Assembly: GCA_036172245.1 (NCBI GenBank) | Contig: JAYWIR010000050.1 | Location: 62,001 to 126,000 of the forward strand | DNA length: 64,000 nucleotides | DNA from: Raillietiella orientalis | Taxonomy: Eukaryota | Direction of reading: 5' to 3' | Shown here: in pieces, positions 1-64,000 of the stretch | How positions within the stretch are numbered: position 1 is the stretch's first letter | Layout: the number at the start of each line of letters is the position of its first letter | Notes under the pieces: model-generated | What the model was told of the DNA's origin: nothing | The model's input: only the letters and a program-made list of their open reading frames with translations | The model's database searches: none | Made by a program: the position numbers and the translations under genes

Positions 1-260
1 TATATCATGTCCTTTAAGATTGGGCTTGTTAGGTGAAATTATAATGTATATGGGGATGGTGAATGTGGTGATGTATGTGGTATTGTATTTAGGTATTATT
101 ACTATAGTTGGGGGAGGTTATAGAATGTATATGTTAAGAATATTGTGTCATGGGGATATAGCAATGGATGTAAATTTTATATTAATGATGAAAGATTTTT
201 ATGTTGTTATAATGTGTATGGTGGCTAGGGTAGTAAGGATAATAATATTTTTATGTTGAT
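1..260 (+). CDS. nad4: NADH dehydrogenase subunit 4, 3' end (mt-derived)
   Basis: CPLSLGLLGEI...GYSMYML...HG C-terminal pattern; directly precedes trnH-nad5; probable incomplete T stop. Confidence 0.85.
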
Positions 261-320
261 GTCAAGATAGTTTAATAAGAATAACGATTTGTGGTATCGT
301 AGGTAGTTGTTGGCTTTGAA
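261..320 (+). tRNA. trnH: tRNA-His (GUG), mt
   Basis: Anticodon arm acgat-ttGTGgt-atcgt between nad4 and nad5. Confidence 0.9.
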
Positions 321-324
321 TTAT

Positions 325-1938
325 ATAGTGGTATTGGCTAGGATGATAGCCGTGAATGTAAGTTTGTGATTTATTTGTTGAGGTAGGGTGATGATGATGG
401 AATGATCATTGATAAGGTTAGGGGGAATGGAATGAGGTTTGTTGTTTATTTTGGATGATAAATGTTTATTGTTTATGAGGTATGTAATGGTTATTTCTTT
501 TTTAGTGATGGTGTATAGATGGGAGTATATTGAGTGGAAGAAGAAGTGGTTTTTTGTGTTAGTGTTTTGGTTTGTGGTGAGGATGTTATTGTTAATTATG
601 AGTGGTAGTTTAGTAACTATTATTTTGGGTTGAGATGGACTGGGTATTATTTCGTACTGTCTAGTTATTTTTTATGTAAATTGTAATTCTAATTATGGGG
701 GTATGATTACTTTTTTGAGTAATCGTGTGGGAGATAGAATTTTATTGATGGGTATTGGGTGGTTGTTGATAGGGGGTACTTGGAGGTTTAGCAGGTTAGA
801 TGCGGGTGGCTGATGTTTTTGAATTGTGGTGTTAATGAGAATGACTAAGAGTGCTCAGCTGCCCTTTAGTGCGTGGTTACCAGAGGCTATGGCAGCGCCA
901 ACGCCAGTGTCGGCTTTAGTTCATTCATCGACGTTAGTAACTGCAGGAGTGTATTTGATGATTCGGTTTAATGAAATTGGGATGGTGAGTAATGTGGTAA
1001 TTTATGGGGGTCTTTTAACGAGGGTATATTCGGGGTTGATGGGGAGATTAGAGGTTGATGTAAAGAAGATTATTGCATATTCGACGCTGAGGCAGTTGGG
1101 CATGATGTTTATGGGGTTGGGGTTAGGTATAGGAGTGTTAGTATATTATCATTTATTGATTCATGCTGTGTTTAAATCATTGATGTTTATGTGTGCAGGA
1201 TTAGTTATTCATATACATGATGGAAGGCAAGATTTGCGAGTTATGGGGGGTACAAGTACAGTTAATGTGGCTTTGAGTGTTATCTATAATGTAAGGATTA
1301 TGGGATTAGTGGGGTTTCCTTTTTTGAGGGGTTATTATAGGAAAGATTATTTAGTGGAATGGATATGATATTCTATGTGGGGGGGTGTGGCGGAAGTTTT
1401 TATTTTTGTTGGGTTGGTATTAACGGTGGTTTATGGATATCGAATATTAGGTAGAGTAGTGGGTGGTGCTGGTAATGTAGAGAGAAATGTTAGTATAAAT
1501 GATGGATATTATATTGTATTAATGAGGTTAAATTTTATAGTGGTAGTAGGAGGTATATTAGTCGTGGAGGAGGTTGAAAGATTTGTGTTGTTTTTTATAG
1601 AGAAATATGCAGCAATTGTAAGAATAATTGTTGGTTTATTATTTGTGGGTATTGCAAGTTTGTTTGTAAGTTGGGGGGATGTGGTGGTGGTAGTTATGGG
1701 TTTGAAGTTGATAAGGGGGTTGATGTTGAGAAATTGATTAATGTATGTTGGCATGGTGGTGGAGATGGTTGATAAGGGGTGAATGGAGTGAGGGGGTGTG
1801 TGGTATGTGGGGATAATTGATACTGTAGGTAAGAAGAGTATTGCGTATAATGTTATGGAAGGTAAATATTTTATTGGTTATTTTATTATGTGTTGTTTGA
1901 TGTGAATGATTCTTGTGAATGATTTTTTATGGAGTTAA
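325..1938 (+). CDS. nad5: NADH dehydrogenase subunit 5 (mt-derived)
   Basis: One open frame in mt code; [58 protein letters not shown] 1936-1938; ATA start approximate. Confidence 0.95.
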
Positions 1939-2177
1939 GATTGAATGGTTGGAGTTGAGAGATTGGGTTATAATTGGTGTTATGTTGGTATTTTATGGGG
2001 CTATATTGTTATATATAGTGGAGTGGGTAATAGGGGTTTAATGGGTTTGTTAAGAGGTTATTGGGAATTAATTTTTGTTAGCTATATTTTAAATTTGGGT
2101 TTAATTTGTCTCGGAATCCAAAACGGAATAAGATTTTTAATTTTATGTTGAGTCATATCTCCGGGAGTGTGCTAGTA

Positions 2178-2228
2178 AGAGACGAACTTAAGGTTAGGTC
2201 GAAACTAACTGTGTTATCACTTTTGTCT
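2178..2228 (-). tRNA. trnR: tRNA-Arg (UCG), T-armless, mt
   Basis: Minus strand gttag-ttTCGac-ctaac anticodon arm; acceptor agacaaa/ttcgtct. Confidence 0.85.
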
Positions 2229-2229
2229 A

Positions 2230-2563
2230 AGAATATTCATGAAATGGAACCAGTGTAAAGTTCATATTTTAATCTTAAGATTAAGAAGAGAATTAGTGAC
2301 GTTAATGCAATTGCTGAGGAGAGTGTGAGGGATAATGGTAGGAGTGGGAGGGGGAGAATGATGGCTAGTTCGATATCGAAAATTAGGAAAATGATTGTGA
2401 TTAGAAAAAATTGGATGGAGAATGGGAAGCGTGCATTGTTTTTTGGGTCGAATCCGCATTCAAAGGGAGTTGAAGTATTGTAGTTGAATTGAGGTGTAAT
2501 TTTAATGATTATTGTAAGAGAGGTAATGATGATGATAATAAGTAGAGATGGTAAAAATAATAT
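2230..2563 (-). CDS. nad3: NADH dehydrogenase subunit 3 (mt-derived)
   Basis: PFECGFDP and FLIFDIE motifs; ATA start; probable incomplete stop. Confidence 0.93.
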
Positions 2564-2575
2564 TTCTTGGCAGAA

Positions 2576-2628
2576 GAGACAAAATGGTAGGCCACTGTTG
2601 AGAGATTAGAAGTCCCTGATGTTGTCTC
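2576..2628 (-). tRNA. trnS1: tRNA-Ser1 (UCU), D-armless, mt
   Basis: Acceptor gagacaa/ttgtctc; aggga-ctTCTaa-tctct. Confidence 0.85.
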
Positions 2629-2656
2629 ATTGTAAGATGTATAGATTGGAGTTAGT

Positions 2657-2710
2657 AAAATTAGAAATTTTTGTTTGCAAAACAAATGTTATTATTTTAA
2701 CTATAATTTT
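2657..2710 (-). tRNA. trnA: tRNA-Ala (UGC), T-armless, mt
   Basis: aaaatta/taatttt acceptor, gtta/taac D-stem, tttgt-ttTGCaa-acaaa. Confidence 0.85.
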
Positions 2711-2712
2711 AG

Positions 2713-2767
2713 GTCTTTTTAGCTTATATAGAGCGAAGCGTTGAAAGTGCTTAGGAAACAGTGGACA
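2713..2767 (+). tRNA. trnF: tRNA-Phe (GAA), mt
   Basis: tagct...gagc D-arm; aagcg-ttGAAag-tgctt; same strand as nad5. Confidence 0.8.
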
Positions 2768-2780
2768 ATCAGTAGGAAAT

Positions 2781-2833
2781 TTGAGTTGGGGAACTGATTA
2801 TCATTAACAGTGATATGCTTAAGCTTAACTCAA
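2781..2833 (-). tRNA. trnN: tRNA-Asn (GUU), mt
   Basis: ttgagtt/aactcaa acceptor; tatca-ctGTTaa-tgata. Confidence 0.85.
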
Positions 2834-2888
2834 ATTCTTAAGATTTTTATCTTGAAGGGATAATGTGTTGTTTTACACTAGAAGAATT
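2833..2888 (-). tRNA. trnE: tRNA-Glu (UUC), T-armless, mt
   Basis: aattctt/aagaatt acceptor; ttatc-ccTTCaa-gataa. Confidence 0.85.
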
Positions 2889-2943
2889 ACTCTTTATTTC
2901 TTAATAATTGGAAGTTATTTGTACTGTATATACTAAAAGAGTA
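2888..2943 (-). tRNA. trnG: tRNA-Gly (UCC), T-armless, mt
   Basis: actcttt/aaagagt acceptor; aataa-ctTCCaa-ttatt; follows cox3. Confidence 0.88.
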
Positions 2944-2946
2944 TAC

Positions 2947-3717
2947 TTATAGGTATATGAATAAGAATAGAAATAGTCATACAATATCTACGAAATGTCA
3001 GTATCAAAGAGGGAGTTCAAATGACAGGTGGTGGATATTGGTAATGGAGAGTGAAAAGATTTGAGTTATAGATAGAATGAGGCAAATGAGGCCGGCAAGT
3101 ACATGTAAGCCGTGGAATCCTGTTGCAATGAAGAATGTTGAGCCAAAGATTGAGTCTGCAATAGAGAAATTTAGTATAAAATATTCTATGGCTTGAGTCA
3201 TAAGGAATATTGATCCTATTGTAATGGTAATGAGTAGAGAGAGGAGTGAGATGGAGTAATTTTTTTTTAGGAGGGAGTGATGTGTTCATGTTACTGAAAT
3301 GCCTGATCTTAGTAAAAGGATGGTATTAAATAGGGGTACTTCTATGGCTGCGGGTATGGTGAGACTAACTGGTGGCCAAGAAAGCCTAAATTGTGGGTTG
3401 ACTCTTAGTCTAGAGTGAAAGAATGATCAAAAGAAGGAGACGAATAAGAAGATTTCTGAGATAATAAATATGATTATTGCAAATTTAAATGTTTTTATTA
3501 TTCTTATTGGAAGGATACCGATAAATGAGGATTCTCGTTTCATGTCTTTTCCCCAGAGGAGTATGTTTAAAATTGTGGTTATAATACATAGGATGATGGG
3601 TGAGTATATTTTGTGTATGAGGCATGTTAGGGAGAGGGTTATTGATGGGAGTGATATAGAGATAAGAATAGGTCAAGGTCTGTATTGTTGGATGAAGAAG
3701 GGTTGGTGGTTTGTTAT
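2947..3717 (-). CDS. cox3: Cytochrome c oxidase subunit 3 (mt-derived)
   Basis: SPWP near the start; GSTFFIATGFHGLHV; WYWHFVDIVW; TAA stop. Confidence 0.95.
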
Positions 3718-3722
3718 TGTGG

Positions 3723-4358
3723 TTATTTTTTTGTGTATAATGATGTTAGTGTGGTGAAAATGTAAGCTTGAATGAAGGCTATGGTGATTTCTAGTATTAT
3801 AATGGGAATGGATGGGATGAGATTTATGAGTTTATTGGAGAGTATAATGATGAGGATGTGTCCGGTAGTGATGTTAGCTGTTAATCGTAGTGATAGGGAT
3901 ATGGGTTGTATTATTAGTCTGATGGTTTCTAGTAAGGGGATGAATGGGGAAAGTGAAGGGGGGGTTCCTTGGGGAGTGAGATGGGCTAGGAAGTTTGAGT
4001 AATTGTTTATGATGGAGGATATTTGTCTAGATGTTCACAGTGGGATGGCGAGGGATATTGATAGGAATAGGTGAGCGGATGAGGGGAATGTATAGGGGGT
4101 AAGTCTTGATAGGTTTAGGAGAGTGATAGTGGTTAGTAAGGCGATAAATATTTTAATTGATGTAGTGGTTTGATGGTGTAGGTTATTGTTGATAGTTTTT
4201 GCTAGTATTTTTATTGGGTTGGCGATGGATAGTTTGGATATTGTTGGTATTAGTCATATAGGATAGGAAATGATTAGTAAGATGGCGATGGAGGTGGGGA
4301 TGAAATATGGTGGGGTTATGGTATAGGGGTCTAGGGGGGTGAAGATGGAGTTTATCAT
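3723..4358 (-). CDS. atp6: ATP synthase F0 subunit 6 (mt-derived)
   Basis: ATGATAA overlap with atp8; SLSLRLTANITTGH; AFIQAYIF. Confidence 0.95.
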
Positions 4359-4498
4359 AATCATTTGGTATTTTTTTTGTGTTGTATGTGGGACAGGGAT
4401 GGTCTAATGTGGATAGGGATGAGTAGGGTTATGCTTATGGTTAAGGCAGTGAAGAGGATGTATAGGGGGAGTCAGAATATTGGTGTTAAGTGAGGTAT
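4352..4498 (-). CDS. atp8: ATP synthase F0 subunit 8 (mt-derived)
   Basis: MPHLTP start (MPQ-like), KWLW* end, 7-nt overlap with atp6. Confidence 0.88.
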
Positions 4499-4508
4499 TG
4501 AATAAATT

Positions 4509-4570
4509 CTAGAATTTATTTTACTAATTACAACTTGACAAGTTATTGTTATTTTTTAACTAAAATTCTA
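4509..4570 (-). tRNA. trnD: tRNA-Asp (GUC), mt
   Basis: ataac-ttGTCaa-gttgt between cox2 and atp8; no trnK beside it. Confidence 0.85.
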
Positions 4571-5227
4571 ATTTTTTGTGATTATGTGGATAAAATCTTT
4601 TACTCTTACCGAGTTAAGTTGGATGGGTATGAATCTGTGATTGATGCCGCAAATTTCGGAGCATTGGCCGAATAATACGCCAGGTTTGTCTAGGAAGATG
4701 GCCTGTTGATTAAGTCGTCCGGGGATGGCATCGATTGTGATTCCTAAGGATGGGATAGTTCATGAATGAAAAACGTCTGATGATGTGATGATTATGCGAA
4801 TTATTGTATTATAAGGTAGGATTAGGTGGTTGTCTGTAGCTAGTAGTCGTAGAAGGTTTCTGTTTGGCACTATGAAGGAGTCGAATTTGGTTTTTTTGAA
4901 AGTTGAATATTCATATGTTCAGAATCATTGGCTGGCGATTGATTTAACGGTTAGGGAGGGTAGGTAGTCGGTATCTAGGAGATAGAGGATGTGTAAGGAG
5001 GGGAGTATGATTAGTAGGAGGATGAGTGAGGGTAGGGAGGTTCAGATGAGTTCTATGAGGTGGTTCTTGAGTAGTATGAAATTGGTGTAGGAATTGTGAA
5101 GGTAGATGAAAGTGTTGTATAGGATTATCAAACAGATGATGGTTAGAGTAATTATGATGTAATCGTGTAGTAGGATGAGGTGTTCTATGAGAGGAAAGTA
5201 TGCGTTTTGAAATATGAGAGATGTTAT
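4568..5227 (-). CDS. cox2: Cytochrome c oxidase subunit 2 (mt-derived)
   Basis: ELIWTSLP, QWFWTYEY, DVFHSW and CuA motif [12 protein letters not shown]. Confidence 0.95.
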
Positions 5228-5228
5228 T

Positions 5229-5281
5229 GCTAAGTATTATTGATGGATTTTGAATCCAGTGCATTAAATTGCTATGTTAGT
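5229..5281 (-). tRNA. Second tRNA-Leu copy, anticodon CAA (paralog of trnL2; functionality uncertain)
   Basis: Aligns to 5761-5815; anticodon loop ttCAAaa vs ctTAAaa. Confidence 0.7.
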
Positions 5282-5489
5282 ATGCTTAGTTATGGTGGGT
5301 GAGTCTATGGGTGATTATGAGAGCGGGGTTTGAGGATGTGACATGTTGAACTTTGGTTTATTATGTAATTTGTGTTGTGGGAGTACTTGGTAGATGGGTT
5401 GGTTAGATTAATTGTTTGTTTAATGATAGGTTGTGGTGCGAGGTAGCATATACGGTGGGGTTGTTTTATGGCTCATTGTGTGTATGAAG

Positions 5490-5752
5490 GGTATTTATTA
5501 ATAGTCGTAGGGTTCTTTGATGGGTATGTCGGATTTGGGTTTGGGCTTAGATTTGGATTTGAAAATCTTGAGGATTGTATGTTTTCATGATTGTAGTCAT
5601 TGCTTGATGGTTAATTTGATACTTAGGTGGGGTAAATAGTTATTATTTAAGAGGAAAATGATAGATAGGGATGGGAATGTATATATTAGAGGTGTAAGTA
5701 ATGGGAGTGTATTTCAAAAGTTTTTGAGGGTGGAGATTAGTTTTTTTAGTAT
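5490..5752 (-). pseudogene. Degenerate duplicate of part of cox2
   Basis: WNTLP...PSLSIIFLLNNNYLPHLSIKLTIKQW is colinear with cox2 WTSLP...[30 protein letters not shown] remnant after a frameshift. Confidence 0.8.
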
Positions 5753-5760
5753 ATTTTTAT

Positions 5761-5810
5761 TACTAAATATTATTGATGGATTTTAAGTCCAGTGCATTAA
5801 TTCTGCCATA

Positions 5811-5815
<5 letters not shown>
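5761..5815 (-). tRNA. trnL2: tRNA-Leu2 (UAA), T-armless, mt
   Basis: tctaatatggcag... ctgga-ctTAAaa-tcca immediately after cox1. Confidence 0.9.
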
Positions 5816-6960
<1,145 letters not shown>

Positions 6961-8274
6961 TCTTCTCCATCTCCTTTCTCCGTTGCGCGTCAGGAAAGTT
7001 CAGCCGCCGTGGGCTCCTAGACGGATGCGTCGCGCCAGACCGACGCCTCGGAATATCTCGACGATCCGACTCGTAACGCAATCGCCGCTCCCCAGGCCCT
7101 CTCTTGTCGTGGATGGCTGCAGTTCATTGTCATCCAGCAGAATCTCTTCCACCTTGAGGGACTGTTGATCGACTGAGGGTCACATGTACGTAGGGAGAAG
7201 ACGCGCGAGAAAGAGAAAAGCGGGAAGTGAAGGATTGGAGATCTCTGGAGCGACGGGTCTGCTGCAGAACAAGTCAGTTCTCCAGCGGTCGACAAGCATT
7301 CTGACTTCGGTCCGCCTGCCGGCCTCCCCAACCGCCGCACCGATCACCTTCGGTTGGTTGCTGGCGCTTCGCAGGGGATGAGCAGCGCTGGATCGGCGGA
7401 AGAATCGCGCCATCGGCCAACGTGCTTCGCCTTTGTTCTGGCTTTTTGGTGGCAGCTGCCGTTTCCTTTGCTTGCTGCTGACGCCGGTCTTCCGCCAGTT
7501 CCCTGGCAGAGCGCATATGACACTCTGGTGGGAAGGGTAGCATGGCCGGTGGGCTCGGTGCATGGTGGGCAGGCGTTGCCGCGAAAGAAGTGGTCGGAGC
7601 AGGGCTGCGCGCGGGAACGGGCAAATCGAAGACTGGGTGAGGGAGTTGATCGTTTCTGGGATCACGAGTTTCCGGTTTGTCCTCGAGTTGGGGATACTGC
7701 TGGCAAGGAGGAGACTGCCTCGACGAACAGACGGGAGTGCAGGTGAGAAGCTGCGGTGCGCCGTTATCCAAGCCCGGAGCGTAAAAGAAGAGAGGGACTG
7801 GCGAGATGTGCGCACCTGATTGATCGGCTTGAGGTTTGAGGTGACGCAAGGCGGACCGACCACGTCCGTGGTATATTGGAGAAAGTGTGAGGTTGAGTGC
7901 GTCGTAAGAGTCAAACGGCACGTGCAAATGTCGGTTGTCTCGCAGTGGAACGACTTCATTCCAGGGACTCGATGAAGCTCCCCTTCGACGCCGCGTCCTA
8001 TGACCGACTACCGAGCGACACGTTCAGCGGCGAAAGGGCGACGGCCTGGCAGTGGGGTCTGAATGGGGCGGAGTGGCGAGGAGGCAGCCGAGGCTGGACG
8101 GAAGAAAAGAAAGCGGAGGAAGGCCAGCGGCGGTCTCGTAGCAACGGACCATTGTTAGTCAAAATCATCCCCCATCGTCCCTGTTGTTCCTACTTTGGAG
8201 TCCCTGTTTCGCGAGGAGAAGAAGAAGGGCAACAGAAGGAGCAACGGAAGTTTTTAGCGGAGAGAGAAACCCGA

Positions 8275-10041
8275 ATGACGGCATTCAAGGCGTGGATGCA
8301 CCCTCACTGGCTCCTGCTGCCAGCCCTGGCGGCGGCTGGCGCAGGATGTCTCCTCCTGCGGGAGAGGATCAAAAAGTCGCGGCACACTGCCGGGAAGGTA
8401 AGTCCGTTTTCCTTCTCCCGCTGCTCCGGTCGTTTGGTTCGCGAGCGCTTTCCGCGCACCTGTTCGAAATAAACGTGAGGAGTGTGGGGGAGGTTTTGGG
8501 GATGGAGGGGTAGCGCCTGGAGCCGCTACTGCTCTCGCTGTAACCGCGTGCGTCACTAACGCCCGTGACGCCACCCTCGGCGTCATATAGCCTCGAACCG
8601 GAGGCGACGAGGGAAAGGAGGGGGCCTTTTCCATTTCCTCTCTGCTAAGTGGCCCCCCGGGAGACCCCTCGCGACATGCGTCGCGCCTTACTTGCTTTCG
8701 TAGCTTTGTTTCCCGAGGCGCTCCGAACGCCGTCGGTGTTGCATGGTGCGTGCGCGCGCGCGCGTTGTCTACACGCGGAAGACGCCTCTCCGCCGTCACC
8801 TGATGAAGACGCCAGGAGCCGAGAGAGGTACAGCATGTGACACCGGTTGCCCGACATTCGACCATACCAGAAGGGACAACGGGGGAGGGAGCCCCAGGAA
8901 TTCCAGGCGCGGCTGCTTTCCAGCGGCAGCTCCGAAAGGGCGACGCCTGCCGTGCCGAAACGCGCTCGTCCGGGCGCGCATTTTGCAGGGTTGAGCCGGC
9001 TTGGCGCCTCCTTCTTCCCTCATCTCCCTCCCGCATGGCTGTCCGTTGCAGAAGACGGATGCTCGCCCGGAGGCCGAGCGGACTGATGCAGAGACGTTTC
9101 GCGCCGTTGGTAGCGCCCTCCCCTACGTCGGGGGGCAGCCCGGAAAAGTCTCCGCACTAGTAAAGGACAACTTGCGCCTGCGGCAACAGTACCGAGAGGC
9201 GCTTCGACAGGCCCACCACTACCAGGTACGTCCCGTCCGCTCCGCTTGCCGCCGGGCCTCGGAACTACCGAGGATGGGGCAGGCAGGCCCGGATGTCCGG
9301 CTTGCGTCCTCCTGCTTTCCGACACCCACCTTTTTCCAGGGGCTCTACCGGCTAAGCGAGCAAGCGAGAAGGGAGCAGAAAGAAGAGCTGGCGACCGCCA
9401 CGCACATGTTGATCCTCGCTGCCGAGTTCCTGGAGGACAGCGACCCGACGCAGTCTCCAGGCAGCGCAGCGCGGGAGCAAATGGAGCCGGAAGTAGAAGA
9501 CTTGGTGACTGAGAACTTGGTGACTCAGAACCCGGGAGAAGAAGACCTGGGGACTGAGAACTTGGGAGGAGAAGATCTGGTGACTGAGAACCCGGAAAAA
9601 GAAGACCTGGTGACTGAAATCCATGAGAGCGAGCAGGATGCGGACGGGGACGAAAGGTTGGCGGCTTTCGCTCCCGTCTGCCTTCCCTCGCCTTGCTGCG
9701 CTGTTTCCTGCGTGCCTGCCTGTCCCCGTCGTCCGAAAGAGGACGCCGACGCCGAACCCCCAAAACCGGACGGATCTCGCGAGCAGGAGCGCTTTTACAC
9801 CCACACTACCAGTAAGGTGGTGATGATCCGTGCGGTGGAGGGCTCCCCAGGAAAGCAGGAGGCGGTCTTCATGATTAAAAAGGACGCCACCAAAACGGTT
9901 GGTGGAGTCACCACCACCTGCGCTTTGGGAAGCCAACGGATGACTGCCGAGATACCAAAAAGCCGTGACCCGTTGTGCTACGCCTACAGGATTGCTCCAG
10001 CGTGCTTCCAGCTACTCCACGACAAGTTCCGCAGGCCGTGA
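8275..10041 (+). CDS. Spliced gene of unknown function: N-terminal hydrophobic anchor, predicted coiled coil, acidic EDLVTENP repeats (copy 1)
   Basis: Exon 8275-8397 ends at GTAAGT; phase-0 acceptor at 9051; GT..AG intron 9226-9339 joins HHYQ|GLYRL; frame open in both copies; exon model tentative. Confidence 0.5.
9496..9620 (+). repeat. Coding minisatellite, ~30-nt unit GAAGACCTGGTGACTGAGAAC (EDLVTEN)
   Basis: 4-5 degenerate units; mirrored with a different arrangement at ~57927-58066. Confidence 0.85.
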
Positions 10042-10684
10042 ATTTTCCGGTGCGTTTCCAGGGAACGGGGGCCTTGGAAACGACAAGAGGGAAAGGAGAA
10101 AGACGAGGAGGAATTGGAAGAAAAAGAGTAGGAGGAGTGAAAGGAAGGCGAATGCCCGGCAGAGTTCGCCTCGCAGATGATTTTCCTGGGCACTGCCTCC
10201 TCTTCCCGGCGCCTCGCAGGCGCAGGTGCGTGTCACGACTCCACTCCCCATTCCGGTCTTTCCACCGGCAGAGCAGCGCGATCTCTTTGACTGTCGTTTC
10301 CCAGAACAGCTGCCCGCGCCCATTCACGCCCACCAAAAGTCGGCGCCAAGACGGGGGCTCTCGAGCGGGGGCGGACCGCTCTTGCAGCCTTTTCTCACTG
10401 GCAACCGACCCCTCCTCATGGTGTGGAGCGCCCGAAGGAGTTGCGGCGGATATGGCGCGAGGGCGTTCCTAAATACAGTTTTCTTTCGAGGATCATCAAA
10501 ATGTTGCGATGTCGCGGCAAGGGTCAGTCTGCTGGAGGTAGTCGCCGATGAGCTGATTCCAAGTAGCAGGGTGCGGTCGGTGCAAGAAACACCGCTCACT
10601 GAAGATGGATGGGATGGAAAGAGGGGAAATAGCGGAACCACAGTTGCTGCTCCTGCGTTGCCCGGCCCCCGTTGCGGGCAGGAG

Positions 10685-10730
10685 CGACGCCTCCTTGACA
10701 CTGGGCCGGCCCAGTGTCAAGGAGGCGTCG
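10685..10730. repeat. Perfect 46-bp palindrome with no spacer
   Basis: CGACGCCTCCTTGACACTGGGCC|GGCCCAGTGTCAAGGAGGCGTCG. Confidence 0.97.
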
Positions 10731-11799
10731 AAAATACGCAAGCGGAAGCGCAAAGTGCCTGTGGGATCTAAGGGCCTTGCGTTCCTGCTTCTTGCGTCTC
10801 GTGGAACGGCCGGAAAGTGTTCCCCGCCCGATGGAACGAAAGCGGGTGCGGGGAAACGAGGGGCACCCAGGGAACGGAAAGATGAGGAGGATGGGGGTGG
10901 AAGATTGATCGATCGGTTTGATCGATCCCTGGCACGCACTCCGAAGCTCCTTTTGCTGTTGCCTTCCCGGAGCAAGGAGCCTATGCGTGCACTTTTGGTT
11001 TTTTTCTCGCAGGCAATTCGCCTGCTTGAAAAGTTCCGCTTGCCGGACGCTCCATCCTTTCTGCACCCGCCGCGGTGGACTCCAGTATCTTCGACGCGCT
11101 CACCAAAAGGTGCACTCGCCTAGGATGCGTGAGGCCGTCACGTGTGTTCGCACGCGGCGGCGTACTCTTCTGCACACGAAGAGGCGCGTTGAGGCACCCA
11201 CTTATCCGTGAGTGCGTGGCAGCGCCGTGTGTTGCTGCTGAGGGTGCGGCAACACGCAAGCGGCGGTCGCCTTCCCGCGGACTGCAACGTCCTGTCGTCG
11301 TCCAAGAGAGAATGCCATCGGGGATGCTGCCCACTGCCTGTTGCCCTTTCACCACGGCTACCAGCGATCCTTTTCTTACCTTACACTCCATTTCGCTCGC
11401 CACGCGCCACTCGGCTTCGGCTGCGGACTTGGCGCGTTGCCGACCCGCGTGTCGCCGATCCGACCGCTTTCCTCTTCCTTCTCGCTTGTCGATCCGACGC
11501 TTGAAGGTTTCTCTGCGCGAAATACGCGCCCTTACGTCACCAAGTGGGAACGCCGCTGCAGTCTTCAGTGAGAAGGATCAAACCCGAGCAAGTTGGCATC
11601 TATCCGTGGGCCGTTGGCTACCGATGCGCCTTTCTGATGGAGGCTGGCAGGCTTGCAAGTTGATCCTCTGGTATCCTTCCAGGCCATGAAGGACGCTTCC
11701 GAGGTTTTCTTCCGGCGGTGAGAATAGAACTGTTCTTTCTCCCCACTGCCAAAGGACTCACCATCCGGGCTCGCAGGAACGATTATTATAGGAACAAAC

Positions 11800-12490
11800 A
11801 TACAAAGCGTACGGCCATCGGCCATGCATTGTCCGAAAATGCTCGCAACCTGCCGAGTAACCGGCACGCAGGCTGGCGAGGATCGACTGGGCGGCGTAGG
11901 GGAAGGAGCAAGCGGAAATGGAAAAACATACAAGTCAGTAATAGAGAAAAATCTTTAGTGGGCACCGGAAGGGGTCACTGTTTGCTGGGGCCAACCTGTA
12001 CACGCTTTCAAAGATGCCTGCAAGTTGCATCCGAGTACGGTTGTCAGGTGGGGCAATCTGGTTGCTGTCTCAGGAAGCGCAGGGCCAAGCAGACAGCGTC
12101 CCTGTCATCCTCTTGCATAGCTCCAGGCCGCGGCAATCCCACGTAGGCTGCAAAGAACTGCTGGGCATCAGCAGGCGCAAGACCATCGCTCACAAAGGTC
12201 TTTGGGTATGTCTGTGGCATCGTTCACTGGTGCACATAGGGCGGTTGAAAATAGAAACAACAGGGGTAAGAGGGCAACACAGTCAAGAAGCAGGCGCAGG
12301 GGGTATTCTTGTACCTCGCACTTGACGCATTTCTGGTCCACAGTCCTGCTGGTCCGGTGGAACCGGCGGGCGCTGCATTGGAGGCCCCATTGAAGCACGA
12401 GACTCATGCCACTTACAGGAGGGGGGGCAGGAGTGGGCTCTGTGGTTGGATCAGTGGTCCAACCAGGCGTAATTTAACGGAAGCCTGCCG
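11800..12490 (-). mobile_element. Tx1/L1-like ORF2 C-terminal fragment, degenerate
   Basis: QWGLQC...KCVKCEVQEYPLRLLLDCVAL matches the C-terminal zinc-finger region of other copies. Confidence 0.7.
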
Positions 12491-13189
12491 AGTAACAGGA
12501 AGGCAGACTGATGATGACCCGCACGACTCACGTGTCCGTTTTCGGCGTCGATCCTTCTCCCGGGGGGAATCGGAAACCGCCACGCTGGACATCACGCGCG
12601 GAAACCGCGGCCACGCGGACTCCGACCTGGACGACGTCCGCGAGTGCCGGAGAGTGTCTCTTCGGTCTCACGCACGCGCGTGGGGCGCTCAAGCGGATTT
12701 GTGCGACTGAAAGAGTCCGATTCTTCTCAACGCCCTCAAACCGCATCGGTTCTTCTGGTCCGTCCGCACCTGCGATCCGGATCGGAACGGGGTTTTTAAA
12801 TTGACCACCCTCGTGTACTATCTGCTCGCGCGATGGTTTCTCGATTCATCCGGGCTGGCAACGAGCAGAGTGACTCGCAGCCAGACAACTTGTAGAGCGT
12901 AACCGCAGACCGTCTTTTAACGGGATGGAGAGCGTCGTGGCTGATCGGCGGGCACGAGGGGGTCAGTGTCGATTCCGCCACCTCTCTTCAACGATGAGTA
13001 GGTGAAGACATCGGAAAAGGAAGCGATGAAATAGGAGGGAAGGAAGAAGAAGAGGAGCCTCGCCCCTCGAGTCCCTCTGGGTCCTCTTCGGCACTTCGAA
13101 GCAGACCAAAACGAGTCGGCAGACCACCAACCCGCGTCGGCGATGGCGCGCCGGCTGCGACACGCAGTCTGCATCGGTGCGATGGATTC

Positions 13190-13940
13190 GAACCCGCATA
13201 CTCCGGGGACGTTAGTTATAAATGAAATAAACATTCAGGAAGAATGTGGTTAAGCCAATGGTGCGATCACGTTGTTTTCGGCTGCAATCTGCCGCGTTAC
13301 CGGTTCGCAGACCACTGCAGTTTACCACAGCAGCAGAGGGGAGGGGTCAAACACAAAGGGAAAAAAAGAAACAAAAAATAAAATAAAATTAATAAATTTA
13401 AGGGCGGAGAGGGTGGGATGTGATGGACCGTGTCCAGAAGAACATTGTCTTCTCGACACGGTCCACATGATCCTTTGTAGGATATTGGCATGGTCTTGCT
13501 GGATACGGCTTTTTAGTTGGGGTCATCTCGTTGCCATCCTCATGAAGCGGACGGCGAGCTGGATGTGGCACCACTGTCGCTGGGTCCTCCTCTTGCGTGG
13601 CTCTAGGCAGCGACCAATAACGAGGCTGCTGGAAGAAAAAACATTGCGTCCGGGAGGTGAGTATCAAAGTATCCCTGGATTTGCCGCCGGGGGTTTCTTG
13701 GGTCGTGGCGAAGTGCTTCCGGTCGGAAGATACACTCCACTAGCAGTTGGGAGGAGGTTCCACGCTCCTCTTGTGTGCGATGGAGGCGCGTCGGCGTTTG
13801 CGCATGTGGCCGTCCAAGTGTTATCCTATCTAGAGGTCCACTGGGCTGGCGCAACGCCGCAGCGTCTGCGTCAGAGGGATTCATTTGCTCCTTCTCATGT
13901 CCCTTTTTCCCCAAGACCGACTCGCGGTGGGGTTAGTTAT
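13190..13940 (-). mobile_element. Tx1/L1-like 3' fragment with 3' UTR
   Basis: IQLAVRFMRMATR-PQL...ILQRI remnant, T-rich tract, shared 3' stem motif. Confidence 0.7.
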
Positions 13941-14089
13941 TGAAACAAAAAGAACCATTCATGCTACAGTGAAGCAAACAACACAGTACCCAATCACTGA
14001 TGCGGCCCACGCGGGTACACAACTGGATCATCCTGGCAGCGCTGTTCGCAGTTCTGAGACAAGCTAGGAAATTTGTAGATGGGACTCTA

Positions 14090-14770
14090 CCGCACGCCCG
14101 GATGTTTATTTTCTTTTTAGGAGTTTAAGCCAACCGCCCAGGGCACTACCCACTTGTCCATGAGCAAATGTCGTCTTTCGGAATGGGATCTGGAGAAACA
14201 AAAAGAAAAATAAAGCAAAAATAAAGCAGAGTGTGAAAAGAACATTCTGGAGGACCGGGAAGAGATCACTATCCGATTCAAGGAGTGTCCACCGTTTGCA
14301 GGCTACCGTCGAGGTCCATATGCTTTCTTCTTAGGTGGAGCCATCTGGTCGCAATCTGCAGGAAGCGAACTGCGAATTCGATGGCGTCCCTTTCGCTGCT
14401 TCCTCTGTTGGCTTCGCTCCACGCAGCCGCAATCACTCGAATGTAGCATAATGCTACCAAGGCTGAGGCTGGTTGCAGAGCGTTCGGCACAAAGAGGAGC
14501 TGTAGAATGTCTCCGGAGATGGCTGCAAACCGAGATCCAGAGGGAGGTCAAAAAACGTTCCAAAGGGGTCGGAGGGCAGCGCAGTTTAGGTGGGGGAGGG
14601 ATTCCCTTTCACCGCATCCGACACACTTCGGGTACAGCCTCCCAGCGTCCAGAGTTGACGGAGCGCGTTGCAGAGAAAACCCCAGTGCAACAGAAGCAGC
14701 GCTGACATTTGCCACATCAGGGTGCGGATGCTTGAGTCTTTCAGCACTGCTAGCAACTACAGGTCATCGT
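14090..14770 (-). mobile_element. Tx1/L1-like 3' fragment
   Basis: ASALVALCYIRVIAAAWS...FAVRFLQIATRWLHL; ends aataaacatccgggcg. Confidence 0.72.
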
Positions 14771-16099
14771 TTGGGATGCCGAGCAGCTCGCACCATCGCT
14801 TCAGTCCTCGTGGAAGGACGCTCGGGGTCGTGGCGTCCGTTAGCTTTCCTATGGTCTATCCGCTCATCTTCTTCTCCCTGCCTGCGATCCGTCCACGACG
14901 TACGGCTGCTCAAAAGAGCCCTTCTTAGAAAAGACAGTGCCGTAGCTAGGGGGGTCGTGTCTGCACATGTGCTCCTGGTGGGACACTTTAGTATCTTCCG
15001 CAGTTAGCAGCGGCAGTAGTTGGAGAAACACAGACAATTTCAGCTGTCACTTTAGGATTTATTCAACTTCACTCACGTATCTGTTGTTTCCTCTAGCCAC
15101 GCGCGAGAATTCGTGGGACTGCATACAATCCAGATGTTCTACTCCTTCAGCGTGGCTACACGTCCGAGGAGGAGGTCGCATCTTCTAAGCTTCCACCTGC
15201 GGCATAGAAGATGAGACTCAAGTCCTTCCGTCCGGATACACAGTGGGCGAGCAAGCGGGCCGGAACGCACCAAGCAGGGCCATCTCTTCCTGCTGCGAGG
15301 AAGCAGGTGTCGCGACCCCACACTTTACGTGCGGACGCAGCGCCCGGTGCGGTCTAAAGGAACACCGCTAATGCGGACACAGCCCCTACAGCAGCGCCCT
15401 TTCCAGCCACAGGGGCAGCGCCGCTCACGAGGATGCAGTGCCTCTCTCGAGAGCAACAGGAATCGCGTACGCCTGAACGGAGGCAGCGTACCTACAGACA
15501 GTCAAAAAAAAAATTCCGACCCCCACGAAGGCAGCACTATCTCCGAGGGGCGAAATAAACTGCGATGCACAGGAAGACTGCTGAACGAAGGTGGAGGAGG
15601 AAGAAGAAGACTCAACCTTTCAACTCCTCACAGCTTCTTAGCGTTCAGATAGGTGGTCGCAAAATAAGGCTGAGGCACTTGCCTCCTAAGCTGTCGTCCT
15701 CTCGCCATTGGATTGGGAAACTCCTGCCGTGGCTGGGGGAAAGACGATTTAAGCAGTAAGCGCGAATACGCCGGCGGTATATGTGTCCCAGCAATCCGGA
15801 AAACAGACAAATCGCCTGTGCTTCGCCCGACTGTCGGATTTCCATTCGAAGTCAGACACCCCGAGAGCACGGCGCGACACCTGCGCAGAAACGCGTACGT
15901 GCCTCTCCAAGACGCGTGGTTGTCGAGGCGAAACAGTTTCCAGGAAGCAAAGAGGAGGGGAAGGACCGCGCCTGTGAGCTACCGGCAACAAGCTGCGCGG
16001 CGACTGACAGCGGTCACCAATCTCAGACATCTGGCGCTCTGTCTCGTGACCGCTCGGGGGATTATGTCAGAAAACACAGGAGGATTGTTAATCCGTCCA

Positions 16100-16797
16100 C
16101 CTGCACTCACGCGGGCATCGCACAACGATTCTCCACCGTCACCCACACTTGTTTGAGCTCACTTTGGTGTCTTTGAAACCCTCAGCAGTGGTTTGACCGC
16201 CTCCACAACGCGTGGGCAGTGGCGAATTTTGCGAGGACCGCAACGACTTGACGGTCCTGCAGGCCCTTTTTTACTCCACTTACCCGTAGCACGAACGACT
16301 GGTGCGCTGTGGAAGGGAGTATATTCTGACCATGAATGAGCAGCAGTTGTGCAGCAAACGTGAGGAGAGCGTCTTTCCTGGACACTTTCCAGTAGCCGCA
16401 ACCACTCATGGACATGATGTACTCCAGCTGGCTTCCCTTCTGCATTCCAATTCGCTCGAGTTCCTTACCAAACTCCCGCCCAACCCGCTCAGGCATGAGA
16501 ACACACACCTTATACCTGAGTGCAGGCGTGTAGCCATTAGCCACGTACGACTGTGTCTCAGGGCTGTGGGGCGAAGATCTATTCGCAGCCGCAGGGATGG
16601 CGACCTGGTCACATGTCCTCGCCGTCGGCGAGGAAAGTAGCTTCTTGCTGGCGGACGACCTCGTTATCTCCGGAAGGGAAAATGTTCCCCTATCCTTTTT
16701 TCAATCTTTCCTTGCAAGCTCCTACCGCACAGGCACTGGCACAGCGAAATGACAGAAAACTAAGCCGCGCACGGAGCGATGCAAAAGCAGTTCCCGC
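16100..16797 (-). mobile_element. Tx1-like 5' end and ORF1 (gag-like) fragment
   Basis: PALRYKV...GREFGKELERIG homologous to 32619-32987; 5' motif at 16781-16797. Confidence 0.7.
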
Positions 16798-18105
16798 GCT
16801 ACGAGCTAATGCGAGTGACGGGCAATGTCCCGGAGAAGTTTCTATCAGCAAGAATGAGTCTCCAGCCGAAAGGTGGGGACATACGCCAGCTAAACAACTG
16901 GCCTCCCATCACCTTGGTGAATTCGGACGTCAAATTGTTCTCGAAATTATGGGTCGCGCGGCTAGGGAGAATCGCCGAGTCCTTGGTAACTCCGCAACAG
17001 ACCTACGCTGTTCCTTGGCGATCCATGGACGCGAATCTCTTCTTCGCGCGAACATGGTTCGAGTTACAGCAGCCCGTGGCGCAGCCAAGCCAGACAGCTA
17101 AAATCGCCGATGCCAAAGGTAAGCGGCGGTGTTCAAGGCACGATGGAACGCCGAGCGCCTTAGCGGTCGCCGTCGATCTCTGCAAAGCGTTCGACAGCGT
17201 AAACCTGGACCTCCTTCTGGAGCTTCTGGGACGCTTGGGCCTCCCAACGCACCTCATCGCCTACTTGCGCTCCTGCTGGGGCCACGCGTTCTGCTGTATC
17301 TCTTTCATCGGGCGCCACGTGTACGGCATTCCCATACGGCGGGGTATCAGGCAGGATTAAGCCCCCTGCTCTTCAGCATCTTCTTTGAGTTGGTGCTGAG
17401 GGCGTACAGGTTGACGCTGGCCAACCTGCCGAGTTCCTGTCCGGGAACACCGGCCGTGGCCGCCTACGATGACGACTTTCTCCGGTTGCTGCCAATGTCC
17501 ACCCAGGCGTCCATGCTCGAGGACTTCTTTGAGCTCATTTCCGGGGGAGTTGCGTCCCGGAACTGTGCCAAATGCGCAGCGGTGGAATCGCTTCCGCATT
17601 TGCTGTTTGAGTGCATTGCCCTCCAGGAGCTGTGGCGACGGCTGTTTTCAGCGCTCCTGCACCCTGGACACACCGCAATGGATTGGATGCGCCGCTTCTT
17701 CACGCGTGGCGGCCTATCTCTTGGGGCGGTCGTCGCAATCATCTGCTGCGTCCTCGCCACTGTCAGGGCCCGCCACGTATTGCAGATGCGAGCAGTCCCA
17801 ACATCGGTTCCCGACACCGCAGCCTGCAACCTGCAAATGGCTGCCGGGTGGCCACACCTGGGAGCAGAAGTGAGGACGGAGATCGGCGGCATTCACCGCC
17901 GGCTCTGAGAATAGAAACGGTTAGAATGCGTACCCCTCTCCCCGCCCTCCCACCCAATTTATTTATTTATTGTCCCACCCCCTCCCGTTCCGAACTCTCA
18001 GTGTGCCCGGCCTGCGTTCCGGGAAATCTACTCCCCATTTTCTGTTCCCCTTGCCTGGGAACACAGTTCCCATTTGATATTATAAATAAACGTCCCTGCG
18101 CAACC
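16798..18105 (+). mobile_element. Tx1-like RT fragment, internally deleted, joined to zinc finger and 3' UTR
   Basis: PKGGDIRQLNNWPPITLVNSDVK, AVDLCKAFD, GIRQ, AYDDD, CAKC...ESLPHLLFEC. Confidence 0.88.
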
Positions 18106-18107
18106 AT

Positions 18108-19193
18108 TTAATAAACGATAACGCTGCATTCTTTAATCTGCTCGCTTGCCTGCTGTTTTTTCTGGCGGTACGCGAGCTTTTTCTCTGATGTTCTCTCTTT
18201 TTTTGTCTTTTTGGCCGTTGCCACCTGCCACCCATGCTCTTGGCCAGATCCCTCGACTTGTTCCGCGTTGTTTGCCGGGGTCTTGGGTGCGGCCTGGGCC
18301 TTGGGCGCGGGTGGCACAGCCTTCGCGGCAGCTTTCGCCGCCAGCTTTTTCTCCAGCAGCCGGGCGCGTTTTTTGAGGTTTCTCTTGGAAACCACCCGCA
18401 CTGCTGCTTTTGGGCACACCTCCCTCGTGTGACCCATTGTGCCGCATACTTGGCACTGCACGTTGGGACATCTCTTTTTGAGGTGGCCCGACGTATTGCA
18501 GAAGCCGCAGTATTTCGGCTTCCCCACATACCAGAGGTCGACGGTTTCGCCTTCGACCACCAGTTTGTGGGGAAGGGTGCAGCCCTCCCGAAAGGTCACA
18601 CGTGCAGCCGTGAGGCCGTGTTGCATCCCCGTGTAGTTCTCAAAAGGACTAACCTTCGACCACTGCGCGTGGACCTTTCCATATTCTTCCAACGCGGCGC
18701 GAACCTGTTCTTTGCGCATCCGCGCGGTGACGCCTAATAGGTGGACCACCATGCTGCGGTCCGCCGTAATAGGGAGGAGCCTGCGCGTCCCCATCACCAC
18801 GGGGGTTTTAAGCAGTCGTTGGACCAGCTCTGCTTGTTTGCAGATGACCTCAACGTACTGACCCCCACCGCGGATGGTCATAGCGCTGAGCTCCTCGTCT
18901 TTCACATCGAGAGCGCTCATGCCCTTCGAGAAGGCGCGCGCGCTCTCTAAAGTATAGAGATTGCCTACTTTGTAGAACAATGAGGGGTTATACCCTCCCT
19001 CCACATAGGCGTACAATTCCGTCGCGATTGCAGGCGATGGCGCCGACACGACGGCGCTACACGCCCGCGCTGCAGCGGGGACGTATTCTGTGGGGGCGGA
19101 TGCCCCCACCTCCATCGCCACTGGGGGCGACGTTGCCGCCGCCCCCTGGCCATCCCTGGTGGTCGCGTCAGGCATCGCTGCCTTATCGACCAC
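18108..19193 (-). CDS. Retrotransposon ORF1 (gag-like) protein with two CCHC zinc knuckles, open 361-aa frame
   Basis: CGFCNTSGHLKKRC and CQVCGTMGHTREVC; basic C-terminus; 5' motif at 19248-19260. Confidence 0.9.
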   Translation of the reverse strand: MVDKAAMPDATTRDGQGAAATSPPVAMEVGASAPTEYVPAAARACSAVVSAPSPAIATELYAYVEGGYNPSLFYKVGNLYTLESARAFSKGMSALDVKDEELSAMTIRGGGQYVEVICKQAELVQRLLKTPVVMGTRRLLPITADRSMVVHLLGVTARMRKEQVRAALEEYGKVHAQWSKVSPFENYTGMQHGLTAARVTFREGCTLPHKLVVEGETVDLWYVGKPKYCGFCNTSGHLKKRCPNVQCQVCGTMGHTREVCPKAAVRVVSKRNLKKRARLLEKKLAAKAAAKAVPPAPKAQAAPKTPANNAEQVEGSGQEHGWQVATAKKTKKERTSEKKLAYRQKKQQASEQIKECSVIVY

Positions 19194-19284
19194 CGAACCA
19201 CACGACGCTTTTACTGGGGGAGACTTCCTGGCACGAGGAGCACAGAGAAAACACGTCCGCCCTCGAGCGCATAAGGCGTTTGAT

Positions 19285-21643
19285 TTTCACCTGGATTTCG
19301 CCGAGGCGTTTATTTCAACAATTAACATTTACAAAGACGTGCAGTGGCTGGACCATTGCTCCAGCTACGCACGAAGAAATACAGAGTCTGCCGCGTCACC
19401 GGCTCACAGACCGGTACGGTTCACCACGGCAGAAGGGGGAAGAAAAAAAACAAAAAACAAAACAAAAAAAAAAGAAAAGAAAAGGTGGGAGGTTACGGGA
19501 AGGGATCACTCTAGCTGGTGGGGCCGTTGCATCCTTTGCAGGATGCCGGCAAGCTCCTTCTGTATTGCTGGATCCAGATGGGGCCATCTCTACGCTCTCC
19601 CTCGAAACTGGGAGGCTGGCTGGATGGCACCCTGGTCGCGTTGTCCTCCCGTAGCCTTTCTCCAGGCGGTGACGATCCCGGGAAGGCAGCACAGGGATGC
19701 CAACAAGGCCGCTGGCACAAGGGCGTCGGCAACGAAGAGGGCTTACAGAACGTCCCTGGGGTTGCCGCAGGGGATTCCGATGGCCGCGGCAGAGCGGAAC
19801 CAAAGGGGCCGAAGGGCAACACAATCCATTAGCAGGTGGGAGAGGGAGTCACGTTCCCCAGACCTGACGTAATTGTTGTCCACTGCTCCCCAGGTCCAGT
19901 GGTGTCGGCGGGAGTTGCAGGGGAGTCCCCAGTGCTGCAACAGGAGAGCCGACTTCTTATATCTTAAGGGGAGGGTGGAGGTGTTCATGAGTACCGGGTG
20001 CCACTTCAAACGTTTAATGGGAACGTCGTGCAGCGCGCTTCAGCAAAGAAGTCCATGGGGAGGCGTACTCGGGGTGGCAGCGTCAGTCAGCTGACCCGTC
20101 TTCCACTCTCTTATCTTCTTCTCCTTCTTGGAGATTGTCACTGTAACCTCCCACTTCTCCGCAACATTTCTGTCCAGATCTTCCTTCAGGGAGGGCAGCG
20201 CAGCAGCGAAGGGGGTTCTTCCTGCCCACGCTCTCTTCTTAGGATTCTCCAGGATCTCACGGAGCGTGCAACTCCCGTAACCCCCAAGCAGAAACCGTGT
20301 TTTGGGTTGGGAGCGTTGCAGGCCGAACTGTCCATACGTTCGAACGGTTTCCTGCACCCAGGCGCTACCGTTCAAAGGGCGACAGGTGATCCATCCTTGA
20401 TTTTTCCAAATGAAGGCAGCAACCCTCCGCAGCTGTAGCCCACATCGGTAGTTGCGGGAGCGATGGAGTGTAAGAAAGGACGTGAGTCCCTTCTTCCCGG
20501 TGGCTTCCTTGACGAGGAGACGTGCAGGGACGCACCAACAGGTGCACGACAACTCTGGAACAAGTGCCGACATTCGGAACTGGAGCTGAAGCTCCAGCCG
20601 CTCCAGCGTCAGGAGGCCCAGGCCACCGTCCCGACGAGGAGCGCACAAGTCCTTTAAGCGGACTCGGGCCCTCCCGTTGCCCCAAGGGGCGATACGGAGG
20701 AGGTCCTTTCTGCGCTTTTTAATCCTCTCTGTGAGGGGGCAAACAAAAAGCAGGGGGCGGAAGAGAGGAGCCGCGAACGTATTCCAAACCGCGGCCCGTT
20801 CAGGCAGGAAAAACCTGCCGCCTCGGATCGGACCGATCGCCATCTCTACTTTCTGGAGGCAGCCGGTCCACGCTTCCGCAGGGGAGTAGTCTTCCAACGG
20901 CACACCAAGGTACTTGAAGTACCGTACCGTCGGGATCCCCAAACGGACAGAGTCCTGCTGCCCTGCCCACGCCGCACCAACTGGCATCACGGACGACTTC
21001 GCCCTGTTCACCGTAAGTCCGGTTCCCCGATGCAGCAGGTCGAAGAACTCCTCTACCGCCGAAGCCGGGGTGGACATAGGGAGCAGCAGAGGAAGGTCGT
21101 CTGCGTACGCTGAAACGGCCGGCGTACCGGCACAGTCGTGCGGCAGGTGCGCCAGAGTTCCCTTGTACGCTCTCAGTACCAACTCAAAGTAAGTACTGCA
21201 GAGCAAGGGGCTCAGGCTGTCTCCCTGCCGGATCCCACGCCGCACCGGGACGCCGTGCACGGTCTGCTCACTGAAAGTAACGTTGATGAGCGCGTCGCGC
21301 CAGCTGGAGCGCAGATAGGCCGCTAATGAGGCCGGGAAGCTTAAGCGTTCCAGAAGCTCCAGAAGGAGATTCTGGTCGACGGAATCGAATGCTTTGCGCA
21401 AGTCGACTGCGACCGCAAGGGCTCCCTCCCCCACCCGACCATCCGACCCCTTGCCGGCGCACGCACCGGAATTCCGGCTGCGCACCAAGCTCCTTTCATG
21501 TTTGAGCTCTCGCCAGGTGGAAGCGTGGAACAGGTTTGCCTCCATGCTTAGCCCGGGAACAGCATATGTCTGTTCCGGGCTGATGAAGATGTTGGCAACC
21601 CGTTCCAGACGCTCTGCTTAAACCTTAGCCAGCAACTTGGCGT
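19285..21643 (-). mobile_element. Tx1/L1-like ORF2 (RT to C-terminus) with 3' end
   Basis: PEQTYAVPG, AVDLRKAFD, GIRQGDSLSPLL, YADD, KYLG, DGGLG (ORF 20040-21545); zinc finger; ends CCAGGTGAAA. Confidence 0.95.
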
Positions 21644-22404
21644 GCCGACGTGTTTTTTCCGCGCTCTTCCGCGCCTGTTGTAAAGGCTTTCGTTGCGTTA
21701 ATGTTTGTGTGTGGTGCATCTGCGGTGTCCAATGGCAGAAATGCCTGAGGACACCGCGATGGAAGTCGGCGGGGGAGAGGATTGTTCCTCTCCCTAACCC
21801 ATTGAGGTGGGGGCAACCGCCCCCTTAAAAAAGGGGGCAACCGCCTCTCCGAAAACGAGGGCTACCGCCACCTTGAAAAAGGGGGCAACCGTTGCCTTGG
21901 AAAAGGGCGCAACCGCCCCCTTGAAAAAGGGGGCAACCGCGTCTTTGGATCCTTCCTCGGCAACGACGAAGACCTGAAGCTCAGTGGCTATGGCCCCATC
22001 TCCTGCAGCCCTTGCAGAACAGCGCGCCTACCTTGAACAAGGATACAAGCCGTCCTTGATTTACAAGGTAGGAAATCTGTTTGTGGGGAACACCGTTCGT
22101 AACTTTGAAAGAGAGTTACAGCGGCTGGATGTGAAAGAGGAAGACCTGGAAGGTCTCTCCGTGATGAGTGTGGGCCAGCGGGTGGAGCTGACTTGCAAAA
22201 ATGCAAGTCTGGCTCAACGCCTGCTAAACACTTCCATCACTCTGGAAGGCCGAAAGATCTTCCCTGTAACGGAGGACCGCTCCATTATTGCACACCTATA
22301 CGGTGTAACTCTGCGCATGACAAAAGCTGGCGTGCAGGAAGAGTTGAAAAAACATGGTACGGTGCACGCGCTCTGGACCAAGCCCAACGTCTTCCAAACA
22401 TATG
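21644..22404 (+). mobile_element. Tx1-like 5' end and ORF1 fragment
   Basis: GYKPSLIYKVGNL...DVKEEDL homologous to the 18108 ORF; in-frame stops upstream. Confidence 0.85.
21809..21946 (+). repeat. 24-nt tandem repeat (GATAPLKK) in the ORF1 N-terminus
   Basis: ~5.5 units of GGGGCAACCGCCCCCTTGAAAAAG. Confidence 0.85.
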
Positions 22405-22432
22405 CAGCGGAGCGCGGAAAACACACGTCCGC

Positions 22433-24801
22433 ACGCAAAGTTGCATGCCGAGTTGTGGGCTGAGCGTTTGGGGCGGGTGGCCGCTTCCGTGATCAGTCCG
22501 GAGCAGACCTACGCTGTTCCCGGATGAAGCATGGAGTCAAACCTGCTCCTCGCCAGCACATGGTGGCAGTTGCGACAACGCGTTGCTCAGGAAGGTCAAG
22601 GAAGTCTTGCGCTCTCCTCTGACCAGGATCATCGGCTAGAGGCTGGGATGGAGTCCGCGGGAGCCTTTGCAGTCGCAATCGATATGCACAAAGCATTGGA
22701 CTGCGTCGACAAGGAACTCCTTTTAAAGCTCTTGGAACGCATGGGTTTCCCGGCCGTGCTCCAGTCCTACCTGCGCTGCTGCTGGCGCAACGCGTCGATC
22801 AATATTGACTTTAGCGGCCGGCACGTGTACGGCGTGCCAATGCGCCGCGGCATCCGGCAGGGTGACACCCTGAGCCCCTTGCTCTTCAGCATCTACTCCG
22901 AGTTGGTGCTGAGAGCATACAGGGAAACTCTGGCAACCCTGCCGAGCTTGTGTGCCGGCACGCCTGCCGTTTCGGCCTATGCAGACGATCTTCTGCTGCT
23001 GCTTCCCGGGTCCATCCCGGCGAGTGCGCTCGAGGACTTCTTCGAGTTGCTGCGCCGCGAGACAGGCCTGGAGGTGAACAGGGCGAAGTCGTCCATGATC
23101 TTTGTCGGTTCGGCGTGGGCTGGGCGGTCGGACTGGATCCGCTTGGGGATCTCCACGAGCAGGTGCTTCAAGTACCTCGGCGTACCGTTGGGGGACTTCT
23201 GCGGAGCAGAAGCCTGGTCTGACCGTCTCAAAAAGGCAGCATTGCCGATCGGTTCGTTCCAAGAAGTCAACTTCTACTTGCATGAACGGGCTTCGGTGTG
23301 GAACGCGTTTGCGGCCCCCTTCTTCGTTCTTTACTTTTTGTTTGCCCCGCCCCTTATTTTATTCGGAAACGAGCAGCGGGCCTCCTTAGGACAGTCCTTT
23401 GGGGCAAAGAGATGTCCCGTGTGAGGCTCAAATACTTGTGCGCTCCACATAAGGACGGTGGACTTGGCGTTCTTACGCTGGAGCGCATGGAAGTGCAATT
23501 ACAGTTTAGGACTCTCGCTTTCGTGGCAGAACTGTGGGACACGCCCTGGTGCATCCCAGCACACCTTCTGGCCCAACGAGCCTGCGGATCCGGCGGACTT
23601 TTGTCGTATCTGTCTGCGCGCGTCGGCAGAAGAGCACACTGTGTCTCTCACCTGCGACGCATGGCCGTTGCGGTTCGGGAGAACGCCTGGATCTCTTGTT
23701 TCCCAGGGAACTACTCAGCCTGGTTGCACGAGTAAGTCTCCACCTGGGAAAGGATCCACGTTCCGGCGGGCACAACGAACACTTGCCTGAAAAGGCACGC
23801 TTGCTAGACGCTGCAGGAGATCGTGCAGTCCCACGAACAGCTTCTGTGGGCCCTGATAACCCCTCTTCCCCTAGTGCTGCCCTTCCTTGTGAATGCCAGG
23901 GACAGTAGCGAGCAGGGGAAATGGACCGTATCCTGCACCATAGGCGGCAGGACACAATCGATAAAGGCGTGGACATCTCGGCAGCTAGCTGACGCAGCGA
24001 CGCCGAGTGTCCCGCCCAACGGAATTCGACGCTGGGGAGAGCTACTCGGACTATCTCCGGAGGAGATGAAGTGGCCCCCAGCGTACTGGAACAGTGCATC
24101 CCTCCCCCTGAAATGGCAGGATGTGGCGTTGCTTGTGGTTCTCTGGGGATTACCATTCAAAGAACGCCTGCACCACACTACCCGAGGGGCTGTGGATCCT
24201 AACTGCGACCGGTGTGGGGGAAAGGAAACATTCCCCCACCTTGTCCTTGAGTGAAGCGCCCTCCGCCCTTTGTGGGAACGTTTCGCGGCGATCCTGGACT
24301 TGCGCGGATGCGGCCCAAAGGACGTTTTAAGGCGCCTCTTCTGTAGTGACGCCTTGTCCCCGCCCGCTAGTGTAGCAGTCCTCTGCTGCATCCGAGGAAT
24401 AGTGGCGGCTTGGAACGCCACCAGAAGAAGGCGTTAGCCAACCGGCAACGCCTTACACTGGACTCGCCTTTTCGTGAGCAGTGTCTCCAAGAGGCGCCAC
24501 TTAGGCCCAGACAGAACTCAGCTTGTCGGGATCCTGAATAGGATCTAGAGGACCTATCCACACGCAGAGTGATCCTGCTCTTGCCTTCCCACCCCTGAAA
24601 CATTTGTTCTTCCCCCACATTTGAACTTTTTGGTTCTTTTTGTTTTTTATTTCCCATCCCCGCGCATTGGAAAGACCTCTTCGGCATAGAGCCAACAACC
24701 AGCAAGCTGTTTGGGAGTGGTGAACCTTCGGGTTCGCCACGCGACAATTGTTTGTATTTTTATTTCAATGAAATAAATGCTTCGGCACATCCGGGTGTGA
24801 A
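22433..24801 (+). mobile_element. Tx1/L1-like ORF2 (RT to C-terminus) with 3' end, frameshifted
   Basis: IDMHKALD, GIRQGDTLSPLLF, YADD, KYLG, CDRC...ETFPHLVLE; ends ccgggtgtgaa. Confidence 0.95.
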
Positions 24802-26972
24802 TCGCCACGGCGCGCGTCACCATGCACGACCGGAGGTTCATGCCTTCGCAGATCCTCCTCTGTGACGTCGTCGTGTATATTCGGTTTGCCGGGCGAACCC
24901 CTGCTTGCGGCAACTGCGGGAAGGAGGGCCCCCGTCCGCGGAAGTGCCCAACACTCAGTTGCCGATATTGTAAGCTGCTCGTCCACTCGATTAACGAGTG
25001 CGCTGAGCTAAAACATGAGAGGAGGGCGAGAAACCTCTTTGCAACATCGCCGTCCGCGCCGACTCCATGCGCCCCGTCGTCGGGGAAGAAATCCGGCGCG
25101 AACGAGGTTCAGCAGTGGACAAGCACAAAGTCCGATTGCGCGGGCGTGTCCAAGAGCACTGCTCCTGAAAAGCCCGGGCAAAAGGACAATAAGCTCCTCC
25201 AAGCTACTAAAAACAAGACCCGAGCAAAGCATTCTGAAAAAAACCTCGGGCAGACTGCAAAACCGCCGCTTCTGTCCGCTCTCGCTTCGGAACGAAATAG
25301 CATTGGCACGCCCGGGAAGTCCACCAGAGCGTCGAAAAAGGGTTCGCGAGCCCCTTTGCACGCGACAAACAAGCCGGCCACTGCGGGCCGTACGCCAGCA
25401 AAGGTTGAAAAGCCTCGCACGACCTTCGAGAATCCCGCCACTCTGCCAGCGCCTTCCGGTAAGGAGGTGCTAAAGGTAGACGCGGCGAAGGAGACACTGG
25501 CCTCCATCGCCGTATCCGAGGCCTTGGAAAGCATGCGAAGGACCTTGGAAGCCCTCGCGCCCAACCGAGGCAAACCGGAAGGCGGTGAGGATGGCTGGAC
25601 CTTCGTCAAGGGAAAGAAGGAGCCCAAACCGCGCGATTCTTCCCACTACCCGATCAAAAAGGTAGGCGGGGTGAAGAGGCAGCCCGCGCGCCACGGAAGG
25701 CGCAAGAAAAAGCCTCTGCTGCCGCAGCACACGCCGTCGCAAACACCCGCGGCGAGAGGGGAGCTGCCGAAGCCGTGACTTCGAAAGGGGTATCGGCGAC
25801 GAAGACACCCTCTAAGAGTGCTGGACCAGCTCCGGGCTGCCAGCAAAAAAAGAGGCAGGCAAAACGCCCGCCGCGCGCGCGGAATTCGGACTCCGAGTTG
25901 GAGTCCGAGGGCAGCGCTAAGGCTCGCCAAGCCCCGGTCAAGGCCAGGGCTGCGCGCAAGCCAAAACTTGCCAGGCTAAAGTCTGATGCCGAGAACGGTT
26001 CCCGATGCTCCTCGGAGCCCGAGGCAATGGTCCTCGACTCCACCGAGCCAGCCACGAGCGGCGCGGCGGGGACAGGAAGCGCTTGCGCTCCCCCATCCGC
26101 CGTGCTCCCGGCTGATGCCTCGCCGGACGGGACGAGGAACGCACCTCCATGTCCGTAGCAGCAATGCGCGGTCTCGCTTCTTCCCGTCGCGTCCGAGTGG
26201 CCTGTTGGAACGTCAACGGGCTGCAGGACAACGTGAACAGGCGATTGGTTGCCAACGTCTTGCGCGACTTCGATCTGGCCCTGCTGCAGGAGATTCCCGC
26301 ACTCTCCGAGCAGCAAGCGGCCGATCTGCAAGTTCGCGCAGGCGGGACGCTCCATTGGAGGTTAGGCTCCCAGAATACCTGCGGAGTCGCATTCCTTGTC
26401 CGGGGCAGGGTGGCGGGAGCGGTGCGGAGCGTTTGTTTCTACGAGGAAGGTCGTGTGCACCAACTTGTTCTTAAGTGGTCCAAATCGTTTAATTTTGTAG
26501 TCACAAACGTGTACGCGCCGAGCGGCTCCGCGCGTCACACCGAGAAACTGGAGTTTTTCGAGAGACTGCGCGACCGCTGGCTCAGCAACTCCGGCCCCGA
26601 CGTGGCTTACCTCGTAGCCGGAGACTTCAACGTCCACGCGCTATCGGAGGAGTCTCACCGTCGCCGGGAAAAACGGCTGGTGAACGAGGTGTGCGCGTCG
26701 GTGCACGCCTCGAATTTGCTGGCTGACGATCCCGGGATGCGAGCTTTGCCGGATCATGTGTTCCTCGACGATCACCTGCATCGTCGGTTGGGTCGAAGAG
26801 GTCCCGTGCCGTCCGAGCTTTCCGACCACTACAGGCTGAAGTTTGAGCTACTCCCGCCTGGCAATGTCCCTCCGACGCACGTCTGGAGGTTGCCGGCCTA
26901 CTGGTTGTGAAATCCGGTGGCTGCGGAGCACCTCCGCCAGCATCTCCGGACCTTGGCCGTACGAGAGCTCGG
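24802..26972 (+). mobile_element. Tx1-like element: ORF1 C-terminal part plus APE endonuclease
   Basis: CGNC/CRYCKLLVH...C knuckles, low-complexity basic tail, then the APE ORF. Confidence 0.9.
26149..26910 (+). CDS. Apurinic-like (APE/EEP) endonuclease domain of ORF2, truncated
   Basis: WNVNGL, LLQE, NVYAP, GDFN, DH, SDH, WRL motifs. Confidence 0.92.
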   Translation: MSVAAMRGLASSRRVRVACWNVNGLQDNVNRRLVANVLRDFDLALLQEIPALSEQQAADLQVRAGGTLHWRLGSQNTCGVAFLVRGRVAGAVRSVCFYEEGRVHQLVLKWSKSFNFVVTNVYAPSGSARHTEKLEFFERLRDRWLSNSGPDVAYLVAGDFNVHALSEESHRRREKRLVNEVCASVHASNLLADDPGMRALPDHVFLDDHLHRRLGRRGPVPSELSDHYRLKFELLPPGNVPPTHVWRLPAYWL

Positions 26973-26973
26973 T

Positions 26974-29900
26974 TTTCACCCGGTTGCGCCGGGGCGTTTA
27001 TTCTTTCGAATAAAACAAACGTTGGTGGCTGACCAGGTGGTCCGACCACGCACTGGTATACAAAATTAAGCCTGCCGGGTCACCGGTTCGTATTCCGGTA
27101 TGGTCCACCACGACAGCAGAGGGCCCAAGGACAAAACAAAGAATAAAACAAAAATAAAAATATATAAAATCAAGATCTGGGGGGCACGGCAAGGGATCAC
27201 AGTCTGCTGTGGGGCCGTTACTCCTTTGCAGGATGCAGGCAAGCTGTTTTTGGATGTTTGAATCCAGATGGGTCCATCCTGTCGCCGTCCGCATCAATTC
27301 GGCTGCGCACTGGACGGCACCCTTATCGCGAGGTCCTCTCGTTGCTTTGCTCCATGCAGCGACGATCCCGCGAAAGCAGCACAGAGCTGCTAACGAGGCC
27401 GATGGCCGAAGGGCGTCGCAAACGAAGAGGGATCTAACTGCGTCTCTGGGTTTGCCACAGGGGATACCGATTGAGGTGCGTGAGGGACTCCCGTTCTCCA
27501 CACCTCGCACAATTAGGGCTCACCGCTCCCCAGGTCCAATGGTGTCGGCGGGCGTTGCAGGGGAGTCCCCAATGCAGCAACAACAGCGCCGACACCTGAC
27601 ATTTTAAGGGGAGGATGGAGGTGTTCATCAGCACCGGGGGACACTTTTACTGTTCCCGCGGAACATTTAGCAGCTCACCCCAGCGCAAAAGTCTAATAGG
27701 GGTGGTAGTCCGGGCCGCGGTATCGCAGAGAATTCCCGTTTTCCATTCCCCGATCTTTTTCTCCGTATGGAAGATTTTAACGTAAACATCCCATTTCGCA
27801 GCAGTCTTGCCGTTCAAATGTTCCGCGAGCGGAAACAGCAGTGCAGCCAGGGGAGTTTTTCTTGCCCACGCTCGTTTTGGGGGGCTCTCCAGGACCTCCC
27901 GAAGCGTCAGGCGGTCATTACGGGCGAAGAATTGTCTCTGCCCTTCTTGGGTGCGTTGCTGTTTGCTCCTTGCCCACGTCTGAATTGTTTCCTGCAGCCA
28001 TGCAGGTCCGTTAACGGGACGACAGCAGAGCCATTCTGCGTTCTTCCTCATCAGGTCAGGCACTCTCCGTAGCTGCAACCCGCAGTGACCGACTTGGCGG
28101 CGCCGACGGAGCGCAAGGAAGGATGACTGTCCCACCTTGCCTGTAGCCTGCTCGACGAGGAGACGTGCGGGCTCTCACCAACTGCTGCTCCAATATTTCG
28201 CCACTAGGGCGAGTAACCGAAACTGGAGCTGGAGCTCCAGTCGCTCTAGCGTCAGGAGGCCGAGACTGCCGTCCCGACGCAGAGCGCTCAAGTCCTCAAG
28301 CCGGACTCGGGCTCTCCCATTACCCCACAGGGCAATCCTTAGGAGGTCCTTCGTCCGCTTTTTAGTCTCTGTGGTTGCGAGCCACACACAAAGCAGGGAA
28401 CGGAGGAGGGGCGCCGCAAATGCGTTCCACACCGCGGCCCGTTCCGGCAGGAAAAACCTGCGGCCTTGGAACGGGCCGATCGCCGTCTCTACCTTTTGAA
28501 GGCAGCTGGACCACGCATCCAAAGGGAGATAATCACCCATCGGTACACCGAGGTACTTGAAGTACCGTACCGTAGGGATCCCCAAACGGTCCCAGTCCGG
28601 CTGCCCGGCGCACGCCGCGCCGATTGGCATGACGGACGACTTCGACCTGTTCACCTCAAGCCCGGTTCCCCGACTTTGCCGGTCGAAGAACTCCTCGACC
28701 CCCGATGCCGGGGTGGACGTAGGGAGCAGCAGCAGTAGGTCGTCCGCATATGCTGACACCGCGGGCGTACCGGGATAGTCGCGCGGCAGGTGCGCCAGAG
28801 TTCCCCTGTACGCTCTCAGTACCAACTCGAAGTAGGTACTGAAGAGCAAGGGACTCAGGCTGTCTCCCTGCCGTATGCCGCGTCGCACCGGTACGCCGTG
28901 CACGGTGTGTCCACTGAAAAAGATCTGGATGAGCGCGTCGCGCCAGCAGGATCGCAGGTAGGTCAGCAAAGAGACCGGGAAGCCCAAGCGTTCCAGGAGC
29001 TCCAGGAGGAGCCTCTGGTCGACACAGTCGAATGCTTTATGCAAATCGACTGCGACTGCGAGGGCTCCCTCCCCTCCCCAACCATCCCGTTTCCTAGCGG
29101 CGGACATTCCGGAAGTCAGGTTGCCCATCCTGACTCTTTCCTGTTGGAGCGCGAAAAAGGTGCTGGCGAGGAACAGGCTGGCATCCATGTTCCGCCCGGG
29201 AACAGCATACGTCTGCTCCGGGATAATGAAGCTTCCCGGTAACCGCCCCAGGCGTTCAGCCCACAATTTCACCAGCAACTTGGCGTCCGCGTTTATCACG
29301 GTAATCGGCCCCCATTTGCCCATGCTCCGAAGGTCTCCTCCCTTAGGGAGGAGACGCACCTTTGCCGAACGAAACGAGGCGGGGACGTCGCCCGTTTTGC
29401 GGATCAGCAAGGTGAGTTTCTTCACCAGAGGAGTGAGCTCTGCCGCCAAACATTGGAAAAATTCCGCTGTTAGGCCGTCCTCCCCTTGAGCCTTCCGCCT
29501 CTCGAGCTTTCCGATGGCCCAGATGATCTCGCTCATCGTGAAAGGCTCGTCGAGGGTCTTTCTATCTTCCTCTCCGATCGCCAAAGCGCCTTCCGGAAGA
29601 AGAAGTTGCGAGACATCCCGTTCCGGTGGAGCGCGCGCGTACAGGGAGGAGTAGAATTTTTTTAATAAGCCTTTTACCTGGGCGGGGGCCGAGTGCTCCG
29701 AGCCCTGGTCCTCCAGTAAGCTGGCTGACCCGGATTGCCACGCCTGCCTCTCGGCTCCCGCACGTATTCGGCTAGCCTGCGTACGTCTGGTGTTCGCGCG
29801 TAACATCGAGATAGTAAATACCATCTCTCGTTACGCACGCTTTCACCAAACCCGGCAGGCAGGAGGTTCATAGGGAACTCCTCGCAAAAATTCCGGACCG

Positions 29901-30535
29901 AGCGCTTGAAGCGGTCCCATTCCTGAAGCGTCTGCAAGCTGAAACCTCGTATGAATCCGCGGAGATGCTCCGTGGCTTCCGGAAGTTTCAGACAGTCCCC
30001 CGGTAAGCGCCACGCAGATGACGACGGACCCCTATCGCGTGGGCGCACCTCGAGTACGATCCGGTCATGGTCGGACAGTTCCGACGGCAACTTGCCGCGC
30101 CTACCCACGCGTGAGCATAGGTGCTGGTCAAGAAACATGTCACCTATGCTGTCGGCCATTTCCGGATCTCGCGCGAACAAGTTGCGCGTGTGCATCTCTG
30201 CGCACAGCTCGTTCACACGGTCCCGAAGTGTGTCGGACGCACCTGACAGCAGGCGCAGGTTAAAGTCTCCTGCGATTAGGTGCGCTTTGCGCACTCCCGC
30301 TTCGTCCAGATATTCGCGTCTCAGGGTAAGGAAGAAATCTCTCCTCGCCTTCGCCCTTAGCGCGTCGCTGCCGCTTGGGGCGTACACGTTGGTAATGACC
30401 AGATCGATGGAGTCGGACCACCTGATGGTCAACTGCCAGACGCGACCGGCACTATCGAACCGTACGTCCTTTGCCGCAGCCTCGACAGCTGGACGAAGCA
30501 GGAACGCGACATTCCAAGATTTAACGGTGCCGCAA
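26974..30535 (-). mobile_element. Near-complete Tx1/L1-like ORF2 (APE-RT-zinc finger) with 3' end, frameshifted
   Basis: NVYAP/GDFN/SDH (29674-30432); KAQGEDG, LLPKGGD, VDLHKAFD, YADD, KYLG (28175-29824); ends CCGGGTGAAA. Confidence 0.96.
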
Positions 30536-30539
30536 CGTC

Positions 30540-31373
30540 ACAGCAGCCGGACGGGTCAGCTGACTGACCCTGCCACTCCTAGTACTCCTCCTCATGAATT
30601 TCTGCGCCGTTGCGCGCTGCTCGACGTTCCCATTGAACGTCTGAAGTGGCTTCCGTTAATTATGAACATTTATACCCTCCCCGTAGAATGGCAGGAGTCG
30701 ACTCTCCTGCTGCAGCACTGGGGACTCCCTTGCAACGTTCGCCGACACCACTGGACTTGGGGAGCGGTGAACCCCAATTGTGTCAGGTGTGGGGAACGGG
30801 ATTCCCTCCCCCACCTGCTTGTGGATTGTGTTGCACTTCGGCTTTTTTGGTTTCGCTTTGCTTCGGTCATCGGAATCCACTGCGGCAACCCCAGGGACTC
30901 TCTGAAAGCCCTATTCGTTGCTGACGCTTTTCGGCCAGCGGCCTCGATAGCGGCCTTGTGCTGCCTTCGCGGGATCGTCGCCGCATGGAGCACGGCTACG
31001 GGAGGACAACGCGACCAGGGTGACATCCAGCCAGCCTCCCAATTCTTGAGGATAGCGTCGCGATGGCCCCACCTGGATCTAAACATACAGCAAGAGCTTG
31101 CCGGCATCCTGAGAAGGATGCAACGACCCCAGCAGCAACTGTGATTCCTTCCTGTACCCTCCCACTTTTTCGTTTTTTTTTGTTTAGTTTTTTGTTTTTG
31201 TTTTTTTGTTTTTTCCCTTCCCCCTGCTGCGTTTTGGACCGTACCGGTCTGCGATCCGGTGACCTGGCAGACTCTGTGTTCGTTCGTGCGTGGCTGGAGC
31301 ATTGGTCCAGCCACTGCACGTCTTTGTAAAAGTTTATTCTCTCAAGAAACGTTTCGGCGAAATCCGGGTGAAA
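30540..31373 (+). mobile_element. Tx1-like ORF2 C-terminus and 3' UTR
   Basis: CVRCGERDSLPHLLVDC; T-rich UTR; ends CCGGGTGAAA. Confidence 0.9.
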
Positions 31374-33026
31374 GTCGAATGCTTCATACAAATCTACTGC
31401 GACTGCCAAGGCTCCCGGCCTTTCTCCCGTCCGTCCGCACTGGCGCTCGCAGTCGGCAGAAGGTCTAGCCGCTGTTCGGCTGTCCGCCGCAACGCGCTCT
31501 TGCAGCTGCCACCAGGTGCGCGCGAAAAGAAGGTTCGCATCCATGCATCTACCCGGTACAGCGTAAGACTGCTCCGGGCTTACCACGGACTCCGCCACTT
31601 TCCCTAGGCGCGTGACCTGATCGGAGGATACACGCGTTGCCTATGCGACCGCTAGGAGTTCTTCTGTAGCAGTTTCCTCCGTGGCCGCGGCGGGTGCTAA
31701 GTTCGCGCGCGAGGTATGTGCGTTTACAGGCTGTGTGCTGGTGGCAGTAGGCGCCTGGGGCATCTTGACCGCGGAGGGTTGAGATGGCGCGGAGTTCTTT
31801 GCCAGCGGGCGCGACTTTCCTGTGCCGGGTGAAGGGCCGCATGCCACTCCGTTATCCGTGCCCTTGATGCGAGGCTTTTCGATTACAAAGGCGAGAGTAG
31901 GATTTTTTTTCGCCTTCGGCACAATCACCCGTGATTTTCGAGGCTCGCTGCGACCTCTTGCGGAAGGGTCGCATTCTTCGCGAGCCTCCGTCGGTTCGGC
32001 AGCCTCAGACATCGTTACGACGCGCATTTTTGTTTTCCACCCCTTTTTTTTGGGGGGGGGAAGAGATAATTCTCTGTGCTTGCGCGCTCGCTGCTTTCGC
32101 GACGCTGTTCGAAGTTTTGAAGTTTGCTTTTTTCGAGTCGCGGCGTTCATTTTGCGTTGCGATACTTGCATCATTTCTGTGCTTTTTGATTTTAACCAGG
32201 AGTTCCGCGCACATTTATTTTGGCAATAGGCCGAGGGGCACTTCGTAATGCGGTGTTTCTATTGCCCGCATTCCGCACAGACACGCGTTTGCTCCGCCAA
32301 CCACAGGCAAACGGTCATTCCATCCACCTGCAGTTGTGTGGGCATTGCCCGGCGATCCGCCATCATTACTCGCACTTGCGCGAGTCCGCTGTGGTGGTCT
32401 TCGAAACCCTTAGCAGGGTGCGGCAACCTCCACAGCGCGTGGACGCTGGCGAATTTTTCAAGGACCTCAACGACCTGGAGGTCCGAAAGGTCCTTGCTCA
32501 GTCCACTCAGCCGGACAACGAACGACCGGTCCGTTGTGATGGATAGTATTTCCTGCCCACGAATGAGCAGCGGCGTGTGCAGCAGACGCTACGTAAAAAG
32601 AGCATCCTTACTGGACACCTAATAGTAGCCACACCCACTCATGGGCATGATGGACTCCAGCTGGCCTTTTTGAACTCCAATCCTATGGAGTTCCTGGCCA
32701 AACTCGCGCCCAACCCGCTCAGGCATAAGAACACTTACCTTATGCCTGAGTGCAGGCTTGTTGCCATTTGCTACATACGTCTGAAGCTCAGTGCCGTCGG
32801 GAGAAGGTCCCATCACAGCCGCGAGGGCAGCGACCTGGGCGAATCTCCTCGCTGTCGGCGAGGATAGTGGCTCCTTGCGAACAGACGAAGCCGCCATCGC
32901 AGAAGCAAATGCCGTTCCCTTCTTGCTGCTTATGTTCTTCTTTGCCCCTATTGCAGCACAGAAGCTCAGTAGATCAAAAACACACAAGAATCAGTCTTGC
33001 ACGGAGCGACGCAAAAGCACGTCCGT
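31374..33026 (-). mobile_element. Tx1-like ORF1 (frameshifted, ~31640-32990) followed by a short RT fragment (31374-31612)
   Basis: PEQSYAVPGR...AVDLYEAFD; gag homology with knuckle remnants; 5' motif at 33011-33026. Confidence 0.85.
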
Positions 33027-34210
33027 ACGTGGCCGACGCTGATGATAGAATGCGGGAATGTCCCGGTTTCCTTCCCCTCAGAGAAGGTGCGCCTCCTGTT
33101 GAAAGGCGGAGACTTGCGGCATCTTGGCAACTGACTTCCGATCACCCTGGTCAACTTGTATTTGCTTATGTGGGTCGCGCGGTTAAGAAATATCGCGGAA
33201 TCCTTGGTGAGCCTGGAACAAACCTACACGGTTCCCGGACGATCCATCCAGCATCCTTCTCGCGCGTACTTGGATGCAGCCACAGGACGTAACCTAGTGC
33301 ATGAACAGGCATGAGGGCTAGCAAATGCTCCTCCCGCACTCCCGCACGGAAGCGTTCGTCCGCGTACTTATGCCCTTCTGAGCCTACCCCATTTACATTA
33401 TAGCGGAGAGCAGGTCTGTAGCCCAGGACTACGTGGACCTGCAGCTGCGCATCGTCAGGGCGGCGTCCTTGTACGGCTGCTGCTGCAGCAACGTCTGTGA
33501 AGCTCCTCTCCGAAGGCGAAGGGCTCTCAATGGCTGTCGCCATGGGGTTCACTCCTGGAAGTACCGGAATCACAGGCTCGCCGACTTCCACGTTTGCTTG
33601 TACACTGCTCATCCTCAGGACTAAAAAGTGGGAAGCACAAGAGCAAACAAACAGCGGAGCAAAGGAACGACACGAAAACACTTCCGACTCTCACAGTGGC
33701 GTAGATTAAGGTCATCTTCCATCAGATGCGTTATGCGAACGCCCGTTTTAGTAAGCCATTCGCTTCTCAGAACAAGGCAAAGTTCTCTTCTTGCTTTTGC
33801 TCTTAACGCGCCATTGCCGATAGAAGTGCGCAAATTGCTGATGACTTGACCCTCGGAGTCGGACCACACCAGAGCCAGTTGGCCGACACTACAGGCACAA
33901 TCGAATCGCACTCCCTTTTCCGAAGATTCGAGGGCTGGCCGAAGCAAGAAAGCGATGCCTCAAGATTTGACGGTGCCGCAACGCCACAGCGGCCTCCCAT
34001 TTGATATCCGTTCGATTCTTACAGGCTTAATCTGCAGAGATCACGTGGATCTTCTGTAGTAGCATAAGGTCCAAGGATGGTACAGTGGCGGTCACGTCAA
34101 GTCTCTTGCCGTCTTTTCTCTCAACCCATTCATGTTTAAACAGGCCATCAGCAGACTGCGACAAGAGACGATTTTCGGCATTAAGTCTGAAAAAGTGGCA
34201 TTGCATCACA
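33027..34210. mobile_element. Nested fragments: RT (+, ~33027-33265), ORF1 5' part (-, ~33265-33686), APE (-, ~33690-34210)
   Basis: KVRLLLKGGDLR..PITL; YRPALRY; ALRAKARRE...DLNLR. Confidence 0.75.
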
Positions 34211-34619
34211 CGCCAAAGGAGAGGTAGGCGAAATCTCCACGGGTAGGACGGTCATCTCATTCACCTGCAGCACCTGGGGAACGGCTTCTCCTTTCCATTC
34301 CTTCCGCGTCTAAGCGTGGAGTTTTCTAGGGCGAAAGTTTCCAGAAGTTGTCAAAGTTTATCACTTCCTCGCTACCAAAATCCTCTCTTCCCCTTCGATA
34401 GGGGGTTTGTGACCTTCATCTGCGGAATCATCTGGTTAGAAATCCTTCGGGATGTTTCGGACTTAACTCTACACTTTCGGCGTGGTGCTTCGTCGACGGA
34501 AGGTCCTTTTCCGGCATCCGCGTCGGAGTCTGAAATCTCCGACCCAATAATTGACGCGGGACGCCTCAAGGATTATTTCGAGACCTTGATGAGTCCCTCC
34601 AGCAAGGGAGCGAGATCCT

Positions 34620-35685
34620 AGACTTCTCGCTAAACAGCAAGTCAACCATCAACGGACACGACACGTCTGTCATGAGGATAGAGAGCGATATCCGCCAAGG
34701 AGACGCTTTTAGTTCGATACTGTTCCTGGTGTCCATAAAGGCAGTGTAGTCACTGGTGCACTGTGGCGGCCGTCTTTAAGTACTTTGACTAGGCGAAGAC
34801 AGACTGATGGACCTGGTGCATGCCGACGATCTCCTTTTCTTCCTAAATGGAGAGAGGCAACAGTAAACGGTCCACGATGCTGCTCAAGTTTATGGAAAGA
34901 GGTCTGTGCTTGAAGATCAACGCTCAGAAATCGCAGCAACTGCCCATCGGAATCCTGGACCTTTCCACCTTAACGGAGACAGGATTCTGAGTTGTGGACG
35001 ACATTACGTACCTAAGAATCCACATTGGTGCCGCCTCGGCTTTGCAACACACGTGGAAATAAATCCTGGGGTAAACGAGAGAGGCGGCTGCAAACTACGT
35101 CCCACTCGACGTTTGTCTTTGTCTGTGTACGTTCCCAAGCTTCTCTTCAGGAAGGCCTTATGCCGTCTGGACGAAGCCACGAGTAAGGAGAGGAACTACA
35201 GCAAAAAATACTTTGGAAAGAGCTTAAGCCGCGAGTAAGGCTAAAACTGCTGTAACGACCGCGAGACAAAGGCGGCACCGGGATGAAACCGCTCCAGCGA
35301 TGCGTGGATCTGCTGGACGTGTGATAAATCCTGAATCTGGCCACCAAATGGGACGAGTGTACGTGTGCGGCGGAGCAGGGAGCCCACTCGCAGCTGTTCA
35401 GCAATTCGGGAGGTCTGAGATCTGTCAATATTAGGAAGAGACGGACAGGAGGGGAACATCGATTCCACTTGGGAACGCGAACAGGCACTGGTGAACATCC
35501 ACGATCTCAAAATAGTGCCTAGAAGTAAAAACATATGAAGAGACCAACTAGTGAATATCATCCCATGCTTCCCGCGCGTCCTTCGGGACACCCAAAAGTG
35601 GTTGTTGGACAGGCCAAAGATGACCATGAAGGACTGCGGACCGTTTGAGACCAATGACGATCGCCAGAAAATGCGGATGCGGATG
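34620..35685 (+). mobile_element. Second L1-like family, RT fragment (34821-35685 mirrored at ~55259-56105)
   Basis: IRQGDAFSSILF, HADDLL, RPRDKGGTG; mirror copy reads YLGIHIG. Confidence 0.8.
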
Positions 35686-37789
35686 AATTCGTCGTTGACT
35701 TGACCCCCGTCGAGAGCAGAAAGAAACATACTCACCTGATAACGAAGTGCTAAGTGGTAGCCTCGGCTTCGTAAACATGCAACTCTGCTTCAACGAGAGG
35801 TCCCTCTTTGACAGCTGCGGCCGCAGTGACGTCAGCGAAACTTCTCGCCGCTGGCGAGGAAGACAAAATGTAGGCGGCCGTGCGTTCCGCGACTGCAGAT
35901 CCACGCGTTTCTTCTACAACTTCCTCGGCTTCAGATGGGGTTGACATTTCCTTTCGGATGCACAACACCAAGATGAAGCAAGAGAAGGCGCGACTTCGAG
36001 GGCGGCCGAAAAACACGTCCGCACTGCTCGTTCAAATCCCTGGAAATTTGGTTTGCCTTGAGCAGGTCCGCTTCCATCTCCTCTTGTCCACTGATCAGAA
36101 TACGTCGCTGCCCTCTGAAAATCCTTTAACAGTGCATGTACTGATAGCGCATACATGAGTGACGGAATTCTGTATTCTGTACTTTGGCGTGCAGATCCAG
36201 ACGGTTGTGGTGTTGATTCTTTATTCTCTGCTTGTTTGCACCATTACAGAATTGGAGATGATTGAACATCATGAAGAACGGTGCTCATTGCTAAATGACG
36301 ATTATCCGATCCCCTAAACATCTCAAAATTCGCACATATTTTTAGTTCCAATACCATAGGTGAGCAGTTTTCAAAAATCCTGGTCCCTCGACTGCGATCA
36401 TGGACCAGCTGGAATGGCATATTACGTCCCCACCAAAAAGGTTTCCCCTTATCCGATGGTGCTCCCGAACGAGACCTTGTCCTCGCTTCGTCCATCGAGC
36501 ATTCGGGAGTTCATCATAAAGATTTGGCAATTGTATGGATTGATACTGAAGATGCATTCACGTCGATTCCGCATAGCTTAATACTGAATTCTCCATCGGC
36601 ATTTGCAGCTGAGGACCATTTCTGCTCCATCATAGCCGATCTTTCTTTGAAGTTCCTTACCTTCATCGCTAGTAAGGAAGGTCTCACCAATTGCAGGTGT
36701 TCGCCAAGTTTGTCCACTGAGTGGACTAATTTTCAATATCGCTCTTGAACCTTTTCAGAGACTGTTAGTAGTGGAATGCCTCATTAGTACTCCTCTTGCA
36801 CGTGCAGATGACATTGCATGAACGTCGGGCTCACTTGACTCTATTCTAATAGCAGTAATCCTTCTTGCTGACCATATGAATCAAGTAGATCTGAATCCGA
36901 GAAAATGTGGATCTCATTTCTTTGCTTCTGCACCTCAGCTTCTTTCCAGTCCTTCATGCGTATTTGGTTCGCAAATTCCACCTCTTTTGCACCCAGAGAC
37001 GCACAAATATTTTGGTAGCCCTATAGGATTGGTGCCTCTCTTTTATGACGGTGATGGAGTATCGTTCATTGGTTCATTCAAAATTGTAACTGACTCCCCT
37101 CTTGCATCATAGCAAAAAGTAGATGCTATTAAATGCTTCCTTCTTTCTTTCTTGTTCTTGCCCTTCGACTTGTTATGAAGATTACGACTTTCCTCATCGA
37201 GCTCATTGGCAGGCTCGACAAAATCTCTAAGGATGTCCTGAAGCAGTCTATGCTCCTCCTCACAGGAGGATCATCGAACGAATGTCTCTCTGGTAAAACA
37301 TGAGATGGATGCCTTTGCTTGATGCTTCTTATCGAGGAATCGCTTTTTATGACAGTAAATTCCGCCTTCAGAATTCCTTTCCTTCTTGCCCAGTCGGCAT
37401 AGTCGCCGACCTAGCAATGATGACGTTGTCGGACGCTGTGAAGCGATACAGCCATACTTATCGTGACCTTATCCTTATTACCCGGTTTTTTCAATGGGTG
37501 TTGTGTGGAACCCCTGAATCGCATGAGTGGTGATCTGCAGTCATTGAGGTCCGAGGCCAGAGATGTATCCAAAGATCTTCCATTCAAAGGCGGTTTTGAG
37601 GAGAAGTGCATCACGATTTCGGTCGACTCTACTGGCACTGAAAACTCTGAAATTCTGTCGGTATCTCATAGGACGCAAATAGCGACAAACATTAGCTTCT
37701 TTCTCAGAGAGGAAAGATGCAAATCTCTTTTTGTGAAGCGCGGTGAGAGTGCAGTAATGGAATGCGGAAACCTTTATGCAGCGTTTATG
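35686..37789. repeat. Inverted duplication, left arm block C (mirror of 50773-52884)
   Basis: Near-identical reverse complement, e.g. identical 78-aa ORFs at 36876 (+) and 51450 (-). Confidence 0.97.
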
Positions 37790-38450
37790 TCCATCCTTTC
37801 TCTGCATGATAGTATTTGATTTTTCGATTGGCGAATCATTTTTTGATTATCCATAGTGTATGCTGAAACCAGGAAAAAGTTTGCTGTGTTGAACGGGAGT
37901 CGTCGAAGTGTCACCTTCATCGAAAAGTGACGCTTCTGCGGAAATGAAAAAGAAGCATAAGCCTATGTATTGTGCCAGTGTCTCCCCATTCAAGCTCCTC
38001 CATTATCAAAAGACACATTTATGTTGCAGATTACATTTTTGTATCACCGCTCTCAGCTTGACTGATTTTGCCTCGGGATAAGAGAACCAAGACAGTAGAA
38101 TCTTCCCTGGCTATCGTGATGAAGTTCTTGCGTGATGGATCTACAGAGATTATCATGGTTATGGTTGTTCCTTTCGATGATCGTCCCGAGAGCTTTGTGA
38201 GTGCATTCAAAGTAAGCAGAGAGAATAAAATCACAAAACACTCGGAGCTACAAAATTTTTTACGTAACCAGGTTTTGTACGTGATCTTGTCGCTGCTCTC
38301 GTTGGTGCTCTAGGATGCTGCGATCCCATCAGTGGCATTCTATTAAAGGTGAACAATCACATTGTAAGAGATGTAGCAGCCCATCTATGCAGCGCGACTT
38401 TGAAATTTTCTAGAGACATTCGCTGCCTTCACATCTCTACAATAAAAACA
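36500..38450 (+). mobile_element. Degenerate RLE-type (NeSL/Utopia-like) non-LTR retrotransposon, RT and endonuclease
   Basis: WIDTEDAFTSIPH, ADDIA, LNPRKC, KYFG, QKVDAIK, VVPFDDR, TLKFSRDI. Confidence 0.75.
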
Positions 38451-41400
38451 GCTCCAAACCTTCCTGCCACCTTCCATCGCCCTCTTTTTAGTGTGCCACT
38501 AGCCTGCCTATATGGTAGTTGCGATTTCTCCTCTGCTTTTGTGTAAACTCACGAAGTTTCGTACCCTTCGTCTTATATGCGGGAAGCTTAGGCACCCACA
38601 TGGGGCAACACTTCACTCTCAAGTGTAAAGCTTTTTTTTTTGGCAAGGCTGTTGCCGATGGATCACCCATGCTTTCCTCACGCGAAGAAGTTTCTGCTGA
38701 CATCCTCACGAGTGTCGGAGGCTCAATTTTTTTTCTTAGCAGGTAGCAATGGTGCAACCGTCTTCGTCCCTGACCAAGGAGGTTTCGCGATACCTTGCCG
38801 CAAGCAGGTGGTTTCTTCTCGTGGTGACCCTGATTTCCGGAAGCAAGAGAGGAAAAGCAGTGCTTCCTTCCGCGGTTGACGCGACTGTAAGTGATGCCGC
38901 ATCTTGTCAAATAATGCCACCGCTGTTTGCGTAGAAAGCTTTACCACGCAAACAACAAAGTCATCTCTCCCTCTTGTCTCCTGAGGAGGCGGCCGGGATC
39001 GTCCAGGTAGAGGTGACAGGGCCAACTGCCCCGCGGAGGGATGTCCAGGTATTTCGGCCGAAGCAAAGTTCTTTTAGCAAAGTCGCTAAATGCAGCAGAG
39101 TAAGACCGCAGACCAGTCTTCAATTGACCCACTTGGATCTTCAAAAAGTCTTTCATCTTTCCTCTTGGTCAGTCTTGTTCCTTCCCCGTAACGATGGAAA
39201 CGCTGCGTCTTGGAAGTGACTTTGATGGAAAGGACCCACTTCTTTCCGCAACTGTACGCTTCCTTCAAGAAGATGGCAGTTATCCCTGCGTAACCAACAT
39301 CAGGACACCTCTCGAGTTAACGCAGGAGATGCGGTTGCGAGCGCGCTATCTCCTGCTGTCGTGACCTGCGGAGCAGCAGGAGATCCGCTGCTGCTGTTCT
39401 CTCAGACCAGCGTCGACGTGCCTTGATGGCCACTTTGGCACCTTCGTTCTGTTGCAACTTCTAGGTAGCAACCGAGGCATGCTCTGGCAACATGCAGCGC
39501 GCTTGCGAACAGCCAGCAAATCTGTCGCTTCCCGCCCTCTACTAACGAATCCTAGGCTGAAACTTCAAGTTCAAGCAGTTTCGACCTTTTTTACGGAAAG
39601 ATGTTGACTTCTGCATCCCGACATGACGCCCAAAACAGTTTCAGCTCTTGAAAGGATAATTTTTGTCGTTCTTGATGGTGCGCTGTTTTTCCGCTCTGAT
39701 ACTTCAAGAACGCCTTTCCATTGGCCGCCCCCTGGAGCAAAATCCCAGAATCTCTTGGAAGCGACGTAACAAGTGAGCTGTGCTGCTTGATGACCGTGGT
39801 TGCAAACGAAGAGCGCTGCGAAGAAGGAACGCTCGCCTGTAAATGCGCTCCTTCCGTCGACAGGAACATTCTCGTAGGTACGCAGGCAAAAGAGATAACC
39901 AGCACACTGTATGGGATGCGCAGGGCCCCAAGCAAAGGGCACATTCCTTCCATCTTTCTCCTCCGACAGCCTTTATGGGAGTCACTTACTCGGAGATGAA
40001 GAGTAATCCTAAACTATCTACGTATCGACTGTGAAAGGAACACTTGTGGGTGCTAAAATGAATACCCTCTCGGGCCCAATTTGTTGGTAAACGAAGCTTT
40101 CAGCGGAGAAAAATCCGCGTTGCTCCGTAGCGAATGACGATGCTGGAGGCGCCGTCTGCTCACCTGACATCGCAGCTGCATCCCACCGTTGCCTCGCCTC
40201 TCTCCATGAGTACGCGTTCTGGCAGGCAGGTGCGTCACATCTGGAATCCTCTCTGGCAGAAAGGTACACAGTCGACCCCCGTCCTTGACGTGCAGTAGCG
40301 AAAGTCCCCACCTCGAATCACGCGAACAGTTTCGCCGAGGAATGGAGTGATTGATTCGAGCATCTTCGGGAGAGAGGACTACCAGCGAAGAAACGACTAT
40401 CCCTCTGGTAAGGATTCATGGAATTACCAGCCGGTAGCTCCGGAAGAAGATTGCTAAGTCCCCACGTTGGAATGCCAGGATACACCCTGACTCTGGATCC
40501 GGCAGATCCGCAGATGCATCTCGGTAGATTTGCTCAACACGGCTTCTCAGAAACACTTTTGCGTGCTCACCGTCGACTTGGGCGTTCTGCAGTTCCTGTT
40601 CCTTCCTCATAGCTTTCACCTTGGGTATTGACGCAGCTGCAGATCCCAATGATCGCTAGTGGAAGACATTTATTAATGAGTGACGAGGATGCCTTCATGT
40701 ACTGCGACAGCAGCAGCTCGAGTTTCCTGTAAAATTTCAAATATTCGTTTCTACGATGACAGGAGATGGATAGAGATAGACATTAAGTAAAGGGAATCTC
40801 GCTACAGCTGCTCTCTCGCAGAACAAAGTGCCTGTGAACGCTGGCAGCTGCGCTTACCGGGATGCGAGAACCAGAAGATACACTTCGGAGCCTAAGTCTA
40901 CATCAGCTCGAAAGTGCACCGGCTGCTGCGTGGTGAAGGAGAAAAGTTTCGATGCTCCTGGATTCTGGAACACGGCTTCTTCCACTGGCTGCTCTTCCAA
41001 CTAAGGGATGCGATATAAGACGGATGGGTCTCCAAACTCTTGTCTTCCCAGAGATCAGCAAAGGGCTTCTGCACGTCCGACATCTTGAGGAGAAAGGTGG
41101 TCAGCCACAATCGTAGATGCGATGGGAATTTGCAAAACAGAGCCATCAACACAGCATGGCTGCCAGCAAGGTTCTCGTGATGCAATGGGTTACTGCTCGT
41201 CGTGACGTTCGCAGCGACCAACATCCGTCCCAGCCCTTAGACAAAGCATTAATAAAAAAAATCCTCTTCCTAAACACTCAAGTCGGTTTCCTCATGCCAG
41301 AAATGCTACTCTCATACGGTTTCCGCTCAGGCACCGGCGAGCAGCTTCTAGCAACCCCGAGGCGAAAACAATTTCCTGAATCTCAGCCAGTCGCAACCTT

Positions 41401-41867
41401 CCAGAACGTATTGTCCCTCTCGTACGACAGCCGGAAACGTTATCGAAATTGCAGGGGTAGCAGAACAAAATCTTCCACATTTTGTGCCAACTGCGGCGTT
41501 TTACTCAGAACTATGCTCCTCCTGCCTATCCTCGTTCGGTTTCTGGAAGAGGGAGAATGCAGGCGCTACGTTACATGATCCATTCTTTGCTTTCCAAGGA
41601 GTCCCGCACAGAAGTGCGAAGGGGAAGATAAACTGATCCTAGGAGCAAAGAGACTGCCATCTTAATGCGCGGTCCTTCGAATGAGTGATTGCTGTCTTCG
41701 ATGACGTTGCGCACATAGTAGAAAGAGGAAAACTTCCCACTTCGTGATCCATCATTCCATCATGGCGATGAATGTCATTGACAGCAGTAAGCTAACATTC
41801 TGGACCAGGGACTGACTGAACACCTACATAGATCCAGGTAGATCATCGCAAAGATGCGACATCTCCA

Positions 41868-41876
41868 CTATATAAA
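41868..41876 (+). promoter_or_regulatory. Candidate TATA box of the pepsin-like gene
   Basis: CTATATAAA ~110 bp upstream of ATG 41987. Confidence 0.35.
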
Positions 41877-41986
41877 TGCTCACCAAGTGCCTCGAGGATG
41901 TTCACAGCCAGTAAGGGAGCGCGTCTTCTTTATACCAGCGCCGCAGTGTTTCCAGTCTGCATCCCAACGTCTCCATCAGCACAAAT

Positions 41987-44900
41987 ATGTGGAAATCCAC
42001 TGCATTGCTCCTTAATTTCATAGCGGTTTCCTGGTGAGAATACTCGAAGCTTAGTTGCGGGCGATTAGGAAATCATATATTCCACTTCCGTAGGGCAGCT
42101 GAACCTCCTTTTCCCTTAGAATATTTTACCCTTAATTACGTGAAGGTGAGCAACGCCACTGCATCTTTCCCAAATTCCCAGAGTTCAGGGATTCTACTTG
42201 CTAGAAGTTTCGGTGGGAACACCGCGGCAACCCTTCTTCTTAAGTTTGGATGCTGGAATGCACTCGAGTGTTGTCGTGCTAAGCAAAACCTGTACAACTC
42301 CTTTTTGCAGTAAGCACCTCGATTGCGCGACTACCTTCTCCAATTTTGTGTTTTCTTTGCAGAGGATGTTGACCATAAATTCAGCATTAACGCTTCGCGG
42401 AGCTTTTGTCTTCAAAAAGTGGACACAACGAGCATCCTCGGAACCAAATTCCGGACTTTCATCGGAAATGACTCACTCGAGGTAATCGCTCTCTGCTGGC
42501 TTAGCTTCAAAAGCTGTGGAAGACAATTCTACGGGCATGGGTCCAGCTGCAAAGTTGCCAGTAACGACAACGGTCGGTGATGCTCTTTATTTCTATCTCG
42601 TTGGGAAGACCTTGCGCGGTTTGTCCGAACGAATTGTCCGGACGATAAGCACTTTGGTGACCGATTTGCATGCATTCTCCTGCCCTCCCTCGGTACTGAG
42701 GGTTTTGGAAACCTTGACCAACCGATGCTGTTTGGGAGAGCACAGCAACTGGAATGCGCACTTAAAGCCCAAAGAAACGACGCGGTTGGGAGCGCTTCCT
42801 GATGAGGGCAAGAGTTCAACTGAGTCCACCAGCACTACATAGTTTAGACTTCAAAAGGGAAGCGTGATCGGGGGAACTAATAGAGTCCTCCAAAATCAGA
42901 CAAGATGCTGTTGACCACCACCGTAAGATGAAATCATTTAGGTCATGGATAATCAAAGGAGGAATTCCTTGCTGTTCCCCACAATTGTTTCCATGAGAGT
43001 TGTTGAGTCTTACAAGCCTCCATGCAACAACCCTATTCCAGAGTTACTTCCACATTTCGGCACTTTTCCCGTCAACAAAGACTATGTGAAGGAAATCATT
43101 CGAGAAAAAAACATTACTTCTTTAAAGATGATGGTGTCGTTGAATGGGTATGATGGTGATGAGATAGATGAGATAGATGTCATAATGGGCATTGCAGACC
43201 CCGTAATGGATGGCTCAGTCTGGATTCAAGTCAATCATTCAAGTGGATTTACGATGCCACCGTGGAGCTCCTAGATGTAAAAGGTCAAAAGACCTATTCG
43301 TTCAAAACACACAGGTGAGATGCTGTTCTTCAACAGAATGGTCCCATTGGACATGGAATGCACCCGAGAACACCCCATGCACTTACCGCCAAATACATCC
43401 ATCGTTTCCACGAGAGGTGGTTCTCATATCTATTCCGACGACAGCTAACCTTTGGCAGCCTCTATATGAGGAATCTTTCTCTTAAAGAGCGAGCGAATCA
43501 ATGACCTCAAGAGATCTCCACTGCCGCGTCACCATTCCTAGGAGGGGACCTCCATCTCTCGTAGAAAGGAGGAGTTTTCTTATGTAGAAGGGGCAACCCG
43601 TGGCATAGGAATCGACAGTTGACTTGCCGCCAAGAGATGCTCATTCACGTCTCTCCTTGCAGCCTCACCATAGAAGCAGACAGAAAATTGAAGCGCAAAT
43701 TAACCAGTCTCACGGCTCACCTGAAGTTGGATAGTTACCTGGCTGAGGCTCCAGCAGAATTCGTGGAATATCTGGCCGTCACATTGGATCCCAAAGCAAA
43801 AAAAGTGAACTTTGGTTTATACCAAGTAAATTTTTACTGGCATTTGACCATTCTCTGAAAAACTTCCATTCCAGGTCAACTGCAAAACGAGGGAGAACGT
43901 TTTTGTGAAACTCTTGATCACCCAGAATCACACAATATCGTTGGGATCTGCGGAGTACTTCTTCCAGGTATCACTTATCTTCTTTTGCGCACGAAGCGGG
44001 CTTCTTGAAAGTCGGCCTCCGACTCGCTGCATTCGCATTCAACTTTACCTGCAAGCAAGAAACCTAAGCGTTCTCAAACCATAAATATCTTCATTCGAGC
44101 AGACTTGTAGCTGCGAACGCACGAATAACTTCTAAAGAGGCGCTGGCAGGGGCTTAAGACTGCAGAAAGAAACTGCAAACACGACCACGGATGGACACCA
44201 TTCGCAAGAGTGCATGCCCCGCGCATTGCATCTCCGGAACCCTTGTAATTTTGCGAAGCATCTTCCACACGAAGTATTTTCTCTACCACACTTCTCGTGG
44301 AGTGTTACGACTTGAGATGACCACCAGCAGTCGAGCACTTTTCAGTACGGTGGAGTACAGCGACTTTCCGCGGAGGACAGCTGCGAGTCTGCAGAAGTAC
44401 CTCCTGGTGCCCTGCGATTGGCGCTTATGCGTACTCCATGAGATGAAGTGGGTGCTGCGCTGTTGAAGAATAAGAAGCAAAGCGCAACGGTGGGTGCCTC
44501 GAGTCGAGTATAGTGGATTTTCTTTCCGTCCAGTCGAACCTGGACCTCAGCTCATAATTTCCGAGAGCGCGTGAATCTAAGAAAACATTTCTTCTCGTTG
44601 CGATCGCTTGGAATTAGCAATTAGGGGTCATCGCGAGCCCCAAAACGAATCGTCAAGCAGCCATGCCAGCATGCGGCACGGAGGTGTGCGCACTTGGCGT
44701 TTCCGCCCTTTGCTCTTGCATGACTGTCTTTCTTGGGCACGTTTGATACCCCAACCGTTCGCCCAGCTCCCATGGAAACGATGCTGTTCGTAGGTGCAGA
44801 CGTTCTGTGTAGCGGATGCGATCTTCGTAATGGTCTCAAATCCACGCTGCATGCGCCTGCTGAAAGCGCGGTGATCCTGGGCGTTCACTCGAATGGCTTG

Positions 44901-45189
44901 CCGCGGGCATTTGATCCGCTCGGTTGAGTTGGCAGCTTTTTCTCCTGTCGTACATTTTCTTCGGTAATGTTTCATGAATGTTCCATTCTTCCAGATGGAT
45001 GAACAATGCTACCTCATATTCGTTCCATCTGCAAGCAATCAGTTGCAACTGTGTACAAGATTTCTGCAGAAAGACTACGTTGAGGTGGACTTCAAGAAGA
45101 ATGAAATTCATTTTATGAAGGCAAAGTTCCTTGGTACCACCTTCGATGTACATACGACAACCCCAGATTACGCTTCCTCAACTCAGTAA
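41987..45189 (+). pseudogene. Multi-exon pepsin-like (peptidase A1 fold) gene, secreted, non-canonical catalytic motifs, apparently disrupted
   Basis: GT-AG exons 41987-42033, 42094-42145, 42189-42309, 42363-42481, ~42843-42922, ~42998-43314, 43663-43825, 43875-43967, 44995-45189; YLLEVSVGTPRQPFFLSLDAG, CTTPFC, GLYQVNC, FLQKDYVEVDFKKNEIHFMKAK; TGA at 42912 and frameshift near 43243. Confidence 0.8.
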
Positions 45190-46589
45190 TGTATGCGAGT
45201 CGCGCATAACCATGGTTTCGGGAAGTTTGCACGATTGTGAGAAAATCGATGGCAGCTTCATTATCCATATTGTCACATATCTCAAATCGCGAGGTGGATG
45301 TGTGCCCAAAGTGTGGTTTGAGTTTTGCTCTTGGAGCAGCACTTTGAGCGGCATGACAGTATGGCAATAAACGGATGCTGCCAGGGATTCAAGTGTTTCC
45401 ATGGTTCGGATGAGGTGTGCGAGTGATCAAGTGATCGGACTCTATCTGATTGCTGCAGCACGCAGCATGCGGAAGGCCGACAACAACCCTTCCGTCACCA
45501 GGAAAAGGTCCACTCCTCCGCCAACCTGGAATCAGTCTAGGGATACTCTTTCGAATGAGTGTTTGTCACTTTCCTCGCAGAGGTTGCTTGTGCGTATGGT
45601 TGCCGCAGACAATTCGTCAGAGCTTCAACTGCGTTCTTGAATTGCGTTTCTCCCATCTCTCAATGCATAAGGTGGAAGCAACTCTGCTGATTGCTTCTTC
45701 TCGAAACCAAAGGGTCCTGTTTCAACAGCATCATGAACTTTTCCCTGGCTGCTTGGAATCACAAAAGTCACGCTGAAGAGGGCTGCATAACACTGCAAGG
45801 AGCACGTGGAAGCGCTCATTCAGCGGCATACTCTACCAATAGGCCTTGCTCTGCGGTCTGTTGCAAGTGGCAAGAGTATGCCGCTGGAAAATTCGAACTT
45901 GCTGAGGTCTTGCAAACCGCATGAACCTTCCAAGGAAAGGCTCAGAGTTTTGTGAAATTCAGGTGATGGTGTATAGCTTCCCGAATCACGGCTTAGCTCT
46001 TGGAATCATCGTGTAGAGCAAGTTTCTCCACCGGGGCATCGCAAATAGATGGCTTCATGTTCTCTCAGACGCACCAGGTGTGAGTTCGCATCCTGTACGT
46101 GAAATCCCGACTGGCAAGTCGTCCGAGATCACGTGCATTTATTGGGACATGTTAGTGTCTTCTTTTTCCGGATCCCACTTTTCTCGACATGCTGTTCATT
46201 TTGTGATCCAACAAATTCGCTCTTTGCCTTTTTTCACCATGAAACTCAAGTCGGAAAGCCATGCAAATGAGTGGGTTTTCTTTCCCTGCTATGGAGACCC
46301 GGATTTGGTGCTAATGGATGCAGCTTTTGCGCAGAACGTCCTTATTGGGAAGTTCCTTTTCTCACATGTGAGTGACCGCGGAAAAAAAGGCATACCGTGG
46401 CGGAAAGGCAAGGAAGTGCCAGGATATCATGAACTAGTGCACGCTAGAGACCTGCGTTCGCCTCAGAAAGCTGTGCGCTGCCACTTTGCACGCCTCACTT
46501 GTTCATCGAAAGTTACGAAAGTCTCTTGTATGCAAGAGTTTCCTAAGAACGAAACTTATAATAGCCCCAGCATGTCAAGTTTTATCGAC

Positions 46590-48420
46590 GGCTCGGGTTA
46601 GATGTCTTTACAAGTACCAGCCAATCGTCGGATAGCGGCAAAGAGGTTGCTGTGCCCTCGTGCCCTTTGAAAAGGCATGGGCAGCGGAGCACGCGGCAGT
46701 GATCAGTGAGGAAACATTTAGTGGGGACTGATTTGAAGCAGTGCTGTTTTGGTTCGAACATTAACGGCAACACTTCTGGAAGAGAAAAGAAAATCCAAAC
46801 CAAGCAGAAGGAAAGGATGTTCTAGAAAACCGTCGATCTGCTCACAGAAAGAGGGAGCGACTTTAGGACTAATGAGAGAGTACGGCGCACACTCTCAGAC
46901 TTGCCTTCGAGAATCCTGGACCCATCCTGCCTGGTAAGGTTAGCCGTAGCCGCCTATGCAGGCGCTCTGCCTATAACCCTTTTCCGCTTCTGCTGTTACC
47001 CATATCCACCCCGACAGGTAGCCTCTGAAATTTCTTCAAGCGAATTCGTCAGAGAGCAGGCGTGGGTGTCAATAAGATGTAGATCGTGTTGGTTCCGGTA
47101 GGTGCGCTATGGGAAGAGCAGTCTAACTGGATCCATATGCTTATCCTCAATCGTAGGTGCCTAAATTACGCCGGAGTTTCGTTGGGCGACTTCAGTTCAG
47201 CAGAAGCGTTGCAGGAATGCCTTCAAGGAAAACAGAATGCTACCAGCCCTTTTCAAGGTGGCAAGTTTGTCTTCTCTTAGCAGACTTCCTTGGGAAGCAC
47301 TTTCGTTGCTCTCGTCCGCCGAACTCTATTTTTTGTCTCCCGCCTCTCTAATCGGCCAAGCCTTTAGAGCAACGCATGTTCAGCAACGAAAGTGCTCAAC
47401 ATGCGCTGAGCTCTGTTGGGACCTGCAGAGTCCTGTATGCGCGTCAACCAGGCGGTTCCGTATCAAGATGTCAGCTTGGGAATCCAGATGATGGTTAGGT
47501 TGAAACTGCAAGTGCAGTTGCATTTTACCCAAAGCTGTGGAAGATTCCATAGTGCGCTCCAGCGCGCTTGCAGATGCTGCGTCGCGAAGGCAGCAATGGA
47601 CTGCTCTCGTTGGTGCCGCTCTTAATACGTCATAATGAAGAGGTCAGAAAGTGCCTCTCATTGAACTTGGTTGCGTGCGGCTTTAACCCTATCCTCCATT
47701 GGAGGTTGTTTTGAAAGGCGAGGGCTAGTAGACCAGTCTGGACGCCACTCCCATTACGGCAGAGCTGTCTGCCCTATGGACAGGAAAAGACAGTTTCCTA
47801 CCTGCAAAGTAGGAGATCGCCTGTACATACGCAGAAACAGCCCGACCGATGGTCAGCTGCACTGGTTGGACTTTGGTATCGACTCTCGTCTATCCTCCAT
47901 ATTCCAGTAGGCGACCCAAGTGAAATTTACCGATGTCTTTTTCTGCGTGATGGCTAATGCTTGCAGCGTCTTTAAGAGTTCTCTGCTGTGTTTGCGGCAT
48001 CCTGGCAAAGTGGAACGCTAGAAGAAGAGGCCAGAAAAGCAGGAACGCCATCCACTGAACGACGGTCTTGTCAGAGACCGCGATAAGGTGGTGGCAGTGA
48101 AAAAATACGAAAACAGAACTTGTCAGCATCCTAGCCAGGATTCAGAAGACCAGTCCAAGCGTGTAGTGATCCATTTGCTGCCCTCCCCTCACCCCCAAAA
48201 CAACAATTTTCCTCCCCTTTCTTCCTTTTTTTGTTTATTTTTGTTTGGCTCTTCCCTTTATCAGAGCCGTTAGAGCGGACCTCCCTGGTCTTAGTACCAG
48301 TTCATGATAAGTCTCCCGAGCGTGGTTAACCAAGAGTTCTACCAGGATAGAACATCCTATTGACTCTATTATAAAATGGTGTAACGAATTTTAATAGTAA
48401 ATGTTCCTGCATACCCGAAT
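46590..48420 (+). mobile_element. Heavily decayed Tx1-like RT, C-terminus and 3' UTR
   Basis: AVAAYAG (YADD remnant), NYAGVSLGDFSSAEA, PFQGGKF; T-rich tail. Confidence 0.65.
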
Positions 48421-48759
48421 CATAAACGTCGGCCGCAACTGAGCATTCCCGGTCCTGTTCGTCGAGTAGACAAGCGGCTGCAGACTGCCAGATCTGGTTC
48501 TCGGCCTTGGCCTTGTACTCCCAAGATGACGGACGTCCGGACATCGAGAGAAAGTGCGGGCACGCCTACTCAGAAGTTCCTGGGAAGCAGGTGCAAAGGA
48601 AACAGAAAGCAGAACTAGCGGACAGAACTTTTCAATTCATCCCAGTTTGCGAGCTCGAGAGGAAGTGTGGTTTCATTGCTCGTAGGTCTGTGAAAGTTTC
48701 TTTTTTTCTGGCGTAAGAGTGAATTCGCAGGTCTGATACCATTACCAGTAAAGTTCAGA

Positions 48760-49800
48760 GGTCGACGTGTACATTGGAGGAGGGGACAATCCCCATTTAC
48801 TCTATAAGGTAGGCAATCTCTATTCCCCGGAGAGCGCTCGTGCCTTCTTTAAGGAGCTGAGAGCCTTTGGCGTACCGAAGGAACAGCTGAGGGCTATGAC
48901 CATAAGAAGTGGAGAGTAGTTCGTAGAGGTGATCTTCAAGATAGCAGATCTTGCTGAAAGTCTGCTACATACCCTTTTGCGGATGGGCAAACGTCGGCTC
49001 TTACAGATGACAGAGCACCGCTCTATAATGGTCCATCTGTTAGGTGTTACCATACAAATGCTCAAGTAGGACGTCCGCGCTAAGTTCGCAAAAGTAAATG
49101 CGGCTCACGAGATGTGGAGGAAATCATCTTCATTCGTGGATCATGCGAGGATAATGGGCCGCGAAGGCTGTACCTTACGCCACAAGATGGAAGTAGCCAG
49201 CAAAGCCGTTAACTTCTGATATGTGGCCTATGATATGATATGTTAACTTATTACGGCGGCCATTGTAACACGCCGGATCATTTTGAAAAGAGGTGTCCGC
49301 ACGTGCAACGCCAGCAATGCAAAGAAGCAGGGCACACTGGTCAGGTGTGCCAACAAAATCAAGTCCGCTTGCGACCTCAAGGAATGCAAAGATACGCGCG
49401 CCAACAAAAAATAAAAAAATTAGTAGCACGAGCCGCTGGTAAGGACGCGACTATCGCGCTCAAGGCAAAGGTCAACTCCGTGACCTTTGCCTGCGCCAAA
49501 CGTCGAGTAGGTCAAGGACGACATCCAGGAAGTTGGATGGCATGTACTCGAGTGCAACAGGTAGAAAAACATCGGAAAAAAAGAAAATAAAATCGCGAAA
49601 CGCAGCGATAAACAGCGCGAGCAACTCAAACTGTGCCACGCAGTAATCCAACGCGTCGCCGCCATCGACGAGGTTGGCACCCCTGCAATTGCTGCTGCCA
49701 ACGAGCAACCCATCGTTGGCATGTTTTTCTTTTTTTCGGACATATTTATTTCTTTTTGGCATATTTTTATTTCGGCACTTTGAATACATGTTTTCACTTG
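48760..49800 (+). mobile_element. Decayed gag-like ORF1
   Basis: YKVGNLY, GHCNTPDHFEKRCP, QQCKEAGHTGQVC; homologous to the 18108 ORF. Confidence 0.78.
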
Positions 49801-50149
49801 CATAGAGTAATATTTGGTAACAATCTAAAGTCTGTCAATACAGACTTAGATACTCTTAGATGACTATTTGACAAATTTTCGATGGATTTTTTTTTTTTGT
49901 ATTTTTCCATCAACAGTCTAGTGTCATTAGATCCACTGATATTTTGTTGAGAGTGAGAACCACTGGCACTTCTATAGTAAAAGGGAAAAGTTCCATCCAC
50001 GAGGAGGGAACTCAGAGAGAAGCTCGGAAAGCTGAGCCTTGTCCAAGTAGGGTAGTGATGTCATTGGGATTTTCATCATGAACGATTACAGGGGTCGGTT
50101 CATGGACAGCATGGGTGTGGCAGTAGATCCAAGTTTAAGCAATGTTTGC

Positions 50150-52050
50150 ATTTATTCCCATTGTGAAGACGTGGTGGCAGTAAATATCACTGGAAAATTT
50201 AATGGTGGCGTAGCATAAATCGGTCGCCACATCTCTTAGGGTATGATTGTTTACTCCTAGCTATTTCAGAAGATTGTGATTGATGGGGTACCAGCATCCT
50301 ACAGCACCAAGGATAATAGCGTCAATGATCACTTTCAAATCCTTGTTTCATAACGAATTTTGCAGTCCGGAGTATTCTGTGATTTCATTCTCTGTGGCTC
50401 CTTTGAGAGCAATGGGACGATCCTCGAATGGAACCACGAAATCTATGATGATCGCTGTAGATCCATCACGCAAGATGCTGGCACGTAGGAAAGAGTCCAC
50501 TGTCTCAATTCTCTTGTCCAGAGATGAAATTGGCCACGAAGGGGACAGTAACGAAAAATGTAATCCGCTACGTAGTCGTGGCTTTTGGTAATGGAGGAGC
50601 TTAAAGGGTAGGTACAGTGACACAATACATACGCTAATGTTTCTTTTTCATATCACTTATCAATGAGGAAGGAACGTCAACGAATTCCCTTCGACACTAA
50701 CTGGTTCAATAGTGCTCTGTGGATAAATCATCAATCGGAAAAGCATACACCATCGTATAGCGAATGGAAGGCCATAAACGCAGCATGAAGGCTTCCGCAT
50801 TCCATTACTGCACTCTCACCGCGCTTCACAAAAAGAGATTTGCATCTTTCCTCTCTGAGGAAGAAGCTAATGTTTCTCGCTATTTGCGTCCTATGAGATA
50901 CCGACAGAATTTCAGAGTTTTCAGTGCGAGTAGAGTCGACCGAAATCGTGATGCACTTCTCCTCAAAACCGCCTTTGAATGGAAGATCTTTGGATACATC
51001 TCTGGCCTCGGACCTCAATGACTGCAGATCACCACTCATGCGATTCAGGGGTTCCACACAACACCCATTGAAAAAACCGGGTAATAAGGATAAGGTCACG
51101 ATAAGTATGGCTGTATCGCTTCACAGCGTCTGACAACGTCATCATTGCTAGGTGGGCGACTATGCCGACTGGGCAAGAAGGAAAGGAATTCTGAAGGCGG
51201 AATTTACTGTCATAAAAAGCTCTTCCTCGATGAGAAGCATCAAGCAAAGGCAGCCATCTCTTGTTTTACCAGAGAGACATTCGTTCGATGATCCTCCTGT
51301 GAGGAGGAGCATAGACTGCTTCAGGACATCCTTAGAGATTTTGTCGAGCCTGCCAATGAGCTCGATGAGGAAAGTCGTAATCTTCATAACAAGTCGAAGG
51401 GCAAGAACAAGAAAGAAAGAAGGAAGCATTTAATAGCATCTACTTTTTGCTATGATGCAAGAGGGGAGTCAGTTACAATTTTGAATGAACCAATGAACGA
51501 TACTCCATCACCGTCATAAAAGAGAGGCACCAATCCTATAGGGCTACCAAAATATTTGTGCGTCTCTGGGTGCAAAAGAGGTGGAATTTGCGAACCAAAT
51601 ACGCATGAAGGACTGGAAAGAAGCTGAGGTGCAGAAGCAAAGAAATGAGATCCACATTTTCTCGGATTCAGATCTACTTGATTCATATGGTCAGCAAGAA
51701 GGATTACTGCTATTAGAATAGAGTCAAGTGAGCCCGACGTTCATGCAATGTCATCTGCACGTGCAAGAGGAGTACTAATGAGGCATTCCACTACTAACAG
51801 TTCCTGAAAAGGTTCAAGAGCGATATTGAAAATTAGTCCACTCAGTGGACAAACTTGGCGAACACCTGCAATTGGTGAGACCTTCCTTACTAGCGATGAA
51901 GGTAAGGAACTTCAAAGAAAGATCGGCTATGATGGAGCAGAAATGGTCCTCAGCTGCAAATGCCGATGGAGAATTCAGTATTCAGCTATGCGCAATCGAC
52001 GTGAATGCATCTTCAGTATCAATCCATACAATTGCCAAATCTTTATGATG
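50150..52050 (-). mobile_element. Degenerate RLE-type (NeSL/Utopia-like) retrotransposon, second copy
   Basis: ETLAYVLCHC, IIDFVVPFEDR, IILGAVGCWYP, TIKFSSDIYCHH. Confidence 0.8.
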
Positions 52051-52539
52051 AACTCCCGAATGCTCGATGGACGAAGCGAGGACAAGGTCTCGTTCGGGAG
52101 CACCATCGGATAAGGGGAAACCTTTTTGGTGGGGACGTAATATGCCATTCCAGCTGGTCCATGATCGCAGTCGAGGGACCAGGATTTTTGAAAACTGCTC
52201 ACCTATGGTATTGGAACTAAAAATATGTGCGAATTTTGAGATGTTTAGGGGATCGGATAATCGTCATTTAGCAATGAGCACCGTTCTTCATGATGTTCAA
52301 TCATCTCCAATTCTGTAATGGTGCAAACAAGCAGAGAATAAAGAATCAACACCACAACCGTCTGGATCTGCACGCCAAAGTACAGAATACAGAATTCCGT
52401 CACTCATGTATGCGCTATCAGTACATGCACTGTTAAAGGATTTTCAGAGGGCAGCGACGTATTCTGATCAGTGGACAAGAGGAGATGGAAGCGGACCTGC
52501 TCAAGGCAAACCAAATTTCCAGGGATTTGAACAAGCAGT

Positions 52540-54240
52540 GCGGACGTGTTTTTCGGCCGCCCTCGAAGTCGCGCCTTCTCTTGCTTCATCTTGGTGTTGT
52601 GCATCCGAAAGGAAATGTCAACCCCATCTGAAGCCGAGGAAGTTGTAGAAGAAACGCGTGGATCTGCAGTCGCGGAACGCACGGCCGCCTACATTTTGTC
52701 TTCCTCGCCAGCGGCGAGAAGTTTCGCTGACGTCACTGCGGCCGCAGCTGTCAAAGAGGGACCTCTCGTTGAAGCAGAGTAGCATGTTTACGAAGCCGAG
52801 GCTACCACTTAGCACTTCGTTATCAGGTGAGTATGTTTCTTTCTGCTCTGGACGGGGGTCAAGTCAACGACGAATTCATCCGCATACGCTAGAGGGAGGA
52901 CAACCTTTTCGCAATACTGCCCGTTGAGGGCTTAGGATACTTCAATTTGCGATGCAATGACGCGGCACTGGTGCAGCGCTTGCTTCGTACCACAGTGTCC
53001 ATCCGTGGCAAGAAGGTTTTTTCGGACCCATGGATGATTCTTTCGTTGTAAAGATGTGAGACCTAGAGTCGGACTTCTCAGACCGCGGCCCAAGAAAGGC
53101 GCTGGCAAAGTTCGTCACCTTCCATGCTCTGTGCACCTTCAAGGACTTTCGGTCTCTACACAGCAGAATCGCCGCGGGTCACCATGGCGAACCGCCTATC
53201 GCTATTTGCGAGTCTAAGGGTGAACGATGCGGTCATTCACCCGTGGTACGCAGAAGAGGAGAGCGCTTGCAAGCATTGCGGTGAAGAGGAGCATCGCAAC
53301 GAAAAATTCCCCCCAGGTTAATGCCGATATTGCAAGATGTCCGGAAAAGACTTGAGGAAGTGTCCGTAACTTGCTAGCAAAAGTGCCGCCATAAAAGTGA
53401 AACGCGGTAAAGAGATTGCGGAAAAAATAAAGAACGCCCCGAAAACTGCAAAGGACGCTCGGAAGGAATCCCGCAGGAAGCGGAACAAAATTCTCAGAAG
53501 GGGTCACCGTGCTCTCCTGCGGTGTGCGTGCCGAGGATTGCGCGACAGAAAAGCGGCGGAGAAACACGCGGAACGACCCCGAACGTCCACCAAATCTCGC
53601 GGGGAAAAAGCAGGGAAGCCCGGCGCAACGGCAGAGCAAGCAGAAGTCGAAGAGACCACGGTGCACACGAAATTAAAAGGGCAGCACCGTAGTAACGGGA
53701 GAACTGCTACTGGCGGTGCGTCACACCGCAGGGAAAACGGAGTGCAGCATGGGCGGCCGTCAAGGGATGACCTTCCGGAAGCTCCCTTCCCGCGTCGCCA
53801 TGGTCAAAGTAGGCGAAGGAATGGGAGCAGCTCCCGTAGACGCCCGACTCCCAGGAGGCGCTTTCTGCGCGCTCTTTGAGGAGCCTCGGGTGGAAGCCAA
53901 GTGGAACTGAAAAACATCAAGATGTACATTGAAACAGAGGGCCTTCCATCCGCCATGACCTTTAGGGACTCCGTCGCGGATGTGATCGCACTCTACGACG
54001 GCACCTTCGACGACCGTCTGAGCGAAGAACAGGGAAACACACACAGCCGGCCGCGCGGCCGCGGAATCCGTTATGCCACAAAGCGTTTTGGGTTCGAATC
54101 TCCACGTGCAGCATACATGCGGATAAATAGGTGCCTCAAGGATTTCCTGGAAGGGAGCGTGCGAACTGTGGAAAAGTTCTCAGGAGTCCCTCAGAGCTGC
54201 TTTCCTGACACCGAGGAGCAGCGTTCGGACTCATAGCGAT
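52540..54240 (+). mobile_element. Tx1-like 5' end and decayed ORF1
   Basis: GCGGACGTGTTTT at 52540; RSFADVTAAAA, ALRYQV, CKHCGEEEH, CRYCK. Confidence 0.75.
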
Positions 54241-54479
54241 CTGAAGTGACATTCCGAACAAGCGGACCCGTCCACAGAAGAAACGGTTCGCAGGCTATGA
54301 GCCGCTCCTTGACGTTTGAAGTCATAAATACCAAAGAATGTATGCATCTGGCAGCAAAAGCTGGCAATGACCACTAGCCTCCACGATCGAGCACGCCTCA
54401 GGCAGTCAGCAGCCCTCCGACCTCCCCGTTTTTCCCCTTTCCGACATGCAGTGTGGTAAATCAATTTTCAACATCTTTT

Positions 54480-56105
54480 TATGAAAGTGTTCTGTATGGT
54501 CACTAGTTCTAAGATCTCACTTTCAAGATTAGTCTTCGGGCATCAGGTCATTAAGATTGCGTGAAGAATTCACTCACTAAACTATGTTTCTTAATCCTTC
54601 GCAGGGTGTAAGAGAACCTCAAAGTGCTGCACAACTTCCTATGGCTATTTCCTTCTTAAATGGACCTTTCACTATTTCCACAGCTGGCGCACATTAGGGT
54701 CCTCATTTTTGCTCTTCTCACCACGATGCTCGTTATAAAGAGGGCGACGTTGACTCGGACCATTGGGTTCTATCGAGGAACAGCGCCGTTCCCTTCAAAC
54801 ATCTCTGCCAAGGTCTCCATCTTGTGTATCCTCTGCAGGCCTGTCACCTCCTTCCGCTTCGCCCAGTCCTGGAGCGGCGTCTAGCAAGTGATGATGTATA
54901 GTTGGGTTTCCCTGGCTCAACCGGCCTTGCATAGCTCGTCTTGCGCCTTCCCTGACCAGTGCCTTGTCCTCGTGCACCTCAGGATGCCTCCGTGATAACA
55001 CATCAGGAGATCATCTTGAGTGATGAGTGTCAAATCGCTTGTTCAGCCCGTGGTTCCAGCCGAAAGAAGGTTCACCTCCCTGCACGCGTAGCGGCTGACC
55101 GCCACAGACAGAGAGTCGTGGTCGTCTGGAATCTTCGTCATTGCGTCTCGGATATTTCCTCTGAGGATCAGGCGCCATCATTCGGATTCAGGATTTCTTC
55201 AGAGTTCCCGATATTGTAAGTAAATCTTCTCATTATTTTCTTAATGAGGCGTCACAGTCGCATTTTCCTGCGATCGTCATTGGTCTCAAACTGTCCGCAG
55301 TCCTTCATGGTCATCTTTGGCCTGTCCAAAAACCACTTTTGGGTGTCCCGAAGGACGCGCGGGAAGCATGGGATGATATTCACTAGTTCGTCTTTCCATA
55401 TGTTTTCACTTCTAGGCACTATTTTAAGATCGTGGATGTTCACCAGTGCCTGTTCGCGTTCCCAAGTGGAATCGATGTTCCCCTCCTGTCCGTCTCTTCC
55501 TAATATTGACAGATCTCAGACCTCCCGAATTGCTGAACAGCTGCGAGTGGGCTCCCTGCTCCGCCGCACACGTACACTCGTCCCATTTGGTGGCCAGATT
55601 CAGGATTTATCACACGTCCAGCAGATCCACGCATCGCTGGAGCGGTTTCATCCCGGTGCCGCCTTTGTCTCGCGGTCGTTACAGCAGTTTTAGCCTTACC
55701 CGCGGCTTAAGCTCTTTCCAAAGTATTTTTTGCTGCAGTTCCACTCCTCGCTGGTTGCTTCGTCCAGTCGGCATAAGGCCTCCCTGAAGAGTACCATGGG
55801 AAGGAGGATACATTTCCAAAGGCTTCTCCTCTGCTTCAAACAAACGTCGACTGAAACGAAGTTTGCAGCCGCCTCTCTCGTTTATCCCAGGATTTATTTC
55901 CACGTGCGTTGCAAAGCCGAGGCTTCACCAATGTGGATTCCCAGGTACGTGATGTCGTCCACCAATCACAATCCTGTCTCCGTTAAGGTGGAAAGGTCCA
56001 GAATTCCGATGGGCAATTGCAGACCTCTTTCCATGGACTTGAGCAGCATCGAGGACCGCTTACTGTTGCCTCTCTCCATTAAGGAAGAAAAGGAGATCGT
56101 CGGCA
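54480..56105 (-). mobile_element. Second L1-like family, RT C-terminal half to 3' end
   Basis: ADDLLFFL, YLGIHIG, RPRDKGG; continues past the point where the left-arm copy stops. Confidence 0.72.
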
Positions 56106-56812
56106 ACGCGCCAAGTCTGCAGCCGAAGCCGAGTGGCGCGTGGCGAGCGAAATGGAGTATAAGGAAAGAAAAGGATCGCTGGTAGCCGTGGTGAAAGGGC
56201 AACAGTCAGTGGGCAGCATCCCCGATGGCATTCTCTCTTGGACGACGACAGGACGTTGCAGTCCGCGGGAAGGCGACCGCCGCTTGCGTGTTGCCGCACC
56301 CTCAGCAGCAACACACGGCGCTGCCACGCACTCACGGATAAGTGGGTGCCTCAACGCGCCTCTTCGTGTACAGAAGAGTACGCCGCCGCGTGCGAACACA
56401 CGTGACGGCCTCACGCATCCTAGGCGAGTGCACCTTTTGGTGAGCGCGTCGAAGATACTGGAGTCCACCGCGGCGGGTGCAGAAAGGATGGAGCGTCCGG
56501 CAAGCGGAACGCTTCAAGCAGGCGAATTGCCTGCGAGAAAAAAACCAAAAGTGCACGCATAGGCTCCTTGCTCCGGGAAGGCAACAGCAAAAGGAGCTTC
56601 GGAGTGCGTGCCAGGGATCGATCAAACCGATCGATCAATCTTCCACCCCCATCCTCCTCATCTTTCCGTTCCCTGGGTGCCCCTCGTTTCCCCGCACCCG
56701 CTTTCGTTCCATCGGGCGGGGAACACTTTCCGGCCGTTCCACGAGACGCGGGAAGCAGGAACGCAAGGCCCTTAGATCCCACAGGCACTTTGCGCTTCCG
56801 CTTGCGTATTTT

Positions 56813-56858
56813 CGACGCCTCCTTGACACTGGGCCGGCCCAGTGTCAAGGAGGCGTCG
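56813..56858. repeat. Perfect 46-bp palindrome, second copy
   Basis: Identical to 10685-10730. Confidence 0.97.
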
Positions 56859-57504
56859 CTCCTGCCCGCAACGGGGGCCGGGCAACGCAGGAGCAGCAAC
56901 TGTGGTTCCGCTATTTCCCCTCTTTCCATCCCATCCATCTTCAGTGAGCGGTGTTTCTTGCACCGACCGCACCCTGCTACTTGGAATCAGCTCATCGGCG
57001 ACTACCTCCAGCAGACTGACCCTTGCCGCGACATCGCAACATTTTGATGATCCTCGAAAGGAAAGTTTATTTAGGAACGCCCTCGCGCCATATCCGCCGC
57101 GGCTCCTTCGGGCGCTCCACACCATGAGGAGGGGTCGGTTGCCAGTGAGGAAAGGCTGCAAGAGCGGTCCGCCCCCGTTCGAGAGCCCCCGTCTTGGCGC
57201 CGACTTTTGGTGGACTTGAATGGGCGCGGGCAGCTGTTCTGGGAAACGACAGTCAAAGAGATCGCGCTGCTCCGCCGGTGGAAAGACCGGAATGGGGAGT
57301 GGAGTCGTGACACGCACCTGCGCCTGCGAGGCGCCGGGAAGAGGAGGCAGTGCCCAGGAAAATCATCTGCGAGGCGAACTCTGCCGGGCATTCGCCTTCT
57401 TCCTTTCACTCCTCCTACTCTTTTTCTTCCAATTCCTCCTCGTCTTTCTCCTTTCCCTCTTGTCGTTTCCAAGGCCCCCGTTCCCTGGAAACGCACCGGA
57501 AAAT

Positions 57505-59286
57505 TCACGGCCTGCGGAACATGTCGTGGAGTAGCTGGAAGCACGCTGGACCAATCCTGTAGGCGTAGCACAACGGGTCACGGCTTTTTGGTATCTCGGC
57601 AGTCATCCGTTGGCTTCCCAAAGCGCAGCTGGTGGTGACTCCACCAACCGTCCTGGTGGCGTGCTTTTTAATCATGAAGACTGCCTCCTGCTTCCCTGGG
57701 GAGCCCTCCACCGCACGGATCATCACCACCTTACTGGTAGTGTGGGCGTAAAAGCGCTCCTGCTCGCGAGATCCGTCCGATTTTGGGGGTTCGGCGTCGG
57801 CGTCCTCTTTCGGACGACGGGGACAGGCAGGCACGCAGGAAACAGCGCAGCAAGGCGAGGGAAGGCAGACGGGAGCGAAAGCCGCCAACCTTTCGTCCCC
57901 GTCCGCATCCTGCTCACCCTCATGGATTTCAGTCACCAGGTCTTCTTCTCCCTGGTTCTCAGTCACCAGGTGTTCTTCTTCCGGGTTCTCTGTCGCCAGG
58001 TCTTCTTCTTCAGGGTTATCAGTCACCAGGTTCTGTTTTCCCGGGTTCTCAGTCACCAACTCTTCTACTTCCGGCTCCATTTGCTCCCGTGCTGCGCTGC
58101 CTGGCGACTGCGTCGGGTCGCTCTCCTCCAGGAACTCGGCAGCGAGGATCAACATGTGCGTGGCGGTCGCCAGCTCTTCTTTCTGCTCCCTCCTCGCTTG
58201 CTGGCTTAGCCGGTAGAGCCCCTGGAAAAAGGTGGGTGTAGGAAAGCAGGAGGACGCGAGGCGGACATCCGGGCCTGCCTGCCCCATCCTCGGTAGTTCC
58301 GAGGCCCGGCGGCAAGCGAAGAGGACGGGACGTACCTGGTAGTGGTGGGCCTGTCGAAGCGCCTCTCGGTACTGTTGCCGCAGCCGCAAGTTGTCCTCCA
58401 CTAGTGCGGAGACTTTTCCGGGCTGCCCCCCGACGTAGGGGAGGGCGCTACCAACGGCGCGAAACGTCTCTGCATCAGTCCGCTCGGCCTCCGGGCGAGC
58501 ATCCGTCTTCTGCAACAAACAGCCATGCGGGAGGGAGATGAGGGAAGAAGGAGGCGCCGGGCCGGCTCAACCCTGCAAAATGCGCGCCCGGACGAGCGCG
58601 CTTCGGCACGGCAGACGTCGCCTTTTCGCAGCTGCCGCTGGAAAGCGGCTGCGCCTGCAAATCCTGGGGCTCCCTCTCTCTTTGTCTTATCTGGTGTGGT
58701 CGAATGTCGGGCAACGGGTTTCACATGCTGTACCTCTCTCGGCTCCTGGCGTCTTCATCAGGTGACGGCGGAGAGGCGTCTTCCGCGTGTAGACAACGCG
58801 CGCGCGCTCACGCACCATGCAACACCGACGGCGTTCGGAGCGCCTCGGGAAACAAAGCTACGAATGCAAGTAAGGCGCGACGCATGTCGCGAGGGGTCTC
58901 CCGGGGGGCCACTGAGCAGAGAGGAAATGGAAAAGGCCCCCTCCTTTCCCTCGTCGCCTCCGGTTCGAGGCGATATGACGCCGAGGGTGGCGTCGCGGGC
59001 GTTAGTGACGCCCGCGGCTACAGCGAGAGCAGTAGCGGCTCCGGGCGCTACCCCTCCATCCCCAAAACCTCCCCCACACTCCTCACGTTTATTTCGAACA
59101 GGTGCGCGGAAAGCGGTCGCGAACCAAACGACCGGAGCAGCGGGAGAAGCAAAACGGACTTACCTTTCCTGCAGTGTGTTGCTTCTTTCTGATCCTCTCC
59201 CGCAGGAGGAGACATCCTGCGCCAGCCGCCGCCAGGGCTGGCAGCAGGAGCCAGTGAGGGCGCATCCACGCCTTGAATGCCGTCAT
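57505..59286 (-). CDS. Spliced gene of unknown function with EDLVTENP repeats (copy 2)
   Basis: Paralog of 8275-10041; ATG, GTAAGT donor, internal splice sites and open frame retained. Confidence 0.5.
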
Positions 59287-61149
59287 TCGGGTTTCTCTCT
59301 CCGCTAAAAACTTCCGTTGCTCCTTCTGTTGCCCTTCTTCTCCTCGCGAAACAGGGACTCCAAAGTAGGAACAACAGGGACGATGGGGGACTATTTTGAC
59401 TAACAATGGTCCGTTGCTACGAGACCGCCGCTGGCCTTCCTCCGCTTTCTTTTCTTCCGTCCAGCCTCGGCTGCCTCCTCGCCACTCCGCCCCATTCAGA
59501 CCCCACTGCCAGGCCGTCGCCCTTTCGCCGCTGCACGTGTCGCTCGGTAGTCGGTCATAGGACGCGGCGTCGAAGGGGAGCTTCATCGAGTCCCTGGAAT
59601 GAAGTCGTTCCACTGCGAGACAACCGACATTTGCACGTGCCGTTACGTGACTCTTACGACGCACTCAACCTCACACTTTCTCCAATATACCACGGACGTG
59701 GTCGATCCGCCTTGCGTCGCTCCAAACCTCAAGCCGATCAACCAGGTGCGCACATCTCGCCAGTCCCTCTCTTCTTCCACGCTCCGGGCTTGGATGACGG
59801 CGCACTGCAGCTTCCCACCTGCACTCCCGTCTGTTCGTCGAGGCAGTCTCCTCCTTGCCAGCAGTATCCCCAACTCGAGGACAAACCGGAAACTCGTGAG
59901 CCCAGAAACCATCAACTCCCACACCCAGTCTTCGATTTGCCCGTTCCCGCGCGCAGCCCCGCTCCGACCACTTCTTTCGCGGCAACGCCTGCCCACCATG
60001 CACCGAGCCCACCGGCCATGCTACTCTTCCCACCAGAGTGTCATATGCGCTCTGCGCAGGGAACTGGCGGAAGACCGGCGTCAGCAGCAAGCAAAGGAAA
60101 CGGCAGCTGCCACCAAAAAGCCAGAACGAAGGCGAAGCACGCCGGCCGATGGCGCGATCCTTCCGCCGATCCAGCGCCGCTCATCCCCTGCGAAGCGCCA
60201 GCAACGAACCGAAGGTGATCGGTGCGGCAGTTGGGGATGCTGGCAGGCGGACCGAAGTCAGAATGCTTGTCGACCGCTGGAGAACTGACCCGTTCTGCAG
60301 CAGACCCGTCGCTCCAGAGATCTCCAATCCTTCACTTCCCGCTTTTCTCTTTCTCGCGCGTCTTCTCCCCACGTATACGTGACCCTCAGTCGATCAACAG
60401 TCCCTCAAGGTGGGAGGGATTCTGCTGGATGACAATGAACTGCAGCCATCCCCGACAAGAGTGGGTCTGGGGAGCGGCGATCGCGTCCCGAGTCGGATCG
60501 TCGAGATATTCCGAGGCGTCGGTCTGGCGCGCCGCATCCGGCTCGGAGCCCGCGGCGGCTGACCTTTCCTGATGCGCAACGGAGAAAGGAGATGGAGGGC
60601 ACCGTTGCATTGACATTTCCGCATACTAAGATGGGCGTTTCAAGAGACATGGGGAACGTCTCCCTTAACGAGCGCGCGTGCGCCAGGTTTTGAACCCGCG
60701 TGCTCAGCACGCGGTCCTGACTATTCCGAGCTCCCGCAAAGAGTAAACCCGTGGTGGGCCGAGCGATCTCGGACTCCACCCTTCTTCCGAGACGCTCTCA
60801 CCCTTGAGTGTCCCTCTGATTGCTGATTTTTCGTCACAGTCCACTCACGCAACCGGGATCGCCCAAGCGCCGTCGCGGCGATTTTTTTTAGCTCTCTGCC
60901 CGGCAGTCTTGCACCAGAAGATGCTTGGGGATCGCTTGCTTTGCGATCGCCCCTTGATTGCTTGGCTCTGTTTCCTGTCGAAACCCTCGACGCATGCACG
61001 AAAGAGGTCGCGCCGTTCCATCGCCTCCAAGAAGCGCCACGCCACCAAGGTCGCGATGCGTGCACTCAGTTCCTTTCGATCCAGACGCACGTCCTGGGAG
61101 GAACCCTGCCCGGGACTGTTGGTAGGATAGGAGCGGCAGCTTTCGAAAC

Positions 61150-62700
61150 GAGGCAAACGGGTTTTCCGGGGAAGCAACGACGCACCGGCAGCTTTGATTC
61201 AACTTTCCAGGGGCAAGATGGAGAGGGGTGGTGCAGCTGCCTTCAGAAGGCAGAACGGGCGATCGGCCCGTTCCAAAGAGACTGGTTTTCTCTGACCGAA
61301 CGGGTCGCGGTGTAAAACACGCTCGTAGCTTTTTTCTTCCGCCTTCTGTTTTTTGTTTTCCCTCCACCGAGAACTATAAAAATGAGGACGAAGGATCTCC
61401 TGAGAATCGCCCTGTAAGGCAGTGGGAGGCGTTGAGTCCGCCTGAAGAACCTGTGCGCTCCGTGTGTCAACGGGCGCCTCTGCCTCTTGACGTTGGAGCA
61501 GCTAGAATGTCCGAAGCGACAGCTCCTGTGGAGAGCAGTCGCCCTACTAGCGAAGATGTGAACCACCCGCTGATACACAACATCCGCTCAGGCGAGCCAC
61601 CGGTTACGTGGAACTCTCTTCGTTCCTGGAACGGCAGAGAAAACGTAACGTGTCCTGCTGAGTTATGGAGTTTCGGCGAGTGGCCAGGCTGACCGAAGGG
61701 AGTAGTGCTTGGTTTTAGGAAGCCGTTCACACTTCTCCCCAGGACAAGGAAGCGATTTAGGAGATGTGACAGCGAGTTCTGCCCTCCCTTCTACACTGCA
61801 GGACGTAATGGCGCAGCCTGCCACGTGTGCGGGGGCGTAAATAACCTCGCTAGCTGCGGCACTGCCCTTCCTGAGAGCGGCAATTAGCTGGGCAGCAATT
61901 AGCTGCCTAAATGAGAGGTCGGCTGTGAAATCAGTCAGAAGACGGGAAAAATGGGTGGTTGGACCACGGGTCATCTCAGGGACATTGTGACCTTTATTGC
62001 TCTACCTGAAGGATTATTGCTCTAGAGCGAACTGATGGTCATTGCGCAGGAGGCCTTAGAGTGATGAAGAACAGAGCACTAAAGAACAACGGGTCCTACT
62101 CCTGGAGTGCCAGGAGTCGGCATTTCTGGTGTTGCACTGGGGACATTTGTGCAACGCTTGCCCATCTCATTGGACCCTGGGGACTGTGTCTTCCAACTGA
62201 TGCAGGTTTGGGGAACGGGAATACCTGCTCCATCTGCTTCTTGACTGTGCTGCCCTCCGACTTCTGTTCTTGAGTTCCGCAACGACCCTAGGTACCCAAA
62301 CGAATTACTCCGGAGGCGTGATCAAAATCCTCTTCGTGCACGATGCCATTTCGCCTGCTCGAGCCCTAGAAGCCCTATGCTGCCTATGTGAGATTGTGGC
62401 GGCCTGAGGCTATGCAGGAGGAGGCCGGCGCGACAGGGATATCATGTGCTTTACCCTGCATTTCCTGAGGACGGCAGCAAGATGACTCAATATGGGACAT
62501 AAACAGAAGGAAATTGTCGGCATCCAGGAATGCATAGGATGCCCACCAGCAGACACTGATCCCATTTCTTGACCCCCTGAGTTCTTTTTTTTATTATTGA
62601 TTTCTAGATGTTTTTCAATTTTCGTTTGCCCCTATCCATCCGTTGCCGAGGCAATCCTAGCCGGCCTGCATGCAGGTGACTCGGCAGGTTGCAAGCGTTT
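61150..62700 (+). mobile_element. Decayed Tx1-like ORF2 C-terminal half and 3' UTR
   Basis: WCSCLQKAERAIGPFQ...ERVAV; LCCLCEIVAA; T-rich UTR with ggtgactcggcag. Confidence 0.78.
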
Positions 62701-63459
62701 TCGGATAGAGTAGGGCCGATGGTCCTACACATGTCCCAAAAATGCCCCGGAATGAGCGGATGATGAATCCCTCAAGGGGGGAAAGGCTCCATTTTCAACG
62801 CCGACAGGAAGCCTCGGGGGACTACTTGATGGCCAGGAAGGATTGTGGAAGGTCGACTTGAAATGTTATCAGAATTCGTCAGAGAGCACATCCGCAGCAG
62901 ACCGAAAACGACCGGCGTCTTTCAGCAAGGAGACCCGAAACTTATGGTGCATTCTTCCGTTCTGAGTCGACCCTCCCTCGGGCGGGCTTCGAACACGCGG
63001 CGGCTGCGCGTAGGCCGCGGACGCGATGTTTCTTTTCCGGAGTGGGTGGCAGTGGACACGAAGAAAAGGGTCACCACGCAGGCAAAGTGGCTCGAAGCAG
63101 CAGAAATCCAGAATCCTCATCTGGGATCTCTTCCCCATGTCTCCCCATATTTTTGTAAATAGTGTGTATTTCTTTGTCCCTTCCCCCTCCGCTGCTGAGG
63201 CGAAACTCGCCGGCCTGCGTGCCGGTGCCTCGGCAGGTTCCGAACTCTTTCGGACAATGAACGGCCAGTGGTCCTCCACATGCTCGTTACTTTTTTTGAA
63301 ATAATAAAGTACTTGGCAAACCTGGGTGTGAAACCACGTGCGACTCGGCAAGTCTCCTCGTCGGGGAGGCTTGCAGGGTCGACCTGCCTTCCCAACCGCC
63401 TTTACGGCTTAACTATCCTCCTGCTGCTGCACCTTGACAAGGAACATCCTTTTTAGAGA

Positions 63460-64000
63460 GCAACACGTGTACGGCGTGCTGGTGCGCCGCGGGTTACGGC
63501 AGGGCGACAGCCTCAGCCCCCAGCTCTTCAGCATCTACTTTGAGTTGGTGCTGAGAGCATACAGGGAGACTTTGGCAACCCTGCCGAGCCCTTGTCTCGG
63601 CACGCTTCCCGTGTCGGCCTTTGCCGACGACCTCCTGCTCCTGCTCCCCGGGTCCATCCCGTCATCGGCGCTCGAGGAGTTCTTCGAGTTGCTGCGCCGC
63701 GGAACAGACCTTGAGGTGAACAGGACGAAGTCGTCGACCATCTTCTCGGACTCGTCGCAGGAAGGACGGTCGGATTGGATCCGTTTGGTGATCCCCACCG
63801 GTGGGAACATCAAGTACCTTGGCGTTCCGCTGGTGGACTTCTGCGTTGCAGAAGCGTGGTCCCACCGTCTTCAAAAGGTGGAGTTAGCGATCGGCTCGTT
63901 CCGGGACAGCGAGCTTTACTTGCGGGAACGGGCCGCGGTGTGGAACGCGTTCGCGGCCCCTCTCCTTCGCCCCCTGCTTTTTATTTGCCCCGTACCCCGT
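63460..64000 (+). mobile_element. Tx1-like RT fragment (runs off window)
   Basis: GLRQGDSLSPQLF, AFADDLL, KYLGVP. Confidence 0.92.

Follow-up and report, generated by a model that had tools for sequence, protein, structure and literature searches.

Copies of a single LINE family have inserted into each other and formed a local cluster within the 64,000-nucleotide stretch of the Raillietiella orientalis genome analysed here (contig JAYWIR010000050.1, positions 62,001 to 126,000; hereafter the window). At two places in ORF2 of relatives, the codons for A-F-D in RT motif A and the linker between the APE and RT domains, junctions recur in a way that suggests a preferred target. Our reading, to which we give an even chance, is that these elements would insert at preferred sites in sibling copies, that the sites would be renewed by target duplication, and that the head-to-head joints of the cluster would be composite units of separate origin.

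Architecture of the element and of the cluster

The elements are APE- and RT-bearing LINEs with a CCHC ORF1, laid out as ORF1 (CCHC), APE, RT and a putative zinc-knuckle C-terminus. Pfam RVT_1 (PF00078) matched in copies B (E 1.7e-19), A (3.3e-15) and D (3.9e-16), and Exo_endo_phos (PF03372) matched in copy F at 26116-26910 (E 3.4e-16). In copy B, APE/RT profile positions 63-301 and then RT positions 382-889 follow on a single strand, which places APE N-terminal to RT in ORF2. The ORF1 of copy Z gave no significant match in a Pfam search, and its translation contains two CX2CX4HX4C motifs (CGFCNTSGHLKKRC and CQVCGTMGHTREVC); zf-RVT in the ORF2 C-terminus scored below its cut-off (E 0.012; 16.7 against 27.5 bits). 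The best long homologues are only 22-28% identical and carry no clade names.

The conserved 5' end reads GCGGACGTG..., in longer form GCGGACGTGTTTT.., and the short form occurs 31 times in the window with at most one mismatch, where 14.4 would be expected (no shuffle out of 100 reached 31). The 3' end is hairpin-bearing and reads ..AATAAACGCCYCGGCG..GGTGAAA. GGTGAAA alone is not enriched in the window (12 occurrences, 10.3 expected), and 3' ends were located cleanly by a profile of the final 200 nt. This profile matched at 19285, 31373, 26974, 24800, 13192, 63331 and 11762, a constant 3' end, and the 5' limits of copies vary (APE residue 60, LM, DAKL, C-terminal domain), as in variable 5' truncation. 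Eight distinct 5' termini were found by a 5'-end profile, with 36022 and 52540 counted once as one duplicated locus; the terminus at 48661 is a weak match (E 7) kept on account of the ORF1 downstream. By its endonuclease, its RT and its truncation pattern, the family is an APE-type non-LTR retrotransposon (LINE).

The nest spans 11.6-34 kb of the window, with further parts at 46-49 and 61-64 kb, and its copies are diverged and mostly dead. We call it self-nesting because the D unit lies in the ORF1 of X-F, B lies in F, C lies in G and E lies against Z. At its left, S1 (16068..16797, minus strand; 5' profile E 8e-4, ORF1 tblastn E 4e-13) comprises a LINE 5' end and ORF1 to about residue 254, and its junction sequence at ~16797 joins nucleotide 1, in antisense, to the LM..GNVP site in the RT of E. 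E (16798..18109, plus strand; RT profile 503-659, E 1e-29, and tblastn) is 5'-truncated, runs from the LM..GNVP site to the 3' end with an internal deletion past ~17548, and has this 3' end against the antisense end of the Z ORF1. Z (18108..19260, minus strand; 5' profile E 2.5e-4) has a full-length 5' end, a 5'UTR and, by translation, an open 392-aa ORF1 with both CCHC knuckles. Beyond a 24-nt remnant of host RT, A (19285..21643, minus strand) starts at DAKL, retains its 3' end and keeps RT open over 525 aa. The 3' end lies at an antisense A-F-D, and the 5' break of A, at DAKL, lies against nucleotide 1 of X.

X (21644..22403, plus strand) combines a full-length 5' end and a 5'UTR with the part of ORF1 up to residue ~218, and resumes as F beyond the D unit. 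The D unit (22404..24800, plus strand) is one insertion inside the X-F ORF1 and consists of X', an inverted 5'-end fragment of 29-47 nt ending at 22432, and an RT copy that begins at DAKL (22433) and extends to its 3' end (~24800). F (24801..26973, plus strand; Exo_endo_phos E 3e-16) continues X from ORF1 residue ~225, includes APE and stops in the APE-RT linker, cut there by the 3' end of B. B (26974..30548, minus strand), unbroken across LM, DAKL and AFD from APE residue ~60 to the 3' end, served as the coordinate reference for element positions. C (30549..31373, plus strand), 5'-truncated and 82% identical to A, runs from the C-terminal domain to a 3' end at 31373, at the antisense A-F-D of G (31374..31640, minus strand), an RT fragment that ends exactly in A-F-D and whose uncertain upstream limit probably runs through DAKL.

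Further right, S12 (31857..33026, minus strand), with a full-length 5' end and ORF1, is homologous to S1, and S13 (33027..33297, plus strand), an RT fragment from LM..GNVP, is homologous to E. M (33298..33686, minus strand; 5' profile E 0.5) is the 5' end of another copy, and its nucleotide 1 meets the sense APE of H (33690 to ~34181, minus strand). Near 48 kb, N (48661..49648, plus strand; ORF1 E 1e-44) has a 5' end with a weak profile match and an ORF1 copy. Immediately upstream of its nucleotide 1 and antisense to it lies a host fragment from the APE-RT linker (48573..48660, minus strand; ..LELANWDELKSSVR.FC..; tblastx over 27 aa, 55.6%, E 2e-7). At 63163..63331 (plus strand) another copy's 3' end is followed by a sense RT copy, J, from ~63339. 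The window also carries inverted segmental duplications of 4.5 kb and 3.6 kb at 88-98% identity, so copying of junctions is common in it.

Recurrent junctions at the A-F-D codons of motif A

An earlier note on this DNA had proposed that these elements insert antisense into conserved RT motifs of their own kind, citing pairs of junctions at A-F-D, DAKL and LM..GNVP. Every junction listed there lies at its stated position, and the A-F-D pair stands: 3' ends adjoin antisense A-F-D codons at 19285/19284 (...GGTGAAA/ATCAAACGC, the slash marking a junction or nick here and below) and at 31373/31374 (...GGTGAAA/GTCGAATGC). The 3' ends of A and C thus meet the antisense codons at the identical nucleotide, each in a different host. 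Antisense RT adjoins the junction at 31374 for 79 aa, with 59% identity to copy E (tblastx E 7e-28) and an exact AFD end. At 19284 just 24 nt of host are left (19261..19284, sense on the plus strand, ..VDLHKAFD codons), bordered by nucleotide 1 of Z on one side and by the 3' terminus of A on the other; compared with RT motif-A 24-mers, this remnant was outscored by 0.57% of 20,000 random 24-mers from the window (p ~0.006).

Sharing a position does not make two insertions independent events, and the A-F-D pair is the only one that passed a test of independence. The A and C elements are identical at 672/816 positions (82%) but their flanks at only 10/24 (binomial 9e-6), and the two junctions are therefore separate events. 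In addition, the 3' end at 63331 adjoins sense RT (J) whose first bases are those right after the A-F-D codons.

The full-length 5' end of Z (19260) lies 24 nt away against the same host remnant, at a mirror-image TCGAC/TG word. From the arrangement of A 3' end, 24 nt and Z 5' end we infer the geometry of a 24-bp target-site duplication, and we read the remnant as a putative copy of that duplication. The mirror-image TCGAY/ words are present on the left side in 4/4 intact copies and on the right side in 3/4. A long duplication reaching from DAKL to AFD was ruled out, as G is 63.6% identical to the matching part of A, against 82% between A and C. In all, the junctions are good evidence for what would be site-preferential insertion into sibling copies at A-F-D, from one window, a very small n and a short 24-nt remnant.

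A candidate second site, the APE-RT linker

The antisense 3' end that the earlier note had placed in the APE-RT linker is also real, at 26973/26974 against copy F. The note had only this half of the site; the other half is the 5' junction of N at ~48661. The two overlap by 13 nt around GAGCTC in the geometry of a target-site duplication: F ends at residue 204 of B_APE, and the host of N begins 4 codons earlier. The overlapping sequences, CGAGAGCTCGGT and CTCGAGCTCGCA, match at 9/12 positions, and the hosts have APE domains that are ~46% identical in protein, or are unrelated. Upstream flanks of Z and N are also similar (..TGCGCTCGAGG/ and ..GCGAGCTCGAGA/). This is good evidence that the linker may be a second recurrent insertion site in relatives. 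Insertion into relatives' coding sequence at recurring sites, mostly in antisense, is supported at A-F-D and in the linker, though not at the DAKL and LM..GNVP pairs described below.

A mechanism compatible with these junctions would have the endonuclease nick preferred short words with a palindromic core. In motif A the word would be TCGAY/ on both strands, where ..GCA/GTCGAT.. and ..TTCGAC/TG.. mirror each other at a distance of 24 nt; for the linker, the word would be GAGCTCG plus 2-3 nt, again on both strands. Target-primed reverse transcription from a nick in the host sense strand would give antisense inserts and target duplications of 24 or 13 bp, lengths obtained by combining junctions from different inserts (no insert in the window has both of its own flanks identifiable, and no true duplication pair was seen). 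Since each duplication would restore the site, another element could insert there, and this would yield the tandem joint of A 3' end, 24 nt and Z 5' end. Older relatives would thereby be broken within RT.

Head-to-head joints as proposed composite units

At the DAKL pair, the (D)AKL codons, read in antisense, are joined without a gap and at one and the same nucleotide to a 5' terminus, both at 21643/21644 (CAACTTGGCGT/GCCGACGTG) and, on the minus strand, at 22433/22432 (CAACTTTGCGT/GCGGACGTG). The termini at ~16797 and 33026 likewise adjoin antisense ...LM..GNVP, a 3-4 nt indel apart. The positions claimed for both pairs are accurate, but neither pair speaks for targeting. Across the LM..GNVP joint the two loci align colinearly throughout (692/976), as one ancestral composite later copied; one old junction duplicated afterwards, the case that the earlier note had set against its own proposal, is what was found here. 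The terminus at 22432 belongs to the 29-47 nt inverted 5'-end fragment and is not an element inserted in RT. X' and the piece from DAKL to the 3' end entered the X-F ORF1 together as one insertion, the D unit being flanked by two halves of one ORF1. For this pair, X and X' match at 28/38 positions and A and D at 190/291, and co-descent was not rejected (p 0.18). The nick words give no explanation of the DAKL and LM joints. The head-to-head joints are a phenomenon separate from target choice, apparently composite units. Such composites could have formed at integration (by inversion or template switch, resembling twin priming) or by read-out from a neighbour, and then been copied.

We consider it somewhat unlikely that the junctions at large are by-products of copy-making rather than of landing choice. 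By this account a full-length first-strand cDNA end was fused to a second, inverted and 5'-truncated cDNA or copy through twin priming, an end-to-end template jump or antisense-promoter read-out from a neighbour's 5'UTR; the composite of inverted 5' part and RT-to-3'-end part was then propagated, and shared breaks reflect descent or a preferred polymerase stop. The structure of the D unit as a single insertion and the colinearity over the LM..GNVP joint fit it, as do the inverted and direct parts of X-F/A, S1/E and X'/D, which are without overlap in element coordinates, and a Logan contig with another D-like copy (32 differences over 283 letters) whose match ends exactly at 22433. Copy-making leaves unexplained, however, the A-F-D 3' ends in independent hosts, the 24-nt remnant and the 13-nt linker overlap.

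Classical twin priming joins inverted and direct parts that lie next to each other in the RNA, and Ostertag and Kazazian reportedly described L1 5' inversion by this route in 2001. The D unit resembles such an L1 inversion in joining an inverted 5' segment and a direct, 5'-truncated 3'-end segment in one unit. Its inverted segment, however, is the 5'-most stretch of the element (nt 1 to ~40), with the direct part starting at DAKL ~3 kb downstream rather than next to it, and the same joint nucleotide recurs here in two diverged copies. With gaps of ~3 kb in the D unit and ~640 nt in X-F/A, a classical twin-priming inversion was rejected. No base-pairing microhomology was visible in the DAKL joint sequence, a further point against copy-making. 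The recurrent joints of a full-length 5' end with antisense RT are an unexplained integration product.

Relation to known systems

Several APE-type LINEs are sequence-specific, including, in the Tx1 clade, Tx1L in Tx1D, Keno in U2 snRNA and Mutsu in 5S rDNA, and outside that group R1 in 28S rDNA. The present elements share with the Tx1-clade and R1 LINEs a precise 3' junction, repeated use of the same target nucleotide, a structured 3' UTR and a short A run at the 3' end instead of a long poly(A). They differ in that the coding sequence of the family itself would serve as target, in place of a multicopy gene of the host or a DNA transposon, and in that their specificity is partial, other junctions being present. 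The R1 endonuclease is described as cutting both strands of its target (PMC1919474).

Self-nesting LINE clusters and double insertion at regenerated target sites have both been described already. The Zepp L1 elements of green algae are described in one report as targeting existing copies (PMC8226300). Zepp and Zepp-like elements of Chlorella, Coccomyxa and Chlamydomonas are, as far as those accounts go, GC-rich L1-type LINEs whose nested and mostly 5'-truncated copies form clusters, as here. The hosts differ, being green algae rather than an arthropod-like animal, and unlike Zepp as described there, the present junctions recur at defined ORF2 codons, mostly antisense, with head-to-head joints common. 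The coincident sites in the RT gene of older relatives hint at a possible self-targeting habit such as that reported for Zepp. For double insertion, the work of McGurk and Barbash (2018; PMC5932611) has a regenerated target giving tandems and palindromic motifs giving inverted tandems. Their order of 3' end, short target copy and 5' end is that of A, 24 nt and Z; they treat Drosophila TEs at generic sites, and a LINE hitting its own RT codons is not described in that text.

A stronger version of our reading is possible, though clearly short of an even chance: an animal LINE lineage whose endonuclease would recognise palindrome-cored sites in the antisense strand of its own ORF2 (VDLHKAFD/CVD in motif A, GAGCTC in the linker) and build safe-haven arrays. 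New copies would then land in older relatives and inactivate them, each target duplication would renew the site, and self-nesting arrays would grow. Such a lineage would parallel, in animals, the Zepp clusters of algae, with a molecular target that is defined. A LINE aiming at its relatives' RT words would keep a harmless landing pad, with the target renewed by each copy. If true, this would explain competition with sibling lineages and the building of TE-only arrays as at some centromeres, and would define a short endonuclease target with two palindromic sites and predicted nick positions on both strands.

Orientation and context of the junctions

Seven of the eight 5' termini adjoin antisense ORF2-bearing sequence and one adjoins sense sequence; by our estimate, six of the seven fall within ~900 nt from linker to motif A, a span that makes up ~7% of all strand-positions in an element of 6 kb. 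With shared origins collapsed, we count ~9 antisense against 3 sense insertion events, which is not significant, and an antisense bias is only suggestive. The sense-orientation exceptions conceded by the earlier note are real: at 24800/24801 a 3' end lies against sense ORF1, and at 33686 a 5' end lies against sense APE. At least three 3' junctions lie elsewhere than the two sites, among them D in sense ORF1 and E at an antisense ORF1 end. Flanks of the 3' ends at 13192, ~14085 and 11762 were compared and gave no match.

It is quite improbable that there is no targeting at all, and that segmental duplication, inversion and deletion in a recombination-poor heterochromatic dump shuffled old junctions, with descent and chance doing the rest. 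The 4.5-kb and 3.6-kb inverted duplications in the same window, the LM..GNVP pair, which behaves as a copied joint, and the co-descent still allowed for the DAKL pair are what such shuffling would give. Against it stand the A and C flanks, far more diverged than their elements, the divergent or unrelated hosts of the linker junctions, and the crowding of 5' termini against antisense ORF2.

Also unlikely, in our view, is a regional form of targeting, in which the element is directed to a chromatin type (such as centromeric or marked LINE arrays) and its endonuclease needs a TCGAY-like word of 4-5 nt, with motif A recurring merely from a word pair conserved there. On its two strands together the 3.6-kb copy B holds 15 TCGAY words, so, against our own reading, occasional repeat junctions could arise from a short-word preference alone. 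The bottom-strand nick contexts (TTCGAC/ for C, TTTGAT/ for A, GGCGAT/ for D, CTCGGT/ for B) and the junctions in ORF1 and APE in both orientations agree with it, and Zepp clusters are described as occurring once per chromosome and as possibly centromeric (PMC3446292). Two sites each hit twice in ~12 classifiable junctions are, however, more than a 5-nt word predicts, by a modest excess.

Element family and termini

From about 7 kb on, the window has a GC content of 55–62% and, by self-comparison, consists mostly of diverged repeats. Profile searches based on 22 distant full-length ORF2 proteins mapped APE and RT fragments to both strands, and open frames match the Pfam domains RVT_1 (E 1.7e-19 to 3.9e-16) and Exo_endo_phos (E 3.4e-16). 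An intact ORF1 of 392 aa with two CCHC knuckles lies on the minus strand at 19286-18108. Among long database relatives of the RT, the best reach just 22–28% identity, which means that the databases contain no close family, and the C-terminal domain gives a weak match to zf-RVT (E 0.012, below the cut-off). From these features the elements are LINEs of the APE type, probably within the broad L1/Tx1 group. A 405-aa open frame at 29927-31144 (plus strand) crosses the APE region of B, the copy at 26974..30548 on the minus strand, partly in antisense; spurious long frames on the antisense strand turn up often in these GC-rich copies, so little weight can be placed on ORF length alone.

The 5' ends have GCGGACGTGTTTTYTCYGCGCTCC in common when aligned, and a 5'-terminus profile beginning GCGGACGTG.. 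recovered ends at 33025, 22432, 19260, 21644, 16794 and 36022/52540 at E of at most 0.001. Weaker hits were found at 33686 (E 0.5) and 48661 (E 7), the latter accepted as a 5' end because an ORF1 comes after it and it resembles 33686. A common 5' truncation of B and of the LINE copy H (30548/33994) was considered and rejected, as the APE homology of H goes on to ~34181. Common features of the 3' ends are a tract rich in T and two stretches resembling hairpins, together with ..AATAAACGCCYCGGCG.AA.CC.GGTGAAA; searching with a 200-nt terminal profile located them at 19285, 31373, 26974, 24800, 13192, 63331 and 11762, and two more, at ~18109 and ~14085, were placed by eye. A metagenome scan with the 19-nt 3'-terminal word returned 55 loci, each matching just 19-33 nt; these are chance matches in unrelated contigs.

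Two insertions at one nucleotide of the A-F-D codons

The earlier note proposed that these elements insert antisense into the RT coding sequence of their relatives, with paired junctions at three RT positions: DAKL, A-F-D (motif A) and LM. All of its junctions are present in the window as described, confirming the observation, and the interpretation is partly supported. Part of the support comes from the A-F-D pair, formed by the 3' ends of copy A (19285..21643, minus strand) and copy C (30549..31373, plus strand). On its 3' side C is flanked by G (31374..31640, minus strand), a solid antisense stretch of RT of 79 aa (E 7e-28), whose last residues are exactly ..GALAVAVDLYEAFD. The 3' flank of A comprises 24 nt only (19261-19284), after which the 5' end of another copy, Z, begins; as a match to the motif-A 24-mers of intact copies, it is beaten by 0.57% of 20,000 random 24-mers from the window. 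No two copies in the window are closer than A and C, with 672/816 positions identical, but their flanks are alike at just 10/24 positions (binomial 9e-6). On this comparison, A and C entered different hosts separately, at one and the same nucleotide, and their junctions are not copies of one another.

In intact copies, mirror-image words bound the 24 nt, ..TTCGAC/TG.. on the sense and ..ATCGAC/TG.. on the antisense strand. TCGAY is present on the left side in 4/4 intact copies and on the right side in 3/4, but the word is frequent, with 15 occurrences in the 3.6 kb of B. Taken together, the A and C 3' ends and the Z 5' end are arranged as in a 24-bp target duplication, in which the first nick would fall at the position of the A and C 3' ends and the second, within 1 nt, at that of the Z 5' end. 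A second hit on the regenerated site could then have produced the order seen here, with the A 3' end, 24 nt and the Z 5' end in succession. This order matches the model of double insertion, in which a second hit falls on a regenerated target (McGurk and Barbash, PMC5932611). No insert in the window has both flanks readable.

A third break at the A-F-D site is present at 63331, where a 3' end is followed by ~7 nt and then by a sense RT copy beginning with the first bases past A-F-D. Other candidates were discarded. The 3' flanks at 13192 and ~14085 show no significant match as A-F-D remnants, and the RT fragment at 34624 begins elsewhere. A long target-site duplication (DAKL to AFD, ~275 bp) joining the C 3' joint with the 5' joint of X, the copy starting at 21644, was rejected on divergence, since G and the matching part of A are 63.6% identical and A and C 82%.

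A probable second site, in the APE-RT linker

B has its 3' end (26974) against the antisense strand of F (24801..26973, plus strand), whose protein there reads ..EHLRQHLRTLAVRELG, aligned to B's own ..EHLRGFIRGFSLQTLQ; the predicted linker word for 3' junctions is ..GAGCTCGGT. Far away, the 5' end of copy N (~48661) adjoins an antisense host fragment, LELANWDELKSSVR.FCFLFPLHLLP, which aligns to B's LQTLQEWDRFKRSVRNFCEEFPMNLLP (27 aa, 55.6%, E 2e-7). The two hosts overlap by 4 codons + 1 nt, or 13 nt, around the palindrome GAGCTC, and the overlapping stretches, CGAGAGCTCGGT vs CTCGAGCTCGCA, are alike at 9/12 positions. The geometry of this overlap is that of a duplication and not of a deletion, and the APE-RT linker appears to be a second site besides A-F-D. 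Z and N are also preceded by similar bases (..TGCGCTCGAGG vs ..GCGAGCTCGAGA).

At 48450-48660, about 200 nt of antisense host separate the probable 3' end of a further copy, P (~48450, an approximate position), from the first nucleotide of N. This P-~200 nt-N arrangement has the same tandem architecture as A-24 nt-Z, with a longer spacer.

Head-to-head joints as probable composite units

The two LM joints, where copies S1 and E meet at ~16797 and S12 and S13 at ~33026, had also been proposed as targeted. They are colinear through the joint, at 692/976 overall, with ~0.74 in the 5'-end part and 0.57-0.73 in the RT part. By the note's own criterion, such an alignment is that of one old joint later copied, and the pair is no evidence of targeting at LM.

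The DAKL pair fares no better. One member, X (21644..22403, plus strand, continuing as F), has a true full-length 5' end that aligns colinearly with Z over >100 nt. The other, X', is an inverted fragment of 29-47 nt only at the start of the D unit (22404..24800, plus strand). X' agrees with the 5'-end consensus at 21/23 positions, a much stronger likeness than that of the last 12 nt before 22436 to the expected ORF1 codons (TSAR vs TAAR). Past X', codons for the ORF1 of X are found on the plus strand (..VHALWTKPNVFQTY). This ORF1 resumes at 24801 (IATARVTMHD..), directly after the D 3' end, so X' and D form a single unit that was inserted, in sense orientation, into the ORF1 of X-F. Within this ORF1, at 21760-21900, the N-terminal part contains short tandem repeats (GGGGGCAACCGCC..AAAAAGG) and is ~130 nt longer than in Z.

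Both joints of the DAKL pair may alternatively descend from a single DAKL joint, as X/X' (28/38) and A/D (190/291) do not differ significantly (p 0.18). One public run, with 7% of the words, yielded 463 short contigs, mostly <90% alike. Among the matches listed (8/504 pieces, 6/366 loose ends), one Logan contig, another D-like copy, ceases to match exactly at 22433, which hints at further copies with this DAKL break. G was considered as a third DAKL break and set aside, since it seems to continue through DAKL.

Inspection of the DAKL joint sequence revealed no microhomology, snap-back or other base-pairing to explain it. Classical twin priming does not fit the D unit either, because its inverted and direct parts lie ~3 kb apart. 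Given these results, the colinearity of the LM joints and the insertion of X' and D as one unit, we read the head-to-head joints as probable composite units and not as target choice.

Orientation of insertions and comparison with known systems

Against ORF2-bearing sequence, 7/8 distinct 5' termini are antisense and 1/8 is sense, in APE. The antisense termini lie 24 nt upstream of A-F-D (1), at DAKL (2), at LM (2), in the linker (1) and in a diverged RT family (1). The last, 36022/52540, was a candidate for the LM site and was rejected, its flank being that different family, with the joint ~345 nt upstream of the DAKL-equivalent there. The readable 3' termini (n=9) include two antisense at A-F-D, one antisense in the linker, one antisense at the ORF1 end, one sense in ORF1 and one sense in RT just past A-F-D; the other three are unassigned. 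With shared origins collapsed, ~9 antisense vs 3 sense events are left, a difference that is not significant.

Sequence-specific APE LINEs are well known. None of the papers listed by the literature searches reports a LINE that recurrently targets an antisense motif in the RT gene of its own family. Zepp elements are described as forming self-nesting clusters of L1 type (PMC3446292), with a mechanism said to target existing copies (PMC8226300). Self-nesting LINE clusters and double insertion at a regenerated target are both already described.

Other features of the window

A mitochondrial gene block, open under the invertebrate mitochondrial code and in the arthropod ground order, occupies 1-7016, with nad5 on the plus strand and a possible nad3, cox3, atp6, cox2 and cox1 on the minus strand. 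Its GC content is 35% and its GC skew +0.56 to +0.74, and cox1 is broken off at ~6965-7016, at the start of a GC-rich repeat. The ND5 of the block shares no more than 48% identity with pentastomid (Armillifer, Linguatula) and branchiuran (Argulus) sequences, so the host is probably a pancrustacean that lacks close relatives in the database. The block represents either mtDNA copied recently into the nucleus or a chimeric assembly.

A 4.5-kb inverted repeat (6965-11444 and 56099-60597, 96% identity) without APE/RT matches frames most of the window. A second inverted duplication (34810-38465 and 50138-56117, 88-98% identity) includes the duplicated 5' end 36022/52540 and has ~2.4 kb in the right-hand copy only (52889-55259). 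At 36023-36800 (and 51780-52194, minus strand) lies an RT from another LINE family, richer in AT (..NTIGEQFSKILVPRL..LAIVWIDTEDAFTSIPH..), antisense to the 5' end at 36022. Finally, an RT fragment at 34540-34900 (plus strand) passes from an N-terminal region (..RLKDYFETLMSP..) almost directly to the motif B/C region (..IRQGDAFSSILF..ADDLLFF) and is a copy with an internal deletion, from a further diverged lineage.
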